In this document: in pieces, positions 1 to 55,727 of the stretch
Position numbering within the stretch: position 1 is the stretch's first letter
Layout of the letters: each line of letters begins with the position of its first letter
From: a virus
Lineage: Duplodnaviria > Caudoviricetes
Direction: 5' to 3' (one strand)
IMG/VR virus record: IMGVR_UViG_3300045999_001046
Span: 1-55,727 of that record
DNA length: 55,727 nucleotides
Translations under genes and position numbers: made by a program
The notes under the pieces: model-generated
What the model saw: only the letters and a program-made list of their open reading frames with translations
Database searches by the model: none
What the model was told of the DNA's origin: nothing

Positions 1-1101
1 GACGAGGCGTTCAAGGAGTTGGCAAAGCACCCTGACCCACGGGTGCAAGTGCTGGTGTCCGCTCGGCTGGGGAACAAGACCACGCTGGAGGAGACCCGGA
101 CGCAACGCTTCATCGACATTGCCAAGCGCGGCAAATTGCCGGTGCCGCTTAAATATTACGCAGCCCATACAGGGCGGTGGGGTGGGGATGACAAGGTCAA
201 CCTACAGAACCTGCCAAGCCGGGGGGACAACGCAGGCAAGCTGAAGATGGCGATCTGTGCACCCAAGGGCTACGTGATGATTGATGCGGACTCCTCCCAG
301 ATTGAGGCGCGGACGCTGGCGTGGCTGGCTGGGCAGGATGACTTGGTCGAGTTCTTCGAGAAGAACAATGCAGAGATCGCTGCCGGGGTGCCGAAAAAGG
401 ACATGAAGTATGACCCGTACAAGATCATGGCGGCGCAGATTTATAACAAGCAGGTAGACCAGATCGCAGACAACGAACGGTTTGTTGGTAAAACGACAAT
501 TCTTGGGGCAGGTTACGGCATGGGCGGCGAGAAGTTCCAAGCCCAGCTAAAGACCTTCAACGTGGACATCCCGCTGGATGAATGTAAGCGAATTATCGAC
601 GTATACCGGCGCACGTACGCCAAGATACCGCAGCTATGGCAGGCAGCAAATAGCTCACTGGATGCCATGCTGACTCGACGTTTTGCTTCCGTTGGGCGGG
701 AAGGCGTGATAAAGTTTGACGCAGAGGGGTGTGGCTTTGTCCTCCCAAACGGGCTTCCTTTACGCTACGCGGAACTACGCAAGGTGTTGGATGCACAGGG
801 GCGGGCGCAGTACGAGTACAAGACTCGGATGGGCTTCACCAAGGTGTACGGCGGTAAGGTAGTGGAGAACCTATGCCAAGCACTTGCCCGATGTGTTATT
901 GCAGAACAGATGTTAAGGATCGGTAAACGGTACAAAACCGTACTTACCGTGCATGATGCCGTCGCTTGTATTGCACCGAAAGAAGAAGCTGATGTGGCGC
1001 AAGCGTATGTCGAGGACTGTATGCGATGGACGCCCAGTTGGGCAACCGGTCTACCGCTCAACTGCGAATCAGGAGTCGCTGAATCCTATGGGAAATGTTA
1101 A
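1..1101 (+). CDS. polA: DNA polymerase family A, C-terminal part (5' truncated by window)
   Basis: Frame open from base 1; motifs HTGRWGG..NLQNLP, motif A DADSSQIEAR, motif B RFVGKTTILGAGYGMG, motif C TVHDAV. Confidence 0.95.
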   Translation, partial: DEAFKELAKHPDPRVQVLVSARLGNKTTLEETRTQRFIDIAKRGKLPVPLKYYAAHTGRWGGDDKVNLQNLPSRGDNAGKLKMAICAPKGYVMIDADSSQIEARTLAWLAGQDDLVEFFEKNNAEIAAGVPKKDMKYDPYKIMAAQIYNKQVDQIADNERFVGKTTILGAGYGMGGEKFQAQLKTFNVDIPLDECKRIIDVYRRTYAKIPQLWQAANSSLDAMLTRRFASVGREGVIKFDAEGCGFVLPNGLPLRYAELRKVLDAQGRAQYEYKTRMGFTKVYGGKVVENLCQALARCVIAEQMLRIGKRYKTVLTVHDAVACIAPKEEADVAQAYVEDCMRWTPSWATGLPLNCESGVAESYGKC

Positions 1102-1306
1102 CGTGCTGACAGAAATGGTGGACTACAAGAAGGTATTTACCTTCATTAATAACGTCTGGGCAAAATCTTTGTGGGCGGTCGTAATGCTTGTGCTAGGGTT
1201 GTGGATCGGCTCAGTCAATACAGAAAGTCGTATCGCTGGTGATTGCAAATTCGCTGGTGCGTTCCGTGTGGACATTCAGGCGTTTGCTTGCCAGAGAAAA
1301 ATATGA
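1088..1306 (+). CDS. small membrane protein, unknown function
   Basis: Fills the polA-nuclease gap; one hydrophobic helix; stop overlaps next ATG (ATGA); start uncertain (1088 or 1115). Confidence 0.6.
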   Translation: MGNVNVLTEMVDYKKVFTFINNVWAKSLWAVVMLVLGLWIGSVNTESRIAGDCKFAGAFRVDIQAFACQRKI

Positions 1307-1971
1307 AGTACACGTGGTCGTACAGTAGCATCAACTTGTTCCAGCAGTGTCCGCAGAAGTACTACCGGCTGCGGATAAAAAAGGATATTGTTGAGCCACC
1401 ACAAGAGCACCTGCTGTATGGCACTGCGGTACACACTGCTGCTGAAGAATATGTACGGGACGGCAAAGAGATTCCAGCTAAGTATGCGTTCATCAAGCCG
1501 CAGCTAGATGCGTTGGTAAAAATTAAAGGCGAGAAGTACTGCGAGTACGAGATGGGGCTGACCAAGAATCTGCAACCCTGCGGGTTCAAGGCGGAAGATG
1601 TCTGGTGGCGGGGTATCGCTGACCTGATTATCATCAACGGCGATAAGTGCTTCCTTGTGGATTACAAGACAAGCAAGTCCAGCAAGTATGCGGACACAAA
1701 GCAGTTGGAGCTTCTGTCGCTGGCGATCTTCAAGCACTTCCCGCAAGTGAAGAAGATCAAGGCAGGGCTGTTGTTTTTAGTAGTGAATGACTTCGTCACC
1801 CGTGAATACGAGAACGATGAAGGTAAGGGTAAGGCGTGGCTGCAATGGCTGGATGCAACGCACACGCTGGAGACTTGCATGACAGCAAACGTGTGGAACG
1901 CAAAACCGAATTTCACCTGCAAGAATTTCTGCCCAGTGACTGACTGCATCCATAATGGAAAGGTTCACTGA
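1303..1971 (+). CDS. PD-(D/E)XK (RecB/Cas4-like) exonuclease, probable Fe-S cluster
   Basis: WSYSS..CP N-terminus, GIADL..LVDYKT, QLELL, C-terminal CKNFCPVTDC; ATGA overlap fixes start. Confidence 0.88.
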   Translation: MKYTWSYSSINLFQQCPQKYYRLRIKKDIVEPPQEHLLYGTAVHTAAEEYVRDGKEIPAKYAFIKPQLDALVKIKGEKYCEYEMGLTKNLQPCGFKAEDVWWRGIADLIIINGDKCFLVDYKTSKSSKYADTKQLELLSLAIFKHFPQVKKIKAGLLFLVVNDFVTREYENDEGKGKAWLQWLDATHTLETCMTANVWNAKPNFTCKNFCPVTDCIHNGKVH

Positions 1972-1972
1972 T

Positions 1973-2227
1973 ATGCCGTACACTAAATCTCCTCGGCCTT
2001 ACAAGCACGAGTACGAAATGCAAAAGAAGCGAGGCGAGAATCCTGATCGAATGGAACGCCAACGTGCCCGTAGGAAGCTGGACAAGGAAGGTGTCAGCCG
2101 TAAAGGCAAAGACATTGACCACGTCAAGATGTTGAGCAAAGGCGGTAGCAACGCTGACGGAATTAGATTAGTATCACCTTCTAAGAACCGTGCACGTAAT
2201 GGGCACAAGAAGGGCGAGAAGAAGTAA
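1973..2227 (+). CDS. small HNH-type endonuclease
   Basis: DIDHVKMLSKGGSN...NRARN; basic N-terminus. Confidence 0.7.
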   Translation: MPYTKSPRPYKHEYEMQKKRGENPDRMERQRARRKLDKEGVSRKGKDIDHVKMLSKGGSNADGIRLVSPSKNRARNGHKKGEKK

Positions 2228-2370
2228 AGCTTTACGGGCGAACGGCTACAAGGTCTTTTGATCAACCGTGTCGTCAAGGATATACGGGTAGTTTAGTAGC
2301 CCACCAAAATTTGAAACGCAGCAGGCTATTGTGAAAACTTCACTTTAGCCTGTTCCCCCTTGGAGCAAGC

Positions 2371-3933
2371 ATGCAAATCATCGAAGACAAAGCACTGTTA
2401 CTAAAAGTGCGGCATCCGGAACGGATCACGGAAGTGATACCGAAGAGCAAAGTACTAAACAACGGCGAGGTGCTGGTCAAGTGGGGGCTGGAGGAAGCGC
2501 AGGTGCTGAAGAACTTGCGTATCAAGAATGTGCCGTCACCCATCATGTCGCACTACCACTGGCCCGGCCTGTACCGTCCGTTCGATCACCAGAAAGAAAC
2601 CGCATCATTTTTGACACTGCACCGGAGAGCATTTTGTTTTAACGAACAGGGCACCGGTAAGACAGGCAGTGTGATCTGGGCGGCGGACTATCTGATGTCG
2701 CTAGGCCACATACGTAGAGTGCTTGTCCTGTGTCCGCTGTCGATCATGCAGTCGGCTTGGCAGAATGATTTGTTCAGGTTCGCCATGCACCGCACGGTGG
2801 CGATTGCCCACAGCCACTCCCGCCAGAAAAGAATCGATGCGGTGTGCAGCGATGCGGAGTTCGTCATCTGTAACTTTGACGGGTTGGACATCATCAAGGA
2901 CGCGATAAAAGAAAACGAATTTGATCTCATCGTCGTTGATGAAGCCAACGCATACAAAACAGTTTCCACGAAACGGTGGAAGGTGCTGAACCAAATACTG
3001 ACACCCAGCACATGGGTCTGGATGATGACGGGCACCCCTGCTTCGCAGTCCCCCACGGACGCATACGGGCTGGCGCGGATCGTCAACCCATCGTCGGTGC
3101 CTAAGTTCTTTGGGTCGTTCCGGGACATGGTGATGCAGAAGATCACCACCTTCAAGTATGTGCCACGCCCACAGGCAGAGTCTATTGTGCATAACGTGCT
3201 ACAGCCAGCGATCAGGTACACCAAGGAGGAATGTCTTGACCTGCCGGAGATGACATACACCACCCGTAACATACCGCTCACCCCTCAGCAGATGAAGTAT
3301 TACGAGACGCTGCGTAAGCACATGGTGGCGGTCGCTGCCGGGGAAGAGATCACAACAGTCAACGCCGCTGCCAGCCTGAACAAACTCCTACAACTTTCTT
3401 GTGGTGCAGTGTACTCTGATAGTGGAGAGGTCGTTGCCTTCGATGCATCTAATCGCATTGCAGCATTGAAAGAAGTTATCGATGAAGCTACACACAAGGT
3501 GATTGTATTCGCCCCCTATAAACATAGCATTCATATAATTAGCGAAGAGCTAAAGAAGTCTGGCTACACCTGTGAGGTAATTAGCGGAGATGTATCTGTT
3601 GGCAAGCGCACTGAAATCTTTGCCAAATTCCAAACAGAACCTGACCCAAAAGTTCTGGTAATCCAGCCACAAGCGGCCTCGCATGGTGTAACCTTAACTG
3701 CTGCCAACGTGATTGTGTACTGGTCGCCCGTCATGAGCGTGGAGACCTACCTGCAAGCTAACGCACGAACCCACCGTGCTGGGCAACGCAACCCCTGTAC
3801 CGTAGTTCACCTGCAAGGCTCCCCCGTAGAGAAACGTATGTACGCCATGCTGGAGGCGAAGATTGATATTCACTCCCGTGTGGTCGATCTATATAAAAAT
3901 TTCCTTGATCCTCTTGACAGTGTCAAAGAATAG
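2371..3933 (+). CDS. SNF2-family (SF2) DNA helicase
   Basis: NEQGTGKT, VVDEAN, MTGTP, HGVTLTAA, QANARTHRAGQ motifs. Confidence 0.92.
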   Translation: MQIIEDKALLLKVRHPERITEVIPKSKVLNNGEVLVKWGLEEAQVLKNLRIKNVPSPIMSHYHWPGLYRPFDHQKETASFLTLHRRAFCFNEQGTGKTGSVIWAADYLMSLGHIRRVLVLCPLSIMQSAWQNDLFRFAMHRTVAIAHSHSRQKRIDAVCSDAEFVICNFDGLDIIKDAIKENEFDLIVVDEANAYKTVSTKRWKVLNQILTPSTWVWMMTGTPASQSPTDAYGLARIVNPSSVPKFFGSFRDMVMQKITTFKYVPRPQAESIVHNVLQPAIRYTKEECLDLPEMTYTTRNIPLTPQQMKYYETLRKHMVAVAAGEEITTVNAAASLNKLLQLSCGAVYSDSGEVVAFDASNRIAALKEVIDEATHKVIVFAPYKHSIHIISEELKKSGYTCEVISGDVSVGKRTEIFAKFQTEPDPKVLVIQPQAASHGVTLTAANVIVYWSPVMSVETYLQANARTHRAGQRNPCTVVHLQGSPVEKRMYAMLEAKIDIHSRVVDLYKNFLDPLDSVKE

Positions 3934-3942
3934 TTCTAATCT
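3914..3942 (+). promoter_or_regulatory. sigma70-like promoter; -35 lies within a 13-bp palindrome
   Basis: TTGACA-17 bp-TAATCT; TTGACAGTGTCAA at 3914-3926. Confidence 0.6.
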
Positions 3943-3970
3943 GTAGCCGTAGTTACCCTTGGAGATCGAC

Positions 3971-4387
3971 ATGACTGAAGAAGCACTAGCAGAGGTGCCT
4001 GTCATCCCAACTGACAAGCTGGTGAAAGCGTACATCAAGATACGTGATGCCCGTAAGACGTTGGCTGACAAGTACGAGAAAGAAGACGCTGACCTCAAAG
4101 AGTCGCTGGAAGCAATCGAAAGCCAGCTTCTCGAAGCATGCAAAGTGGTCGGTAGTGACAGCTTACGAACACCATTCGGTACGGTCAGCCGCCGTGTATT
4201 AAAACGGTTCTGGACAAACGATTGGCATTCGTTCCACGAGTTCTTGAAGGAGCACGAAGCCTTGGAGTTACTGGAGAAGCGAATCTCGCAATCCAACATG
4301 GCTACGTTTCTTGAAGAAAACCCTGACCTGCATCCGCCGGGACTTAACGTAGATTCAAGATACGCCGTTGTTGTGAGGAGAAAATAA
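3971..4387 (+). CDS. conserved phage replication-module protein (coiled coil + beta domain)
   Basis: SD GGAGA at 3961; typical position between helicase and SSB. Confidence 0.75.
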   Translation: MTEEALAEVPVIPTDKLVKAYIKIRDARKTLADKYEKEDADLKESLEAIESQLLEACKVVGSDSLRTPFGTVSRRVLKRFWTNDWHSFHEFLKEHEALELLEKRISQSNMATFLEENPDLHPPGLNVDSRYAVVVRRK

Positions 4388-4914
4388 TGAAATGGGTGCC
4401 TTTAGATTGGATCAGCTCAAAGTATGAAGTGTCTGATACTGGAATGGTACAGAGTTTAGCTAAAGGCATTCCACGAATGTTAAAACCTCACCGAGATAGG
4501 TATGGATATTTACGTGTTGCGCTGCAGACATCAGAAGGAGAAAGAAAATTTTACGTTCATCGTTTAGTTCTTCGGGCGTTTACTAAAGTTGAGGGGGCGC
4601 AATGCAATCATAAAGATGGAAACAAAACTAATAATGTCATTACTAACCTTGAATGGTGTAGTGCATCGGAAAATGTAGCCCACGCGTATCGAGAACTAAA
4701 ACGCCCGCATTCCCGTAATAATTTAGGAAAATTTGGGGGGTTACACCCGTGCCATATCGAAGTTATTCAAATGCTTGAAGATGGAACAGTTGTAAAAATA
4801 TGGGGGTCTTTGTCAGATGCTGCCAGACAAGGATTTAGCCGACAATGCATAGGGCACGTTTGTAATGGACGTCAACTTACGCATAAAGGATTTAAGTGGC
4901 AGTATGTAGTCTAA
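4387..4914 (+). CDS. NUMOD4-HNH homing endonuclease with C-terminal NUMOD1-like domain
   Basis: YEVSDTGMVQS, YVHRLV, CNHKDGNKTNN..NLEW, HKGFKWQY; visibly more AT-rich than its neighbours. Confidence 0.88.
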   Translation: MKWVPLDWISSKYEVSDTGMVQSLAKGIPRMLKPHRDRYGYLRVALQTSEGERKFYVHRLVLRAFTKVEGAQCNHKDGNKTNNVITNLEWCSASENVAHAYRELKRPHSRNNLGKFGGLHPCHIEVIQMLEDGTVVKIWGSLSDAARQGFSRQCIGHVCNGRQLTHKGFKWQYVV

Positions 4915-4931
4915 TTACAAGGAGAAAGACA

Positions 4932-5813
4932 ATGAGCGAACTTGCTCTATTTAATCAGAATCTTCCCGCACACTTGCGTAACGCGGAGATGGATGAAACA
5001 ACCAAAGCCCTGATGGGTAGTGGCGGCGGTGGCAGCAAGCGCATCTCTATCGAGGGCGGCGTTTGGCGCATGATGGTCAACGGCAAGGAAGTTGCACAGA
5101 ACGAAGACCGTGCAATGAACGTAGTCATCGTTGCGGCTGCACAGAAAGTCTCGCGTATCTTCTACGCAGGCACCTACAAGAAAGGCGTTATCAGCGCCCC
5201 GGATTGCTGGTCACCTGATGGCGAAGTGCCAGATGCCAAAGCCAAGAACCCACAGAGCAAATCGTGCGCTACCTGCCCACAGAACGTAAAAGGTTCGGGC
5301 AACGGCGATACACGTGCATGCCGCTTCCAGCAGCGTCTGGCTGTGGTGTTGGAGAACGATGTTGCGGGTGATGTGTACCAGCTTGCACTGCCATCCACAT
5401 CGATCTTCGGTGCAGGCGAGAATGGCAAGTGGCCTCTGCAAACCTACGCCAAGATGATCGCAAGCAAGGGTGTGCCTATTACGTCCGTCGTAACAGAGAT
5501 GCGCTTCGACACTAGCAGCTCGACACCGAAGCTGACGTTCAAGCCAGTACGTTATCTGGAGACGGATGACTTCAACACCGCGCTGGAGCAGGGCAAGTCC
5601 TTGGCAGCTATCAATGCAATCACCATGACTGTCGCGCAGACTGATGGCGTTAAGGATGACGGCGAGGAGTTCGAACAAAAAGCACCCGCTGCCAAAGTCG
5701 AAGCAGCACCTGCGGAAGTGCCGGAGCCTACTAAACGCGCAAGCAAGAAGGAGGAAGCCCCAGCACCCAAGAAGGACGTAAGCAAAATCCTCGAAGAGTG
5801 GGATGATGAGTAA
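4932..5813 (+). CDS. single-stranded DNA-binding/annealing-like protein
   Basis: SD AAGGAG; PDCWS..CATCPQN..ACR Cys cluster; acidic C-terminus EEWDDE; genomic context. Confidence 0.6.
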   Translation: MSELALFNQNLPAHLRNAEMDETTKALMGSGGGGSKRISIEGGVWRMMVNGKEVAQNEDRAMNVVIVAAAQKVSRIFYAGTYKKGVISAPDCWSPDGEVPDAKAKNPQSKSCATCPQNVKGSGNGDTRACRFQQRLAVVLENDVAGDVYQLALPSTSIFGAGENGKWPLQTYAKMIASKGVPITSVVTEMRFDTSSSTPKLTFKPVRYLETDDFNTALEQGKSLAAINAITMTVAQTDGVKDDGEEFEQKAPAAKVEAAPAEVPEPTKRASKKEEAPAPKKDVSKILEEWDDE

Positions 5814-6048
5814 CGGGTACGCATCCCGGTTTATTAAAGCTGTGAATTCAGCGGACACCAACAAGCTTGGTGTCCAGCTTGGCAACCTGTGCATAGAAAA
5901 CGATATACCAGCACAGGACGTGGCGGAGCACTTTGGAGTAACTCGCACCACGATATACAACTGGTTCAAAGGGCTGACGAATGTCCCGCCCGCGCATCAG
6001 GAAATTGTTGCCAAGGCTATCAAAGTGCTGCTGGATAAACGGAAATAG
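5803..6048 (+). CDS. XRE/Cro-like helix-turn-helix protein
   Basis: AQDVAEHFGVTRTTIYNWFKG HTH signature. Confidence 0.85.
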   Translation: MMSNGYASRFIKAVNSADTNKLGVQLGNLCIENDIPAQDVAEHFGVTRTTIYNWFKGLTNVPPAHQEIVAKAIKVLLDKRK

Positions 6049-6141
6049 CGCAGGTTTGGGGGGCTAGGGCGCGCACCCGAAGAGGGTAGTTGCCGTCACT
6101 ATCCCTGCCCACCCATTTTTAAAAGACGGCTTGGGGCGGCT

Positions 6142-9003
6142 ATGCTTACGAGGACAGACTTCCTGTCTTTAGTTTTACCACCTACGGGGCACTATTGCGT
6201 AGTGGGGCTAAAGAAGGATGCAAAACCAAAACAAATATTCGTGTCGTCAATAGAGGAGATTGATCTCTATGCGGATGCGCTGGTGCATAAAGGGTACGAC
6301 GCGTACTTTGCACTTGCTTCGTTCACTGAAGATACGGGACGGACTGCTGCCAATGCAGCACAACTAAATTCTTTCTTTCTCGATCTCGATTGCGGTCTTG
6401 GTAAGCCTTATGCTGACCAAGCGGATGGTATTGCTGCGCTCAAAGAGTTCGTGAAAAAAGTTGGTATGCCAAAGCCAACTGCGATTGTGAACTCCGGACG
6501 TGGGGTGCATGCGTACTGGGTAGTAGAGCAGCCTATCGAGAAAGCCGAGTGGCGTGGATTAGCGGAAGGTCTCAAGGCACTGTGCACGGCGCACAACCTG
6601 CATGCTGACCCAGCAGTCACCGCTGACGTTGCGCGTATCTTGCGTATACCAAACACGCTGAACTTTAAGAACCCGGATGACCCGTCACCCGTGAAGCTTG
6701 TCATGGCTGGGTCTCGCGTAGGTATAGAGGCGCTGCGCGATAAGTTCGTGGCGAATGAACTACACATCCCCGGCGAGAAACCGTTTCAGCGGGAGATGGA
6801 CCCGACTACGCTGGCACTGCTGGGCAACTATCAGTCCAAGTTCAAGACCATCCTGATCAAATCAGTACAAGGAGAAGGCTGTGCTCAGATTGCGCACATT
6901 TATCAAAATCAGGACTCCGTGGAGGAACCGCTATGGAGGGCAGGCTTATCGATTGCTCACCACTGCGCCGACGCAGCAAAAGCCATTCATATCCTCTCGA
7001 ACAAACATCCGGAATATGATGCGCGTACAACTGAAAAGAAAGCAGCGCAGACCAAAGGTCCATACACTTGCGAGACCTTTAAAAAGCTATCACCTGCGTT
7101 ATGCGAGGGCTGTACGGTCAAGGTTACCTCTCCTATACAAATCGGACGAGAAGTTATCCACCCCGACGAAAATGCGGATGACCCGGTTGTACAGGACGTT
7201 GAGCCTGTTACCCAAGAAGTGCGTCAGTACACGATACCTAAATACCCTTTTCCTTTCTTTCGTGGGAACGTAGGTGGTATCTATTTACAGGTAGAACCGA
7301 AGAAGAACAAAGACGGCACCGTAGAAAGCATGGAAGACATACTAGTTTTCCCGCATGACTTCTATGTTGTGAAGCGACTGCACGATCCTGAAGAAGGTGA
7401 GTGCATCATGATGCGACTGCATTTACCAAAAGACGGTGTGCGTGAGTTCATCATGCCGCTGCGGGAAGTCATATCCAAAGACAGATTCATGGGCGAGATT
7501 GCCAAGCATGGTGTGGCGATCATCGGTAAAAAACAGGAGGCAATGATGTTATACACCACCCGCTGGGTTGAGGAGCTTCAGGCAATCGGCAAAGCTGAGA
7601 TTGCTCGAAAGCAGTTTGGTTGGTTGTCAGATAACAGCGCGTTTATTCTGGGCGATAAAGAAGTCCGGCACGATGCTATTGAGTACAGTCCGCCTTCCGC
7701 TGCGACACTACCTTTGATACCTGCGTTTGGTGTGCGCGGTGACTTCCACGTGTGGAAAGATGTGGTCAACCATTACCGGCATCCCGGCATGGAGCTTCGT
7801 GCATTGGCACTCTTTATGGGTTTTGGTGGGCCGCTGATGAAGTTCGTGGCAGGCGGTGCGCTGAATGGGTTCCTGCTGAATCTGGTCAGTAAAGAAGGCG
7901 GCACCGGTAAATCAACGCTGCTGCAAGCAATCAATAGTATCTACGGCAACCCTGATGCGCTGATGATGTCCTACAAGGATACGCACAACTTCCGCTTGCA
8001 GCGGTTTGGCAGCATGCAGAACATCACCGCGACGATTGACGAGCTGACCAATATGAAGCCGGAGATGATGTCCGATCTGGTGTACGACATTACATCAGGT
8101 AAAGGTAAAGGCCGGATGTCCGCCAAAGCCAACGTGGAGCGGGTTAACAATACGACATGGCAGCTACCGGTGGTCTCTTCCTCCAACAAGGTGATCCGGG
8201 ACGCGCTGCTGTCGATCAAGTCTTTCCCCGAACCGGAACTGTTGCGCATACTGGAGGCAAATTTAGCTATTGATAGTTCGCTCGATGCAGTGCAGGCCAA
8301 GCAGCACTTTGGCAGGTTGCCAAGCAACTACGGACACGCAATCATCCCCTACATCCAACACGTACAAAGTGACTTACCTGCGATGATTGAATTGTTGAAT
8401 GGTGTGAACGAAAAGTTAGACCGGGCGGCAGGCATCATGGGCAACGAGCGGTTCTGGTCTGCCGGTATGGCGATTGGCCTGACAGGCGGCATCATCGCGG
8501 CTCGGTTGGGGTTGCACGACATTCCGGTCAAGCCGGTGATGGACTGCGCGGTGCAGTTGATTCAGAACAGCCGCCGCAGTAACAAGGAGTCAATGTTCGA
8601 CAGTGAAGATTTCCTTGGCGCGTTCCTACAGCGGCACTTCCACGAGATTCTGGTGATCAACGGGTCGAAGGACAACAAGACTGGGCTGGAGCATGCGCCC
8701 ATCCGGGAACCCCGTGGCCCACTAACCGTACGGTATGAGCCAGATACCAAGCTGTTATTTGTGTCGGTACGCCCGTACCGGGAAGATTGCAGCAAGTATT
8801 CGATGAGCTATGACGGGTCGCTGGAGCCGTACCAGAAGGCTGGGGCTTTCCTTGGAATGAAGCGCAAGCGGATGTTTGCAGGCACGATTACCAATACTGC
8901 GCAGAATGTACACGCGCTGGTGTTCGATGCTTCGAAGCTGGACTTTTTTAATGAGGATGTCCTGCTAAATGCTCCGGATTCTATCCCTTCCGATTTCGAT
9001 TGA
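6142..9003 (+). CDS. primase-helicase fusion (AEP/RepB-like primase + DUF927-type P-loop helicase)
   Basis: FLDLDC and NSGRGVHAYW primase motifs, RILRIPNT, Cys cluster, GGTGKST Walker A, TIDELT Walker B. Confidence 0.85.
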   Translation: MLTRTDFLSLVLPPTGHYCVVGLKKDAKPKQIFVSSIEEIDLYADALVHKGYDAYFALASFTEDTGRTAANAAQLNSFFLDLDCGLGKPYADQADGIAALKEFVKKVGMPKPTAIVNSGRGVHAYWVVEQPIEKAEWRGLAEGLKALCTAHNLHADPAVTADVARILRIPNTLNFKNPDDPSPVKLVMAGSRVGIEALRDKFVANELHIPGEKPFQREMDPTTLALLGNYQSKFKTILIKSVQGEGCAQIAHIYQNQDSVEEPLWRAGLSIAHHCADAAKAIHILSNKHPEYDARTTEKKAAQTKGPYTCETFKKLSPALCEGCTVKVTSPIQIGREVIHPDENADDPVVQDVEPVTQEVRQYTIPKYPFPFFRGNVGGIYLQVEPKKNKDGTVESMEDILVFPHDFYVVKRLHDPEEGECIMMRLHLPKDGVREFIMPLREVISKDRFMGEIAKHGVAIIGKKQEAMMLYTTRWVEELQAIGKAEIARKQFGWLSDNSAFILGDKEVRHDAIEYSPPSAATLPLIPAFGVRGDFHVWKDVVNHYRHPGMELRALALFMGFGGPLMKFVAGGALNGFLLNLVSKEGGTGKSTLLQAINSIYGNPDALMMSYKDTHNFRLQRFGSMQNITATIDELTNMKPEMMSDLVYDITSGKGKGRMSAKANVERVNNTTWQLPVVSSSNKVIRDALLSIKSFPEPELLRILEANLAIDSSLDAVQAKQHFGRLPSNYGHAIIPYIQHVQSDLPAMIELLNGVNEKLDRAAGIMGNERFWSAGMAIGLTGGIIAARLGLHDIPVKPVMDCAVQLIQNSRRSNKESMFDSEDFLGAFLQRHFHEILVINGSKDNKTGLEHAPIREPRGPLTVRYEPDTKLLFVSVRPYREDCSKYSMSYDGSLEPYQKAGAFLGMKRKRMFAGTITNTAQNVHALVFDASKLDFFNEDVLLNAPDSIPSDFD

Positions 9004-9169
9004 TTGGAAGAACTTCCGCCCGGATACCTCGATCTTCATACCCTGTCTGGATTACCGCCCAGTGCAGGAGTTTGTGGAGACTGAGGCTACCCGGCTGCGG
9101 ATGCAAGTTGTTTGCAAACGGGTAATAGAAAACCGTAAGTACGGATTGCGTGTCTGGAGATTGGCATGA
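8969..9169 (+). CDS. small conserved phage protein
   Basis: SD GAGGA; SIFIPC...YGLRVWR pattern; followed by promoter and terminator. Confidence 0.7.
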   Translation: MLRILSLPISIDWKNFRPDTSIFIPCLDYRPVQEFVETEATRLRMQVVCKRVIENRKYGLRVWRLA

Positions 9170-9175
9170 TATGCT
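9146..9175 (+). promoter_or_regulatory. extended -10 promoter for the candidate sRNA
   Basis: TTGCGT (9146-9151), 18 bp, TG-a-TATGCT (9167-9175). Confidence 0.5.
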
Positions 9176-9181
9176 TGGCGC

Positions 9182-9253
9182 ACTCACTGCTTTCTCCAAG
9201 GGAAGTTGAGTTCGCCCCCGTGTGCTTCTCCCCTTTGCACCGGGGGCTTTTTT
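9182..9253 (+). ncRNA. candidate two-hairpin anti-Shine-Dalgarno small RNA
   Basis: Non-coding; hairpin 1 ACUCA...UGAGU carries UUUCUCCAAGGG, the reverse complement of the CCCTTGGAGAAA RBS motif; hairpin 2 is the terminator with loop UUCUCCCCUUU. Confidence 0.5.
9214..9253 (+). terminator. Rho-independent terminator at the convergence of the replication and late modules
   Basis: GCCCCCG-TGTGC...GCAC-CGGGGGC followed by T6. Confidence 0.85.
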
Positions 9254-12200
9254 ACATCCCCGCCATCTGCTTCAGCTTCGGTACGTTGTAAGCTTGCAGC
9301 ACTTCTTTCTCAATTCGCAGTATCTCATCCACCTTTTCGCGCTTTTCCGCCGGTGATAGGTCGGCATCATTAGCGATGATGTTGCGGTACTGACGTAGTT
9401 TCCCGAGCTGGTCCTCAATCTTATTGATAATACCCTTCATGGAGTACAGTTTAAGCTTGTCCTCTGATAGGTAGTCTTGTAGCTCTTCCGCACGGCCTTC
9501 GCGCTTGAAGGTATTAACTGAGTTGACTACCTTGTCCACACGCTCACGGAACTCATAGAACTCTGTCTTATACCCACGCCCAGTGTCGTCGTACATAAAC
9601 GTCTTGACCAACGGCAGCTTGTTGGTAGGCTTAGCCATCCGGTTGGGGTCACCCGCCGCATCAGTTACATCAAGTAGCACTCCACCTACCGTGCCAAGAT
9701 AGCCGCGTACCAGATAGTCAGCCTTCATCGGAGAAATGCCGACATACCCAAAGAGTTTGGCAAGTTCTGATGTCCGGTCGTTGAACTGCAAGTAGGTCTC
9801 TTTACCCGCCATGTTGATGCCAACAATCGGGTTGCCTGTGAAGAACGAATAGTTCGTCGCTACTTCAACAGCAGGCTTGAGCAACTGAGGCATCAGGTTA
9901 ACCCCACCATACGCGTTGATAGCCGCATCCTTCATACCCTTCATAAAGGTCGTAGCGTCTACCGGACGCTCAGTGCCAGCCCGTGCGATAGCTTGGTACA
10001 TGCGCTCTGGGATAACTTTGAACAGGAAACCAATCTCCGGTGGTACAGGCAGCTTCATACCGGTGCCGGGGATAATAAAGTTAAGATCACGCTCGCGGTC
10101 ATCCAGACCTTTGTAATCGTCATCGTCGCTTACTAACGCGGCATACAGCATAGATAGCGCAGCGACTTTCGCACCTGTACCGAAGAACAAAGCCATAGCA
10201 GCCTTGCGATCCTCCATCGCCAACCCTTTACCCTGCATAGTGCGATACAGCACGTCCATACCTTGGATGTAGGCGTTCATGAACGGGACAATCTGGCGCA
10301 GGATACGCACTGTCTGCCCATCACCAGCGGTTTTAAAGTTGATGTACTCCTTGGCGCGGTGAAAAGCCAGCACTCGGTCGCCGGTCTCTTTCATGGTCTG
10401 GTCGTAAATAGCAGCACGTACTGCCATATCCGCTGACAACGAGAAGTCCTCCAGCTTGTCCCAGAACCGCCCAATAGCTGCACGGTCTTGCAGCCCATGC
10501 CGCTCACGCACTTTACGCATGACGTGATCCGGCATCCCATCGTAAGCACCAGTAATACCTAGCCCCTGAATATCAGACTCGCTGCCGGTGACTGCTTTGT
10601 AGAAGTTGCCAAGGATTTGCGTAGGTAGTGAGAACGGATGCTTCACACCCGACAAGAACATCGCACGCACCGTATCCTGTGTAAGCTGGCTCAGCGCGAA
10701 GGTTGGCATGTGGGTAACGAAGCTACGCAGCCCGGTAGCAGCAGTTCTAAACGCACCCAACACAGGCCCTGCAACGTCAATGATGTTGGAGAACGCTGCC
10801 AAGTCTTCCTGATTCTGCAAGCGGAACGCCACACGCTCACCATCACGGTAGGCAAACACCACCAAGTGGCGGTTGTTTTTCAGTTCGCGGTCAACCTCAT
10901 CCTGTGTCTTTAACTCATCAGCAGATGGCAACGCCTCAAGCGTCTTAATAGCCGCACGGTTTTTAGTACCTGAGCGCATCGCCCAGATAGTGTGCCCAAC
11001 CATGTTGTCGAGCACATTGCGGATTTCCTTGGAGCTGCCTTCTTTGTCCAATGTAGGAAGATTGGTCAAGTGCACGTTACCGGTACGAATCTTGGTCAGC
11101 CCGTCTACTTTGCTGTCCTCTTCCTCGATACGCGTCCACGGCACGTAGCCAATGTTGTCTTTCCAAGATTGAGCTTCAGCAGTGCTCAACCGCCCGGTGG
11201 CAACCAAGAAGTCGGTGATGCCTTCGTTGTACTTGGTGAATACGTCAAACGCTTGTTTGAGTTCCGGGAACTCACGCATCGCCTCGAGGCCAGCATCGAT
11301 CTCTTCTTGTGAAGCACGGACTTGCACGATCTGCTTACGTAGCAGTTTGGCAGCGGTTTTGTTGCCCTTGGCTTCTGCGGCTTCAGCCTGCTGGCGCAGG
11401 GTTTCTGCACGTTTGTTCAGCTCATTAGCCCGTTGCGCGATGAATGCACGGTGGGCAAGTGTGACAGCAGTTTTAGCTGATCCAAGCTTTGCACCTAGCT
11501 CCTCCGTAATAATCTCAAACACACGGTCAAGACTAATCTGTTGCCCATCTTCTACGCGGTCATAGACTTCAAGCAAACCATCTTTACCAATACGTACCCC
11601 ACCCTTACGCATCAGTTGGTCAGCCAGACCAGTCGCTTCCTGTGCCTGCTCATTCAAGATGTCAGGGCGGATATTGCCCAGCGAGTCTGTTACTTTGTTT
11701 TGGAATACCGCTGCAATCTGTTCTTTGACTGGGGCATCCTTGTCCACGACTGCCTGCCGGAACTTCATTGGCAAGCCTCTAGCTTTGCCTGCTTGCAGTG
11801 TTAATCGATCTAACAACGTCTGATCAACATTAGGTTCTGGCTCGTTGCCGATACCCTTCATGCGTTCGTTCAGCGCAGCAGCACGTTCCCCTTCAGGGGT
11901 CAATACTTCAGCGTTTCGTAGCTGATACGAAATCCGAGCATCTTCAGGATTAAATGCCCCGGAGTTAAACGGTGACTTTAGCTGACTGCTGTTGTAGACA
12001 GCGAGGTTTTTGTGACCGCCTTCTTTGACATAGAAGCCGTCATGCCCTAATGCTTTAATTGCTTTTTGAAATTCTGGCCTTTCTATCGTACTCCAATTAC
12101 CTTCATAAATATCTCCAGCAAACGTGTCTCCTCTTCTGCCGTTAGGAGATGTTTCGTTTAATTTTTTAATTAACGCTGCAACATGCTCTTGGTTTTGGTA

Positions 12201-15200
12201 GTCAAACGGATTCTGGGCACTAACGTATACCGGGACGATATTTGCACGGGAAGGCATTTCATTTAGAGCAAGCGTTCTAAGCTCATCAGCAACATCTGTG
12301 CCTGCACGTTCGGCAATTTTTTGGGCTTCTTTAATAAGTTCTGCCACTTTCTTCGGAGGTAAAAACTCCTCCATGCGGGACTGCATATAATCTTCAGACA
12401 GTTCAGCAAAAGTTTCAGCAAACCTCGGATTATCAGTCACGAAGATCGCATTCGCTTGCTTAGGACGGAACTCCTCAATATCCCGTGCGGTGCCGTGATA
12501 CATCAGCTTTGGTGAGCCATCCGGGTTGCGGATAACTGAGTTGCCAAACCACTTCTTAAAGTTAGCAGTCGCAGTATCCAACAGTCCTCGCACCATCGAC
12601 TGGGCTTCACCGGTTTTCAGATCAGCAGTGGATTTGACCGAAGCCTTTTTTACTTCTTTCAAGTATTGAACGAAAGTCTCATCTGCCAGATACCGCTTGT
12701 TCTTCAGGTTGCCGAAGAAGCTACGCAGAGCCCGTCCTAACCGCGCAAAGTATTTTTCTACGACAGAGATAGGCTTCTCATCCGTAGTTGCCCAACGAGA
12801 TACTTGGTCTGCATACCATTCATCAAAGCTGCGCCAGTACGGCTTCAATTCATCAGCCATACGCCCTTCAGGTACGCGTGTTTGTTTTGCAGCAGTCTTC
12901 GCACGTAGTGCGTCAACGAGTTCCCGTGCAGTCTTACCTTTTTGGGTACCTAACCACTTCTCGAATGACTTCTGTATAGAAGCTTGTAGTTCGGGCGAAG
13001 CGTTGTTGTACATCTCCTTCATATGCACATGCCCAAGCTCATGCGCCAACACTTCAAGCATTGAGGTTTTGCTGGTAGATGCCGTGAAAGCAATATAGTA
13101 ATCGCCGTTAGACAGCCGACGCATAGACCCTGCGTTCAACGGATCAAGTGCTGCCGAGCCAATCGCCCGATAAGGGCCAGTGAACTTACTTATATCTGCC
13201 CGCGCATCTTCCATCGTTGTGATGTAGATATTGGCGCGTAATCCAAGCAGTTTTGACCAGCCAGCAACAACTTCGCCAAGACCTTTCGGCGTATTCTTCG
13301 AAGTCTGGATATGCCCTTTGGTGAACTTAATAAACGGTTTAGTTTTGTGCGCTTGTTCAGCAGCATATTCTTGCCGTTTCTTTTCCGCCACCATTTGGGC
13401 GCGTTCTTGGGGAGTAAAAAGATTGCCTGTATAGGACTCAATATCAAGTTTAGTACGCTGCGATCCTTTTGCAGCGGGGTATACAGGCGCTCCTGTAAGT
13501 GCGGAATACCCGCGTATCAGTGCAAGGTCACCTTCCTGCCAAGCTATTTCACCGCCGAGGTCTTTGGCATGCTGTTCCGCAATAGCACGTTGCTCTGGGG
13601 TGTAAGGTAATTTTGGCGCTGTTTCGCCTTTCAAAGAACGAAGTTGCTCTTCAAGGTCTGCTTCTGCTACTTCTCCAAACCCATCCGTAATATCCTCGAC
13701 GATACCTTTTGCTTCCGCAGGCTTTAGTTTGCCTTCTTGCACCAACCTACGGGATGCTTCTTTAGGAGTTACTTTCCCTTTAGTAGTCGTAGGAGCAGCA
13801 GGTGCTTCCACCGCCGGGGCAGCGGCAGGCGGTACAGCAGGCGCGATAGGTTCACGTGATACCCCTTCTAGTGCAGTTGGCTGTACTCCCGCTCCGACAT
13901 CAGGCTGTTCAGTAACCCCTCCAGTAACATCCATTCCCCCGGTGACAGGTGCTGTAACTCCTCCGGCGGGTACTGCTCCTCGTTCGCCAGCCACTGTAGG
14001 GCTAGGCTCAACTGCTGGTTGGACAGGTTCTGTAGGTTGGATGACATCAGTTGCCTCCTTTGCTTTTTTAGCGCGTGGCTTTCTTGGTGGACGCAGATCA
14101 AGTTCACCTTGCTCCATGAACACCGGACTGCTCAAGAAGTTGTTAACCCCTTCGATCAGCTTAGGGCTGCGGTTAGGGTCGTTAGCAAAATCAGTCAGCA
14201 CTTCTTGAACTTCGGCACGCTGGGCGGGATCAACCAAATCCTTGCCCATAATAGCTTCACGCAACTTCTTATTGGTCGCGCCAATACCCATCACCTTGAA
14301 GTCAGCTTCGGTAACCGGGCGAGTTTCAACCGCTTCCTCCATAGTAGGTGCAGGTTGAATGTACTGTGGACCAAGACGGAACCCCGGTTCTTCTTCAGGA
14401 ACTACTAGTTCAGGTGCTGGCTGTGCCTCAAACAGGGCGCGTTGCTTACGCTCATCCATCTGCAAAAACGCACGATCAGCATCTGTAACCGCCTCACCAG
14501 CTTGCAGTCTGCTTTGTATGTCCTGTAGACGCTGCTGACGGAAGAACTCTGTTTGTTCAGGCGTGATCCCTTCGGGAGCAGTAGGTGCTTCACCCAGCAC
14601 AACACCTTCGCCAGTCTGCTGTCGAGGCATCGCAGGAGCTTCAAAGTCCAACCCCATCTGCTCCGGTTCTGGTGCAGCACCCGCACGCCCTGCGTCTTCC
14701 AAACCTTTGGACAGTTGCTTGATCTGAGTTGCAAGACCCTCACGAGCGGTGTTCAGCTCATTTGCTCGATTGAGGATGGCGGTCTTTTGCTCATCAGAAG
14801 CTGCGGCCTCGAACTGTCCTTTCAGGCGGTCAATCTCACGCATCAGCACGTCATGCTGATCTCGCAACTCAGTAATCTGGAACAGCCGATTCTGACGTTC
14901 GGCTTCTTTTTCTTCTGCTGCGCGGAACGGCTCTGGTGGCGCACGGAACCCTTCGTATCCTTCACCTAGCTCAGGCACTTGTCCGAGCGGCAGTTGTCTG
15001 GCTTCAGCCGGTACACCTACTGCGGGTTGTGCCGCTGGTGGTTGCGCCCCCGGTGCGCCTCGTGCTCTACGTCCAAGCGCGGCATCCATCAAGAACCGAG
15101 TTAGCGCACCAGCACCTGCACCATAAGCGCCTTCTTCTGCGGCACCAGCAAAGATTGGTTGTTCTGGGTTGTAGAGGCCCTGCGCAATCATGTTCTGCGC

Positions 15201-15833
15201 GACTTTCTGGGCGGCTTCCGTTGCGCCTTCAACGCCACCTGTGGCAGCGGCGCGGGCAATGATGGACTTACCTACTTTAATTTGTGGGGCCAGCAAGTCG
15301 AGCAGACCAACCGGCGTACCCAGCAGAGTAGCCATAGCGCGGTCTTCACTAGTAGCACCCTTTTCTTCAGCAGCAAGACGCGCTTCACCCGCACCCGCAC
15401 CGGCACCAAGACCAACACCAGCAACCCTACCCGCAACACCAAGTGGGCCAGTTGCAAAGAATGGGATTGTGGAGCCTAGCGCCTCACCAAACTTACGTGG
15501 AATTTCTTCTTCGTAACCAATTTCAGGCGCAAACGGTTTCCGTAGCGCAGCACCTTTTTCTTGGATGAATTTGCGCGTGGGCTCTTCGTACCCTTCAGGC
15601 AGCATAGCCGCAGCACCAACCCCAGCAGTCTCAAGCAACCCAACGGCACCGGAGGGAATGCCCTTGAAGAACTCTTTGACTTCGCCACCGATAGTGGGGC
15701 CTGCGGCTAGTTTACGAAACTGCGCCGGGGTTAGCCCCTCTGTTGCCAAATAACCGTCAATGTGAACCGGGGGCGCATTCTGATCGATCATGCTCCGGAC
15801 GTTAGCGATGATCTGTTCATAGCGGTTTGCCAT
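9252..15833 (-). CDS. giant internal virion/ejection polyvalent protein (zincin metallopeptidase, ADP-ribosyltransferase-like and LPD38-like domains)
   Basis: 2193 aa; VLAHELGH..FDEWYAD; NFKKWFGNS..PKLMYHGT; C-terminal IVPFMNAYIQG..NYSFFTGNPIV; last gene of the late operon. Confidence 0.7.
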   Translation of the reverse strand: MANRYEQIIANVRSMIDQNAPPVHIDGYLATEGLTPAQFRKLAAGPTIGGEVKEFFKGIPSGAVGLLETAGVGAAAMLPEGYEEPTRKFIQEKGAALRKPFAPEIGYEEEIPRKFGEALGSTIPFFATGPLGVAGRVAGVGLGAGAGAGEARLAAEEKGATSEDRAMATLLGTPVGLLDLLAPQIKVGKSIIARAAATGGVEGATEAAQKVAQNMIAQGLYNPEQPIFAGAAEEGAYGAGAGALTRFLMDAALGRRARGAPGAQPPAAQPAVGVPAEARQLPLGQVPELGEGYEGFRAPPEPFRAAEEKEAERQNRLFQITELRDQHDVLMREIDRLKGQFEAAASDEQKTAILNRANELNTAREGLATQIKQLSKGLEDAGRAGAAPEPEQMGLDFEAPAMPRQQTGEGVVLGEAPTAPEGITPEQTEFFRQQRLQDIQSRLQAGEAVTDADRAFLQMDERKQRALFEAQPAPELVVPEEEPGFRLGPQYIQPAPTMEEAVETRPVTEADFKVMGIGATNKKLREAIMGKDLVDPAQRAEVQEVLTDFANDPNRSPKLIEGVNNFLSSPVFMEQGELDLRPPRKPRAKKAKEATDVIQPTEPVQPAVEPSPTVAGERGAVPAGGVTAPVTGGMDVTGGVTEQPDVGAGVQPTALEGVSREPIAPAVPPAAAPAVEAPAAPTTTKGKVTPKEASRRLVQEGKLKPAEAKGIVEDITDGFGEVAEADLEEQLRSLKGETAPKLPYTPEQRAIAEQHAKDLGGEIAWQEGDLALIRGYSALTGAPVYPAAKGSQRTKLDIESYTGNLFTPQERAQMVAEKKRQEYAAEQAHKTKPFIKFTKGHIQTSKNTPKGLGEVVAGWSKLLGLRANIYITTMEDARADISKFTGPYRAIGSAALDPLNAGSMRRLSNGDYYIAFTASTSKTSMLEVLAHELGHVHMKEMYNNASPELQASIQKSFEKWLGTQKGKTARELVDALRAKTAAKQTRVPEGRMADELKPYWRSFDEWYADQVSRWATTDEKPISVVEKYFARLGRALRSFFGNLKNKRYLADETFVQYLKEVKKASVKSTADLKTGEAQSMVRGLLDTATANFKKWFGNSVIRNPDGSPKLMYHGTARDIEEFRPKQANAIFVTDNPRFAETFAELSEDYMQSRMEEFLPPKKVAELIKEAQKIAERAGTDVADELRTLALNEMPSRANIVPVYVSAQNPFDYQNQEHVAALIKKLNETSPNGRRGDTFAGDIYEGNWSTIERPEFQKAIKALGHDGFYVKEGGHKNLAVYNSSQLKSPFNSGAFNPEDARISYQLRNAEVLTPEGERAAALNERMKGIGNEPEPNVDQTLLDRLTLQAGKARGLPMKFRQAVVDKDAPVKEQIAAVFQNKVTDSLGNIRPDILNEQAQEATGLADQLMRKGGVRIGKDGLLEVYDRVEDGQQISLDRVFEIITEELGAKLGSAKTAVTLAHRAFIAQRANELNKRAETLRQQAEAAEAKGNKTAAKLLRKQIVQVRASQEEIDAGLEAMREFPELKQAFDVFTKYNEGITDFLVATGRLSTAEAQSWKDNIGYVPWTRIEEEDSKVDGLTKIRTGNVHLTNLPTLDKEGSSKEIRNVLDNMVGHTIWAMRSGTKNRAAIKTLEALPSADELKTQDEVDRELKNNRHLVVFAYRDGERVAFRLQNQEDLAAFSNIIDVAGPVLGAFRTAATGLRSFVTHMPTFALSQLTQDTVRAMFLSGVKHPFSLPTQILGNFYKAVTGSESDIQGLGITGAYDGMPDHVMRKVRERHGLQDRAAIGRFWDKLEDFSLSADMAVRAAIYDQTMKETGDRVLAFHRAKEYINFKTAGDGQTVRILRQIVPFMNAYIQGMDVLYRTMQGKGLAMEDRKAAMALFFGTGAKVAALSMLYAALVSDDDDYKGLDDRERDLNFIIPGTGMKLPVPPEIGFLFKVIPERMYQAIARAGTERPVDATTFMKGMKDAAINAYGGVNLMPQLLKPAVEVATNYSFFTGNPIVGINMAGKETYLQFNDRTSELAKLFGYVGISPMKADYLVRGYLGTVGGVLLDVTDAAGDPNRMAKPTNKLPLVKTFMYDDTGRGYKTEFYEFRERVDKVVNSVNTFKREGRAEELQDYLSEDKLKLYSMKGIINKIEDQLGKLRQYRNIIANDADLSPAEKREKVDEILRIEKEVLQAYNVPKLKQMAGM

Positions 15834-15842
15834 GATGCGCCT

Positions 15843-17585
15843 CTACTGTAGGTTGTACATTTTCTTGAGTTCGTCTTTAGACATCTGACGAGGCGGAGCT
15901 GCACTTGTGCCTTTAGGAGTAACCCCAAATTGTGCGCCTATGGAATTAGCATACGCAATTGCATCCGCCTGTAGCTGCCCCGGATCTTGGAGATACTTAG
16001 GGTTAGCCGCATTTTTAGAAATATAGTCTCCTGCCGCATCAACCAGAATTTTTGCCTTGCTTGCTTCAATCTGCTGCTCTTTTAATGCCGCTGTGTATTG
16101 ACGTGCAGTCTGCGCTTGAAGGTCTGCTACGTACATTTGCACTGCGTTATTCTGATCAGCCGTAGTCATACTAGCCGCAGCTTGTACCCCCGCAGCCGCT
16201 GCGCTATTCTTGGCTTGGAATATTGCGCGTTTATCCGACTGCACCTGCTCGGCAATTTTGTCTCTACGCGCAATATCTGATTCAGCGCCTGTGCGTCGTG
16301 CTTGCATATCCGCAGCACGCAGTGTTTCGATACGCTCATCGTATCGTTCTTGGCGGGCTTTAAGATCTTTGATAGCACCTTGATAATTCTTTAGTCCTTC
16401 CTGTGCACCTTCACTGAAGGTTTGGAACTCTTGCCCTTGCCTTGCGCCGATTAGTTTAAAGCCCGCCATCATGATGGCTTGCCCTAACGCAGTGTCTTTT
16501 TCAGTAGCAGTTTCGCCTTTTCTCTTTTCGATGCCAGCAATCATCTTGTTAAAGACTTCTGGGTCATAGCCTTCCGCTGCATAGGCGGCACGGCGCTCTT
16601 TCCCTATCTCGGCGATGTCCTTGTCTTTTGTAATATCAAAATCTTCGACTTTTGGCGTGGCTTTTTGCAAGTTTTCTTCAAAAGTGCTTCCGCGCAGTTT
16701 AGGCCGTGCGATTGGTGGCAGCGGTGGTTCCGCAGGTGCGGCTTCTGGTTTAGCTTCAGCAGGTGCTCCCGGTGCGGAAGGAACAGCGGCTACAGGCGGT
16801 GCAGCCGATTTGTCAGCAGGTTTAGCAGCAGGTTTTGTCGGAGCAGCAGGAACCTCTTTATAGCCAAACATCAACCCACGAAGCGATGGGTCATAAGGCG
16901 CACCGCGTGTTACAGGTTGTGCAAACGGATTTGGTTCTGTTGTATAGCTTGGTGCCCCTAATGGGTCTTGGAAATAATCTGCGCTTGCAGAAGCTATACC
17001 TGCGGGTTGGGTAGTTGTCGCGGCTTGCGCCGGGCTAAACAAATCATAAATCCCACCAACAGCAGTTGGCGCATTACCAATAATCTGACGCACTTGTCTT
17101 TCTGCGGCAGCAATAACTTTTGGGTCACCAGATGCTCGTGCTTCTTCCAGCTCTTTCATCCGTATTGGTAAGGCCCACTCTACATCGCGGCGTTTTTGTT
17201 CGCTTGCTGGAATCTGCCATTCACTTTTCACGTACCCGCGATCCGCATACCCCGGCACAGCGCCGCCATCATCAAACGCAACGATGCCACCACCAGCATA
17301 TTCACCTACGTTACCAGCCGGAAGCTGTTCGATGCCAGTTCCTTGCAAAGGAGCTTGAGGTTGTTGCATCTGTTGCTGTTGTGGGGCTACGGCAGGCAGA
17401 CCAAGCACGTCTTGCGCGACGGTTGACTGAGGCGCTTGCATATTCTGTTTCTGGATGCGGTCAATCATCATGCCCGCCATCATGGCTCGCTGTGGGTCAA
17501 TCAACCCCATCTGCACCATACGCCCAAGATCGGCTTTGGAGTACTTCGTTGCCAGATGCTGAATTTCTTGGATTTGTCTTTCCAT
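15843..17585 (-). CDS. internal virion/DNA ejection protein
   Basis: Ala/Gln-rich helical; xAxGG motifs; position next to the giant protein. Confidence 0.6.
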   Translation of the reverse strand: MERQIQEIQHLATKYSKADLGRMVQMGLIDPQRAMMAGMMIDRIQKQNMQAPQSTVAQDVLGLPAVAPQQQQMQQPQAPLQGTGIEQLPAGNVGEYAGGGIVAFDDGGAVPGYADRGYVKSEWQIPASEQKRRDVEWALPIRMKELEEARASGDPKVIAAAERQVRQIIGNAPTAVGGIYDLFSPAQAATTTQPAGIASASADYFQDPLGAPSYTTEPNPFAQPVTRGAPYDPSLRGLMFGYKEVPAAPTKPAAKPADKSAAPPVAAVPSAPGAPAEAKPEAAPAEPPLPPIARPKLRGSTFEENLQKATPKVEDFDITKDKDIAEIGKERRAAYAAEGYDPEVFNKMIAGIEKRKGETATEKDTALGQAIMMAGFKLIGARQGQEFQTFSEGAQEGLKNYQGAIKDLKARQERYDERIETLRAADMQARRTGAESDIARRDKIAEQVQSDKRAIFQAKNSAAAAGVQAAASMTTADQNNAVQMYVADLQAQTARQYTAALKEQQIEASKAKILVDAAGDYISKNAANPKYLQDPGQLQADAIAYANSIGAQFGVTPKGTSAAPPRQMSKDELKKMYNLQ

Positions 17586-17587
17586 GA

Positions 17588-18634
17588 TTACCCCTGCGCC
17601 AATTTATTTGCCGCAATACTAGCAAGCCCACCCGCTGCGAATAACCCCGCCTGTTTCGCGCCAGCATACGTCAGGCCAGCGCCCGCAATCTGTGCGCCAA
17701 GGGACGGTGGCGCTTGATACATTGACTGCGAATATTGAGATAAAGGGAGCCCGCGCAGCATATCTGACATAAATGCCAACTGCTGATACGGGTACTGACG
17801 TTGATTCTGGAAGTCTTGGTAAGCTTGCTGTAAGCGTTGTTGCTCCAGTCCACGTTGTTGCTCACCTGCTGACAGTTGGCCTTGCAGAATATCTTTCTGT
17901 TGCCCAAATTGTGTTTGCCCTAGTTGACCCAATGCACTTGCAGCCTGTAGCCCCATTCCGGTACCGCGTAACCCAAGGTCAGCACCAAACTGTTGTGCCT
18001 GACGTGCTTGCTCAAACGCGGTCTGCATCCCACGACCATAGATGTCTTGCTGTTGCTGTCCAAGATTACGAAGACGTTCTGCCTCAATTAATGCTGACCG
18101 TGAACCACCAAACGCACCACGCTGCGCAGCCATAGCCTGCTGTGCCTGACCTTCCATAGCCGAACGACGAGAGGCTTCTCTCAACTGCGGCTCAAGTGCA
18201 AGATTCATGTAGGGCGACATATAAGACTGCATCGCGTAGGGATCAGTTGCTTGCGCGGCATATTGCGAACCTGCACCCAACCCTTGAAGCCCTGCAAGAC
18301 CACCCATTTGCGTAGCAAGACCTAACTGCTGTGCGGGTTGTAAATTAGCTACGCCCTGAAAAGCTTGCTGCTGTAGCGGTGTAAAACTAGCAATCCGCTC
18401 GCCTTGGTATGCTTGATAAGGTGTTTTACTTAGTGCTTCGGTTTTACCCAGCATGCGCTCGACATACGGCTGGGCATATTCAGGGATTGATGTTTGCGTA
18501 ACGGTTTGCTGAGATGGCTGCGAACTACCCCCATCACCACCGTGGAGTTTGATTTTGCCGCCTTCTTTTTTGAACGCATCAGGGGGCAAATCAGGTATGC
18601 CCAGCAGCGCCATCGAACGATCATTAAATCTCAT
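17588..18634 (-). CDS. internal virion/DNA ejection (pilot-like) protein
   Basis: Gln/Gly/Ala-rich; GAFGGSR and YMSPYM patterns; context. Confidence 0.6.
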   Translation of the reverse strand: MRFNDRSMALLGIPDLPPDAFKKEGGKIKLHGGDGGSSQPSQQTVTQTSIPEYAQPYVERMLGKTEALSKTPYQAYQGERIASFTPLQQQAFQGVANLQPAQQLGLATQMGGLAGLQGLGAGSQYAAQATDPYAMQSYMSPYMNLALEPQLREASRRSAMEGQAQQAMAAQRGAFGGSRSALIEAERLRNLGQQQQDIYGRGMQTAFEQARQAQQFGADLGLRGTGMGLQAASALGQLGQTQFGQQKDILQGQLSAGEQQRGLEQQRLQQAYQDFQNQRQYPYQQLAFMSDMLRGLPLSQYSQSMYQAPPSLGAQIAGAGLTYAGAKQAGLFAAGGLASIAANKLAQG

Positions 18635-19041
18635 AGCTTCACCCCTATGACACGGTATTTTTCTGCAAACCCATGCCTACTAAATAATCTTGCAGCGGAT
18701 TCCCGCGCACTCGCTTCAATACAGGTAGCGCCATTCAGCGCCATAAATGTCTTTAGTTGCTCAAACTCAGCTTCACCAGTAATTAATTTACCGCCTACCA
18801 TGTCAATGTATCCAACGCGCTCGTTCGGCCTATTAAAAAACCGTACAGTACCTGCGCCTTGAATTACATTGTTATCGTCAACCGCTACCATCAACTGCCA
18901 CGCACCATCAGCGATTCGCATTTTGACTTGATCTAGGGTGTATTCATTTACTCCCGTGCTATCTAACGACGCCTGCAAGTATGGTGCTACCGCACCCCAG
19001 ATCAAATGCACATGCTCTATTGCTACTGACTGTATCTTCAT
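18631..19041 (-). CDS. GNAT-fold-like protein of the ejection module
   Basis: Size and position; ARESAARLFSRHGF resembles a GNAT C-terminal motif; ATGA overlaps on both sides. Confidence 0.5.
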   Translation of the reverse strand: MKIQSVAIEHVHLIWGAVAPYLQASLDSTGVNEYTLDQVKMRIADGAWQLMVAVDDNNVIQGAGTVRFFNRPNERVGYIDMVGGKLITGEAEFEQLKTFMALNGATCIEASARESAARLFSRHGFAEKYRVIGVKL

Positions 19042-20582
19042 GCAGGTAGATACTTCTCCGACCTTGTGTTCGCTGCAACTTTATTTTTACCTACCGTCTT
19101 ACGACGCGCCTTCTGCACTCGGTCCATCATGGCGTAGAGCTTACGCGCACCGGCTTCGGTTGACCCATTACCAAGCTCAGACACGATGCGGGCTGGCACT
19201 ACAAACTCACCATCAGCAAGACGAGCAGGTTGGCGGTTGCCAATAACAGCAGGGATAGAATCAGATACTCCATCACCGGGTCCTTTCAATAGACGACCGC
19301 CATCGGAATAACCACCAAGATCAGACAACCCACCACCAGCAAACTTCACTTCTCCAGTGTATGCCCCTACCGCTGGACCTTCGCCGGGGGAGATGACATT
19401 AACCGCTTCAGGTCTTTGCACCATTGGATTGCTGTATAGCGCGGTTTGTAGGTTGGCTTGTGGGTACATCATATTGCCGCCTACCGCATTCTCAGCAGCC
19501 ATTGTTTCTACTGGGCCACCAACAGCCATGCCCATCAAGCCACCTTCCGCAGCGTACTCAGGGCCGGGGGCCCTATAAGGAGTTAGTGCGGTGTACCGGT
19601 CATCAAAATAGTTTTTCTCCGCGCTTGACCCCGGCGCTGCCGAGTAGATAGGTGCGCCCATATCAAACACGCCCGGACGCACTTCACGACTAAATTCATA
19701 TGGGCGGATCATGGCAACTTGCTTTTTAGCGTCAATACCTTTTTGGTCGCCCATCAAACCCATCGCAGTGCTACCCAATGCAGCTACACCAGAGTACGGA
19801 GCCGCTGCTTCCGATGCTGCATACAAATCTTTAAGCCCCTGAACGCTGCCAGTAGCTTGCTTGAATCCTGCACCTAGCGTGCTAGATACTGATGGGGCCG
19901 GTGTTATCCCCTGCCCAATACTGCCAAGCGTACTAATAGGTGCCCCTGCACCAGCAGTCGGAGCGACATAGTTTGGATTAAACGCCAGAGCATTTGGATT
20001 TAACGGAACAGTCGGCACAGAAGTTTGTAGTGCTGCGGGGCCTAAGTCTGACGGGACAAAGCTTGGAAATTGCCCACTACCTTTTGCTATGTTGCCAAAC
20101 GTCGATGCTTGTGTACCCGCCGCATTTGCTCCTGATGGGAACAGCGTTGTACCAGTACCAGCAGTAGTTCCAGCAGTAGTTCCCGCCGCAGTCCCTGCTG
20201 TTTTCGCCGCTGCCGCCTGCCCCATACTAGATAGACCTGCGCCCAAACCAGCGCCGCCATAGGCACCAAGACCTGCCATCAAGCCCTTCTGCAAACTACC
20301 GGTTGCCAATGCAGTACCACCACCAACTAGACCAGCCGCCATTAGCGGAGTAAGTGCACCACCAGACAATACGGTCAACGCACCGCCAGCAAGCATCGGC
20401 AGTAGAGATGATAGGAATCCTGCTTCGGGTAGACCGGTTTGCGGGTTGATTGTCAGGCTTCCCCCGTGTGCCATTGCAAGGGCTTGCAGGCCACCAACTT
20501 CTTTCGGGGTCATGTGGACGAGTACGGAATCTTGGCCTCGACCAGCGGACTGTAAGTTCTGTGCTAGGGAATGAAGGCTCAT
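19038..20582 (-). CDS. internal virion protein
   Basis: GRGQDSVLVHM..INPQTGLPEA N-terminus; GPGDGVSDSIPA..LADGEFVVPA C-terminus; Gly/Ala-rich. Confidence 0.65.
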   Translation of the reverse strand: MSLHSLAQNLQSAGRGQDSVLVHMTPKEVGGLQALAMAHGGSLTINPQTGLPEAGFLSSLLPMLAGGALTVLSGGALTPLMAAGLVGGGTALATGSLQKGLMAGLGAYGGAGLGAGLSSMGQAAAAKTAGTAAGTTAGTTAGTGTTLFPSGANAAGTQASTFGNIAKGSGQFPSFVPSDLGPAALQTSVPTVPLNPNALAFNPNYVAPTAGAGAPISTLGSIGQGITPAPSVSSTLGAGFKQATGSVQGLKDLYAASEAAAPYSGVAALGSTAMGLMGDQKGIDAKKQVAMIRPYEFSREVRPGVFDMGAPIYSAAPGSSAEKNYFDDRYTALTPYRAPGPEYAAEGGLMGMAVGGPVETMAAENAVGGNMMYPQANLQTALYSNPMVQRPEAVNVISPGEGPAVGAYTGEVKFAGGGLSDLGGYSDGGRLLKGPGDGVSDSIPAVIGNRQPARLADGEFVVPARIVSELGNGSTEAGARKLYAMMDRVQKARRKTVGKNKVAANTRSEKYLPA

Positions 20583-20587
20583 GTGTA

Positions 20588-21016
20588 TTACTCCAAGTAT
20601 TCCGCTGCGGCCCGCAAAATTGTTGGGCTATCTTTAAACAAACCAATACCAAAATTACAAGAGGCGCACAATAATCCGCGTACCGCGTTTAGCCCTTGCG
20701 CATGGTTATGGTCAATGTACAACCGTTTGCCATTCTCATCATAATGAGGTGCCCCACAAATTGCACAAGCGTATCCTTGTTTTTCTAACAACTTTGTATA
20801 TTCTTGTACGGTTAACCCATAACGAGACACAACCCGTTTTGCATTTCTATTACGTCGGTATTCTGCATCTGTACCATGGTATCGTTTTTGGTACCAACGA
20901 CGGCTTGCTTCTTTTTCTTTAGCAGCAAATTCAGGGTCAGTTGCCCGACGAACTTTGGCGCGTTCTGTTCGACGTTTAGCATTAGCCTTACGTTTTTCGG
21001 GATCCTTATAAGGCAT
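20588..21016 (-). CDS. endonuclease VII-like HNH homing endonuclease
   Basis: RYGLT..QGYACAICG..IDHNH..VRGLLCASCNFGIG; AT-richer than flanks. Confidence 0.88.
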   Translation of the reverse strand: MPYKDPEKRKANAKRRTERAKVRRATDPEFAAKEKEASRRWYQKRYHGTDAEYRRNRNAKRVVSRYGLTVQEYTKLLEKQGYACAICGAPHYDENGKRLYIDHNHAQGLNAVRGLLCASCNFGIGLFKDSPTILRAAAEYLE

Positions 21017-21067
21017 CGCTACCTCATCCGTAAAAATTTGTCAAAGTTTAACACTTCAATACGCTAA

Positions 21068-21388
21068 TTACCCAACTTTCCAGTTGGTTCCGTCTGAATA
21101 AACTGGCACTTTCGTGCTGCCGCCGCCTGCTACTGTGGTTCCAAATGTTGATACCGACGAGTCGATGACAAACGCCCTTGCACCTACCCCTAGAGTGGCT
21201 GCGCCGGGCAGCTTGGCTACTTCGTACACCCCGCTTAAAGCAAAGTTTGATGCAAAACTATTAACTGTAGTGAAGTACTGGCGCAAAATATTATTAAGCG
21301 TGTCCTGATACGCCCGGTCATACTGCACAGGGGCGTAAGGCAGTAAGGGGACTGCCGGGGGGTTTAGGATTTTAAGTTCAGATGTCAT
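21068..21388 (-). CDS. small tail-associated protein
   Basis: Coupled to upstream gene; C-terminal PVYSDGTNWKV typical of fibre-like proteins. Confidence 0.6.
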   Translation of the reverse strand: MTSELKILNPPAVPLLPYAPVQYDRAYQDTLNNILRQYFTTVNSFASNFALSGVYEVAKLPGAATLGVGARAFVIDSSVSTFGTTVAGGGSTKVPVYSDGTNWKVG

Positions 21389-23562
21389 TACTGTCGCCCA
21401 TCGGGCCTAACGTCGATACGTGGCGTACCTAACTGCCACTGCGTACCAATAGTGTCTGAACTCACCTTAAACGCCATCTGTCGCCCACGGATGCGGCTGT
21501 ACACAATCTCGGTAAACTCCTGCACAGTGTAAGTTGTCTGTCCAGCGTAGCTTTGTGTTGAGCTAACTGTCGGAGATGCGGATACACCGTAGCCTGATCC
21601 GGGGTTTTGTCGAGGGCGAACTGTAAATTGCACCGCTGGGTTTACTGTCGTCGTACCGGTAGTGTTAGACCCGTCAAAGGTAATATCAGGAATTATCCGC
21701 CACACAAACCCATAGTTATGTCCGTCCCCAATGTCAAAGTCGGATGACTGCACATATGCGTTAATTGGGCTTGGTGGGTTAGTTGAACCATCATCAATCG
21801 CCGCCTCGTGGTAGACCAGCAGATTTTTACCTGTTGTTGCAACCGGAAACTGACGTAATGGCGAATCCAACCAAGCTGTTCTATCCATCGAACCGTAGTA
21901 CCACACACGGTCAAGATAGTTAAAGATGACGTAACGGTCTATCTCGTTAGAGTTAGCAGAGCAATAGAACCACCAAACTTCTGAGTACCCTTCGTTAGTG
22001 CCCGCCTGCACCTGCGAAAACTGATCTCGGTTAATGTCGTTGTAGATATACGTACGCACCGAGCATGGAAGCGTCTCAACGCGACCAGAATAAATGTAGA
22101 ACTTGTCCACACCCATCCAGTACACCACACCAGACGCGGTTGCCATAGCATTTGGCGAAGCGATAGAGATGTTATCCGCAAGTAGCGTAAACCCGTAGAC
22201 TAGCGGTGGGCCGAGATACTGCATGGAGTAGATAGCTGCATCCGTCCAGACGTTAATCTCCTGACGGGTTTGTAACACCCCCACAATTTCTGAACCGTGA
22301 GATAGGCGATAGTCACCCGCTTGGTTGGTAGGTTGCGGTTCCCAAACGGTGTAACTCTCTTGCGTTGTCCAGCGAATCTGCATCGGGTCAAGCCCAGTAG
22401 TAGCATACGTGCCGCTTGGGTCGTTACAACCAAACGCAATCACAATCCGCGAGGAATCCGACACCATAATCTCATTGACGAGTGATGGTGTGTAGGTGCC
22501 TGATACAACAGCACCGCGAGTGCCGTAAGTAGGAACTGCACCTGATCCGGGGTCCCACGAATAAATAGCACCGCCACGTGGGTTGAACAGCAAAATTTCA
22601 CCGAAGTTAGATTGGCTCCACAGACGCAACTGCAAACCGAAGCCTGTAGTAGTACCAGACCCCCAAGTAGAGCGCGACCAAGGACCTGCACCCCAGCCAG
22701 TGCCTATGGTGTATAGGGGGTATCCAGTATTAATCTGATACGCCGCATCCGTTGCTGATCCTCCAGTACCTGAATCCGATGCGTTTGATTCAACGGTGAA
22801 GTAAAGTGCCTGAAGGCCAATACCTTCGCTAGTTAACGTAATAGGTGTACCGCCGTTGGTAAGTGCTAATTGGCAGATATTGCCCGTGACGTTTACTAAA
22901 TAGTATGTTGTTGTGTAGTTCAAGCCACCCGGCGCACCCGCACCGATGACTAAAATAACCGTATTACCATTTGCCATCGTGGTGCCAACTGGCAGCGAAA
23001 TGTACGACGTTGTAGTGTTTACAGCAAAGTTAACGCCGTTAACTGAAGTACCGGCAGCGCGGGCAGCGATAGTGTAGGACGTGCCAGAAACGACAGTTTG
23101 AATCTGATACTCTTGGTTAAGGATAGTGTCCGTTATGTTCCCACCAAGACTTACCGCGTTTGAAAACGTGACAAAATCACCTACCTGCAAACTAGATGCA
23201 CTGCCATCAGTAACCGTAATGAAAGCAGAAAAAGGCGCAGATGTATCTGCGGCAAACGTCGTTGTGTTTAGGTTAGTCGCACGGAGAGGCGTGATGTCAT
23301 AGTAAATACCACCGGACTCAAGATAGAACTTGAGGTTGGTGCCAACCCCCATAATATTAAAATTTTTGAGTGTGACCCAATTCCATAACGAACGGCAGAT
23401 GCCAAGAAACGTACTATAAGTTTCAACCGCCCAACCACCTATCTTCTCAGGGTAGCCAGAGCGAAAGCGTATCTTGTCGCAGTCATACCAACCACCCTCG
23501 TTGGCAAGCGTAGTGCCTTCGCGGTTTACACCGGGGCGGAACTGAAGTTTCTGTAGTGGCAT
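21388..23562 (-). CDS. tail nozzle/stabilisation protein (P22 gp10/T7 gp12-like)
   Basis: 724 aa, beta-rich with Trp; position before ejection genes. Confidence 0.6.
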   Translation of the reverse strand: MPLQKLQFRPGVNREGTTLANEGGWYDCDKIRFRSGYPEKIGGWAVETYSTFLGICRSLWNWVTLKNFNIMGVGTNLKFYLESGGIYYDITPLRATNLNTTTFAADTSAPFSAFITVTDGSASSLQVGDFVTFSNAVSLGGNITDTILNQEYQIQTVVSGTSYTIAARAAGTSVNGVNFAVNTTTSYISLPVGTTMANGNTVILVIGAGAPGGLNYTTTYYLVNVTGNICQLALTNGGTPITLTSEGIGLQALYFTVESNASDSGTGGSATDAAYQINTGYPLYTIGTGWGAGPWSRSTWGSGTTTGFGLQLRLWSQSNFGEILLFNPRGGAIYSWDPGSGAVPTYGTRGAVVSGTYTPSLVNEIMVSDSSRIVIAFGCNDPSGTYATTGLDPMQIRWTTQESYTVWEPQPTNQAGDYRLSHGSEIVGVLQTRQEINVWTDAAIYSMQYLGPPLVYGFTLLADNISIASPNAMATASGVVYWMGVDKFYIYSGRVETLPCSVRTYIYNDINRDQFSQVQAGTNEGYSEVWWFYCSANSNEIDRYVIFNYLDRVWYYGSMDRTAWLDSPLRQFPVATTGKNLLVYHEAAIDDGSTNPPSPINAYVQSSDFDIGDGHNYGFVWRIIPDITFDGSNTTGTTTVNPAVQFTVRPRQNPGSGYGVSASPTVSSTQSYAGQTTYTVQEFTEIVYSRIRGRQMAFKVSSDTIGTQWQLGTPRIDVRPDGRQ

Positions 23563-23571
23563 TTTTGCCCC

Positions 23572-24594
23572 TTACAGTTTCATGATGTATGCCAGCGCGT
23601 AGTACGGCGGCAAGTTAGCGTTAGTGGCGGATGATCCTTCTGTACTGATAGATGTAGAAGCAGTAATGTTTGCAAAACCAACACCCGTAGTAGCCCCTGT
23701 CTGAATCCCTACACGACTAGCAACACCAGAGCCACCCGGAACTGCGGTTGAAGTATAACTATGTGAGTGGCCTGAATCAGTTGCGGTAGTAGTAGCTGTG
23801 TGCGTATGGCTAACGAGCGTAGCATTAGCACTACCACCTGTTGCGCCTACCGCGTATGTACTTCCTGCGCCAACTACAAACCGATCCCGCAGATCAGGCG
23901 TACCGCTTGAGCCATTACACAGCACCCAGCCCGATGGTATGGACGCAATCGACCCTGACCACATCATGATCATGCCGGTAACGAACGCATTACCCCATAC
24001 AGGCGCAGTACCTGCACCTTGAGAGACTACAACCTGACCTGCTGTACCGGGCGAACCACCAAGAACAAGCGCGTTTTGAAGCGTAGTTGTGCCCCCAACG
24101 GCTGTATTACCTGTCAACGTCGATGTGCCTGTCACCGTCAGTGCACCACCTACACCAAACGCACCTACTACATGGTCAAGCTGTTCTACGACGTTTGTAC
24201 CGTCGGCACGTAAAAGGACTGATTTACCTGCTGGGATTGTGACGCCGGTACCGGCTGCGGTTGTGTTGTTAATAACTGTGGAACAGTAAATAGTAGCGGC
24301 GTACGCTGAGGCGTTCTTAATAACGTACAGCTTGGTTACCGGAGGCACATAGACATTGAACGCCGCTGTAGTTGTCGTAGTAAGACTAACCGCCGCGCAT
24401 CGCGCCTGATCCGCCGAACCGTTTGATGCAGTTAATGCTTGGTTGGCTGAAGTGATGGATACCGAAGCAAGCCCAGAAATAGCATCTTCAATCAACGTGC
24501 CAAGATTAGTATTAGTCGTTGCCCCCCAAAGACCGGATTGCTCTCCGTTGGCAATGAGTTCGATCCGTAGATCGGTTGAGTATGTACTTGGCAT
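23572..24594 (-). CDS. tail fibre protein with tail-collar domain
   Basis: GMIMMWSG..IPSGWVLCNG..TPDLRDRFVVGAG; ends NLPPYYALAYIMK. Confidence 0.85.
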   Translation of the reverse strand: MPSTYSTDLRIELIANGEQSGLWGATTNTNLGTLIEDAISGLASVSITSANQALTASNGSADQARCAAVSLTTTTTAAFNVYVPPVTKLYVIKNASAYAATIYCSTVINNTTAAGTGVTIPAGKSVLLRADGTNVVEQLDHVVGAFGVGGALTVTGTSTLTGNTAVGGTTTLQNALVLGGSPGTAGQVVVSQGAGTAPVWGNAFVTGMIMMWSGSIASIPSGWVLCNGSSGTPDLRDRFVVGAGSTYAVGATGGSANATLVSHTHTATTTATDSGHSHSYTSTAVPGGSGVASRVGIQTGATTGVGFANITASTSISTEGSSATNANLPPYYALAYIMKL

Positions 24595-24596
24595 CG

Positions 24597-24857
24597 CTAT
24601 TCCTTACTTTTGCCTGACGGCGTTGTATTGTTTAAGGCAGGTTTTAAGCTCTGATTGGAGTTCTGCTGCGAGGGCAGATTCCCCTGCAAAAGCTTCTGCG
24701 TGTTCCCTATAAAGTCGTGCTCCAGTACACCATCCCGAGGCATCGGTAAGTCCGGCAGTACTGGACACGGCACCATCTTGGGCGGGGCGCTCCGGCCTGT
24801 CGCGCAAGCTGTTAGTAAGAGCGGTAGCGCGAGCATTAATATTCCTGATCTCAGCAT
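24597..24857 (-). CDS. rz1: outer-membrane spanin lipoprotein (Rz1-like)
   Basis: Alternative frame within rz; MLRSGILMLALPLLLTA-C lipobox; Pro-rich mature part. Confidence 0.8.
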   Translation of the reverse strand: MLRSGILMLALPLLLTACATGRSAPPKMVPCPVLPDLPMPRDGVLEHDFIGNTQKLLQGNLPSQQNSNQSLKPALNNTTPSGKSKE

Positions 24858-25086
24858 CTTTTTCCCTTCGCAGCTTGTCCGCCGCTGCCTGCATCTCTTG
24901 CTCACGCTGTCGCGCTTCTTCCTGCCCTTTGGCGTAGGCGGCATACTGCTCGGCCTTCTCCTTATCCCACGCCTGCTGTACCTCGGCTCTACCCGCAGAA
25001 TTGCCTTTATAATACCCGCCCCCAGCCGCACCGGCAATTGCCAGTACGAGCGTCAACAGCACCCACGGGTTGAAGAACGCAGTCAC
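24604..25086 (-). CDS. rz: inner-membrane spanin (Rz-like)
   Basis: GTG start overlapping upstream stop; N-terminal TM helix then coiled coil; overlapping lipoprotein gene. Confidence 0.8.
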   Translation of the reverse strand: MTAFFNPWVLLTLVLAIAGAAGGGYYKGNSAGRAEVQQAWDKEKAEQYAAYAKGQEEARQREQEMQAAADKLRREKDAEIRNINARATALTNSLRDRPERPAQDGAVSSTAGLTDASGWCTGARLYREHAEAFAGESALAAELQSELKTCLKQYNAVRQK

Positions 25087-25268
25087 TTTGGCGGTACCTT
25101 CGTGCCGTCTAACTTCTTGTGAATCTTGACCTCTTTGCAGACCTGCACTTCCTTGCCCTTGTTGTCCTTCTGCTTGTTGCAGACCTTCTTGGTCTCGGCG
25201 GCGTGGATGTGGAACGCCAAGATTAAACTTGCAATAACGGTAACAGCCATACGAGCGTAGATCAGCAT
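25083..25268 (-). CDS. small secreted protein of the lysis module
   Basis: Signal peptide (IHA-AE), two Cys, Lys-rich; overlapping start/stop junctions. Confidence 0.65.
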   Translation of the reverse strand: MLIYARMAVTVIASLILAFHIHAAETKKVCNKQKDNKGKEVQVCKEVKIHKKLDGTKVPPK

Positions 25269-25744
25269 TATGAAATCTCCGGGTGAGGTGGTTGTACGGG
25301 GGCTGCTCTGCCGCCAAAGCCTGTAGCTACAGCAGGCGAACTAATAGGGTCAATGGTTGGCTCCATGCGTACAGGTGCATGGGTTGGTGCAGGTGCCTTG
25401 GGGGCGGGTGGTGTGGGCGGAGTCGGCTTATCGTCACGCTCTTCCTTGGTAGACAGACCCGGTGGTACAAACTGCTGGAGTGCATCTTTGCCTTTAACCG
25501 CCAATAATGTTGCTAGACTGCCAAGTATATATTTTGACATGTCTGACAAAATTAGAAAGAACTGTTTGTCTGCCGGGGCCATGCCCGTCATTGGCTGCGT
25601 TACAAAAACGACGCTATAAAGCGAAATGCCCACCATCATCACGACTGTGAAGCAAAAGGTGACGGCGATGCAAAACTTAATTACCGCATCGTGTTGTTCC
25701 TGATTGAGTGCAAGGAACTGACTGATCAGTTTTAGGGGGTTCAT
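25268..25744 (-). CDS. holin-like two-TM membrane protein with Pro-rich tail
   Basis: Two hydrophobic helices; between endolysin and spanins. Confidence 0.55.
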   Translation of the reverse strand: MNPLKLISQFLALNQEQHDAVIKFCIAVTFCFTVVMMVGISLYSVVFVTQPMTGMAPADKQFFLILSDMSKYILGSLATLLAVKGKDALQQFVPPGLSTKEERDDKPTPPTPPAPKAPAPTHAPVRMEPTIDPISSPAVATGFGGRAAPVQPPHPEIS

Positions 25745-25928
25745 ACGGTTCTACCTTTGCATCTTCTGGTTTAACAAGCTGGTCAGGGCAAGTGCCAGTC
25801 GAACTACAGTGTGGTCTCTTACACTCTTTCTTTTCCCAGTTCTGTGGGTCTTGGCATGGATACCTGAACCGGTCACACCCACTAAGCCAAACGAGTATCA
25901 GAGCCAAACATATTAAGCGCCATCTCAT
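25677..25928 (-). CDS. small Cys-rich lipoprotein
   Basis: SD GGGAG; MRWRLICLALILVWLSG-C lipobox; four further Cys (plus one near the C-terminus). Confidence 0.7.
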   Translation of the reverse strand: MRWRLICLALILVWLSGCDRFRYPCQDPQNWEKKECKRPHCSSTGTCPDQLVKPEDAKVEPYEPPKTDQSVPCTQSGTTRCGN

Positions 25929-26535
25929 AGTGATGCTCCCTATCTTCCAATCCAATATAGCCGCCGTTGATCCGTTTGGTCAGTTGCTTGATGTCCCCGA
26001 TGTCAGCCAAGGGATTTAACTTATTCGTCTCCCAGAACCAACAAGCCGACTGCGCTGCCCCCTCGAAGGTCTCCAAATATTCCGACGCTTGCTCAGGGGT
26101 CAGGTTCAACGACGCACCAAACCAAAAATAGTTGTCCTTGCCGGTCAACTGCAAAATTCCTCGACCACGGAACGCGAACCCCTCGGCACTGGCTTCGTCG
26201 CCATTACCCATCCGGTTGGCGTACACACGGCTGGCAATCTTCTTCGGGTTGCGCTCGTACTGCTTGGCAAGCTCAAGAGTGGGGAAGTACTTCGGGAAGA
26301 CGCGCATGAGTCCTGACGCTGAGTAGTTCAGGTTCTCGGTGACAAACACGAAGCCGCCCGACTCATGACCGCACTGCGCTAGAAATGCCGCTACGCGCTT
26401 CGGGGTGTTGATCTGGTATTCGTCGAGGAGAGACTTGCCGCCTAGCTCGGTCTGCGGGCTAAAGAGCGTGTCGTACCATTGCTGCGCGTACTTGGTGTGC
26501 GGGGCAAACTTCTTGAACTGTGCCAACGTAATCAT
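25882..26535 (-). CDS. endolysin, glycoside hydrolase family 19
   Basis: FLAQCGHESGGF..ENLNY, RGRGILQLTGKDNY, TKRINGGYIGLEDR. Confidence 0.93.
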   Translation of the reverse strand: MITLAQFKKFAPHTKYAQQWYDTLFSPQTELGGKSLLDEYQINTPKRVAAFLAQCGHESGGFVFVTENLNYSASGLMRVFPKYFPTLELAKQYERNPKKIASRVYANRMGNGDEASAEGFAFRGRGILQLTGKDNYFWFGASLNLTPEQASEYLETFEGAAQSACWFWETNKLNPLADIGDIKQLTKRINGGYIGLEDREHHYEMALNMFGSDTRLA

Positions 26536-26837
26536 CTGTCGTACATCCTCTCAATCAGTATTTCCTTGCGCAGTTCTCGCATCTTTCTAACCTCATGCAC
26601 CGCCGCTTGGGTCGCGTTGTACATGTCGTAGTACATAAATGCCAACACCGGCATAATGACGAAGAACATCAGCAGTACCGCTAGTACCACCACAATCAAA
26701 GACCAAGGGACATTCTCGTCGTCACGCTTCTGTTTGTCAGCCACATTAGTCCCACCGCCCACGCCACTACGAAAACGACTGCTGAAATCCACATTGCCTT
26801 GGCCCGCAGTTCCGCTCTTGCTTTTCTTCGTCGCCAT
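26532..26837 (-). CDS. single-TM membrane protein (lysis module)
   Basis: Long hydrophobic helix; ATGA coupling to endolysin; start uncertain. Confidence 0.6.
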   Translation of the reverse strand: MATKKSKSGTAGQGNVDFSSRFRSGVGGGTNVADKQKRDDENVPWSLIVVVLAVLLMFFVIMPVLAFMYYDMYNATQAAVHEVRKMRELRKEILIERMYDR

Positions 26838-27382
26838 GCTGCTATCTGCGCCAGTCTCAGTTCCTCAGCATTTGCCGCCTCCTGCTCGGCAACGATCCGC
26901 TGCCACATCTCTTCAAACTTGCTCCACAGGGCACCCAACTCCGGCGGCGCTTTGTACACCATCGTCTCGCGTATTTCAGTCAGCATCGCGTCCAGTCGGG
27001 TGGTAATCAAGATGCGCTTCAACGCCCGTCTGCCGATACTCTCTTCGCCCTTGTAGACCTGCTTCGCCTCCAACTGCTCCTTCAAGAACAACTTGCTGAT
27101 GGCGTCATAGCTATCCATCAACGCGCCCAACTGCTCGCCAATATCCGTGAACACATCGTTCGGGTCGGCCTTGGCTATCTCCTGCACCCGCTGCACTTCC
27201 GCGTGATACTGCTGCTTCTGCGCCGGTGTCGGGTCTACTATCTTGTTGTACTGTTCTTTTAAGTCCTTCAGTACGTCGCTAACATCACCCGCTGCGCCTT
27301 TGATGTCTTTGTAAAGCTTGCAGCCAGCCTTGACCGCAGCAACAGCAGCATTAGCAGCAGCGAGTAGGGTTAGTGGGTCAAT
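26696..27382 (-). CDS. coiled-coil membrane protein with probable ATT start codon
   Basis: Frame open 62 codons upstream of the listed GTG, to ATT-GAC-CCA (xDPLTLLAAAN); SD GGAGG 6 nt upstream; C-terminal TM helix. Confidence 0.7.
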   Translation of the reverse strand: MDPLTLLAAANAAVAAVKAGCKLYKDIKGAAGDVSDVLKDLKEQYNKIVDPTPAQKQQYHAEVQRVQEIAKADPNDVFTDIGEQLGALMDSYDAISKLFLKEQLEAKQVYKGEESIGRRALKRILITTRLDAMLTEIRETMVYKAPPELGALWSKFEEMWQRIVAEQEAANAEELRLAQIAAWRRRKARAELRAKAMWISAVVFVVAWAVGLMWLTNRSVTTRMSLGL

Positions 27383-27536
27383 TTACTGCCTCCGGCGGGT
27401 TTGCTGGCACTTGCGCCTCGGCTTGCTCTTTAATCTTCACCACCAAAGGCCATGCCCCTGAACTTGTGGGGAGTTGTCCCAGCGTCTGCAATATCCCATT
27501 CACTTCTTCTACGCTGAGCTTTAATGTGATCTCCAT
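27378..27536 (-). CDS. 52-aa protein (MEITLKLSVEEVNGILQTLGQLP...), not in the ORF track
   Basis: SD GGAGG; TAATG overlap with upstream gene; fills gap. Confidence 0.75.
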   Translation of the reverse strand: MEITLKLSVEEVNGILQTLGQLPTSSGAWPLVVKIKEQAEAQVPANPPEAVN

Positions 27537-27790
27537 TACTTTGCCTCCAATGCGGCTTGTTGCTGTGCTTGATATGCCGCGATTACTTCAGGAGTCCAAG
27601 CCGTATTGCAAATAGCAGCTACATTAGCTGGCTGACCCTCAAGGTCTTGTCCCGGTGTCAGGCTTGAACGGTGATAGGTCTGCGTCAGCACCTTACCGTC
27701 CTCGATAATTCTCGTGGCTTCACGGTACAGCACGATGCCGTTTTCGGTTACGGTGATTTGGTCAATGACTACTTCTTTTGTGATTGCCAT
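27536..27790 (-). CDS. tail fibre assembly/chaperone-like protein, copy 2
   Basis: Near-identical paralogue of 30064-30315; follows a fibre gene. Confidence 0.65.
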   Translation of the reverse strand: MAITKEVVIDQITVTENGIVLYREATRIIEDGKVLTQTYHRSSLTPGQDLEGQPANVAAICNTAWTPEVIAAYQAQQQAALEAK

Positions 27791-27801
27791 GATTAGTTCC
27801 T

Positions 27802-28731
27802 TTAAGCTGCGATATATGTCGCGTTAAACCAAAATGCTCCTGCTGAGGCAAAATCTCCATTGGTCATGCCTGCATCAGCACCAGTAGCAATCGTGTACTT
27901 ATTCATATCAATTGCAGCGTTTACAGCATTTAGGTTTGGAGAAACAATATTCCCCGCTCCGGGAGCTATACCACCGCTTTGCACATAGACAAATGAAGTA
28001 GCGTACGCTTGCAATCCTGTTGTTGCAGGATTAAACGGTAAATTAGCGAGTGCAGCAGCCCCTGTACTTGAACCTTTATTTGTCACAGCCACATATACAA
28101 CTATCGTGACCACATTTCCTACTTTTGTGTAACGACCACTGAATGTACCTGTCATTCCTACGCTTGCACCGCCAAAACGTAGTTGCGGAGTCCAAGTGCC
28201 TTCCTCATAGTCATCCAGCGTGTTTGCGTCTGATGATGCGGATTGCGTAGCAGGGAAAGCGATACCAGTGCCTGTAGCTGATGTGTTGCCGCCAGAGAGA
28301 CATAGGACTGGTGCGCTTGCGTTGAATCTGGCGCGTTCAGTGTTGTTCGTAGAGAAAAGAATGCTACCCGCCGAGGCAGTTCCAATCTGAAGATTTCTCG
28401 AACCTTCTGACCAGAGAGTCGTGGCAGTAGATGTAGCGAACAAATAAGCAGCATTTGTACCGCCATACGCTAATCCAATTAACGAATCAGTAGAGCCATT
28501 AACCTGCAATACAACTCGACCGGCATTAGTGTATCCCGGCGAACTTGTCCCTATTCCCACGTTCTGACTACTTGTTACCCGCAGTGCCTCTGTACCATTC
28601 GTACCGATAGCCACCGTATCCGCAGCAGGGAAGAACACACCCGTATTGGCATCCGTACCCTCGTAAGATGGATTCGATGCGGTTCCGTCTACTCCGCTAA
28701 TCCCGTTAGTCCCTGAGATGACAATAGGCAT
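27802..28731 (-). CDS. tail fibre/receptor-binding protein
   Basis: Gly/Thr/Ser-rich; ANTLDDYEEGTW hinge, GRYTKVGNVV head. Confidence 0.75.
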   Translation of the reverse strand: MPIVISGTNGISGVDGTASNPSYEGTDANTGVFFPAADTVAIGTNGTEALRVTSSQNVGIGTSSPGYTNAGRVVLQVNGSTDSLIGLAYGGTNAAYLFATSTATTLWSEGSRNLQIGTASAGSILFSTNNTERARFNASAPVLCLSGGNTSATGTGIAFPATQSASSDANTLDDYEEGTWTPQLRFGGASVGMTGTFSGRYTKVGNVVTIVVYVAVTNKGSSTGAAALANLPFNPATTGLQAYATSFVYVQSGGIAPGAGNIVSPNLNAVNAAIDMNKYTIATGADAGMTNGDFASAGAFWFNATYIAA

Positions 28732-30062
28732 TATGCTGCTCCTTTTAACAAGGCTACTTCTGCTTTAGTTGCGTCTAGCTCTGCTTTGAGTTCTTGGATG
28801 CACTTCATTAGCGCATATTGCAGGTCTGTTTGGTAGATCGACAGGCGCATCTTAGGTTCTTCGTCTTTTCCTGCCCAGTTACTCTCCATGACTAACTCAG
28901 GCGCAACCTCTTGCACGTCCTGAGCTACAACACCCAGCGTCAAGCCCGGGTCATCTTCCATGTTCTGGTCGATGTAGTTAAACGTCTGAACAGGGATCGC
29001 GCAAATCTTCGACAGGTATTCACCAGCAGGTGCAAAGTTGATTTTCTCTCGGCGGTCAGACAGATTGACGTTGTTCCCGCTGAAGTTGGCAATACCGCCG
29101 TTGGAGCGAATGACGCATCTTGCCGCTGCGTTATCGCCACAATATAAGAAGCGTGCCGTAACATCATTTGGCGCATAGTTACGAAATTCCGAAAGAACCA
29201 AAGCATCAGTGTATCCGCTTGATGCGGTACTAAAAGCAGCAAGCAAAGGCACATTAGATGCATTACGCGCACCAAGCAGAGCGTTTGTAGCGGTTGTATC
29301 TCCAACCACAAAATTGCCGCCGGAAGTGATACGGGCGCGTTCGGTTCCACCAGTAGAAAAGCCAAGAACACCGGCTCCTGCTCGGAACATACCAACGTCA
29401 CTTTGGTTGGTAAACGTATATGTTGGCGCAGAAGCCGTACCATCAGCAATCAGCATTCCACCAGTGATACGAATGTTGCCTGCGCCTGCGTCCGCTGTAG
29501 TCCCAACAGATAAACCACCTGCCGCACTTAGCGTCATCGCCTGTGTGAAGGTGATAGCGTTACCTGCTGTGCCGGAGGGTGCTACGTACCAACGATGTTG
29601 ACCCGATGGCAGGTTTTGCTGATACATCGTGGCAAAGTTGCTATTGATGTACCTAAATGTGTTATTTGCTGAGGCGTAAAAGTTTGAGCCTAATATTGTG
29701 GTTCCATTGCCGTTATCGTTAGCAAGAACAGACCACCCGTCTTGGAACTGAATTGCACGATATTGAGTGCCAGAAGCCCACGCACTCGGCGTACCACTTA
29801 ATCCAACGTTCCCACTCGCATCAATCCTCATGCTCTCAACACCGCCCTCTGAGAAAGCAATCGTGTCAGCAGCAGGGGAGAAAATACCCGTGTTGGTATC
29901 TCCTGAGAACGTCAATGACGGGGCAGCAGCACTACCGCCTTGAATCGTCATAGGACTCGTTACAAACGATGCAGCACCCGCCGATGTCAGCGTAATAGCG
30001 TCTACACCGCCTACTTGGATAGCTGCACTGCCATCGACGTTAGCTTTTATTCCGGCTGTCAC
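28731..30062 (-). CDS. tail fibre with C-terminal intramolecular chaperone (peptidase S74)
   Basis: Repeated TERARI/SMRID fibre units; SDRREKINF autocleavage site, GVVAQDVQEVAPELV, terminal coiled coil. Confidence 0.85.
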   Translation of the reverse strand: MTAGIKANVDGSAAIQVGGVDAITLTSAGAASFVTSPMTIQGGSAAAPSLTFSGDTNTGIFSPAADTIAFSEGGVESMRIDASGNVGLSGTPSAWASGTQYRAIQFQDGWSVLANDNGNGTTILGSNFYASANNTFRYINSNFATMYQQNLPSGQHRWYVAPSGTAGNAITFTQAMTLSAAGGLSVGTTADAGAGNIRITGGMLIADGTASAPTYTFTNQSDVGMFRAGAGVLGFSTGGTERARITSGGNFVVGDTTATNALLGARNASNVPLLAAFSTASSGYTDALVLSEFRNYAPNDVTARFLYCGDNAAARCVIRSNGGIANFSGNNVNLSDRREKINFAPAGEYLSKICAIPVQTFNYIDQNMEDDPGLTLGVVAQDVQEVAPELVMESNWAGKDEEPKMRLSIYQTDLQYALMKCIQELKAELDATKAEVALLKGAA

Positions 30063-30063
30063 A

Positions 30064-30315
30064 TTACTCTCCTAGCGGCTGAGTAGCCTGTTGCTCCTGA
30101 TACGCTGTAATTACTTCAGGTGTCCATGCGGTATTGCAAATCGCTACAACCTTCTCAGGCTGGTCAGTCAAATCCTGTCCCGGCGTTAAAGATGTACGAT
30201 GGTAAGTTTGGGTCAGCACCTTGCCGTCTTCAATGATGCGGGTTGCTTCACGGTAAAAAACAGTGCCGCTCTCAACCACAGTAATTTGATCCACAACTGT
30301 TTCTTTGGTAATCAT
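30064..30315 (-). CDS. tail fibre assembly/chaperone-like protein, copy 1
   Basis: YREATRIIEDGKVLTQTYHR shared with 27536-27790. Confidence 0.65.
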   Translation of the reverse strand: MITKETVVDQITVVESGTVFYREATRIIEDGKVLTQTYHRTSLTPGQDLTDQPEKVVAICNTAWTPEVITAYQEQQATQPLGE

Positions 30316-30354
30316 GAGTTTTCCTTTCCGTCTGCATCAGTCCAATGCAGATAA

Positions 30355-31284
30355 TTAAACTAAGTAAGTTCCGCCAAATGCTACGTAAAAACTATTACTT
30401 ATATCTCCGTATGAAATTTCAGTTGTGTTACCAGTCCCGTTTGGATACCTAATCACAAAAAACGAAGTTGCTCCTTCAACCATCAATTCTCTAGGGCTGT
30501 TATTTACGGTTATCGATTGTGTATTACCAACAGCAAGTCCACCACGATCACCAATGGTTTGGAAAGGTAATGATATTCGAACCGATCCAGAACCAGTTCC
30601 TTTAGAACTTAAACTAACTGCACCTTGAACCGTAACAACATTACCCATTTTTGTGTAATAGCCAGTTCTTGCAGCGTAAGTTACTCCGCTAGTTGAGCCA
30701 CTGTAAGATACAGTAATATTCCAAGTACCTTCCTCATAATCATCTAACGTATTGGCGTTAGACGATGCAGATTGCGTAGCTGGGAAGGTAATGCCTGTGC
30801 CGTTTGCAGTTGTGTCACCACCAGACAAAATCAAAGTCTTTGCCGTGGCACTAAAACGCGCTGTCTCGCTGCCTCCGGTGTAGAAGGTCATGGGGACAAA
30901 ACCGGACGTGCCATTAGCTTCAGAAGTAACGCGGGATTCTGTTGTTCCAATCTGCGCAATTGCGATTGAGGGAGCGTTGGTCGGATCAGATGCTCCATAC
31001 GCACGCATAACTGAAACAGTTGCGGTTCCGTTTGGGATTGCCGCTATGTTGGTGTTTGCGTTCGTCGTACTGTTTTGGAACATCACACGGTTAGCTACCG
31101 TCGCATTGCTGAAGTCGCCAGTGATGCGCTGCGCTGTGCCAGAGAAATTAACGCTCTGATCCGTACCTACCGTGATCGCAGTCGTACCAGCCCCTGTACC
31201 CGTTCTGATTTCTAAGATACCCGTGGCATCTGACGTTATCTGTGCGCCTGATGCTACGTTACCCGCTTTAAGTATCGTTGCCAT
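30355..31284 (-). CDS. tail fibre/receptor-binding protein
   Basis: Paralogue of 27802-28731 (GTGIxFPATQSASSxANTLDDYEEGTW). Confidence 0.75.
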   Translation of the reverse strand: MATILKAGNVASGAQITSDATGILEIRTGTGAGTTAITVGTDQSVNFSGTAQRITGDFSNATVANRVMFQNSTTNANTNIAAIPNGTATVSVMRAYGASDPTNAPSIAIAQIGTTESRVTSEANGTSGFVPMTFYTGGSETARFSATAKTLILSGGDTTANGTGITFPATQSASSNANTLDDYEEGTWNITVSYSGSTSGVTYAARTGYYTKMGNVVTVQGAVSLSSKGTGSGSVRISLPFQTIGDRGGLAVGNTQSITVNNSPRELMVEGATSFFVIRYPNGTGNTTEISYGDISNSFYVAFGGTYLV

Positions 31285-31293
31285 GTTTATCCT

Positions 31294-32226
31294 TTACACC
31301 ACAGTCCAGAACGAGCCATCAGGCACGGTGACGGTCACACCGTCAGCCACAGTAATTGTTCCCGCTGACATTGCATTGCTGCCGCTGGGGATAGAGTAGC
31401 TGGTCGATACCGTTGCACCGTTGACGAATATGCCGTTAGAAGCCACCACCGTCTGCGCTGTTACCGTCGTTAAGCTAATACTTGTAGACCACTGCGGCGC
31501 TGAGCCGCTCGATGTCAGTACGGTGTTTGCCGCACCGATGCCAAGTTTAGTTAGTGCCGTGCCTGCTGCATAGTAGGGAAGGTCCCCGGCTGTGTAGCTT
31601 GATAGCCCCGTACCACCGTTAGATGTGATGAGCGTACCGGCGACGGTTACCGCGCCCTGTGTGGTTGTTGCTGGTGTTAACCCCGTGGTGCCAAACGTAA
31701 TGCTAGTTACTGCAACACCTGTCGGGTCAGACCACTGCGGCGCTGTGCCAGTTGAAGTTAGAAACCGCCCGTTAGCCCCAATAGGCAACTTAGTAAATGC
31801 CGTGCCTGTCGCAAAGTAAGGCAGGTCGCCCGCCGTGTAGCTAGATAGCCCTGTACCGCCGCTTGTCGTTAGTACCGTAGCTGATGTTGCCGGGACGATG
31901 TTGGTGCCGTCTGAATAGACAGACCGGCCTGCCGGGTACGTGACAAAGACATCTTTACTGTTGGCGGCGAAGTTAATAAGCGCCGTGGTGCCTAGCGAGT
32001 TTGCCAGCACTGTGTCACGGGAGAGCGTCGTTCCTACGGCAGTGTAAGTGCCGACCCCGACTTCCCATGTGTTAGCGATGTTGTCAACGATGGCGTAGTA
32101 GGTCGTGTTACCGTTGCCTATCGCTGAAAATGCTTGGAACCCTGCTACCGCACCGTCTAGCGTCAAAGTGCCAGTACCGGCGGTTATCGAGGTTTCCTTT
32201 ACTCGGTCTTTGACTACAAGTGGCAT
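31294..32226 (-). CDS. proximal tail fibre protein
   Basis: DRVKET..WEVGVG N-terminal domain; duplicated GGTGLSSYTAGDLPY repeat. Confidence 0.7.
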   Translation of the reverse strand: MPLVVKDRVKETSITAGTGTLTLDGAVAGFQAFSAIGNGNTTYYAIVDNIANTWEVGVGTYTAVGTTLSRDTVLANSLGTTALINFAANSKDVFVTYPAGRSVYSDGTNIVPATSATVLTTSGGTGLSSYTAGDLPYFATGTAFTKLPIGANGRFLTSTGTAPQWSDPTGVAVTSITFGTTGLTPATTTQGAVTVAGTLITSNGGTGLSSYTAGDLPYYAAGTALTKLGIGAANTVLTSSGSAPQWSTSISLTTVTAQTVVASNGIFVNGATVSTSYSIPSGSNAMSAGTITVADGVTVTVPDGSFWTVV

Positions 32227-32234
32227 GTTAGTTC

Positions 32235-33116
32235 CTATACTGTCTCAATAATACTCCAACCGGGTGGTTGATCCGTATCAAGCGTAGCCCATTCGCTGTT
32301 CGTATTGCTCGGTATATCCACCCACGTGCCCTGCGATATTTGTGTGGTTGTATTGCCTGCAAACGTCGTCTCAGAGAACCCAAACCCGCTAAATGTTGCT
32401 ACCGTCGAAACCACTACCGGCGGTACCGGCGGCTGCGAAGTCTCAATCAACTCCCACAAGTAACGGCAGGTAAACGCGTCTGCCGCTGCAAACTGTTCTA
32501 ACAATGATGCAACAAATACCGCCCCTGCTGCATTGGCATCGCTGCCGGTTACCGATTCACTAACCGCTACTACAAAATCCGTCTGGGCTGCGCTGCTATC
32601 ACTGCCTGCAACCGTTTCACTTATTTCACTTATAAAGCCTACCTGCGCGGCTTCTGTACTGCTTGCATTGATCGTCTCAGCAACGTCGTTAAACAGCACC
32701 AGCGAAATGATGTAGTCAGGGTCGCTTAGCGTTACCGTCTCGCTTACCGCTGCCGCAAAGTCTATCTGCGCTGCTTCAGCATCACTACCGCTTGCTGTCT
32801 CGCTAACTGCTACAACGAAATCTACCTGCGCTGCCTCTGTACTACTTGCACCAACCGTTTCACTTATTGCACTTACAAAATCAAGCTGTGCCGCCTGACT
32901 ATCTGAACCGGCTACTGTCTCGCTTACTGCTGCGTTGACATTGAACTGCGCTGCTACTGCATCTGATCCTGTTACTGTCTCACTTACCGCTGCAAGGACA
33001 TCAAACTGAGCAACTACTGCATCACTGGCTGTTATCGACTCAGAGATCGAAACCGCGAACGTATTCCCGCCCAGTGTGGAAAAGGGCGCTTGTGCGAAGG
33101 TTGTGATGCCAAACAT
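32235..33116 (-). CDS. acidic virion protein with 20-aa tandem repeats
   Basis: About 9-10 units like AAVSETVxGSDxxAAQxDFV (60-bp period). Confidence 0.75.
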   Translation of the reverse strand: MFGITTFAQAPFSTLGGNTFAVSISESITASDAVVAQFDVLAAVSETVTGSDAVAAQFNVNAAVSETVAGSDSQAAQLDFVSAISETVGASSTEAAQVDFVVAVSETASGSDAEAAQIDFAAAVSETVTLSDPDYIISLVLFNDVAETINASSTEAAQVGFISEISETVAGSDSSAAQTDFVVAVSESVTGSDANAAGAVFVASLLEQFAAADAFTCRYLWELIETSQPPVPPVVVSTVATFSGFGFSETTFAGNTTTQISQGTWVDIPSNTNSEWATLDTDQPPGWSIIETV

Positions 33117-33130
33117 GCGCCCTTAACCTC

Positions 33131-33307
33131 TTATCCTGCCGTCAGTTGATCCTCATCAAACCAGCGCGACTGCGTAACTTCATCGCTATCAGTCCAAGTA
33201 ATCAAGTACTGAATGTTGCCGTCCTCGTCCATCTTCATGGCTTCTACCGGGCCTTGTGGGATTACACCCTTGGCCTTGACGGTGTCGCCCTTCTTAAATG
33301 CCGCCAT
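33131..33307 (-). CDS. small SH3-like (YodC/DUF2158-like) protein
   Basis: SD GGAGG; FKKGDTVK...WFDEDQL. Confidence 0.65.
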   Translation of the reverse strand: MAAFKKGDTVKAKGVIPQGPVEAMKMDEDGNIQYLITWTDSDEVTQSRWFDEDQLTAG

Positions 33308-33317
33308 ATATCCTCCG

Positions 33318-33893
33318 TTACGCTGCGTCTGCGTTGAATGTGTATGTGACGTTGACCGTGTCACCCGAAGCTACGATCTTGTCCCCACCAGTGAAGTCAC
33401 CTTCCGAGAACAGGATGCCCGACGTGCCGGTTGCCACCGAAGCCAAGAACGCACCCGCTACCGTGCCGCCACCACCGGAAATCACAAACGACGAAGGTGA
33501 ACCCGAGTTATCAATCACCGACGGATCAGCCAGTGTCGGTGAGCCAAATGTCACCGCCTTGCGGTTGCCGGTGTAGTTTGTGAACTCAGTCCAGCCAGCG
33601 TGTGTAGCCAGCGTATCGCCAGCGTTGTAAGTAGTGCTAGACCCCGGACCTGTAATCAGACCAAGATACCAAGCCGCGCTATAAGTTACGCCCTTGAAGT
33701 ACTTGTTGTTCAAGTCTTGCAGACCTTCGTTGACGACGAGATTATGGAAGGTGTCCTCCCACTTCAGGTTGCCGTCAGCGTCGAAGCACTGCACGTTAAA
33801 CACACCGCCCAGACCCACACGAGCGTCGCCTTGCGCGGACTTGCCTACGCCAGCCTGAACAGTTTCACCCATTTGCGATTTTGCGATAGGCAT
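33318..33893 (-). CDS. virion structural protein
   Basis: KWEDTFHNLVVNEG..SGDTVNVTY beta-rich pattern; context. Confidence 0.65.
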   Translation of the reverse strand: MPIAKSQMGETVQAGVGKSAQGDARVGLGGVFNVQCFDADGNLKWEDTFHNLVVNEGLQDLNNKYFKGVTYSAAWYLGLITGPGSSTTYNAGDTLATHAGWTEFTNYTGNRKAVTFGSPTLADPSVIDNSGSPSSFVISGGGGTVAGAFLASVATGTSGILFSEGDFTGGDKIVASGDTVNVTYTFNADAA

Positions 33894-33902
33894 GATGACC
33901 TC

Positions 33903-34337
33903 TTAAGGAAAACGAATTAAAGCCGTCGTAGCCGTATTAGCTGGCATAGTGACGGTATTGCTGGTTGAAGTAAACGTCTTATCTGAACCAAAGTCCAGCA
34001 CCGCTACGGTCTTGTTGCTGCGAGTCACGTTGTAGATCAAAGCCCCACGAGCGATAAAGTTAGCACCGGGCCACGACACGTCATTAAAGTCCACAAACAC
34101 CGTACCTGCGTTGGGGCCAGTCGTCTCAGTGCTAATTGTCACACCCGTCATCGTCACGCCACCTGCCGTGTAACCCGTGCCGGTCACTTCGTTATCTGTT
34201 GTGTACACAGTCGTCAACTGCCCAATATCAGAAAACGCTGTATACAACGCCATCTTCAGCGTGTCGGTCGCCAAGTTCTGCCCCGCTTGGAGCATCTCTT
34301 GTTTGAAGCTATTCGTTAGGCCCTGTTGGATAGGCAT
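33903..34337 (-). CDS. virion structural protein
   Basis: SFKQEML..LKMALYT..GYTAGG..ARGALIYN..VLDFG. Confidence 0.65.
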   Translation of the reverse strand: MPIQQGLTNSFKQEMLQAGQNLATDTLKMALYTAFSDIGQLTTVYTTDNEVTGTGYTAGGVTMTGVTISTETTGPNAGTVFVDFNDVSWPGANFIARGALIYNVTRSNKTVAVLDFGSDKTFTSTSNTVTMPANTATTALIRFP

Positions 34338-35047
34338 TATGGGTTCACCTTAATCTTTGCCTGCCCATCGCGGTAAGCATCACCACGCTCCAGACCTGTA
34401 CCCAGACGATTGAGCTGACCTATAGCCTCTTGGTATTTCTTCTCGTACTGGGCAATCATGTCCGCTTCACCTTTCAAGAAGGTGTACGCCTCAACCAAAG
34501 TGCCATACAACAGCACCGGCGAGTAGTTATCGCCCAGCCACGTGCGGTTACCTACAGTAATGCTTTCTGGGTAGTAGTAATAATGCAATTCAACTACATA
34601 CGCGTTGTTCGGTGTCGGAGCCAGAATAAAACTCAACTCATCTGTGATGATGTTGTTAGCCACCGTAGGGCCAAACAGCGCGTAGTACTTAGGGACGCCT
34701 GTGTCAGACGGGCTTGGATACGCTGCCCGCATAAAGTTCACGTCTTTATTCAGGAGATACTCGTAGCTACCACTATCGATTACCGCCATCGAGAACACCG
34801 ACAGAAAGTCAGCAGGGCAAGACAAATACTTGTTGCCGTTAGTGGTCACACCGGTGACGTTCTTACGCAGTGCAGGAATCTGCACCGAGTTGTAAACGCG
34901 CTCTTCAGCTTGCGTGATAAAGAAATTAATCTGGCTCGTACCATCAGACGTGGTTGTGCCAGTCCCTACTACGTTCGTCCAAGTGTTCGTTGGAAAATCG
35001 TTTTGCAGGTAGTTCTTAACCGCAATGAAAAGCTCGTTGTACGTCAT
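34337..35047 (-). CDS. head-tail adaptor/tail tubular-like protein
   Basis: MTYNEL..FITQAEERV..PTP..LLYGTL; size and position. Confidence 0.55.
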   Translation of the reverse strand: MTYNELFIAVKNYLQNDFPTNTWTNVVGTGTTTSDGTSQINFFITQAEERVYNSVQIPALRKNVTGVTTNGNKYLSCPADFLSVFSMAVIDSGSYEYLLNKDVNFMRAAYPSPSDTGVPKYYALFGPTVANNIITDELSFILAPTPNNAYVVELHYYYYPESITVGNRTWLGDNYSPVLLYGTLVEAYTFLKGEADMIAQYEKKYQEAIGQLNRLGTGLERGDAYRDGQAKIKVNP

Positions 35048-35049
35048 GA

Positions 35050-35244
35050 TTAACCCATCGGGCCTCGTGCCATCACGCCCTTAGTAGCAGCACCGGTACC
35101 GCGAATCTTGATGCCGGTCGTCTTGGCTTCTTTGTAGTTGCCCTTGCTAACGACACCACCTGCGATATTCATCTCGTTGGTGTACTCAGTGCCGGTCTTG
35201 TTCTTGACCTCGGCCTTGTACGGGGAGGGTTTGATCTTTTCCAT
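35050..35244 (-). CDS. small basic protein
   Basis: SD GAGGTG; RGTGAATKG; TAATG coupling. Confidence 0.7.
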   Translation of the reverse strand: MEKIKPSPYKAEVKNKTGTEYTNEMNIAGGVVSKGNYKEAKTTGIKIRGTGAATKGVMARGPMG

Positions 35245-35408
35245 TAGCCACCTCGACCGGTAGAACGCTGGTTCATCACACGCGCCATATTGCGCCCGTA
35301 TTTCTTCATAGCCTCAGAGGTCACGCCACCTTTAGCCATGCCCTTCTTGTGCATCCGCTTTTCATGCGCCTTGACTTCCGCCTTGGCTATTTTCTTCATG
35401 CTGTCCAT
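35244..35408 (-). CDS. 54-aa basic protein (MDSMKKIAKAEV...GMAKGG...), not in the ORF track
   Basis: SD AGGAG; stop overlaps next ATG. Confidence 0.7.
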   Translation of the reverse strand: MDSMKKIAKAEVKAHEKRMHKKGMAKGGVTSEAMKKYGRNMARVMNQRSTGRGG

Positions 35409-35416
35409 AGTCACTC

Positions 35417-35839
35417 CTACGAAATTGTTACGTTACCTACTACACCGGCAGAAGTTAAAGCGTTTGGCGTTAACCCCACATCGTTACCACTTGCTCCGCC
35501 CACTGGGTACCAACCCCACTGGAATATCCGGCTACCACCTTCTGGGAACCCGTCAGCATCAACCGAAGTTCCCGGTGTTTCAGTTAGTTGCAACCCACTA
35601 TAGCCCGACTGCCTGTAGCTTATATCCGGTCTTGGTTCCCGCACTGCTTGTGGGTCATTAACTGGGTACAAACCTAATGATAGCTGTGGCTGATCCGGCT
35701 CCCAACAATTTTTGCAAACCTTGATCGACACCTGCTTGGTCTTGATCGTCAGCTTGCGCAGCTCCTTCAACTTGTACCGAAACGCGCACCGGTCACATTC
35801 CGCAATACTGTATTTGCCACTAGAGTACTTACTTGGCAT
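35417..35839 (-). CDS. Zn-ribbon-containing morphogenesis protein
   Basis: CDRC...CKNC, DPQAVREPRPD. Confidence 0.7.
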   Translation of the reverse strand: MPSKYSSGKYSIAECDRCAFRYKLKELRKLTIKTKQVSIKVCKNCWEPDQPQLSLGLYPVNDPQAVREPRPDISYRQSGYSGLQLTETPGTSVDADGFPEGGSRIFQWGWYPVGGASGNDVGLTPNALTSAGVVGNVTIS

Positions 35840-35842
35840 ACA

Positions 35843-36586
35843 TCACCTATAGAAAGTAGTACGCGGCACAAACCGATCCGGCGCTTTTTCCCTGTCCTCC
35901 GCAGATGCATAATCCCAAGCCTCGTCGTACATCGCCTTCAACGCCACGATTCTGTTCGGGTCAACCTCGGGCTTCTTTACCGCCAGCATGTACGCCAACC
36001 CCGCCACCAAGCAGTTCTGAAAGCGGAACGGAATATCAATCACGTTCGTGCCGGTACCGGCATCATAAATACGCTTCAACCGCCAGTAATAGAATATGTA
36101 ATATGGATTACCCACCGAACCCTGATCTGGCGAGGGCCACACATTAATCTGCGGATACTTCGGAATTGCTGCGTTAGACCCAACCTGCTGCCCCGATTGG
36201 CGGTTCACCCACACCTGAATCGGACGCCCCTGCGTCAACTTGTTTGGGATAGTCGCGTAGGTAGAGACGCTTATGCGGCTGATGTTGATGTCAGTCTGGT
36301 TAGAAATCTGTCCGGAATTAGTGCGAATAACATGTTCAAGAAGATCAACGGTATCAATAGGTAGATCATAAGTCACTTGCCCCTGCACAAGATTGATTGA
36401 CCCCTGCTCGATAGTCCACAGGTTGATACCACGGTTCGCCCATTCCGTGATCAAGAAGTTCAGGGTTCTCCGAGCGGTACGAAAATCATAGCCAGTACGT
36501 AATTCCAAACCGCAACGCTCGAACGCCTCTTCGAATATCTCGTTGAGGTCGGGATTGAACGCTGTTGTATTGGTTGTAAAAGCCAT
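35843..36586 (-). CDS. head-tail adaptor (P22 gp4-like position)
   Basis: EEAFERCG..ARRTLN..WANRG..WPSPD; context. Confidence 0.55.
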   Translation of the reverse strand: MAFTTNTTAFNPDLNEIFEEAFERCGLELRTGYDFRTARRTLNFLITEWANRGINLWTIEQGSINLVQGQVTYDLPIDTVDLLEHVIRTNSGQISNQTDINISRISVSTYATIPNKLTQGRPIQVWVNRQSGQQVGSNAAIPKYPQINVWPSPDQGSVGNPYYIFYYWRLKRIYDAGTGTNVIDIPFRFQNCLVAGLAYMLAVKKPEVDPNRIVALKAMYDEAWDYASAEDREKAPDRFVPRTTFYR

Positions 36587-36819
36587 TATCTAAACCTCGC
36601 GGTCTTCTGGGCTATGCGTTTTGGTTGCGCGACGAACTGCTTGCCACTCTTCTTTCCTGCCCGTTTTGCCTTGGTCGTTGCTGCGTACTCCGCTGGACTC
36701 AGCGCCTTGATTGCGTTTGTCGGCAGGTATCTTTCGCCAGTCTTGGAGGATGGCTTGCCACTCTTTGTCCGCCATTTCTGCTCCGTCCACGCCTTCAGGC
36801 TCTGCTGCGGGGCTTTCAT
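36586..36819 (-). CDS. small very basic protein
   Basis: QQSLKAWTEQKWRTKSGK..GERYLP; coupled to neighbours. Confidence 0.75.
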   Translation of the reverse strand: MKAPQQSLKAWTEQKWRTKSGKPSSKTGERYLPTNAIKALSPAEYAATTKAKRAGKKSGKQFVAQPKRIAQKTARFR

Positions 36820-36820
36820 C

Positions 36821-37111
36821 TCACACTATCTTCCCACGGGTCTTACCACGCATAGCGCAGCCATCAGCACGGGCTGATGCGGATTTCACAACCCCGCCTT
36901 TTTTCATACTATCCAACTCAGACAGCGCACTCTTCATACGCTCTTTCGCGGGCGGGCGTGGGGCGGTTTTGTCTTTCTTGAACTTGCCATCGAGGTCTTT
37001 CAAACCTGCCTGACTTTCAATTGCTTCAAAGGCTTCTGGGCTAACGTCCTTGACCTCGCCTCTAGAACGCTTGGCTTCTATCTCTTTTACTACTTTCCGC
37101 AGATCATCCAC
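36821..37111 (-). CDS. small basic protein
   Basis: Probable GTG start overlapping upstream stop; MKKGG and RADGCAMRGKTRG. Confidence 0.65.
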   Translation of the reverse strand: MDDLRKVVKEIEAKRSRGEVKDVSPEAFEAIESQAGLKDLDGKFKKDKTAPRPPAKERMKSALSELDSMKKGGVVKSASARADGCAMRGKTRGKIV

Positions 37112-37391
37112 GATAGCCCCCGCCCTTTTCCTTGTACTTCTTCGCCAGCAACTGAGCCTTCCTCGCTGACCACTGGCCTGCTGCCGTACCCTGCACCGCT
37201 TGGCCTTTGATGCTCTCAAATAGCGACTTGCGCATACCCGGCTTGGTGTAGTTGCCAGCTTCATTCACGCGAGACTTCGTCTTGCCGCCTTCTTTGTACT
37301 GCGTGAAGTCGGTGTTATCCCGACGGGCTTTCTTTTTCCCGCCGGGCATCTTTGACGGGTTAATTGCACCCATCCCGCGTGAGGGCATCAT
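37104..37391 (-). CDS. small basic protein
   Basis: GNYTKP..GQWSARKAQLLAKKYKEKGGGY. Confidence 0.75.
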   Translation of the reverse strand: MMPSRGMGAINPSKMPGGKKKARRDNTDFTQYKEGGKTKSRVNEAGNYTKPGMRKSLFESIKGQAVQGTAAGQWSARKAQLLAKKYKEKGGGYRG

Positions 37392-37768
37392 CAGCAGTAC
37401 CCGCCTTTTTTCATACCCTTGGCACCAGCCATCACGATCTGCTTGCCACGGGTCTTGCCCTTGACAGCAACACCGTCAGCCGCTTTGTGACCAGCAGCCA
37501 GACCGCCGGAGGCCATTTTCTTGACCTTGCCACCTTTTTTCATGGCACCCATTTCAGCCGCTTCGTGCTTGATCATAGACTTAGGAGCGCCCTTCTTTTT
37601 CATGAACGCTAGTTCTTTACCAACCATCGCTTTTTCTTTCATTTCACCACCTCCTGATTTAGAGAACTCTTTGCCCACACTCATAGGTACGCCAACCTTC
37701 TTAGCGAACGAAGGCGAGTGAGCAACCGCCCTCATGAACCTTTCCTGCTTTTCACTTTTGGCTGGCAT
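37391..37768 (-). CDS. Lys/Met-rich basic protein (possible internal start at 37642)
   Basis: Three MxxGG motifs; internal SD AGGAGGTG before MKEKAM. Confidence 0.7.
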   Translation of the reverse strand: MPAKSEKQERFMRAVAHSPSFAKKVGVPMSVGKEFSKSGGGEMKEKAMVGKELAFMKKKGAPKSMIKHEAAEMGAMKKGGKVKKMASGGLAAGHKAADGVAVKGKTRGKQIVMAGAKGMKKGGYC

Positions 37769-37769
37769 A

Positions 37770-37958
37770 TCAGACCTTTATGATCCAGCCTTTGCCAGCG
37801 ATGAAGCCGACAAACAGAAGGCCAATCCAGATCAGCAGCTTCTCGACTACCGTTTTACCAACCTTCTTGTAAAACTCCGAAGACATCTCTTCGATAGCAA
37901 TCTTTGCCGCTTCTTTGGCAATAGCCCGCTCGCGTTCAGTTAGTTCAATCTCAGCCAT
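37770..37958 (-). CDS. small C-terminally anchored membrane protein
   Basis: One C-terminal TM helix; tight packing. Confidence 0.65.
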   Translation of the reverse strand: MAEIELTERERAIAKEAAKIAIEEMSSEFYKKVGKTVVEKLLIWIGLLFVGFIAGKGWIIKV

Positions 37959-37959
37959 G

Positions 37960-38214
37960 TCAGCACTTCCAAGCTCTCAAAGATTTGTTAATCCGACTAT
38001 TCGGGTCATTCGCGGTCTTGGCTGAAGTTAACTTCTTCTTCATACCTTTCATCCGCGCACAGAACGAATCTCTACGTGGGCCACCTTCAGGCTGCGGTGC
38101 TTTCAGACCGGGCTTACCCGGATTAGCTGCGTTATAAGAGGCACGCCCCTTGGCGTTCAAGCCGCCCTTGGGGTTCTTACCTTCCTTGCGCTGCCATGCT
38201 GGAGTCTTAGCCAT
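37960..38214 (-). CDS. small basic conserved phage protein (DUF6321-like)
   Basis: AWQRKEGKNPKGGLNAKGR..RRDSFCARM..SLRAWKC. Confidence 0.75.
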   Translation of the reverse strand: MAKTPAWQRKEGKNPKGGLNAKGRASYNAANPGKPGLKAPQPEGGPRRDSFCARMKGMKKKLTSAKTANDPNSRINKSLRAWKC

Positions 38215-38216
38215 GA

Positions 38217-39017
38217 TTAAGTGCTCCCGGCATCGTAGCTGTTAGCCACTACTAACAAAATAAACATGGACGAAACACCATTGTTGTTAGAGCTGCCAAT
38301 CGCTGTCGCCTCAAGTGTGGTTTTTTCTGGGATAGCCAGCGGATACTCAAACACATAGTTTGCCACGCCATTATTGATAGTCGTGACTGCGGCGGTGCGA
38401 CGAATGTTATCAGCGCCACGGGTAAAAAGCCGCCCCTGAACTTGGTTAGAACCGCCTGCTTGACCAGAGGAGAATAGCCCCTGAGAGACATATGCTGTGT
38501 AACCAGCGGGCACCGTCCAACTACCCGTTATTGTGGTGTTGTAGTCAAACTTGATAATGTCGTATGCGGTCGCAGGAACGCCAGCAGTCACAGTACCCGT
38601 GCCGATGTAAATATCACCAGCCGCACTATTTCCAGAACCTGCCGTTAACACATAAGCATAGTTAATCCGAAGCAGCGACGCAGCCATCGTCACAGCCGTT
38701 TGACCATTCAAGACAACAGTTTCTGACACCTCGTTATAGTTGGCGTCCAAACCCTGCACAACAATTGAACGTGCACCGGTGCCATTGCTTGTATCGTTTG
38801 CACTTGTGGAACTGACAGTCATCTGAAGCGCCGAAACCGGGAAAGTAATCAGGCTCGGCAAAGGCCAGACAGTTACTTGAGCTGTGTCTACATCAGGGTT
38901 AAAACCAAACACCGTCACATTGCGGTGAAAGGCAATTTGCCCACGCGAGACTTGCAACTCAAACGGCTCGTACAGGCCTCTCTGAGTTACGGAAGAAACT
39001 TTTCCGTAATTAGCCAT
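38217..39017 (-). CDS. beta-rich virion protein
   Basis: FGFNPDV..SSTSAND..GTGARSIVVQGLDANY; start MANYG overlaps upstream gene. Confidence 0.65.
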   Translation of the reverse strand: MANYGKVSSVTQRGLYEPFELQVSRGQIAFHRNVTVFGFNPDVDTAQVTVWPLPSLITFPVSALQMTVSSTSANDTSNGTGARSIVVQGLDANYNEVSETVVLNGQTAVTMAASLLRINYAYVLTAGSGNSAAGDIYIGTGTVTAGVPATAYDIIKFDYNTTITGSWTVPAGYTAYVSQGLFSSGQAGGSNQVQGRLFTRGADNIRRTAAVTTINNGVANYVFEYPLAIPEKTTLEATAIGSSNNNGVSSMFILLVVANSYDAGST

Positions 39018-39282
39018 AGAACACCACAATGGTTGCCGACGACAGGGTTGCATGGACATCAGTATTAAACTTGATGCCCTCGCCGGGGAACAGTATGTGC
39101 TCTGATCCCGCCGCTGCCGGAGCAGTAAACGAGAACCGCGTAGTACCGCCCGAACCGCCGTCTTTCAAAACAACCGTACCACCACTAGCGTAGCTAACAG
39201 TCACCGCTTTTACACGGGTCGTATCAGCATACGCAGTGTTGGTCGAAGTTACCTGCGCCGATTTAACGTCTGTTTGCATCAT
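39010..39282 (-). CDS. small virion protein
   Basis: SD AAGGAG; PGEGIKF. Confidence 0.7.
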   Translation of the reverse strand: MMQTDVKSAQVTSTNTAYADTTRVKAVTVSYASGGTVVLKDGGSGGTTRFSFTAPAAAGSEHILFPGEGIKFNTDVHATLSSATIVVFYG

Positions 39283-39298
39283 GATGATGCTCCTTTAC

Positions 39299-39748
39299 TT
39301 AGACGTTTTGCTGGCCTACCAGCGGATCAGCAACGAAGTAAGTGATGTAGCCGCCAACAGTACCGCCGCCCGAAGTGTCGTCACGCGAGGTCACGTAAGC
39401 CATTTCGGTTGATGCAGTCAGAGTCAAACCGCTAGTAACCACGCCAGCCGAAGCAACTGACAGGTTGTTAGCGATAGCAGCAGGAGTAGCCGTGCCGGAG
39501 GTGTAGCCGGTTGTACCGAGATCGATAGAACCTGAGCCTGCGTTGTTAATTACAACAGACAGGACAACTGCGCCAGCCGGAAGAATTAGGTTAGGAGCGC
39601 CAGAAGCCGAAGAGACTTTGACGTTACCAGCAGCCGATGCGTCGGCGATGTAGAACTCAGCAGCCATTACGCCCGAACCGCAATATGCAGTACGAGTTTG
39701 ATCGCCGCCACCCGAACGCCAAATACTTTGGGTAGTAGAAAGAGCCAT
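39299..39748 (-). CDS. minor capsid/decoration-like protein
   Basis: SD GAGGG; LPAGAVV..IDLGT; downstream of MCP with own promoter. Confidence 0.6.
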   Translation of the reverse strand: MALSTTQSIWRSGGGDQTRTAYCGSGVMAAEFYIADASAAGNVKVSSASGAPNLILPAGAVVLSVVINNAGSGSIDLGTTGYTSGTATPAAIANNLSVASAGVVTSGLTLTASTEMAYVTSRDDTSGGGTVGGYITYFVADPLVGQQNV

Positions 39749-39754
39749 GTTTTC

Positions 39755-39823
39755 CCTCATGCGGTTAGGTACGTCGATCTGCATGAAGTCAGCCGGGACT
39801 GTTCGACGCACCGGGTAACCCGG
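39755..39823 (-). ncRNA. candidate double-pseudoknot 5' leader RNA
   Basis: 10-bp stem plus two loop pairings (5 and 8 bp), one covering the SD. Confidence 0.45.
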
Positions 39824-39832
39824 ATTAGCGTT

Positions 39833-39861
39833 CTTATACTACTGTGGCAGGGGGGAGTCAA
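39833..39861 (-). promoter_or_regulatory. sigma70-like promoter
   Basis: TTGACT-17 bp-TATAAG on the minus strand. Confidence 0.7.
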
Positions 39862-40429
39862 GCAGCTTATTCGACTTTTTCAGGTTCTCTTCTTGTGTAA
39901 TCACCCGCAGATTCCAAGGCACGTGTAGGCCACAAACTTCGTCAGAAATTAACGGCACTATGTGATCAACCACGTAGCGTTCACCGGTCAGTTTGGTCAA
40001 CTCCATTGCCTGCAAATATAGTTGCCGTATAGCTAATTTTTGTTCTGGAGTAACCCATTTTGGCGTGGCTGCACGATGGCGGCGCTTACGAACGCTAACA
40101 AGTGCTTTGTAAAGTTCCGGATTAGCTTCCTTGTACTTACGTTTATATTGAGTAACTTCGTTTTTCGGGCGAGCGTTTGCACGGGCTTTGACAGCTTCTC
40201 TATTTTTCTCGTAGTACCGCTTGCCAGCCGCCTTAGATGCTTCTGATTTGGGCTTCTCACTGCGCTTCTTGTTGTCCAGCGCCCAGTCTTCTTTCATGCA
40301 TTCTACGCATGAACCTTTAGTCTTCCGTATGGTTACATGCCCACGTACGCATGGTTGCCCCGTGTAATAGTACTTGGCACCTGTGGCTTTGGCGGTAGCC
40401 CGGTCGGTAGGATACTCCGAGTAGTCCAT
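39839..40429 (-). CDS. HNH homing endonuclease
   Basis: YYTGQPCVRGH..CVEC, YVVDHIVPL..CGLHVPWNL..ENLKKSN; SD AGGAGG. Confidence 0.9.
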   Translation of the reverse strand: MDYSEYPTDRATAKATGAKYYYTGQPCVRGHVTIRKTKGSCVECMKEDWALDNKKRSEKPKSEASKAAGKRYYEKNREAVKARANARPKNEVTQYKRKYKEANPELYKALVSVRKRRHRAATPKWVTPEQKLAIRQLYLQAMELTKLTGERYVVDHIVPLISDEVCGLHVPWNLRVITQEENLKKSNKLLDSPLPQ

Positions 40430-40475
40430 ATCATCCTCCTGTTATATGACACGAGTAATGATAATCGAACTTCAG

Positions 40476-40505
40476 AAAAAGAACAAGGGGGCCGAAGCCC
40501 CCTTG
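40476..40505 (-). terminator. Rho-independent terminator after the major capsid gene
   Basis: CAAGGGGGC-TTCG-GCCCCCTTG then TTCTTTTT (minus strand). Confidence 0.85.
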
Positions 40506-40526
40506 AAAACCCGCATAAATACTAGC

Positions 40527-41441
40527 TTATGCGCCTTGCGATCCGTACATCCCAAGCGGGTCACTCCAGCCAAAGCTGTAGCGCTCACGTGCTTTGTAAC
40601 GAACGTTCCCTGTATCAAAATCCCCGTCCATTGACTGGGCCAGTGGGGTACGAACAAAGTGCTTCATACCGTTAGGAACGTCGGTGGTCAGGAACCATGC
40701 GTTCGTATCGGTCAAGAAGTGATTGATCGTGTAGCCCTCTGGGATCGAGCCGTTGTTCTTCAGGGCGTTGATGTCGTTGTCATTGGTGCCGACGCGGAGT
40801 TCGGTTTCCAACAGACGAGTAGCAACGAACTGGAGAGCAGGAGGAACGATCAGCTTACGTGGCTTAGCTGCGATCAGCAGGCCGCGTTCGTCAGTCCAAG
40901 CAGCGATCTGGATCACTGCGTTTTCCAACGAGGTTTCGTTCAGGTCAGCAGGTGTCGAAGGGATATTCGAGTTAGTGCCGCCGGAAACGAGTGGGTGAGA
41001 AGCCGAGAACAGAGGCACGCCGTCGCCGCCGTAGTACTGAGCGGAGTTGGTGAAGCCGTTGTTCAGGACCGATGCTGCTTTGACCTGCTTGGTGTAGGCC
41101 ATAGCACGAGCCAGCGCCTTGGTATAACGAGCCGACAGGCTGTCATACAGGTTATCTTCGATGGCCTCTTCGGTCAGCGAGAAACCCAGTGCGATGGTTT
41201 CGTGGTTGTATCGAGCAGTCCAAGCTTCCTGACCGTTGTCGTACGCGATTGCAGAACCTTCGTTCTTCACCGGTGCGGCACTGAAGCCAGACAGTTTGGT
41301 TTCTTCTTCGAACGAACGCTCGGAAGTCTCGGTCTCGTAGATTTCCTTGTGCTCTTCGCCGTAGCGAGCGTACTCCATGCCGAACAAGGCGTTCAGGCCG
41401 GGGAGCAGCTCTTTCAGTAGTTGTGCGCGTGAAATAGCCAT
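40527..41441 (-). CDS. major capsid protein (HK97 fold)
   Basis: MAISRAQLLKELLPGLN..KPRKLIVPPAL..RYKARERYSFG; biased codons; followed by terminator. Confidence 0.88.
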   Translation of the reverse strand: MAISRAQLLKELLPGLNALFGMEYARYGEEHKEIYETETSERSFEEETKLSGFSAAPVKNEGSAIAYDNGQEAWTARYNHETIALGFSLTEEAIEDNLYDSLSARYTKALARAMAYTKQVKAASVLNNGFTNSAQYYGGDGVPLFSASHPLVSGGTNSNIPSTPADLNETSLENAVIQIAAWTDERGLLIAAKPRKLIVPPALQFVATRLLETELRVGTNDNDINALKNNGSIPEGYTINHFLTDTNAWFLTTDVPNGMKHFVRTPLAQSMDGDFDTGNVRYKARERYSFGWSDPLGMYGSQGA

Positions 41442-41453
41442 GATTTAGCTCCC

Positions 41454-42125
41454 TTATACGTTGGCAGTGCCGGTCGGGTTGTAATACGAATGACCGCCGT
41501 TATACGCCACGACGTTAGGTGCACCTTCCGTCAGAGTGATATACGGCATGTTCCATTTGACGATAACTTCACTGTAGTTACCGCTTGCATCGATAGTCTC
41601 TTCAACCAGACCAACGACACGGAATGGCAGCGTAAACGCTGTATTCGAGCCAGAATCGTAAGCACCGATATTCGAGTTACCCGAAATAGTGGTGTTAGTC
41701 GAAGGCTGCGAAATAGCCATGTTGTTACCCAGAATGGTGTTGTCAATCGGGGTGATGGTGGTCGAAGTTGCACCGCCAGTCACAGCGACTTTAAACAACG
41801 CATCAGGATCGTCAACAACGTACGCCAGAATGTCAGACGCAACAATGCTGCCCGGATAGTAGTTAGAGAACAACTTCTGACCGGTAGACGGGTTTGTATA
41901 AGACACGCCAACAAATACACCAACAACACCGGTCGCCGAGACAGTCGTAGTGCCAGTCTCTTTGACGATGAAGCCGGACGATAGGCGAACAATGTCGCCA
42001 TTGTAGATAGCACCAGCAGTATTGCTGGCAATCGGGAGTTCACGAGTTTGGCCCGCGAACACCTGACCGCCGATCAAATTGATCGGTTTTAGCCCGTAGG
42101 GGGCATTTACAGTCGGATAAGCCAT
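41454..42125 (-). CDS. capsid cement/decoration protein
   Basis: PYGLKP..GVVGVFVG..VVDDPD; immediately upstream of MCP. Confidence 0.6.
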   Translation of the reverse strand: MAYPTVNAPYGLKPINLIGGQVFAGQTRELPIASNTAGAIYNGDIVRLSSGFIVKETGTTTVSATGVVGVFVGVSYTNPSTGQKLFSNYYPGSIVASDILAYVVDDPDALFKVAVTGGATSTTITPIDNTILGNNMAISQPSTNTTISGNSNIGAYDSGSNTAFTLPFRVVGLVEETIDASGNYSEVIVKWNMPYITLTEGAPNVVAYNGGHSYYNPTGTANV

Positions 42126-42146
42126 GTTTAGCTCCAAAGTTAAAAA

Positions 42147-42596
42147 TTAACCACCTTTACCAAACGACGTAGAAGACTTCTTCTCAGAGAAAAGAGGCAT
42201 TCTTGGGTCGTTTTGGCGCATCAGGCTGTTATCCACCGACTCCATCTGCCCTTCGGACTGTTGCTGATAGTAGCCATTACGCTGGTCCACCAGCTCCTGC
42301 GGAGTCTTGCAAAGTAACAACCCACCGACCTCGATGTTGTCCTTAAAGCGACTACCCGGATCGATTAGCAGTTGAAATTTTGGTTGCTCTTCGATTTTGA
42401 CTGGCTCCCAGCCTTCACGCAGTTTTGCGGAAAGGTTACGTGGGTCAGCGTTGTTCAAAGTCGAAACGCGAATCCATCTGTACGCGAAACCGGGTTGCTT
42501 ATCTGGTTCAGGGAGAAGCTCAGGTGGAGTCCACTGCTTGGGACGTTCCTGCACGGCACGAGTTTCAAGTTCACGGGTAAGTTTGTTTTCAGCCAT
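42147..42596 (-). CDS. conserved head-module protein
   Basis: GFAYRWIR..LREGWEPV..VGGLLLCK. Confidence 0.75.
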   Translation of the reverse strand: MAENKLTRELETRAVQERPKQWTPPELLPEPDKQPGFAYRWIRVSTLNNADPRNLSAKLREGWEPVKIEEQPKFQLLIDPGSRFKDNIEVGGLLLCKTPQELVDQRNGYYQQQSEGQMESVDNSLMRQNDPRMPLFSEKKSSTSFGKGG

Positions 42597-43542
42597 TGTT
42601 GGCCTCCATTCTCATAAGTTCACGGGCGTATTGCTCAGGGCTGAGACCCAGCCGTTTGGCAATGTTCAACTGCGACTGCTTCAGCGTTATCTTTTTGGAT
42701 GACGTGCTGCGGGTTGCAGGTGCAACGACCGTGGACGGCTTTTCTGTGCGCGAGACAGGTTTAGATTCCTGCTGCGTAGAATCTTGGAAGTAGTCCGGGA
42801 AGCGTTGACGCATGGTTCCGTCAATCTTCTGCCAGTATTCGTCGGTGGACGTGTACTGATTTCCGTACTGTTTGACTAGCTTTTGGTGTAGCCCAAGTGC
42901 AAGACTAGTCATCTCCTCGTCTTGACCGAACCAAGTATTGCGCTCTTGCCACGCAACTGCCCTTGGGTCAGGACGAGCCACTGGGACTTCTGGAGTGCTT
43001 TGTACCTCTTTTTCGTCAAATTGTAAAGAAGGCACGTATTCTTTTGCCTTTTGCAATTTGAACTGCGCAGAATTCAACCGTTCTTGCGCTTCTATTAACT
43101 TATCTGTATCCCCGGCATCGTAAGCTTCCCGGTACGCCCGTTTGGCGGAATCCAACTCCAACTCCGCAGCGGACTGATAAGTCTCAATGTACGACTTTTC
43201 ACCAGCAGAAAGCTTCTCTTTAAGGGCGCGGTTCTCCTCAAGTATCCTTTTTGCTAACTCTTCCGCAGCCTGCCGCTCGCGAAGGGCTTGATCTTTCTCC
43301 CGGCGCTCGTCGTGATACACCTTTTTCATCTGCTTGAGGCGGATTTTGACTTTCTCGGAGTAATCCTCCAGTTCATCCCGCTCAAGCTCGTCAACAATCT
43401 CTTTGGGTAGGGGGGCTCGACCACGATCCTCTTCAGGAGTGTCGTCTTCTATTTCAAGCTGGAAATCATCTTTCTCGACTTCCACCTTGCCGCCCTGCTT
43501 GGCTTCCTTTTCATCCGGAAACTCAAATTCAACTTTATCCAT
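42589..43542 (-). CDS. capsid scaffolding protein
   Basis: Acidic coiled coil, C-terminal IAKRLGLSPEQYA; between portal and MCP. Confidence 0.65.
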   Translation of the reverse strand: MDKVEFEFPDEKEAKQGGKVEVEKDDFQLEIEDDTPEEDRGRAPLPKEIVDELERDELEDYSEKVKIRLKQMKKVYHDERREKDQALRERQAAEELAKRILEENRALKEKLSAGEKSYIETYQSAAELELDSAKRAYREAYDAGDTDKLIEAQERLNSAQFKLQKAKEYVPSLQFDEKEVQSTPEVPVARPDPRAVAWQERNTWFGQDEEMTSLALGLHQKLVKQYGNQYTSTDEYWQKIDGTMRQRFPDYFQDSTQQESKPVSRTEKPSTVVAPATRSTSSKKITLKQSQLNIAKRLGLSPEQYARELMRMEANNG

Positions 43543-43552
43543 TCACTTCTCC

Positions 43553-43945
43553 TTATGCGCGACGAATGCCACGGGGGTCTTGAACAACAGCTTCCACTGT
43601 GTCGTCGTTGATCATGCGGAACTCTTTGCCGTGAATCTTTAGGCGGGTGCCGCTATTAGGACGAGCCAAAATGAAGTCCCCCGGCTTACACCACGGGCCA
43701 CTTGGGAAACGCTTTTCGTCTTTGTAGCAATCCGGACCTAGCGATACGACAAAAAACACCGTAGCTAGTACTTCTTCAAAATGACGAGTTTGGTCTGCTT
43801 TAATCAGCCCGCTCTCATACGAATCCTCAATTTCCGGCAACGCAACGAGGATGTGATACCCCGAAGGTTGTGGCAATTGTTTGGCTTTCTCTTCTGCTGT
43901 CTGTGGTACTTCACCGCTTTCTGTAGCGATCAGTATTTCACTCAT
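43553..43945 (-). CDS. GroES/Cpn10-like co-chaperonin
   Basis: PSGYHILV..SGLI..VVSLGPD..KPGDFIL..GKEFRMINDDTVEAVV. Confidence 0.8.
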   Translation of the reverse strand: MSEILIATESGEVPQTAEEKAKQLPQPSGYHILVALPEIEDSYESGLIKADQTRHFEEVLATVFFVVSLGPDCYKDEKRFPSGPWCKPGDFILARPNSGTRLKIHGKEFRMINDDTVEAVVQDPRGIRRA

Positions 43946-44132
43946 CGTTGTAACGCTCCATTTGGTCTGCAAGGTCCAAGATAAAACCTTCTGCGATGGA
44001 TAGACCTCGGATCTCCCCGCAGATTGCGCGGTACTCTGCGTAATCCTTCATCGTGCCCTCACTTACGGCATGCGCAAGTTGAGCTTGTTTGTCGTTAATA
44101 CGTTCCTTGATAATCTCCAGTGTTTTGTCCAC
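43938..44132 (-). CDS. small helical protein downstream of portal
   Basis: SD AAGGAG + GTG; DYAEYRAICGEIRGL. Confidence 0.7.
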   Translation of the reverse strand: MDKTLEIIKERINDKQAQLAHAVSEGTMKDYAEYRAICGEIRGLSIAEGFILDLADQMERYNDE

Positions 44133-44135
44133 TGA

Positions 44136-46598
44136 TTACTCCTTTTTAGGTTTAACTGCCCTCTGTTGCATTTCTGTTCGCGACCGAGCAATATCGATAC
44201 CCATACGCATACCAGCTTCCTCTTGTCGAGCGGCAAGTTCTGCTTTGTCTTTGGCGGTTTTGGCACCAACCTGCATACCTGCAATCTCTTTTTGAGCGGC
44301 GATGCGTTCTTCTTCAACGCGGATTCTGTCCGCCTGCGCTGCTGCATCAATCTGAAGTTTTTGCTTCTTGATCTCAACTTCTTGCGCTTTGATCTGAAGC
44401 TCCTGCTGTTGCATCTGAACGATTGGATCTTGCGCAGCTTGTTGAGCCTGCTGTTGTGCAGCTTCGGCCTGATCTTTCTGTAACAGTTTGCCCGCAGCCA
44501 TCGCCATCATGCGGCTAACTTCAACCTCCATCTCCTCCGGAATAGTCTCGCCATCTTCGTAGTCAGGAATATCCAGTGGCACACCCAACTGCTCTTCGAT
44601 TTGTTTGCGGTACTCGAACGCAACGTGTTCGGCAATATGAGCTTGCATCGCCGCCATAATCATCGGAGCCTGCGGGTTCTGCCCAACTAGCTGTGCAATC
44701 TTCGGGTCTTGCATTGCCGCTACATGCACTTGTATATGGGCTTCATGATCCTGATACAGGAACGCCTTGACCGGCTTCATGTTTAGGATCGCCATGTTCT
44801 CCGACACCGGGTCTTTTGGCTTCTGATCTTCCGAAGCGGGGACAAGCTTGTGGATGTTCTTAATACCCAAGACCTCCAACATCTGCTTGTTCAGCTCGAC
44901 CATGTCGTAGATTTGCGGGTTAGCCTGAGCCATCTGCATGACCGCTTGATACTGCACGACCTTCTGGCTCATCGTCGCAGCGTTCGGATCACTGACCGGG
45001 ATCACATCGACGTTCTCGTAGTCTTGCTGACGTGCGCGACGTGGGCCTTCTTCCGGCTCGTAGCTGTACTCAGTCGGGGCATAAGCAGCAATGATGTGCT
45101 TTAGAAGCTTGAACTCCTGCTTCATTGCAAAGTGAATGCGGGCCTGAACAGCCGACATCACTTTTAGCTGACGCTCCAACAACGCTAGTGTCGTTCCAAC
45201 AGGAGCCTGTGCCGACATGTCGGACACTTGTAGATCAGCAGCGGCTGCGAAGCGACGACCCTCATCCACGATCTGGTCCATCAACTGCTTCAAGACCAGC
45301 GACGGCTCCTTGTATGGGAGCATCATGATGTTGTCGCGAATAGTGCCCGACGCTACATCGACATCACGGAACTCACCCGGAGCGATAGGCGTATCGTCTC
45401 CTTTAGTGCGCATGCCTTTAGTCTTCAGACCGCCCGGCAAGTTAGACAGCGTACCCGAGTCAACCAACTGACGCAGGATAGAAGTGCCGCTCTTGGCGTA
45501 CGCGCCGATTAAGTGGATCAGGCCAAAGTAGTAGAAGCCAAAGCCGGGGATGTAGCCGTAGTGGACGAAGTGCGTGCGCTTTTGTTTGGTGTCGTCATCC
45601 GGCTCGTAGTTGCGGCGGATCGCCAATATAGTTTTAGTGCCCTTCTCGATAGTGACGATGTACGGCAACGCGATGCCATCAGGGTCTTCGTAGCCTTTGA
45701 GGTTCAGGTTGACCTGCATCTCAAGCAGCTTGTAGCGGTCATCCGCAGTAGCGCGGAAGCCCATCTTCTCTGCGATCTTCTTCTCTACATCATCTAGTGC
45801 GTTGACCGGATCACCCAAGTCAACATCACGATAGAAGCCGCCTACCATGAGTTTCTTTAGCTCATTCTCGGTCTTACGCATCACGTGGGTTACACGAGGT
45901 GCGTTTTGCAAGTTCTCTGAGCCATAAGGCACCACCACATCTTCAGCCGGGACGAAGATAGAGACTTGACGTTCCAACGATGGGTCGTAGTACACCTTCT
46001 TAAACGCATTACCTGACAGACCCAAGCCCCACAGCATGCGCTCATGCTCACTGCGATATTCAGTCATCACTTCCGTGAGCTGATAGTTCATATCATTTTG
46101 AACCCTCTCGGCAGCTTCCTTCTTCGCTGTGGTCTCCTTTCCAATGATCTGCGTCTTAACCGGGCCACTCGCCGGGAAAGTCGCCATAATCGTCTCGGAT
46201 TGGAACTTAACCAGAGCTTCTGATAAAAGGGGATGGTAAACACCACAGGCTCCTTCCCAAGGTTCACTGCGCTCTTCGAGCTTCATACCCAATAGCTCAA
46301 GGCCATCGACGTAGGTCTGCATCCAGTCTTTGCGACTAGCTACGTCATCCTCGTAGTCACTAATGAGTTCGCCTGCCAGACTCTCCAGCTCGTCCTCATC
46401 GATGTACTCAGCAAGGTTAGCGTTGAAGTCATCTGAAGTTTCTCTACCCGGCTCAAGCTCAATCTCTAGGTCGCCCATGCCAATAGTCACTGACTCTGGG
46501 TCCTCGATCTCAATCTCCAGCACGGGCTCGTCCATCACACCTGCGTCCATACCGCCAAGTCCTAGCGGTGCGCGGTTCAATGCTTTGTCGATTGCCAT
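44136..46598 (-). CDS. portal protein (podovirus type)
   Basis: 820 aa directly after TerL; GNAFKKVYYD, GFGFYYFG, Gln-rich C-terminal coiled coil. Confidence 0.85.
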   Translation of the reverse strand: MAIDKALNRAPLGLGGMDAGVMDEPVLEIEIEDPESVTIGMGDLEIELEPGRETSDDFNANLAEYIDEDELESLAGELISDYEDDVASRKDWMQTYVDGLELLGMKLEERSEPWEGACGVYHPLLSEALVKFQSETIMATFPASGPVKTQIIGKETTAKKEAAERVQNDMNYQLTEVMTEYRSEHERMLWGLGLSGNAFKKVYYDPSLERQVSIFVPAEDVVVPYGSENLQNAPRVTHVMRKTENELKKLMVGGFYRDVDLGDPVNALDDVEKKIAEKMGFRATADDRYKLLEMQVNLNLKGYEDPDGIALPYIVTIEKGTKTILAIRRNYEPDDDTKQKRTHFVHYGYIPGFGFYYFGLIHLIGAYAKSGTSILRQLVDSGTLSNLPGGLKTKGMRTKGDDTPIAPGEFRDVDVASGTIRDNIMMLPYKEPSLVLKQLMDQIVDEGRRFAAAADLQVSDMSAQAPVGTTLALLERQLKVMSAVQARIHFAMKQEFKLLKHIIAAYAPTEYSYEPEEGPRRARQQDYENVDVIPVSDPNAATMSQKVVQYQAVMQMAQANPQIYDMVELNKQMLEVLGIKNIHKLVPASEDQKPKDPVSENMAILNMKPVKAFLYQDHEAHIQVHVAAMQDPKIAQLVGQNPQAPMIMAAMQAHIAEHVAFEYRKQIEEQLGVPLDIPDYEDGETIPEEMEVEVSRMMAMAAGKLLQKDQAEAAQQQAQQAAQDPIVQMQQQELQIKAQEVEIKKQKLQIDAAAQADRIRVEEERIAAQKEIAGMQVGAKTAKDKAELAARQEEAGMRMGIDIARSRTEMQQRAVKPKKE

Positions 46599-46607
46599 AA
46601 TCTATCC

Positions 46608-48149
46608 TTAGTAATACGCCTTCTTGCGCCTGAATTCCCTTACTTCTTCCGGCTCATCCAGTTCTGTCCGGAGGAAGCCACCCTTACGGAAGCGCGACAT
46701 GGCGAGGGATACCGAGTCCACATAGTCATCATGCTCCCCACCGGGGAACGACGCCACCTCATCCACCACTTCTTCCGCCCACCTTGTGTTGGGTACCCAG
46801 ACGCGCCCGGAGGCGAAGATGTCTGACACCGCATTTAATCTACTAATCTTGTCGTTGCCCTTGTTAGGCGTGAATTCTTGCACAGGCACACCCATCGCCC
46901 GCATCTCGTATATCAGCGGCGCACCCGATGCCTTCTTCTCGATAATTATGGAGTCAGGTTCCCACTCCCGATACTCTTCCAGCGCCTTGCGTTTTAGCTC
47001 CGGAAACTCCATGCGCTTGCGAATAGCGTTTAAGAGGATGATATTAGCCTGCATAATGCCTGCCGAGTCCTCTTTATAGAAGACACCCCATGTAGTACAC
47101 GCACTGTAGTCGGCTCGATTGTGTTTCTCGAACGCCGTATCCCAGCTTTGCAAGGTGAATTCACAGTACGGAGGGCTATCATCCTCCCAGATTTGCCACC
47201 ATTCCCGCTTCACAATCGCCGAGCTGTCTGAGGTGGGCTGCTGCATGTACTGCGCCATCCATTTCTGGTTGGGCAGTTCGTTTCTGAGAGCTTGAAGTTC
47301 TTTAATTGACCAAAACTCAGGCCAAAGTGGGTTGCCAGAGGGCAAAATCGCCGGAAACTCGATCACCGTCCACTCATCGCCGTCTCTTTGCGCAGCAGAC
47401 TTGATTACTTGCCCCGTCAAATCCTTCTTTGACCAGCGTGTCATCACAATGATGATGGAGCCGCCCGGCTGTAAACGCTGACGAGGGCCAGATGTGTACC
47501 ACTCGTACGTCTTATCGTAGATTTCGGGGTTAATTTCGGCGAGCGCCGCCTCTTGTTCGCTGTGCGGATCGTCAATAATCAGAATATCCGCGCCTTTACC
47601 GGTTACCGCACCGCCAATACCGATAGCGAAGTAGTCACCGCCCTTGGATGTGTTCCACCGGCCCGCTGCTTTAGAGTCTGACTGGAGGTGAGTGTCCGGG
47701 AAAACCGACTTATATACGTCGCTGTCCACCAAGTTACGGACTTTTCGACCAAAACCCACCGCCAATTCGGCTGTATGGGAGGTCTGAATCACCTTTTTGT
47801 GAGGAAAATTGCCCAGAAACCACGCTGGCAGCAGATATGACGCGAATTCTGACTTGGTATGCCGGGGTGGCATGTTGATGATGAGTCGTTTGATCTCTCC
47901 ACGAGCCACCTTTTCAAACGCCTGAGCCATTCGGACATGGTGCGCTCCATTAATAAAGGAAGGCCAGACCTTATGGACAAACGCCATAAAGTTCGTTTTT
48001 GCCGTATTGGCTTCCTTGCGAGTAGTCAACTCCTCCAGTAACTCCGCCGCCTTGATCTGGACTTCCTGCGGCAGGGCATTCAGTAGGGTCGGGTTACTCT
48101 TTATGGACTCCAACAGGTTCGGCTTCGCTGTCTGCTGGTTCGGGGTCAT
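46608..48149 (-). CDS. terL: terminase large subunit
   Basis: NMPPRHTKS Walker A, IIDDPH Walker B, MTRW, SWDTA, IEKKASG, HDDYVDS. Confidence 0.95.
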   Translation of the reverse strand: MTPNQQTAKPNLLESIKSNPTLLNALPQEVQIKAAELLEELTTRKEANTAKTNFMAFVHKVWPSFINGAHHVRMAQAFEKVARGEIKRLIINMPPRHTKSEFASYLLPAWFLGNFPHKKVIQTSHTAELAVGFGRKVRNLVDSDVYKSVFPDTHLQSDSKAAGRWNTSKGGDYFAIGIGGAVTGKGADILIIDDPHSEQEAALAEINPEIYDKTYEWYTSGPRQRLQPGGSIIIVMTRWSKKDLTGQVIKSAAQRDGDEWTVIEFPAILPSGNPLWPEFWSIKELQALRNELPNQKWMAQYMQQPTSDSSAIVKREWWQIWEDDSPPYCEFTLQSWDTAFEKHNRADYSACTTWGVFYKEDSAGIMQANIILLNAIRKRMEFPELKRKALEEYREWEPDSIIIEKKASGAPLIYEMRAMGVPVQEFTPNKGNDKISRLNAVSDIFASGRVWVPNTRWAEEVVDEVASFPGGEHDDYVDSVSLAMSRFRKGGFLRTELDEPEEVREFRRKKAYY

Positions 48150-48717
48150 CTAAGGCTGCAAGTTCCGCATCAATATCGATCAAGGGTTTTGGACGCGCCG
48201 GGTCTTCCCCGTTCTCAATCACGTCCGCGTTACCCATGTATTTCTCCAAGAGCGTCACTAGCTCGCCTTCAAGGTCGGCTGTGGTTTTTTGCTTGATGGT
48301 GATCTCCATCTGCTCGCTGAACAGATTCACACCTCTACGTTTGCCTAGCAGTTCTAGGGCTTTCAGTCTTACTTTGGGGTCTTCGTCTTCGGTTTCTTCA
48401 AGGAGCCGATTAGTGACGTAGTTGGCGATGCGGCGGTTTGCGCCTAAGAACTCGTGGTCGTAACTTGTCAGGAGTGCTTCAAGTTTCAGAATGGCACCGG
48501 GCGGTGTACGCACTACATTGAGTGGACGTTGTTCCGCGAATAGTTGGTGGGCTACCGCGCTGTCCTCGGTGGTCAGGGGTATCTCGCCCCCTGCTTCCAA
48601 CAAACTTTTGATCGTCTCGCATGCCGTAGCTGCGCGTTCACGAAACTGCTCCACCTCCTCCGGTGTTACGTCCAGAGGTAGTGGTATGCCAACTTCAGGT
48701 GTGATGACGAGGGGCAT
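48094..48717 (-). CDS. terminase small subunit-like protein
   Basis: Upstream of TerL; DPKVRLKALELLGK; start MPLVITP inferred. Confidence 0.55.
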   Translation of the reverse strand: MPLVITPEVGIPLPLDVTPEEVEQFRERAATACETIKSLLEAGGEIPLTTEDSAVAHQLFAEQRPLNVVRTPPGAILKLEALLTSYDHEFLGANRRIANYVTNRLLEETEDEDPKVRLKALELLGKRRGVNLFSEQMEITIKQKTTADLEGELVTLLEKYMGNADVIENGEDPARPKPLIDIDAELAALDDPEPADSEAEPVGVHKE

Positions 48718-48985
48718 AGGCAAATTGTCGTGTTCTGCTTTCGCAGATTTTTTACATACCCCCCGCCTAATGGAACCTAAATAAAAAGGCAAGGGGGTGT
48801 GTTTCTATTTCGCGGAGTATAGCCATGCTTGGAATTTTTGCAAGGGGTGGGGGGTGTTGTCATTTTTGTATGTGATGTTGGGGGAGTGGTGACGGGATGT
48901 GTAAAACACAGCGCAGCGGGGCGGCGGAGTCCCATTTGCCAGCGCGGGGGGTAGGGGTACGGTGGGGTCGGCGGGTATCGAATTC

Positions 48986-49000
48986 TTAGGTCTGACCTAA
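48986..49000. promoter_or_regulatory. palindromic operator, copy 1
   Basis: TTAGGTC-T-GACCTAA. Confidence 0.75.
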
Positions 49001-49013
49001 ACGAATGGAAAGC

Positions 49014-49042
49014 TTGACAGCTGGAAAGTTTTATGAGACTAT
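49014..49042 (+). promoter_or_regulatory. sigma70-like early promoter
   Basis: TTGACA-17 bp-GACTAT with TGn extension. Confidence 0.6.
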
Positions 49043-49081
49043 TTGCTTGCGGTACCCAATCAACTAAATAGGAGTTTCAAA

Positions 49082-49693
49082 ATGACAACGAAATCAAAAG
49101 CAAGCAAGGCCGAAGTGCAACAAGTGCAACAGGTAATTATCGATCTCGCAACAGAGGCCGGTGAAATGGCAGCAGGTATCAGCAACATATGCGATGCAGT
49201 ATCTGCTATTACGCGTGACATGCATTTCCGCGCAGTGAAAGTAGGCCGTTTTAGTTTCAAGGATGAGAGCAAATGCTGCCCAATTGCAGCGGCCTTTATC
49301 AATGCGCGTTATCCAAATGCCGATGCAGTCTCGGATTCGACTGTATCCTTCACACTCTCATGCTTCCGCAAGGCCGTCGAATCGGGCGAGGACTATACCG
49401 AGAATCCTTCGCGCAAAGCCAAGGCCGCAAAGGCCGAGACCAAAGCCAAGGCCGAGACTGAGACCAAGGCCGAAGCAAAGGCCGAGACAACAGAGGCCGC
49501 AGAGGCCGCGAATGATGAGGCCGAGGCCGTCGAAGCGGATGAGACCATCGTTTGCGCGATTAAGAAAAAAGCAACTCTCAAAAAGGCCGCGCAGGAAATC
49601 CGCAAGCTTGCCAACAGCATGAAACCTATCGACGGCCTTAACCTGCTGGCAGCGATGCTACTCGACGTAGTTGACGAAATTGATGCGCAGTGA
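49082..49693 (+). CDS. early protein with Ala/Glu/Lys low-complexity linker
   Basis: SD AGGAG; own promoter and terminator; KAKAET/AEAA repeats. Confidence 0.75.
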   Translation: MTTKSKASKAEVQQVQQVIIDLATEAGEMAAGISNICDAVSAITRDMHFRAVKVGRFSFKDESKCCPIAAAFINARYPNADAVSDSTVSFTLSCFRKAVESGEDYTENPSRKAKAAKAETKAKAETETKAEAKAETTEAAEAANDEAEAVEADETIVCAIKKKATLKKAAQEIRKLANSMKPIDGLNLLAAMLLDVVDEIDAQ

Positions 49694-49715
49694 TCGACCC
49701 GACCCGATCCAACCC

Positions 49716-49738
49716 ACCCCGCTTCGGCGGGGTTTTTT
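49716..49738 (+). terminator. Rho-independent terminator
   Basis: ACCCCGC-TTCG-GCGGGGT-TTTTT. Confidence 0.9.
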
Positions 49739-49894
49739 ATTGCCCAAATTTTGGGCACGAGAACTGGTGTCAAAATGGCAGGAGGGTGGGCGAGCTTGCG
49801 TGACGCGCGCGTCGCGTGTGCGTGACGCGTGAAGTGGGAGAGAGCGCGAGAGAGGGGCACAACGCGCAGGGGCGAAACCAGTTTTCGAAGAGAG

Positions 49895-49917
49895 ATTCTT
49901 AGGTCTGACCAAAGAAT
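49895..49917. promoter_or_regulatory. palindromic operator, copy 2 (extended)
   Basis: ATTCTTAGGTC-T-GACCAAAGAAT, 23 bp with one mismatch. Confidence 0.7.
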
Positions 49918-49937
49918 GTAATAGTGAAACATGGACG

Positions 49938-50274
49938 TGTTCCGTTATTACAGGTTTGTTCCGCAATTCCGATTCTTGGAACAAGCTTTGGAACAGCCAA
50001 AACCCGCATGTTTCCTAGCTTTTTTCTTCTTTCTACTACTAATGTTCCATGTTCCATAAAATAAATATACAGAGTCTAAAACGTGTTTTGTAATAACGTA
50101 ACAGCCTTTCCGATTTTCCTATTACGTTTGTTACAAAGAGCTGTTTGGCAGCGTTATTTTTACGGAACAAGTGAACAAAAGACAAAACACACCCCAAATC
50201 CCGCATGTTTGCAGGAAAAAAGCCCTGTTACTCGATTTTGGAACACACCGAACAAATCCCGCATTCTTGGAACA
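49938..50274. repeat. array of GGAACA/TGTTCC hexamers around an AT-rich core (origin- or pac-like)
   Basis: Nine exact copies at 49938, 49957, 49978, 49990, 50043, 50050, 50164, 50240, 50269; three CCCGCAT copies. Confidence 0.65.
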
Positions 50275-50294
50275 AGGCTTGTAATACTGAAACA

Positions 50295-50600
50295 CTAAAC
50301 GGTTCGGACGATGGCAATCCCCGTTTCTTCCCGATGCACCGAATACTTGCGCAACCTATCGCTAAACCCCTCGCGCTTGTACATTTCTTTGTACCCGTTG
50401 TTGATGCGCATGATGGCAACCCGAACAGATGTTTCATTAATAACATTCTGTGGCATCAATACCGCTTCATCACGTTCCAACCCATCCACAGCCTTTCGTA
50501 CCTGATCAGCTTTAGTAATACGGTTCAGGTTGCGCACGTACATTTCTTCAGGCGACATGCGCTCGAAGGTTTTCACGATAACGTATTCTTTCTGTTCCAT
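50295..50600 (-). CDS. divergently transcribed small protein, possible regulator
   Basis: SD AGGGGTG; own promoter; ends YSVHREETGIAIVRTV. Confidence 0.7.
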   Translation of the reverse strand: MEQKEYVIVKTFERMSPEEMYVRNLNRITKADQVRKAVDGLERDEAVLMPQNVINETSVRVAIMRINNGYKEMYKREGFSDRLRKYSVHREETGIAIVRTV

Positions 50601-50638
50601 TATTTCACCCCTAGTTACCGGCTCATGCCGTGAAACAG

Positions 50639-50667
50639 ATTATATAAAACGCGAAGTGAAACAACAA
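50639..50667 (-). promoter_or_regulatory. sigma70-like promoter for 50295-50600
   Basis: TTGTTG-17 bp-TATAAT on the minus strand. Confidence 0.6.
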
Positions 50668-50686
50668 GCGAAATGTAATAAAAGAC

Positions 50687-50715
50687 TTGACAAACGGAAA
50701 GACTTGTGGCATAAT
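50687..50715 (+). promoter_or_regulatory. strong sigma70-like early promoter
   Basis: TTGACA-17 bp-CATAAT, TGn extension, A-rich upstream region. Confidence 0.8.
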
Positions 50716-50752
50716 TCAGTCTGGCTAGTAAATCGCTAGCCGACAACAAAAT

Positions 50753-50769
50753 CTTAGGTCAGACCTAAG
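50753..50769. promoter_or_regulatory. palindromic operator, copy 3
   Basis: CTTAGGTC-A-GACCTAAG between promoter and RBS. Confidence 0.75.
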
Positions 50770-50787
50770 CAACCCTTGGAGAACATT

Positions 50788-51576
50788 ATGACTACTAAAA
50801 AACCTTCGGGCTACATTATCTATCGCGGCCCTTCTCTTTTGGACGGCAAACCCATTGTCGTTGTGGCAATCGTCAAAGAATCCAAAAATGCCAAGACCGG
50901 CAACATGGTGCAGACATACATCTTGGTGGATAACGGACTAAGCCCGGTGGAGTCAGCGCGGTCACTGGCTGATGTATCTATTTGTGGTGACTGCAAACAT
51001 CGGCGCGGTACAGGCGGTGCGTGCTACGTAAACCTCGGTCAGGGTGCTCGGTCAGTGATGGACGGCGTGATGCGCGGTATCTATCCGAGTGTCCGGCTGA
51101 GTGAAGCGGCTGATGTAGTTGCTGGTAGGAAAGTGAGACTCGGCACGTACGGTGACCCGATGGCGGTTCCTGCCTATATCTGGTGGGGCTTGCTCGAGCA
51201 TGCCGATTCGCATACTGGCTATTCACATCAGTGGAACCCAGACACCGAGATTGTCAAATCGTTAAACATTCTGCATCCCGGTCAGTATGACGAGGTTCGC
51301 GAGCTGTGCATGGCATCGGTGGATAACGAGGACGAGTACGCACACGCAGTGTACGAAGGCTGGCGCACGTTTCGCGTACGTGGGCTGGATGATGCCGAAA
51401 AAGCAAGCAACGAGTTCGTGTGCCCGGCATCCGAAGAAGCTGGCAAGAAAAAACAATGCCACGAATGCATGGCATGCAACGGTGTCGGTGAAGATGACTC
51501 ACGTATCAAAAAAGCAACTGTCGTGATCACGGTTCACGGCTCACTCAAGAAACGATTCGAAGTACGTGCAGCGTGA
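50788..51576 (+). CDS. Cys-rich putative Fe-S protein (gp88/radical-SAM-like)
   Basis: NAKTG, CGDC..ACYV, VRLGTYGDP, TGYSHQW, CPAS..CHECMAC; function call tentative. Confidence 0.55.
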   Translation: MTTKKPSGYIIYRGPSLLDGKPIVVVAIVKESKNAKTGNMVQTYILVDNGLSPVESARSLADVSICGDCKHRRGTGGACYVNLGQGARSVMDGVMRGIYPSVRLSEAADVVAGRKVRLGTYGDPMAVPAYIWWGLLEHADSHTGYSHQWNPDTEIVKSLNILHPGQYDEVRELCMASVDNEDEYAHAVYEGWRTFRVRGLDDAEKASNEFVCPASEEAGKKKQCHECMACNGVGEDDSRIKKATVVITVHGSLKKRFEVRAA

Positions 51577-51613
51577 GCTGTGTGTGATGAGCGGGGGATT
51601 CGTCCCCCGATTC

Positions 51614-51628
51614 TTAGGTCTGACCAAA
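51614..51628. promoter_or_regulatory. palindromic operator, copy 4
   Basis: TTAGGTC-T-GACCAAA, just after hairpin CGGGGGA-TTCG-TCCCCCG (51592-51609). Confidence 0.7.
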
Positions 51629-51642
51629 ACTTGGAGAACGAT

Positions 51643-51975
51643 ATGAGAACGAATGAACTGAGCGGGGCTGCGCTGGACTGGGCGGTGGCAAGCATTGAAT
51701 TGACTGGACACGATGACTACACCAACGTCTTGATGGTCACGGTAGGCGATGACAACGACTGGAAATACACCCCATCAACCGACTGGGCGCAGGGCGGGGC
51801 GATCATTGAGCGCGAGGGCATTTGCTTGGTATTGAATCAGCATAGGACATGGGATGCTCACAAGGACAACGTAAACTTTTTCGAAACCGGCACAACACCA
51901 CTAATCGCAGCGATGCGCTGCTACGTGGCAAGCAAGCTGGGTGATGAGATTGAACTACCGGAGGGCGTGAGATGA
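51643..51975 (+). CDS. NinX/DUF2591-family protein
   Basis: ELSGAALDWAVA..PSTDWAQGGAIIERE..PLIAAMRCYVASKLG. Confidence 0.8.
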   Translation: MRTNELSGAALDWAVASIELTGHDDYTNVLMVTVGDDNDWKYTPSTDWAQGGAIIEREGICLVLNQHRTWDAHKDNVNFFETGTTPLIAAMRCYVASKLGDEIELPEGVR

Positions 51976-52283
51976 GAACACTCGAGGCGCAATATCAAAT
52001 AGAAAACATGGAGGCAGTCATGCAAGCAGCCAATGCAGTCATCAAACCAAAAACGAATGTAGCTAGCTACAAGACCGGGACGCTGGCAAACAAAACCAAA
52101 CAGCAAATAGAGCAGGCACTGGGCTTTCCGCCCAACGTGGACGATGACCCGGACAAGGTGCGGTATAGCTGGGCATTCACGATCAACGGCAGAGAGTGTG
52201 CCATCTGGGATTGGAAAGGCTCGGCGGATCAGGATGTGTGGTCGGTGTATGACCCGAGTCGTGTGCTGTCAATCGTTATGTGA
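51972..52283 (+). CDS. hypothetical early protein
   Basis: SD GGAGG; ATGA coupling; DKVRYSW..CAIWDWK. Confidence 0.75.
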   Translation: MRTLEAQYQIENMEAVMQAANAVIKPKTNVASYKTGTLANKTKQQIEQALGFPPNVDDDPDKVRYSWAFTINGRECAIWDWKGSADQDVWSVYDPSRVLSIVM

Positions 52284-52293
52284 GAGGTGTGTG

Positions 52294-52395
52294 ATGGATA
52301 AAGAAGAATGGGTAATTCTCGCGGCGGCGGTGATGGGTGCGTTCTTTGGCGCGGTGCTGGCGGTGCTGGTGATTCTATATAGGGGGGTTTTGTGA
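52294..52395 (+). CDS. 33-aa single-TM peptide
   Basis: SD GAGGTG; MDKEEWVILAAAVMGAFFGAVLAVLVILYRGVL. Confidence 0.6.
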   Translation: MDKEEWVILAAAVMGAFFGAVLAVLVILYRGVL

Positions 52396-52478
52396 TGGAT
52401 ACGTATGACTGGGTCGGTGTGATCTGTGCATTGGTGTTGTTCGGTGTTCTATTGATGACGTATGAGGGGGTGATATGA
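52395..52478 (+). CDS. 27-aa single-TM peptide
   Basis: TGATG coupling; MDTYDWVGVICALVLFGVLLMTYEGVI. Confidence 0.55.
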   Translation: MDTYDWVGVICALVLFGVLLMTYEGVI

Positions 52479-52636
52479 AATACGAAGTAACGATACGCGC
52501 CAAGATCACGAAGACGTTTACCGTAGATGCGGTGGATGAGGACGCGGCGATGGCGCAGGCGAATGAGATGTTCGATCTTGATTTGAACGGCAAGGAGAGA
52601 TACGAACAGTTCGTGCTGAACATAGTAGAAACTTGA
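52475..52636 (+). CDS. 53-aa protein (MKYEVTIRAKITKTFTVDAVDEDAA...)
   Basis: ATGA coupling; SD GAGGGGG; beta-beta-alpha pattern. Confidence 0.65.
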   Translation: MKYEVTIRAKITKTFTVDAVDEDAAMAQANEMFDLDLNGKERYEQFVLNIVET

Positions 52637-52661
52637 CACAGAGAAAGCTTTCCATCATAAT
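52633..52661 (+). promoter_or_regulatory. sigma70-like early promoter
   Basis: TTGACA-17 bp-CATAAT. Confidence 0.75.
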
Positions 52662-52692
52662 ACAACCTGTAGCACAAACCTTGGAGAAAACG

Positions 52693-52974
52693 ATGAACAC
52701 AATCTTTATGTCAGAAGTAGACCGGCTCGGCATCCTGCTGGCGCAGATCGCTGACCTAACCAAAGAAGCCAACGCCATCAAGGCAGGCATCAAAGCAGAC
52801 ACGCGGTCTAAGACGTTCGAGGGGTACATGTTCTGTGCCACTGTAATAGATCAGGACAAAACCACGTATGACGTTGATGTACTGAAGACGGCAGCTGACC
52901 CAGCTATCCTCGAGCTGGCAAAGCGCGAAACGTCTCAGGCCAGTGTCAAAGTCACCGCACGTCGAGCCAACTAA
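52693..52974 (+). CDS. hypothetical early protein
   Basis: CCTTGGAGAAA RBS; VDRLGILLAQIADL..SVKVTAR. Confidence 0.75.
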   Translation: MNTIFMSEVDRLGILLAQIADLTKEANAIKAGIKADTRSKTFEGYMFCATVIDQDKTTYDVDVLKTAADPAILELAKRETSQASVKVTARRAN

Positions 52975-52981
52975 CCAAATC

Positions 52982-52996
52982 TTAGGTCAGACCTAA
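52982..52996. promoter_or_regulatory. palindromic operator, copy 5
   Basis: TTAGGTC-A-GACCTAA. Confidence 0.75.
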
Positions 52997-53026
52997 TCAT
53001 GACGTACTAACCCTTGGAGAAACATC

Positions 53027-54145
53027 ATGTCACGCATCAATCTCAACACACGTGTATCACTCAAGCAGGCCAAAGCAGCAATCGCAGCAATCGGTGCGCA
53101 GCGCACCCTCCTCTTGCAGGGCGAGCCGGGTATTGGCAAGTCGTGGCTGATCAAGGAACTCGCAGCTGAGTTTCCTACACATCGCCCGGTCTACATCGAC
53201 TGCCAACTGCTACTGGATCAGGGTGACTTCTTCTACCCCTTCATTGCCGACACTGACGGCGGCAAGATCGCAGAGCGTGTGATGCTCGAGGACTTCAACT
53301 TCAACAGCGATCAACCGCTGATCATCATGCTCGATGAGATCGGCAAGGCAAACAAGGCGGTGATGAACGTGCTGCTGACGCTGATGTATGACCGGCGCAT
53401 TGGCTCGGTGCCGACACCCGAGGGCAGCATGGTGTTCGCGACTACCAACTTGAGCACCGATGGTGTGGGTGACTTCGTTGCAGCGCATGCACGTAGCCGG
53501 GTGATCCGACTCGAGGTAGCCAAGCCGCATGCTGGGTTCAATCCTGACGGTAGTATCGATGCAGATTCATGGGGTCACTGGGCATTGGGTAACGACATTG
53601 CTCCTGAGCTGGTGGCGTGGGTCAAGAGCAAGCCCGAGTGCTTGGACAGCTATCGCAACTACACCGCAGGTGAGAAGTGGGGCAATCCGTATGCGTTCCA
53701 TCCTACACAAGGTGCTGAGTCATATGTCTGTCCGCGCTCACTGCATGCAGCGTCTGATGTGGTCAAGCAGCGTAATGTGCTGGGGCATGAGCTGACACTG
53801 TCGCTACTGGCGGGTGCTGCGGGGGAAGCGTTTGCACGTGACTTCTCTGCATGGCTGCTGGTCAAGGATCGCGTGGCTTCGATGGATGCGGTGGTCGCTT
53901 CGCCTGAGTCGGCGGCGGTGCCAGAGAATCACGATGCGGTTGCGCTGTGTGTAATGGTGTTCAGTCTGGTGGCTGCAACGACAGACAAAACAATCGTGCC
54001 GTTCACTACGTACATGCAGCGTCTGCCCAAGGAATATCAGGCGATGTACTCGCGCTCTGTGATGGCGAGTGAAGAGAAGCAGAAGGTAGCGATCAAGTGC
54101 GAGAAGTTCCGCAAGTGGTCGATGGACAATCACTGGATGTTTTAA
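53027..54145 (+). CDS. MoxR/AAA_5-type AAA+ ATPase
   Basis: GEPGIGKS, IMLDEIGK, FATTN sensor, CPRS. Confidence 0.88.
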   Translation: MSRINLNTRVSLKQAKAAIAAIGAQRTLLLQGEPGIGKSWLIKELAAEFPTHRPVYIDCQLLLDQGDFFYPFIADTDGGKIAERVMLEDFNFNSDQPLIIMLDEIGKANKAVMNVLLTLMYDRRIGSVPTPEGSMVFATTNLSTDGVGDFVAAHARSRVIRLEVAKPHAGFNPDGSIDADSWGHWALGNDIAPELVAWVKSKPECLDSYRNYTAGEKWGNPYAFHPTQGAESYVCPRSLHAASDVVKQRNVLGHELTLSLLAGAAGEAFARDFSAWLLVKDRVASMDAVVASPESAAVPENHDAVALCVMVFSLVAATTDKTIVPFTTYMQRLPKEYQAMYSRSVMASEEKQKVAIKCEKFRKWSMDNHWMF

Positions 54146-54154
54146 GGGGGCGTT

Positions 54155-55351
54155 ATGAGTTTATCTGCTGAACAACGGTTGACCCGCTCTGTCGTGTGGC
54201 TGATGGGCGAAGCAAAGTACGCTGCGTTCTCTGGCCTGTACATGATGGGCAAGATCGAGGTCAACGATACGGTGCGCACTGCATGCACCAACGGACGTGA
54301 TGAGTTTTATGGGCGTGCGTTCGTGGAGTCGCTGACTGATGAGGAGGTGCGGGGTCTCAAGCTGCATGAGACGTGGCACAAAGCAGGGCGGCACTTCATG
54401 GTGTGGAAGCATCTCGCTGATGAAGACCCCAAGCTTGCCAACATGGCGATGGACTACGTGATCAATCTGTTTATTCATGACAGTGATCCGAAGGGCGAGG
54501 ATGTGCGCCTACCCAAGGGTGGGCTGCTCGATGAGCGGTTCCGTAACATGGACATCGGTGAGGTATACAAGGTACTCAAACAGGAGAAAGACAATGGACA
54601 GGGGAACGGTAAAGGGCAAGCAGGACAGGGCACGCCGGGTGACGGCGGCGAGAGCGATACCTTGGATGAACATGACTGGGATTCTGCGAGTAGCCTCAGT
54701 GCAGAAGAGCAGGACAAGCTGGCAACAGAGATCGACGAATGCCTCCGGCAAGGTGCGCAAGTAGCAGGCAAGCTGGGTGCGAAGATGCCACGTGGTCTCG
54801 AGGAGATGTTGCAGCCCAAAGTAGATTGGCGTGAGCAGTTGCGTGACTTCGTGGGCGCATTCGCTGCGGGTGCTGACTTGCCAAGCTATCGCAAACCTAA
54901 CCGAAGACTCATGTCCAGCAATCTGGTGTTACCGAGTCACATCTCGGAGACTGTCGGCAAGCTGGTGGTTGCAGTGGATGCATCGGGTTCGATCATGGGG
55001 GATATGCTGACTGCGCTTTTGTCAGAGGTGAACAGCATCTGTGAGGTGGTCAAGCCCGAGTCGGTGGAGTTGTTGTACTGGGACACCGAGGTCTGCCAGC
55101 ATGAGACCTACGATGCGAACAGCTACGCTGGGTTGTTGACTTCGACTAAGCCACGTGGCGGTGGCGGTACTGATCCGCAGTGTGTGGTGGACTACATGAA
55201 GCAGAAAGCAATTCGTGCCGAGTGTGTTGTCGTGCTGACTGACGGGTACGTGAGTAGCTGGGGTAAGGATTGGTCTTGCCCTACATTGTGGTGCATAACA
55301 GAGAAGCGCAAAGTGTCCCCTGTTGGACGTAGCGTACATATCGAGCTGTAA
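54155..55351 (+). CDS. DUF2201-type metallopeptidase + VWA domain protein
   Basis: TACTNG, HETWH, NMAMDYVIN; MIDAS DASGS, GGGGTD, LTDG. Confidence 0.88.
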   Translation: MSLSAEQRLTRSVVWLMGEAKYAAFSGLYMMGKIEVNDTVRTACTNGRDEFYGRAFVESLTDEEVRGLKLHETWHKAGRHFMVWKHLADEDPKLANMAMDYVINLFIHDSDPKGEDVRLPKGGLLDERFRNMDIGEVYKVLKQEKDNGQGNGKGQAGQGTPGDGGESDTLDEHDWDSASSLSAEEQDKLATEIDECLRQGAQVAGKLGAKMPRGLEEMLQPKVDWREQLRDFVGAFAAGADLPSYRKPNRRLMSSNLVLPSHISETVGKLVVAVDASGSIMGDMLTALLSEVNSICEVVKPESVELLYWDTEVCQHETYDANSYAGLLTSTKPRGGGGTDPQCVVDYMKQKAIRAECVVVLTDGYVSSWGKDWSCPTLWCITEKRKVSPVGRSVHIEL

Positions 55352-55375
55352 ACAACTTTACCTTGGAGAACTATC

Positions 55376-55727
55376 ATGGCTATTCAGAACTCATCTGTAT
55401 TGGTTGACCTGCACATCACTGCATGGACTGGACGCAAGCTGGACAAGAAAGTGTCGGGCGAGATCGACGCAAGCAAGAACACCAAGACCCGCGCTGGCAA
55501 TTACCACAAGCACCTGCTGGCTGGCACTGACAAACTCGAGACAGTTCAACGTCTGGCTGGTGCGCTACGTACGTGGCACCACGAGAACACTCTGCCTTGG
55601 TCGGATGGTGGCTCACGTCTGCTACCGATGAAGAACTTCTTTGACTACAAGCAGGAGCTGTCAAAGCGTCAGCGCGAGTTCGACGCAGCGGTGCAGGACT
55701 TTCTGGATCACTATCCGGAACTCTTTC
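55376..55727 (+). CDS. DUF3150-like phage protein (3' truncated), not in the ORF track
   Basis: CCTTGGAGAA RBS; MAIQNSSVLVDLHITAWTGRKLD..TLPWSDGGSRLLP; open to window end. Confidence 0.75.
   Translation, partial: MAIQNSSVLVDLHITAWTGRKLDKKVSGEIDASKNTKTRAGNYHKHLLAGTDKLETVQRLAGALRTWHHENTLPWSDGGSRLLPMKNFFDYKQELSKRQREFDAAVQDFLDHYPELF

Follow-up and report, generated by a model that had tools for sequence, protein, structure and literature searches.

To our knowledge, only few regulatory RNAs encoded by phages are known, and most of them act on one neighbouring gene or on genes of the host. Lambda OOP and P22 sar, each with a promoter and terminator of its own, are small phage RNAs that act on the gene opposite to them; sar covers a ribosome-binding site (RBS). 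RybB and OmrA/B, which use a 5' seed, and RNAIII and RsaE, which use a C-rich loop, are short terminator-ended RNAs with many targets at or near the Shine-Dalgarno (SD) sequence, and all of them are chromosomal bacterial regulators of host regulons. The c4 RNA of P1 and P7 is cut out of the same transcript as its target. In the account given of c4 in PMC12197685, this phage sRNA binds around an RBS elsewhere on the phage mRNA and blocks translation, the target being one region, the antirepressor operon, and the function being temperate-phage immunity (PMC12197685). The specificity of c4 differs between related phages, so that RNA and target co-vary. In T4, as treated in PMC3014915, the RegB endoribonuclease and the RegA repressor jointly shut down many early mRNAs via their translation-initiation regions (TIRs), and RegB cuts within the GGAG of the SD sequence, with the extended consensus GGAGRAYARAA (PMC3014915). 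Our literature search brought up no description of a phage sRNA directed at an RBS motif that the phage's early genes have in common.

Here we analysed a 55,727-nt stretch of an uncultured phage of the Caudoviricetes (IMG/VR record IMGVR_UViG_3300045999_001046), referred to as the window. On balance, positions 9180-9253 probably encode an sRNA that is transcribed by sigma70 RNA polymerase and acts in trans against RBSs, repressing the phage replication regulon. The original prediction had placed such an sRNA at the end of the replication block, with a seed against a shared RBS "address", and this core idea was partly supported.

The element resembles c4 in that a phage sRNA would be complementary to an RBS region, and in the co-variation of RNA and target between related phages. 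Unlike c4, the window RNA appears to have its own promoter, and its predicted targets are at least seven genes behind at least two to three separate promoters, 3-45 kb away. The two share no sequence or Rfam relation. The single same-operon target and temperate context of a c4/CI-type immunity RNA were not found here, and no integrase or repressor was present among the window proteins scanned. Like the RegB/RegA targets, the early regulon seems to be marked and recognised at its initiation regions; however, the T4 regulators are proteins, whereas the proposed recogniser is an RNA that would act by base-pairing. A U-tailed terminator and putative SD-region targets are shared with RybB, OmrA/B, RNAIII and RsaE, in which a conserved single-stranded seed lies at the 5' end or in a loop, although the sequences are unrelated and the putative targets here belong to the phage's own replication module and carry a private SD extension that differs between clades. 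With OOP and sar the element has in common a predicted promoter and terminator of its own and a position at the end of, or between, genes. The matching RBSs, by contrast, lie at 2357-3965 and 50773-55370 and not opposite 9180-9253, where only the T-run overlaps a convergent stop codon, and the action would be in trans.

Results

Predicted promoter and RNA body

The features of the element are as follows.

8969-9169, + strand: conserved 66-aa ORF whose first codons overlap the DUF927 primase/helicase gene (6142-9003) at its end and whose last codons hold the -35 and the spacer
9146-9151, + strand: predicted -35, TTGCGT, in the Leu-Arg codons of GLRVW in the 66-aa ORF
9167-9175, + strand: predicted extended -10, TG (9167-9168), A, TATGCT (9170-9175); the TGA doubles as the stop codon of the 66-aa ORF
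9180-9253, + strand: predicted sRNA of about 72-74 nt, with its probable start at 9180-9182 and its 3' end in the T-run
9182-9211, + strand: hairpin 1, with outer stem ACTCA/TGAGT, inner stem 9189-9195 with 9200-9206, and loop CCAA at 9196-9199
9191-9202, + strand: putative anti-RBS seed TTTCTCCAAGGG, perfect complement of 53011-53022 and complementary over 9-11 nt to six other RBSs
9214-9253, + strand: intrinsic terminator, with GC-rich stem 9214-9247 and T6 at 9248-9253

An extended -10 with a -35 TTGCGT had been proposed in the gap after the last replication gene. Both hexamers were found there as described and are conserved across relatives, but the -35 and the spacer lie inside the 66-aa ORF, which that prediction had overlooked, and the true non-coding gap is restricted to 9170-9251. 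With its 18-bp spacer and hexamers scoring 7/12, the window promoter was missed by a consensus promoter scan. Among the relatives, T1, A2 and T6 of the -10 hexamer were invariant in 53/53 unique aligned elements, in contrast to positions 3-5 and the discriminator, which varied; the TG of the extended -10 was found in 18 sequences. The -35 hexamer read TTGCGN in 54/57 sequences, and the spacer measured 17 bp in 41, 18 bp in 15 and 12 bp in one of them (17-18 bp in 56/57). The Leu codon within the -35 was TTG in all 55 unique element-bearing sequences that have Leu at this position, against a genome-wide TTG share of Leu codons of 23%; relatives without the element have GTACGT or GTGCGC at the same site, and TTG is missing. 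Since the Leu TTG is fixed, a promoter embedded in coding sequence seems to constrain synonymous codon choice. Furthermore, a conserved GCACTC starts 4-7 nt (mostly 6) past the -10 in the relatives, where the transcript start would be expected. This conservation strongly backs a promoter under selection and, as for an sRNA, one that would belong to the element itself.

The two hairpins and T6 terminator of the original prediction were all recovered. The segment 9180-9253 is predicted to fold into two hairpins and a U6 tail at -33.6 kcal/mol (z = -4.9), and 0/200 shuffles were as stable; the pre-terminator segment gave -10.1 kcal/mol (z = -1.6). A Rho-independent terminator with U-tail follows directly on a short non-coding body. 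The + strand replication gene block ends at this terminator as well, and the convergent 2193-aa gene has a stop codon that overlaps the T-run. The CCC/GGG core pairs of the terminator were kept in 53/53 elements. Hairpin 1 of the relatives barely exceeded shuffles in stability, with a mean z of -1.24, and no more than 10/200 shuffles were as stable in just 8/46. RNAalifold on a MAFFT alignment recovered four terminator pairs, from the terminator core only, because hairpin 1 is out of register in the alignment.

The 15-mer first put forward as seed, TGCTTTCTCCAAGGG, corresponds to 9188-9202. In the predicted window fold the seed is mostly contained in the 12-bp stem of hairpin 1, with only CCAA looped out. 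In the typical relative, an unpaired 5' tail leads into a short hairpin, followed by a U-rich linker and then by a GC terminator with its U-tail; the 5' end was unpaired over at least 2 nt in 43/46 and at least 6 nt in 25/46 unique relatives (minimum free energy, pre-terminator segment). In most of the wider family the complementary part is this RNA 5' end, GCACUCU, and not a hairpin loop. A second anti-SD sequence claimed for the terminator loop is present in the window, but was kept in the closest relatives only and is not a conserved feature. Searches of Rfam 15 with window positions 8900-9400 gave nothing above threshold (best atoC, 19 bits against a cut-off of 50); at the loci of ten relatives no family matched the element, and the only match was int-alpA about 3 kb upstream in three of the loci. 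Among the sequencing runs listed as containing the stretch were 24 DNA runs from lake, freshwater and other metagenomes and no RNA run, a tally that bears on expression in neither direction.

Complementary RBSs in the window

Seven RBSs of early or replication genes had been predicted to be complementary to the seed. All seven hold, over 9-12 nt and all on the + strand.

2357-2373, + strand: RBS motif and ATG of the SNF2 helicase gene (2371-3933; Pfam SNF2-rel_dom); 14/15 against 9188-9202, 9 contiguous
3956-3973, + strand: RBS motif and ATG of a 138-aa gene; 10-nt helix; TTGACA-17-TAATCT about 16 nt upstream
50773-50790, + strand: RBS motif and ATG of a 262-aa gene; 11-nt helix; 11/12 sigma70 promoter at 50687-50715
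51630-51645, + strand: RBS motif and ATG of a NinX-like 110-aa gene (Pfam NinX); 9-nt helix
52679-52695, + strand: RBS motif and ATG of a 93-aa gene; 11-nt helix; 11/12 sigma70 promoter at 52633-52661
53011-53029, + strand: RBS motif and ATG of an AAA (MoxR-like) ATPase gene (Pfam AAA_5); perfect 12-nt helix
55361-55378, + strand: RBS motif and ATG of an ORF running off the window end; 10-nt complementarity

The RBS at 4921 has 8-nt complementarity to the seed. Its gene, at 4932, had been called SSB; it has no Pfam match, and its PHROG family is without known function.

The match between the element and the early RBSs exceeds chance. With at most one mismatch, TTCTCCAAGG occurred 13 times against 2.87 expected, a number reached in 0/100 shuffles; exact copies on the + strand are limited to the element, and the four on the - strand are all RBSs of + strand genes. 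Likewise, the 9-mer CCTTGGAGA is confined to RBSs (5) and the element (1). A contiguous helix of at least 9 was found in 6/17 called + strand TIRs against 0/50 - strand TIRs, where gene calls come from a crude ORF/SD heuristic and "early" is assigned from strand and gene content only; the ORF at 55361, which has no stop codon within the window, was for this reason outside the gene set. The observed TIR score was reached by 0/200 dinucleotide shuffles of the window RNA. Scoring was by contiguous-helix counts, since plain RNAduplex energies were too noisy and their early/late contrast was modest, and these were dropped. When unfolding costs were included, the best early targets of the window had predicted pairing energies of -9 to -10.7 kcal/mol, a modest net gain, and 2/50 late TIRs were similar.

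Co-variation of seed and RBS motif in relatives

IMG/VR yielded at least 94 loci. Promoter, RNA body and terminator were jointly missing in two unique sequences representing three loci (L059, its duplicate and L063), and the element appears to be a discrete module. The early-gene RBS motifs of three clades are CCUUGGAGAA, GGAGAGUGC and AAGGAGCUAA, and each element bears the matching complement. In the window superclade, RBS CCUUGGAGAA stands against UUCUCCAAGG: helices of at least 9 were present in 10/29 (G006), 9/42 (G007) and 9/42 (G009) early TIRs, versus 0-1 late TIRs. The TIR of the SNF2 ortholog co-varies with the element in four genomes, with UCCCUUGGAGAA/UUCUCCAAGGGA in G003, a 14-nt GCCCUUGGAGAAGC match in G009, AUUGGAGAGUG/CAUUCUCCAAU in G011, and CCUUGGGGAA with UUCUCCAAGG, including one G.U, in G007; in three other early TIRs of G007, ACUUUGGAGAA is paired with UUCUCCAAGGU. 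In the second superclade, RBS GGAG(A)GUGC faces the RNA 5' end, and GAGTGC occurred in 24/250 early against 0/238 late TIRs. For example, G012 had matches in 6/30 early TIRs, two of them of 12 nt, and the held-out genome G017 had three perfect matches of 11-12 nt to RNA nt 1-12. The third clade has RBS AAGGAGCUAA against GUUAGCUCCUU, with 7/32, 8/35 and 9/31 early TIRs matched in G019, G021 and G023 and 0/57, 1/40 and 0/11 late ones, respectively.

Non-cognate RNAs scored low, giving a block-diagonal RNA/TIR matrix. In 17/22 element-bearing genomes, shuffles reached the observed score in at most 1% of trials; genomes within a clade are not independent, and the independent motif classes number about 3-4. 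The signal of G002 was weak (6/200), and three of the 22 genomes, G013, G014 and G022, all from one clade, showed no extended complementarity, their scores being reached by 72/200, 38/200 and 43/100 shuffles. Predicted energies including unfolding were -23.3 and -19.6 kcal/mol in G009 and -19.0 and -17.7 kcal/mol in G012. Mismatches at RNA/RBS pairs were G.U-compatible in 20 cases versus A.C in 12, a difference that was not significant. The comparison suggested with the original prediction was whether seed and RBS motif change together in related phages; they do so between clades, and the seed is retained wherever relatives retain the CTTGGAG RBS.

A nucleotide search of INPHARED phages with window positions 8000-10500 gave no match. 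By primase protein search, the nearest cultured phage was Pseudomonas phage Rollin (28.6% identity), in which the corresponding genes abut, with no gap or element. Among genome contigs, a prophage/host search with small-ORF alignment gave 18 pattern matches, none of which was confirmed.

The overlapping 66-aa ORF

At the protein level the 66-aa ORF is conserved in all relatives, and W13, F16, P25, C26, YGLRVWR and other residues are invariant. It had no Pfam or PHROG family. Its AF2 model (pLDDT 86.6) has a predicted beta-alpha-beta-beta fold, for which the PDB gave no match at E<=0.001. As the protein has neither a family nor a significant fold match, the idea of an RNA chaperone is without support. 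The element itself is conserved as nucleotides and not as protein: the small ORF crosses it in differing frames or stops before it.

Discussion

An RNA that is complementary to the early RBS motif, and that changes with it, probably silences the replication genes as a group. We propose that host sigma70 RNA polymerase would transcribe 9180-9253 from the element's own promoter, and that a pyrimidine-rich seed would pair with a private, extended SD motif. The seed would be UUUCUCCAAGGG in hairpin 1 of the window and the unpaired 5' end GCACUCU(CC) in the majority of the wider family. Its target in the window, the motif (C)CCUUGGAGAA(A) at 5-7 nt before the ATG, would mark at least seven genes of the replication module, including those for the SNF2 helicase and the AAA ATPase, the NinX-like gene and the ORF at 55376. 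Pairing at the SD would keep the 30S subunit from binding and might also hasten mRNA decay, and translation of the whole replication regulon could be lowered in concert, either to provide feedback or to shut it off at a set time. RNA production, pairing in vivo, repression and its timing, including the early-to-late switch of the original prediction, are what we infer from these comparisons.

Other readings of the locus have to be weighed against this one. It is rather unlikely, though by no means negligible, that the sRNA is real but has a main job other than silencing its own replication genes, such as acting on host mRNAs, serving as antisense to late read-through, or stabilising or activating its targets, with an RBS match that is partly generic anti-SD composition. 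In fact, the part most conserved family-wide is the 5' GCACUCU, and its complement GAGTGC is found in 0/17 early TIRs of the window and in 1/187 of the window superclade; one clade has the RNA without an extended match to its own early TIRs. The terminator hairpin has no U-tail on the minus strand, so late transcription could cross the element, and read-through late transcripts would be perfectly antisense to the predicted RNA. However, it is only the cognate RNA that matches each of three clade-specific RBS flanks past the GGAG core, in matches of 9-14 nt, and late genes also have SDs yet are unmatched (0-1 per genome). We consider it improbable that the motif is instead bound as DNA by a regulatory protein of the phage, for example as an operator or roadblock just downstream of early promoters, with the element as an inverted copy at the convergence point. 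Copies of such a site would co-vary clade by clade likewise, because all must fit the same protein; early genes do carry clade-specific operator-like palindromes, and the mismatch types given above do not significantly favour RNA pairing. But the motif always has GGAG at 5-7 nt from the start codon, its 9-mer core is found nowhere else than at RBSs and the element, and in the second superclade the matching part is exactly the predicted transcript 5' end. A DNA site would also leave unexplained the selected -35 and -10, the constant spacing between the -10 and GCACTC, and the adjoining terminator.

Even less probable is that 9180-9253 does no more than finish the + strand operon with a stabilising hairpin and an intrinsic terminator, having no promoter of its own, no trans function and incidental complementarity. 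Convergent gene blocks need a terminator anyway, and a simple promoter scan finds nothing; moreover, the arms of hairpin 1 are CUCC-like and GGAG-like, so that any such hairpin resembles an anti-SD. The conserved TAnnnT, TTG and 17-18-bp spacing speak against this, and incidental complementarity is countered by a match that reaches into the clade-specific flanks and co-varies, and by composition-preserving shuffles, 0/200 of which reached the observed score. A small RNA carrying this seed would in any case also result if a 3' UTR were processed. It is hardly credible that the motif merely serves a minus-strand protein gene (GTG at 9187, ORF 9187-8981) as its RBS. The minus strand does read CCCTTGGAGAAAGCA and then GTG, with a 6-nt spacing like that of real RBSs and an open 68-aa ORF, and L003 has ATG at the same place. 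This reading fails because the start codon is lost in close relatives although the motif is kept: ACG in L004 and L006, AGA in L008 and L009, TTG-TAG in L007, and none in G007 and G009. Minus-strand stop-free runs vary from 29 to 97 codons and the frame is not constant; we rejected this ORF, in which neither start codon nor frame is conserved. It has no Pfam family, and the ORF conserved as protein at this site is the overlapping + strand one.

For the preferred reading, a trans-acting anti-RBS sRNA, the data come from an uncultured freshwater phage family, in which comparative evidence alone points to an sRNA matched to a private RBS code. The element may in addition illustrate how a promoter inside coding sequence constrains synonymous codons, as in the fixed Leu TTG. 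If the proposal is true, the RNA would be a counterpart of the protein-based early shut-off of T4 (RegA/RegB) and would show regulon addressing through SD flanks, and the three codes would be naturally orthogonal sRNA/RBS pairs, useful as translational switches. A bolder extension, which we regard as speculative and unlikely, is that each clade has its own SD "address" and a single reader RNA of about 55-80 nt, which have diverged in step into at least three orthogonal codes, and that this, besides timing the phage's own program, confers translational immunity to superinfection by the same clade. In that case, a superinfecting phage would find its replication genes silenced in a cell laden with the RNA if it came from the same clade, whereas phages of other clades would be unaffected; in apparently virulent phages this would amount to an RNA-based counterpart of P1/P7 heteroimmunity that acts on many genes at once.

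Genome setting and anatomy of the element

The IMG/VR record (55.7 kb, 88% complete by CheckV) carries a replication module on the plus strand, at about 49.0-55.7 kb and 0-9.2 kb, and a structural block on the minus strand; the two gene sets are called early and late from strand and gene content. The element, a promoter with a candidate sRNA and a terminator (9146-9253, +), occupies the exact point where the two blocks converge. The features are as follows.

Replication module (+): family A DNA polymerase fragment
Replication module (+): PD-(D/E)XK nuclease
Replication module (+): SNF2 helicase
Replication module (+): HNH endonuclease
Replication module (+): NinX-like protein
Replication module (+): MoxR-like AAA ATPase with VWA partner
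Replication module (+): 953-aa DUF927 primase/helicase
8969-9169 (+): small ORF, 66 aa, conserved as a protein in every relative; overlaps the primase stop by 35 nt
9146-9151 (+): -35 TTGCGT of the element, a Leu-Arg codon pair of the small ORF
Between -35 and -10: spacer of 18 nt in the window
9167-9175 (+): extended -10 TG-A-TATGCT, whose TGA is the small ORF stop codon
9252 to about 48.9 kb (-): structural/late block
9252-15833 (-): 2193-aa polyvalent protein with LPD38 and ART-PolyVal (ADP-ribosyltransferase) domains, last gene of the late block
50687-50715 (+): sigma70-type promoter, 11/12, TTGACA-17-CATAAT
52633-52661 (+): sigma70-type promoter, 11/12, TTGACA-17-CATAAT

Given these two 11/12 promoters on the plus strand, the replication block is plausibly transcribed by host RNA polymerase. 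The T-run of the element's terminator shares bases with the stop codon of the 2193-aa gene. At the ends of the 88% complete record, ORF 55376-55726, with an early RBS motif, is cut off at the 3' end and the polymerase fragment (1-1101) at the 5' end. The two may be parts of a single gene divided between the record ends, and their frames do not join directly.

All features that the original prediction had listed for the element were found in the sequence. The non-coding gap in which it had placed them does exist; however, it spans 9170-9251, and the -35 lies inside the small ORF, which had been overlooked. This ORF is always directly 5' of the RNA gene and supplies its -35. Among its invariant residues are FIPC and YGLRVWR, it matched no Pfam or PHROG family, and its AF2 model (beta-alpha-beta-beta, pLDDT 86.6) had no match in the PDB at E<=0.001. 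Folding of 9180-9253 gave two hairpins followed by U6 (-33.6 kcal/mol, z = -4.9), and no Rfam family matched the element.

Conservation of the predicted promoter and RNA gene

A primase search gave 23 loci (99% down to 49% identity) and an alignment search with the small ORF a further 80, out of at least 94 confirmed. Among the 61 unique sequences compared 3' of the YGLRVWR codons, 53 had the full canonical element, one had it with an interrupted T-run, three were variants, two were truncated by contig ends and two (three loci) had no element, the convergent gene following directly. The canonical plan consists of a TAnnnT hexamer, 4-7 (mostly 6) GC-rich bases and GCACTCT (replaced by GTAACTCC in one subclade), then a short hairpin whose 5' arm is rich in pyrimidines and whose 3' arm is rich in purines, and finally a U-rich linker followed by a GC-rich terminator with the T-run.

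T1, A2 and T6 of the -10 hexamer were invariant in 53/53 unique sequences, with 12 combinations at positions 3-5, and TTGCGN lay 17-18 bp upstream in 54/57. The spacer was 17 bp in 41 sequences, 18 bp in 15 (the group with TG) and 12 bp in one. The Leu codon giving the -35 TTG was TTG in 55/55, compared with a TTG share of only 23% among all Leu codons of these genomes, and the Gly and Arg codons beside it varied freely. The small ORF ends before the element or enters it in differing frames, indicating that the element is conserved at the nucleotide level. Because TAnnnT, the fixed TTG and their spacing are conserved at this level, there is strong evidence for a sigma70 promoter whose transcript is predicted to start around the G/A of GCAC (9180-9182 in the window). 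A consensus promoter scan did not return the window site, whose hexamers alone score 7/12. Taken together, the element is probably a discrete small-RNA gene.

L059, its duplicate locus and L063 (contig of L060, G020) lack the promoter, the RNA and the terminator and are natural 'knock-outs' of the RNA gene; element-less relatives have Val codons (GTACGT or GTGCGC) at the -35 position. The elements of loci L070 and L072 differ only in that the 17-nt terminator loop is exactly inverted, which looks like a hairpin-mediated inversion.

Complementarity to early RBSs

In the window, 5-7 nt separate the RBS motif, (C)CCTTGGAGA(A), from the ATG that follows it. As originally proposed, the reverse complement of the seed 15-mer (9188-9202) shares 9-12 contiguous bases with the RBSs at 2357, 3956, 50773, 51630, 52679, 53011 and 55361; complementarity reaches 14/15 at the SNF2 gene (2357), and an 8-base match is present at 4921. 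The window has six copies of the 9-mer CCTTGGAGA, five in plus-strand RBSs and one, inverted, in the element. TTCTCCAAGG with at most one mismatch was observed 13 times against 2.87 expected, a count reached by 0/100 shuffles. Contiguous helices of at least 9 with the element RNA (one G.U allowed) were found in 6/17 called plus-strand TIRs vs 0/50 minus-strand TIRs, site 55361 being outside this set since its ORF runs past the window end; 0/200 dinucleotide shuffles of the window RNA attained the observed score. One early-type motif lies on the late strand (CTTGGAGAAATAC, 48242-48251, -, ATG at about 48235), within ORF 48094-48792, close to where the late block starts, and could indicate an internal or alternative start.

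Co-folding of the complete RNAs with TIRs (-35 to +15), with unfolding cost charged, gave net gains of -9 to -10.7 kcal/mol for the best early targets of the window (-9 or lower in 4/17 early and 2/50 late TIRs), -23.3 and -19.6 in G009, and -19.0, -17.7 and -16.9 in G012. The seed is mostly paired in the window fold (GCUUUCU with GGGAAGU), only CCAA forming the loop, and the MFE folds of most relatives leave the 5' GCACUCU tail unpaired; for seed accessibility the window is the least favourable case. Hairpin 1 is only slightly more stable than shuffles (mean z = -1.24). Bacterial 5'-seed sRNAs with a terminator have a similar architecture.

RNA and RBS motif change together between clades

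The first 34 nt of each RNA (62 nt for the long variant) were compared with all TIRs (-25 to +3) in 22 element-bearing contigs and one element-less contig, ORFs being called by a simple SD-aware heuristic. Three early-gene motifs emerged, each matched by the RNA of its own clade, which bears out the co-variation check suggested with the original prediction.

In the window superclade, RBS (C)CCUUGGAGAA faces RNA UUCUCCAAGG(G), with helices of at least 9 in 6/17 early TIRs of the window, 10/29 in G006, 9/42 in G007 and 9/42 in G009, and 0-1 late. At the SNF2 ortholog the flanks of RNA and RBS change together: UCCCUUGGAGAA pairs with UUCUCCAAGGGA in G003, G009 has a perfect 14-nt match (GCCCUUGGAGAAGC), and in G007 CCUUGGGGAA pairs with UUCUCCAAGG through one G.U. 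In three other early TIRs of G007, ACUUUGGAGAA pairs with UUCUCCAAGGU, and the seeds of G010 and L057 place G opposite U.

The RBS of the second superclade is GGAG(A)GUGC(A). GAGTGC, the complement of the family's conserved RNA 5' end GCACUCU, occurred in 24/250 early vs 0/238 late TIRs of its seven genomes, and in 1/187 early TIRs of the window superclade. In G011, GCAUUCUCC pairs with GGAGAGUGC and, at the SNF2 ortholog, AUUGGAGAGUG with CAUUCUCCAAU; G012 had matches in 6/30 early TIRs, two of 12 nt covering a GTG start, and G015 one of 13 nt. The held-out G017, whose RNA starts GCACUCUCCUUC, had perfect 11-12-nt complements in three early TIRs, as predicted. In the variant clade, RBS AAGGAGCUAA(C/U) faces RNA GUUAGCUCCUUUU, with 7/32, 8/35 and 9/31 early TIRs matched in G019, G021 and G023 vs 0/57, 1/40 and 0/11 late; none of 100-200 shuffles attained the observed score.

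Non-cognate combinations were low (0-3 TIRs), except that the G010 RNA, with both seeds, matches G011 TIRs. Shuffles attained the observed score in at most 1% of trials in 17/22 genomes and at most 3% in 19/22; since genomes of one clade are not independent, about three motif classes and several flank changes count as independent evidence. In G013, G014 and G022 (one clade, RBS TTAACAGGAGTTAATAA), matches were at most 7 nt and not significant (shuffles 72/200, 38/200 and 43/100).

Other elements near early genes

Clade-specific palindromes stand just 5' of many early RBS motifs (window 50753-50769, about 52981-52996 and about 51613-51625; also in early regions of G001, G002, G015, G011, G012 and G014). 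The window form is CTTAGGTCAGACCTAAG (8-1-8), those of distant clades ATAAACA-N2-3-TGTTTAT or TTAAAC-N3-GTTTAA; such palindromes may act as operators or form RNA hairpins. AGCCTGT(T/A), conserved across the window superclade at about 5-8 nt 5' of the RBS motif of the SNF2 gene (window about 2340-2356; orthologous sites in G003, G006, G007 and G009), may belong to a promoter or to a 5' UTR element. Three distant relatives have an Rfam int-alpA RNA hit (RF02996) 5' of the primase gene (L095:106-179, L114:89-155, L058:86-150), just above the gathering threshold (37.5-38.1 vs 35.8 bits), with no hit at E<=1 in window 5700-6300.

Alternative readings and known systems

The original prediction had itself raised the case that the motif is simply the RBS of a minus-strand GTG ORF, and in the window the motif is followed on that strand by GTG at the right spacing and a 68-codon ORF. 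L003 has ATG there; other motif-keeping relatives have ACG (L004/L006), AGA (L008/L009), TTG-TAG (L007) or none (G007/G009), and open runs range from 29 to 97 codons. With the start codon lost and the lengths variable, this reading was rejected. The motif could also be a DNA site for a phage regulator, the element holding an inverted copy at the convergence point. Such a site would likewise yield co-variation, and the count meant to separate it from RNA pairing gave 20 G.U-compatible vs 12 A.C mismatches between seed and RBS, no significant preference for pairing. However, the motif is strictly tied to start codons, a selected promoter and terminator flank only the element's copy, and the matching segment of the second superclade is exactly the predicted transcript 5' end; we regard a DNA site as unlikely. 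The core of the original interpretation is supported, its early-to-late switch being a hypothesis. On balance, it is somewhat more likely than not that the RNA would pair in trans with the replication genes' private RBS motif and repress their translation.

Among described phage systems, the c4 RNA of P1/P7 comes closest: it pairs around an RBS and blocks translation, with specificity differing among related phages (PMC12197685). The element RNA matches many genes, c4 a single target region, and c4 serves in immunity. In function the closest analogue is T4 RegB/RegA, described in PMC3014915 as proteins that inactivate many early mRNAs via initiation regions, RegB cutting GGAG within an extended consensus; the product of the element would be an RNA, whereas these are proteins. 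Among the papers listed in a full-text literature search, none was on a phage sRNA targeting a shared RBS motif of its own early genes. The proposed mechanism, a base-pairing sRNA occluding RBSs, is of a kind already known; what would be notable here is the self-targeting of many genes, and that 'address' and 'reader' would have diverged in parallel into at least three codes.
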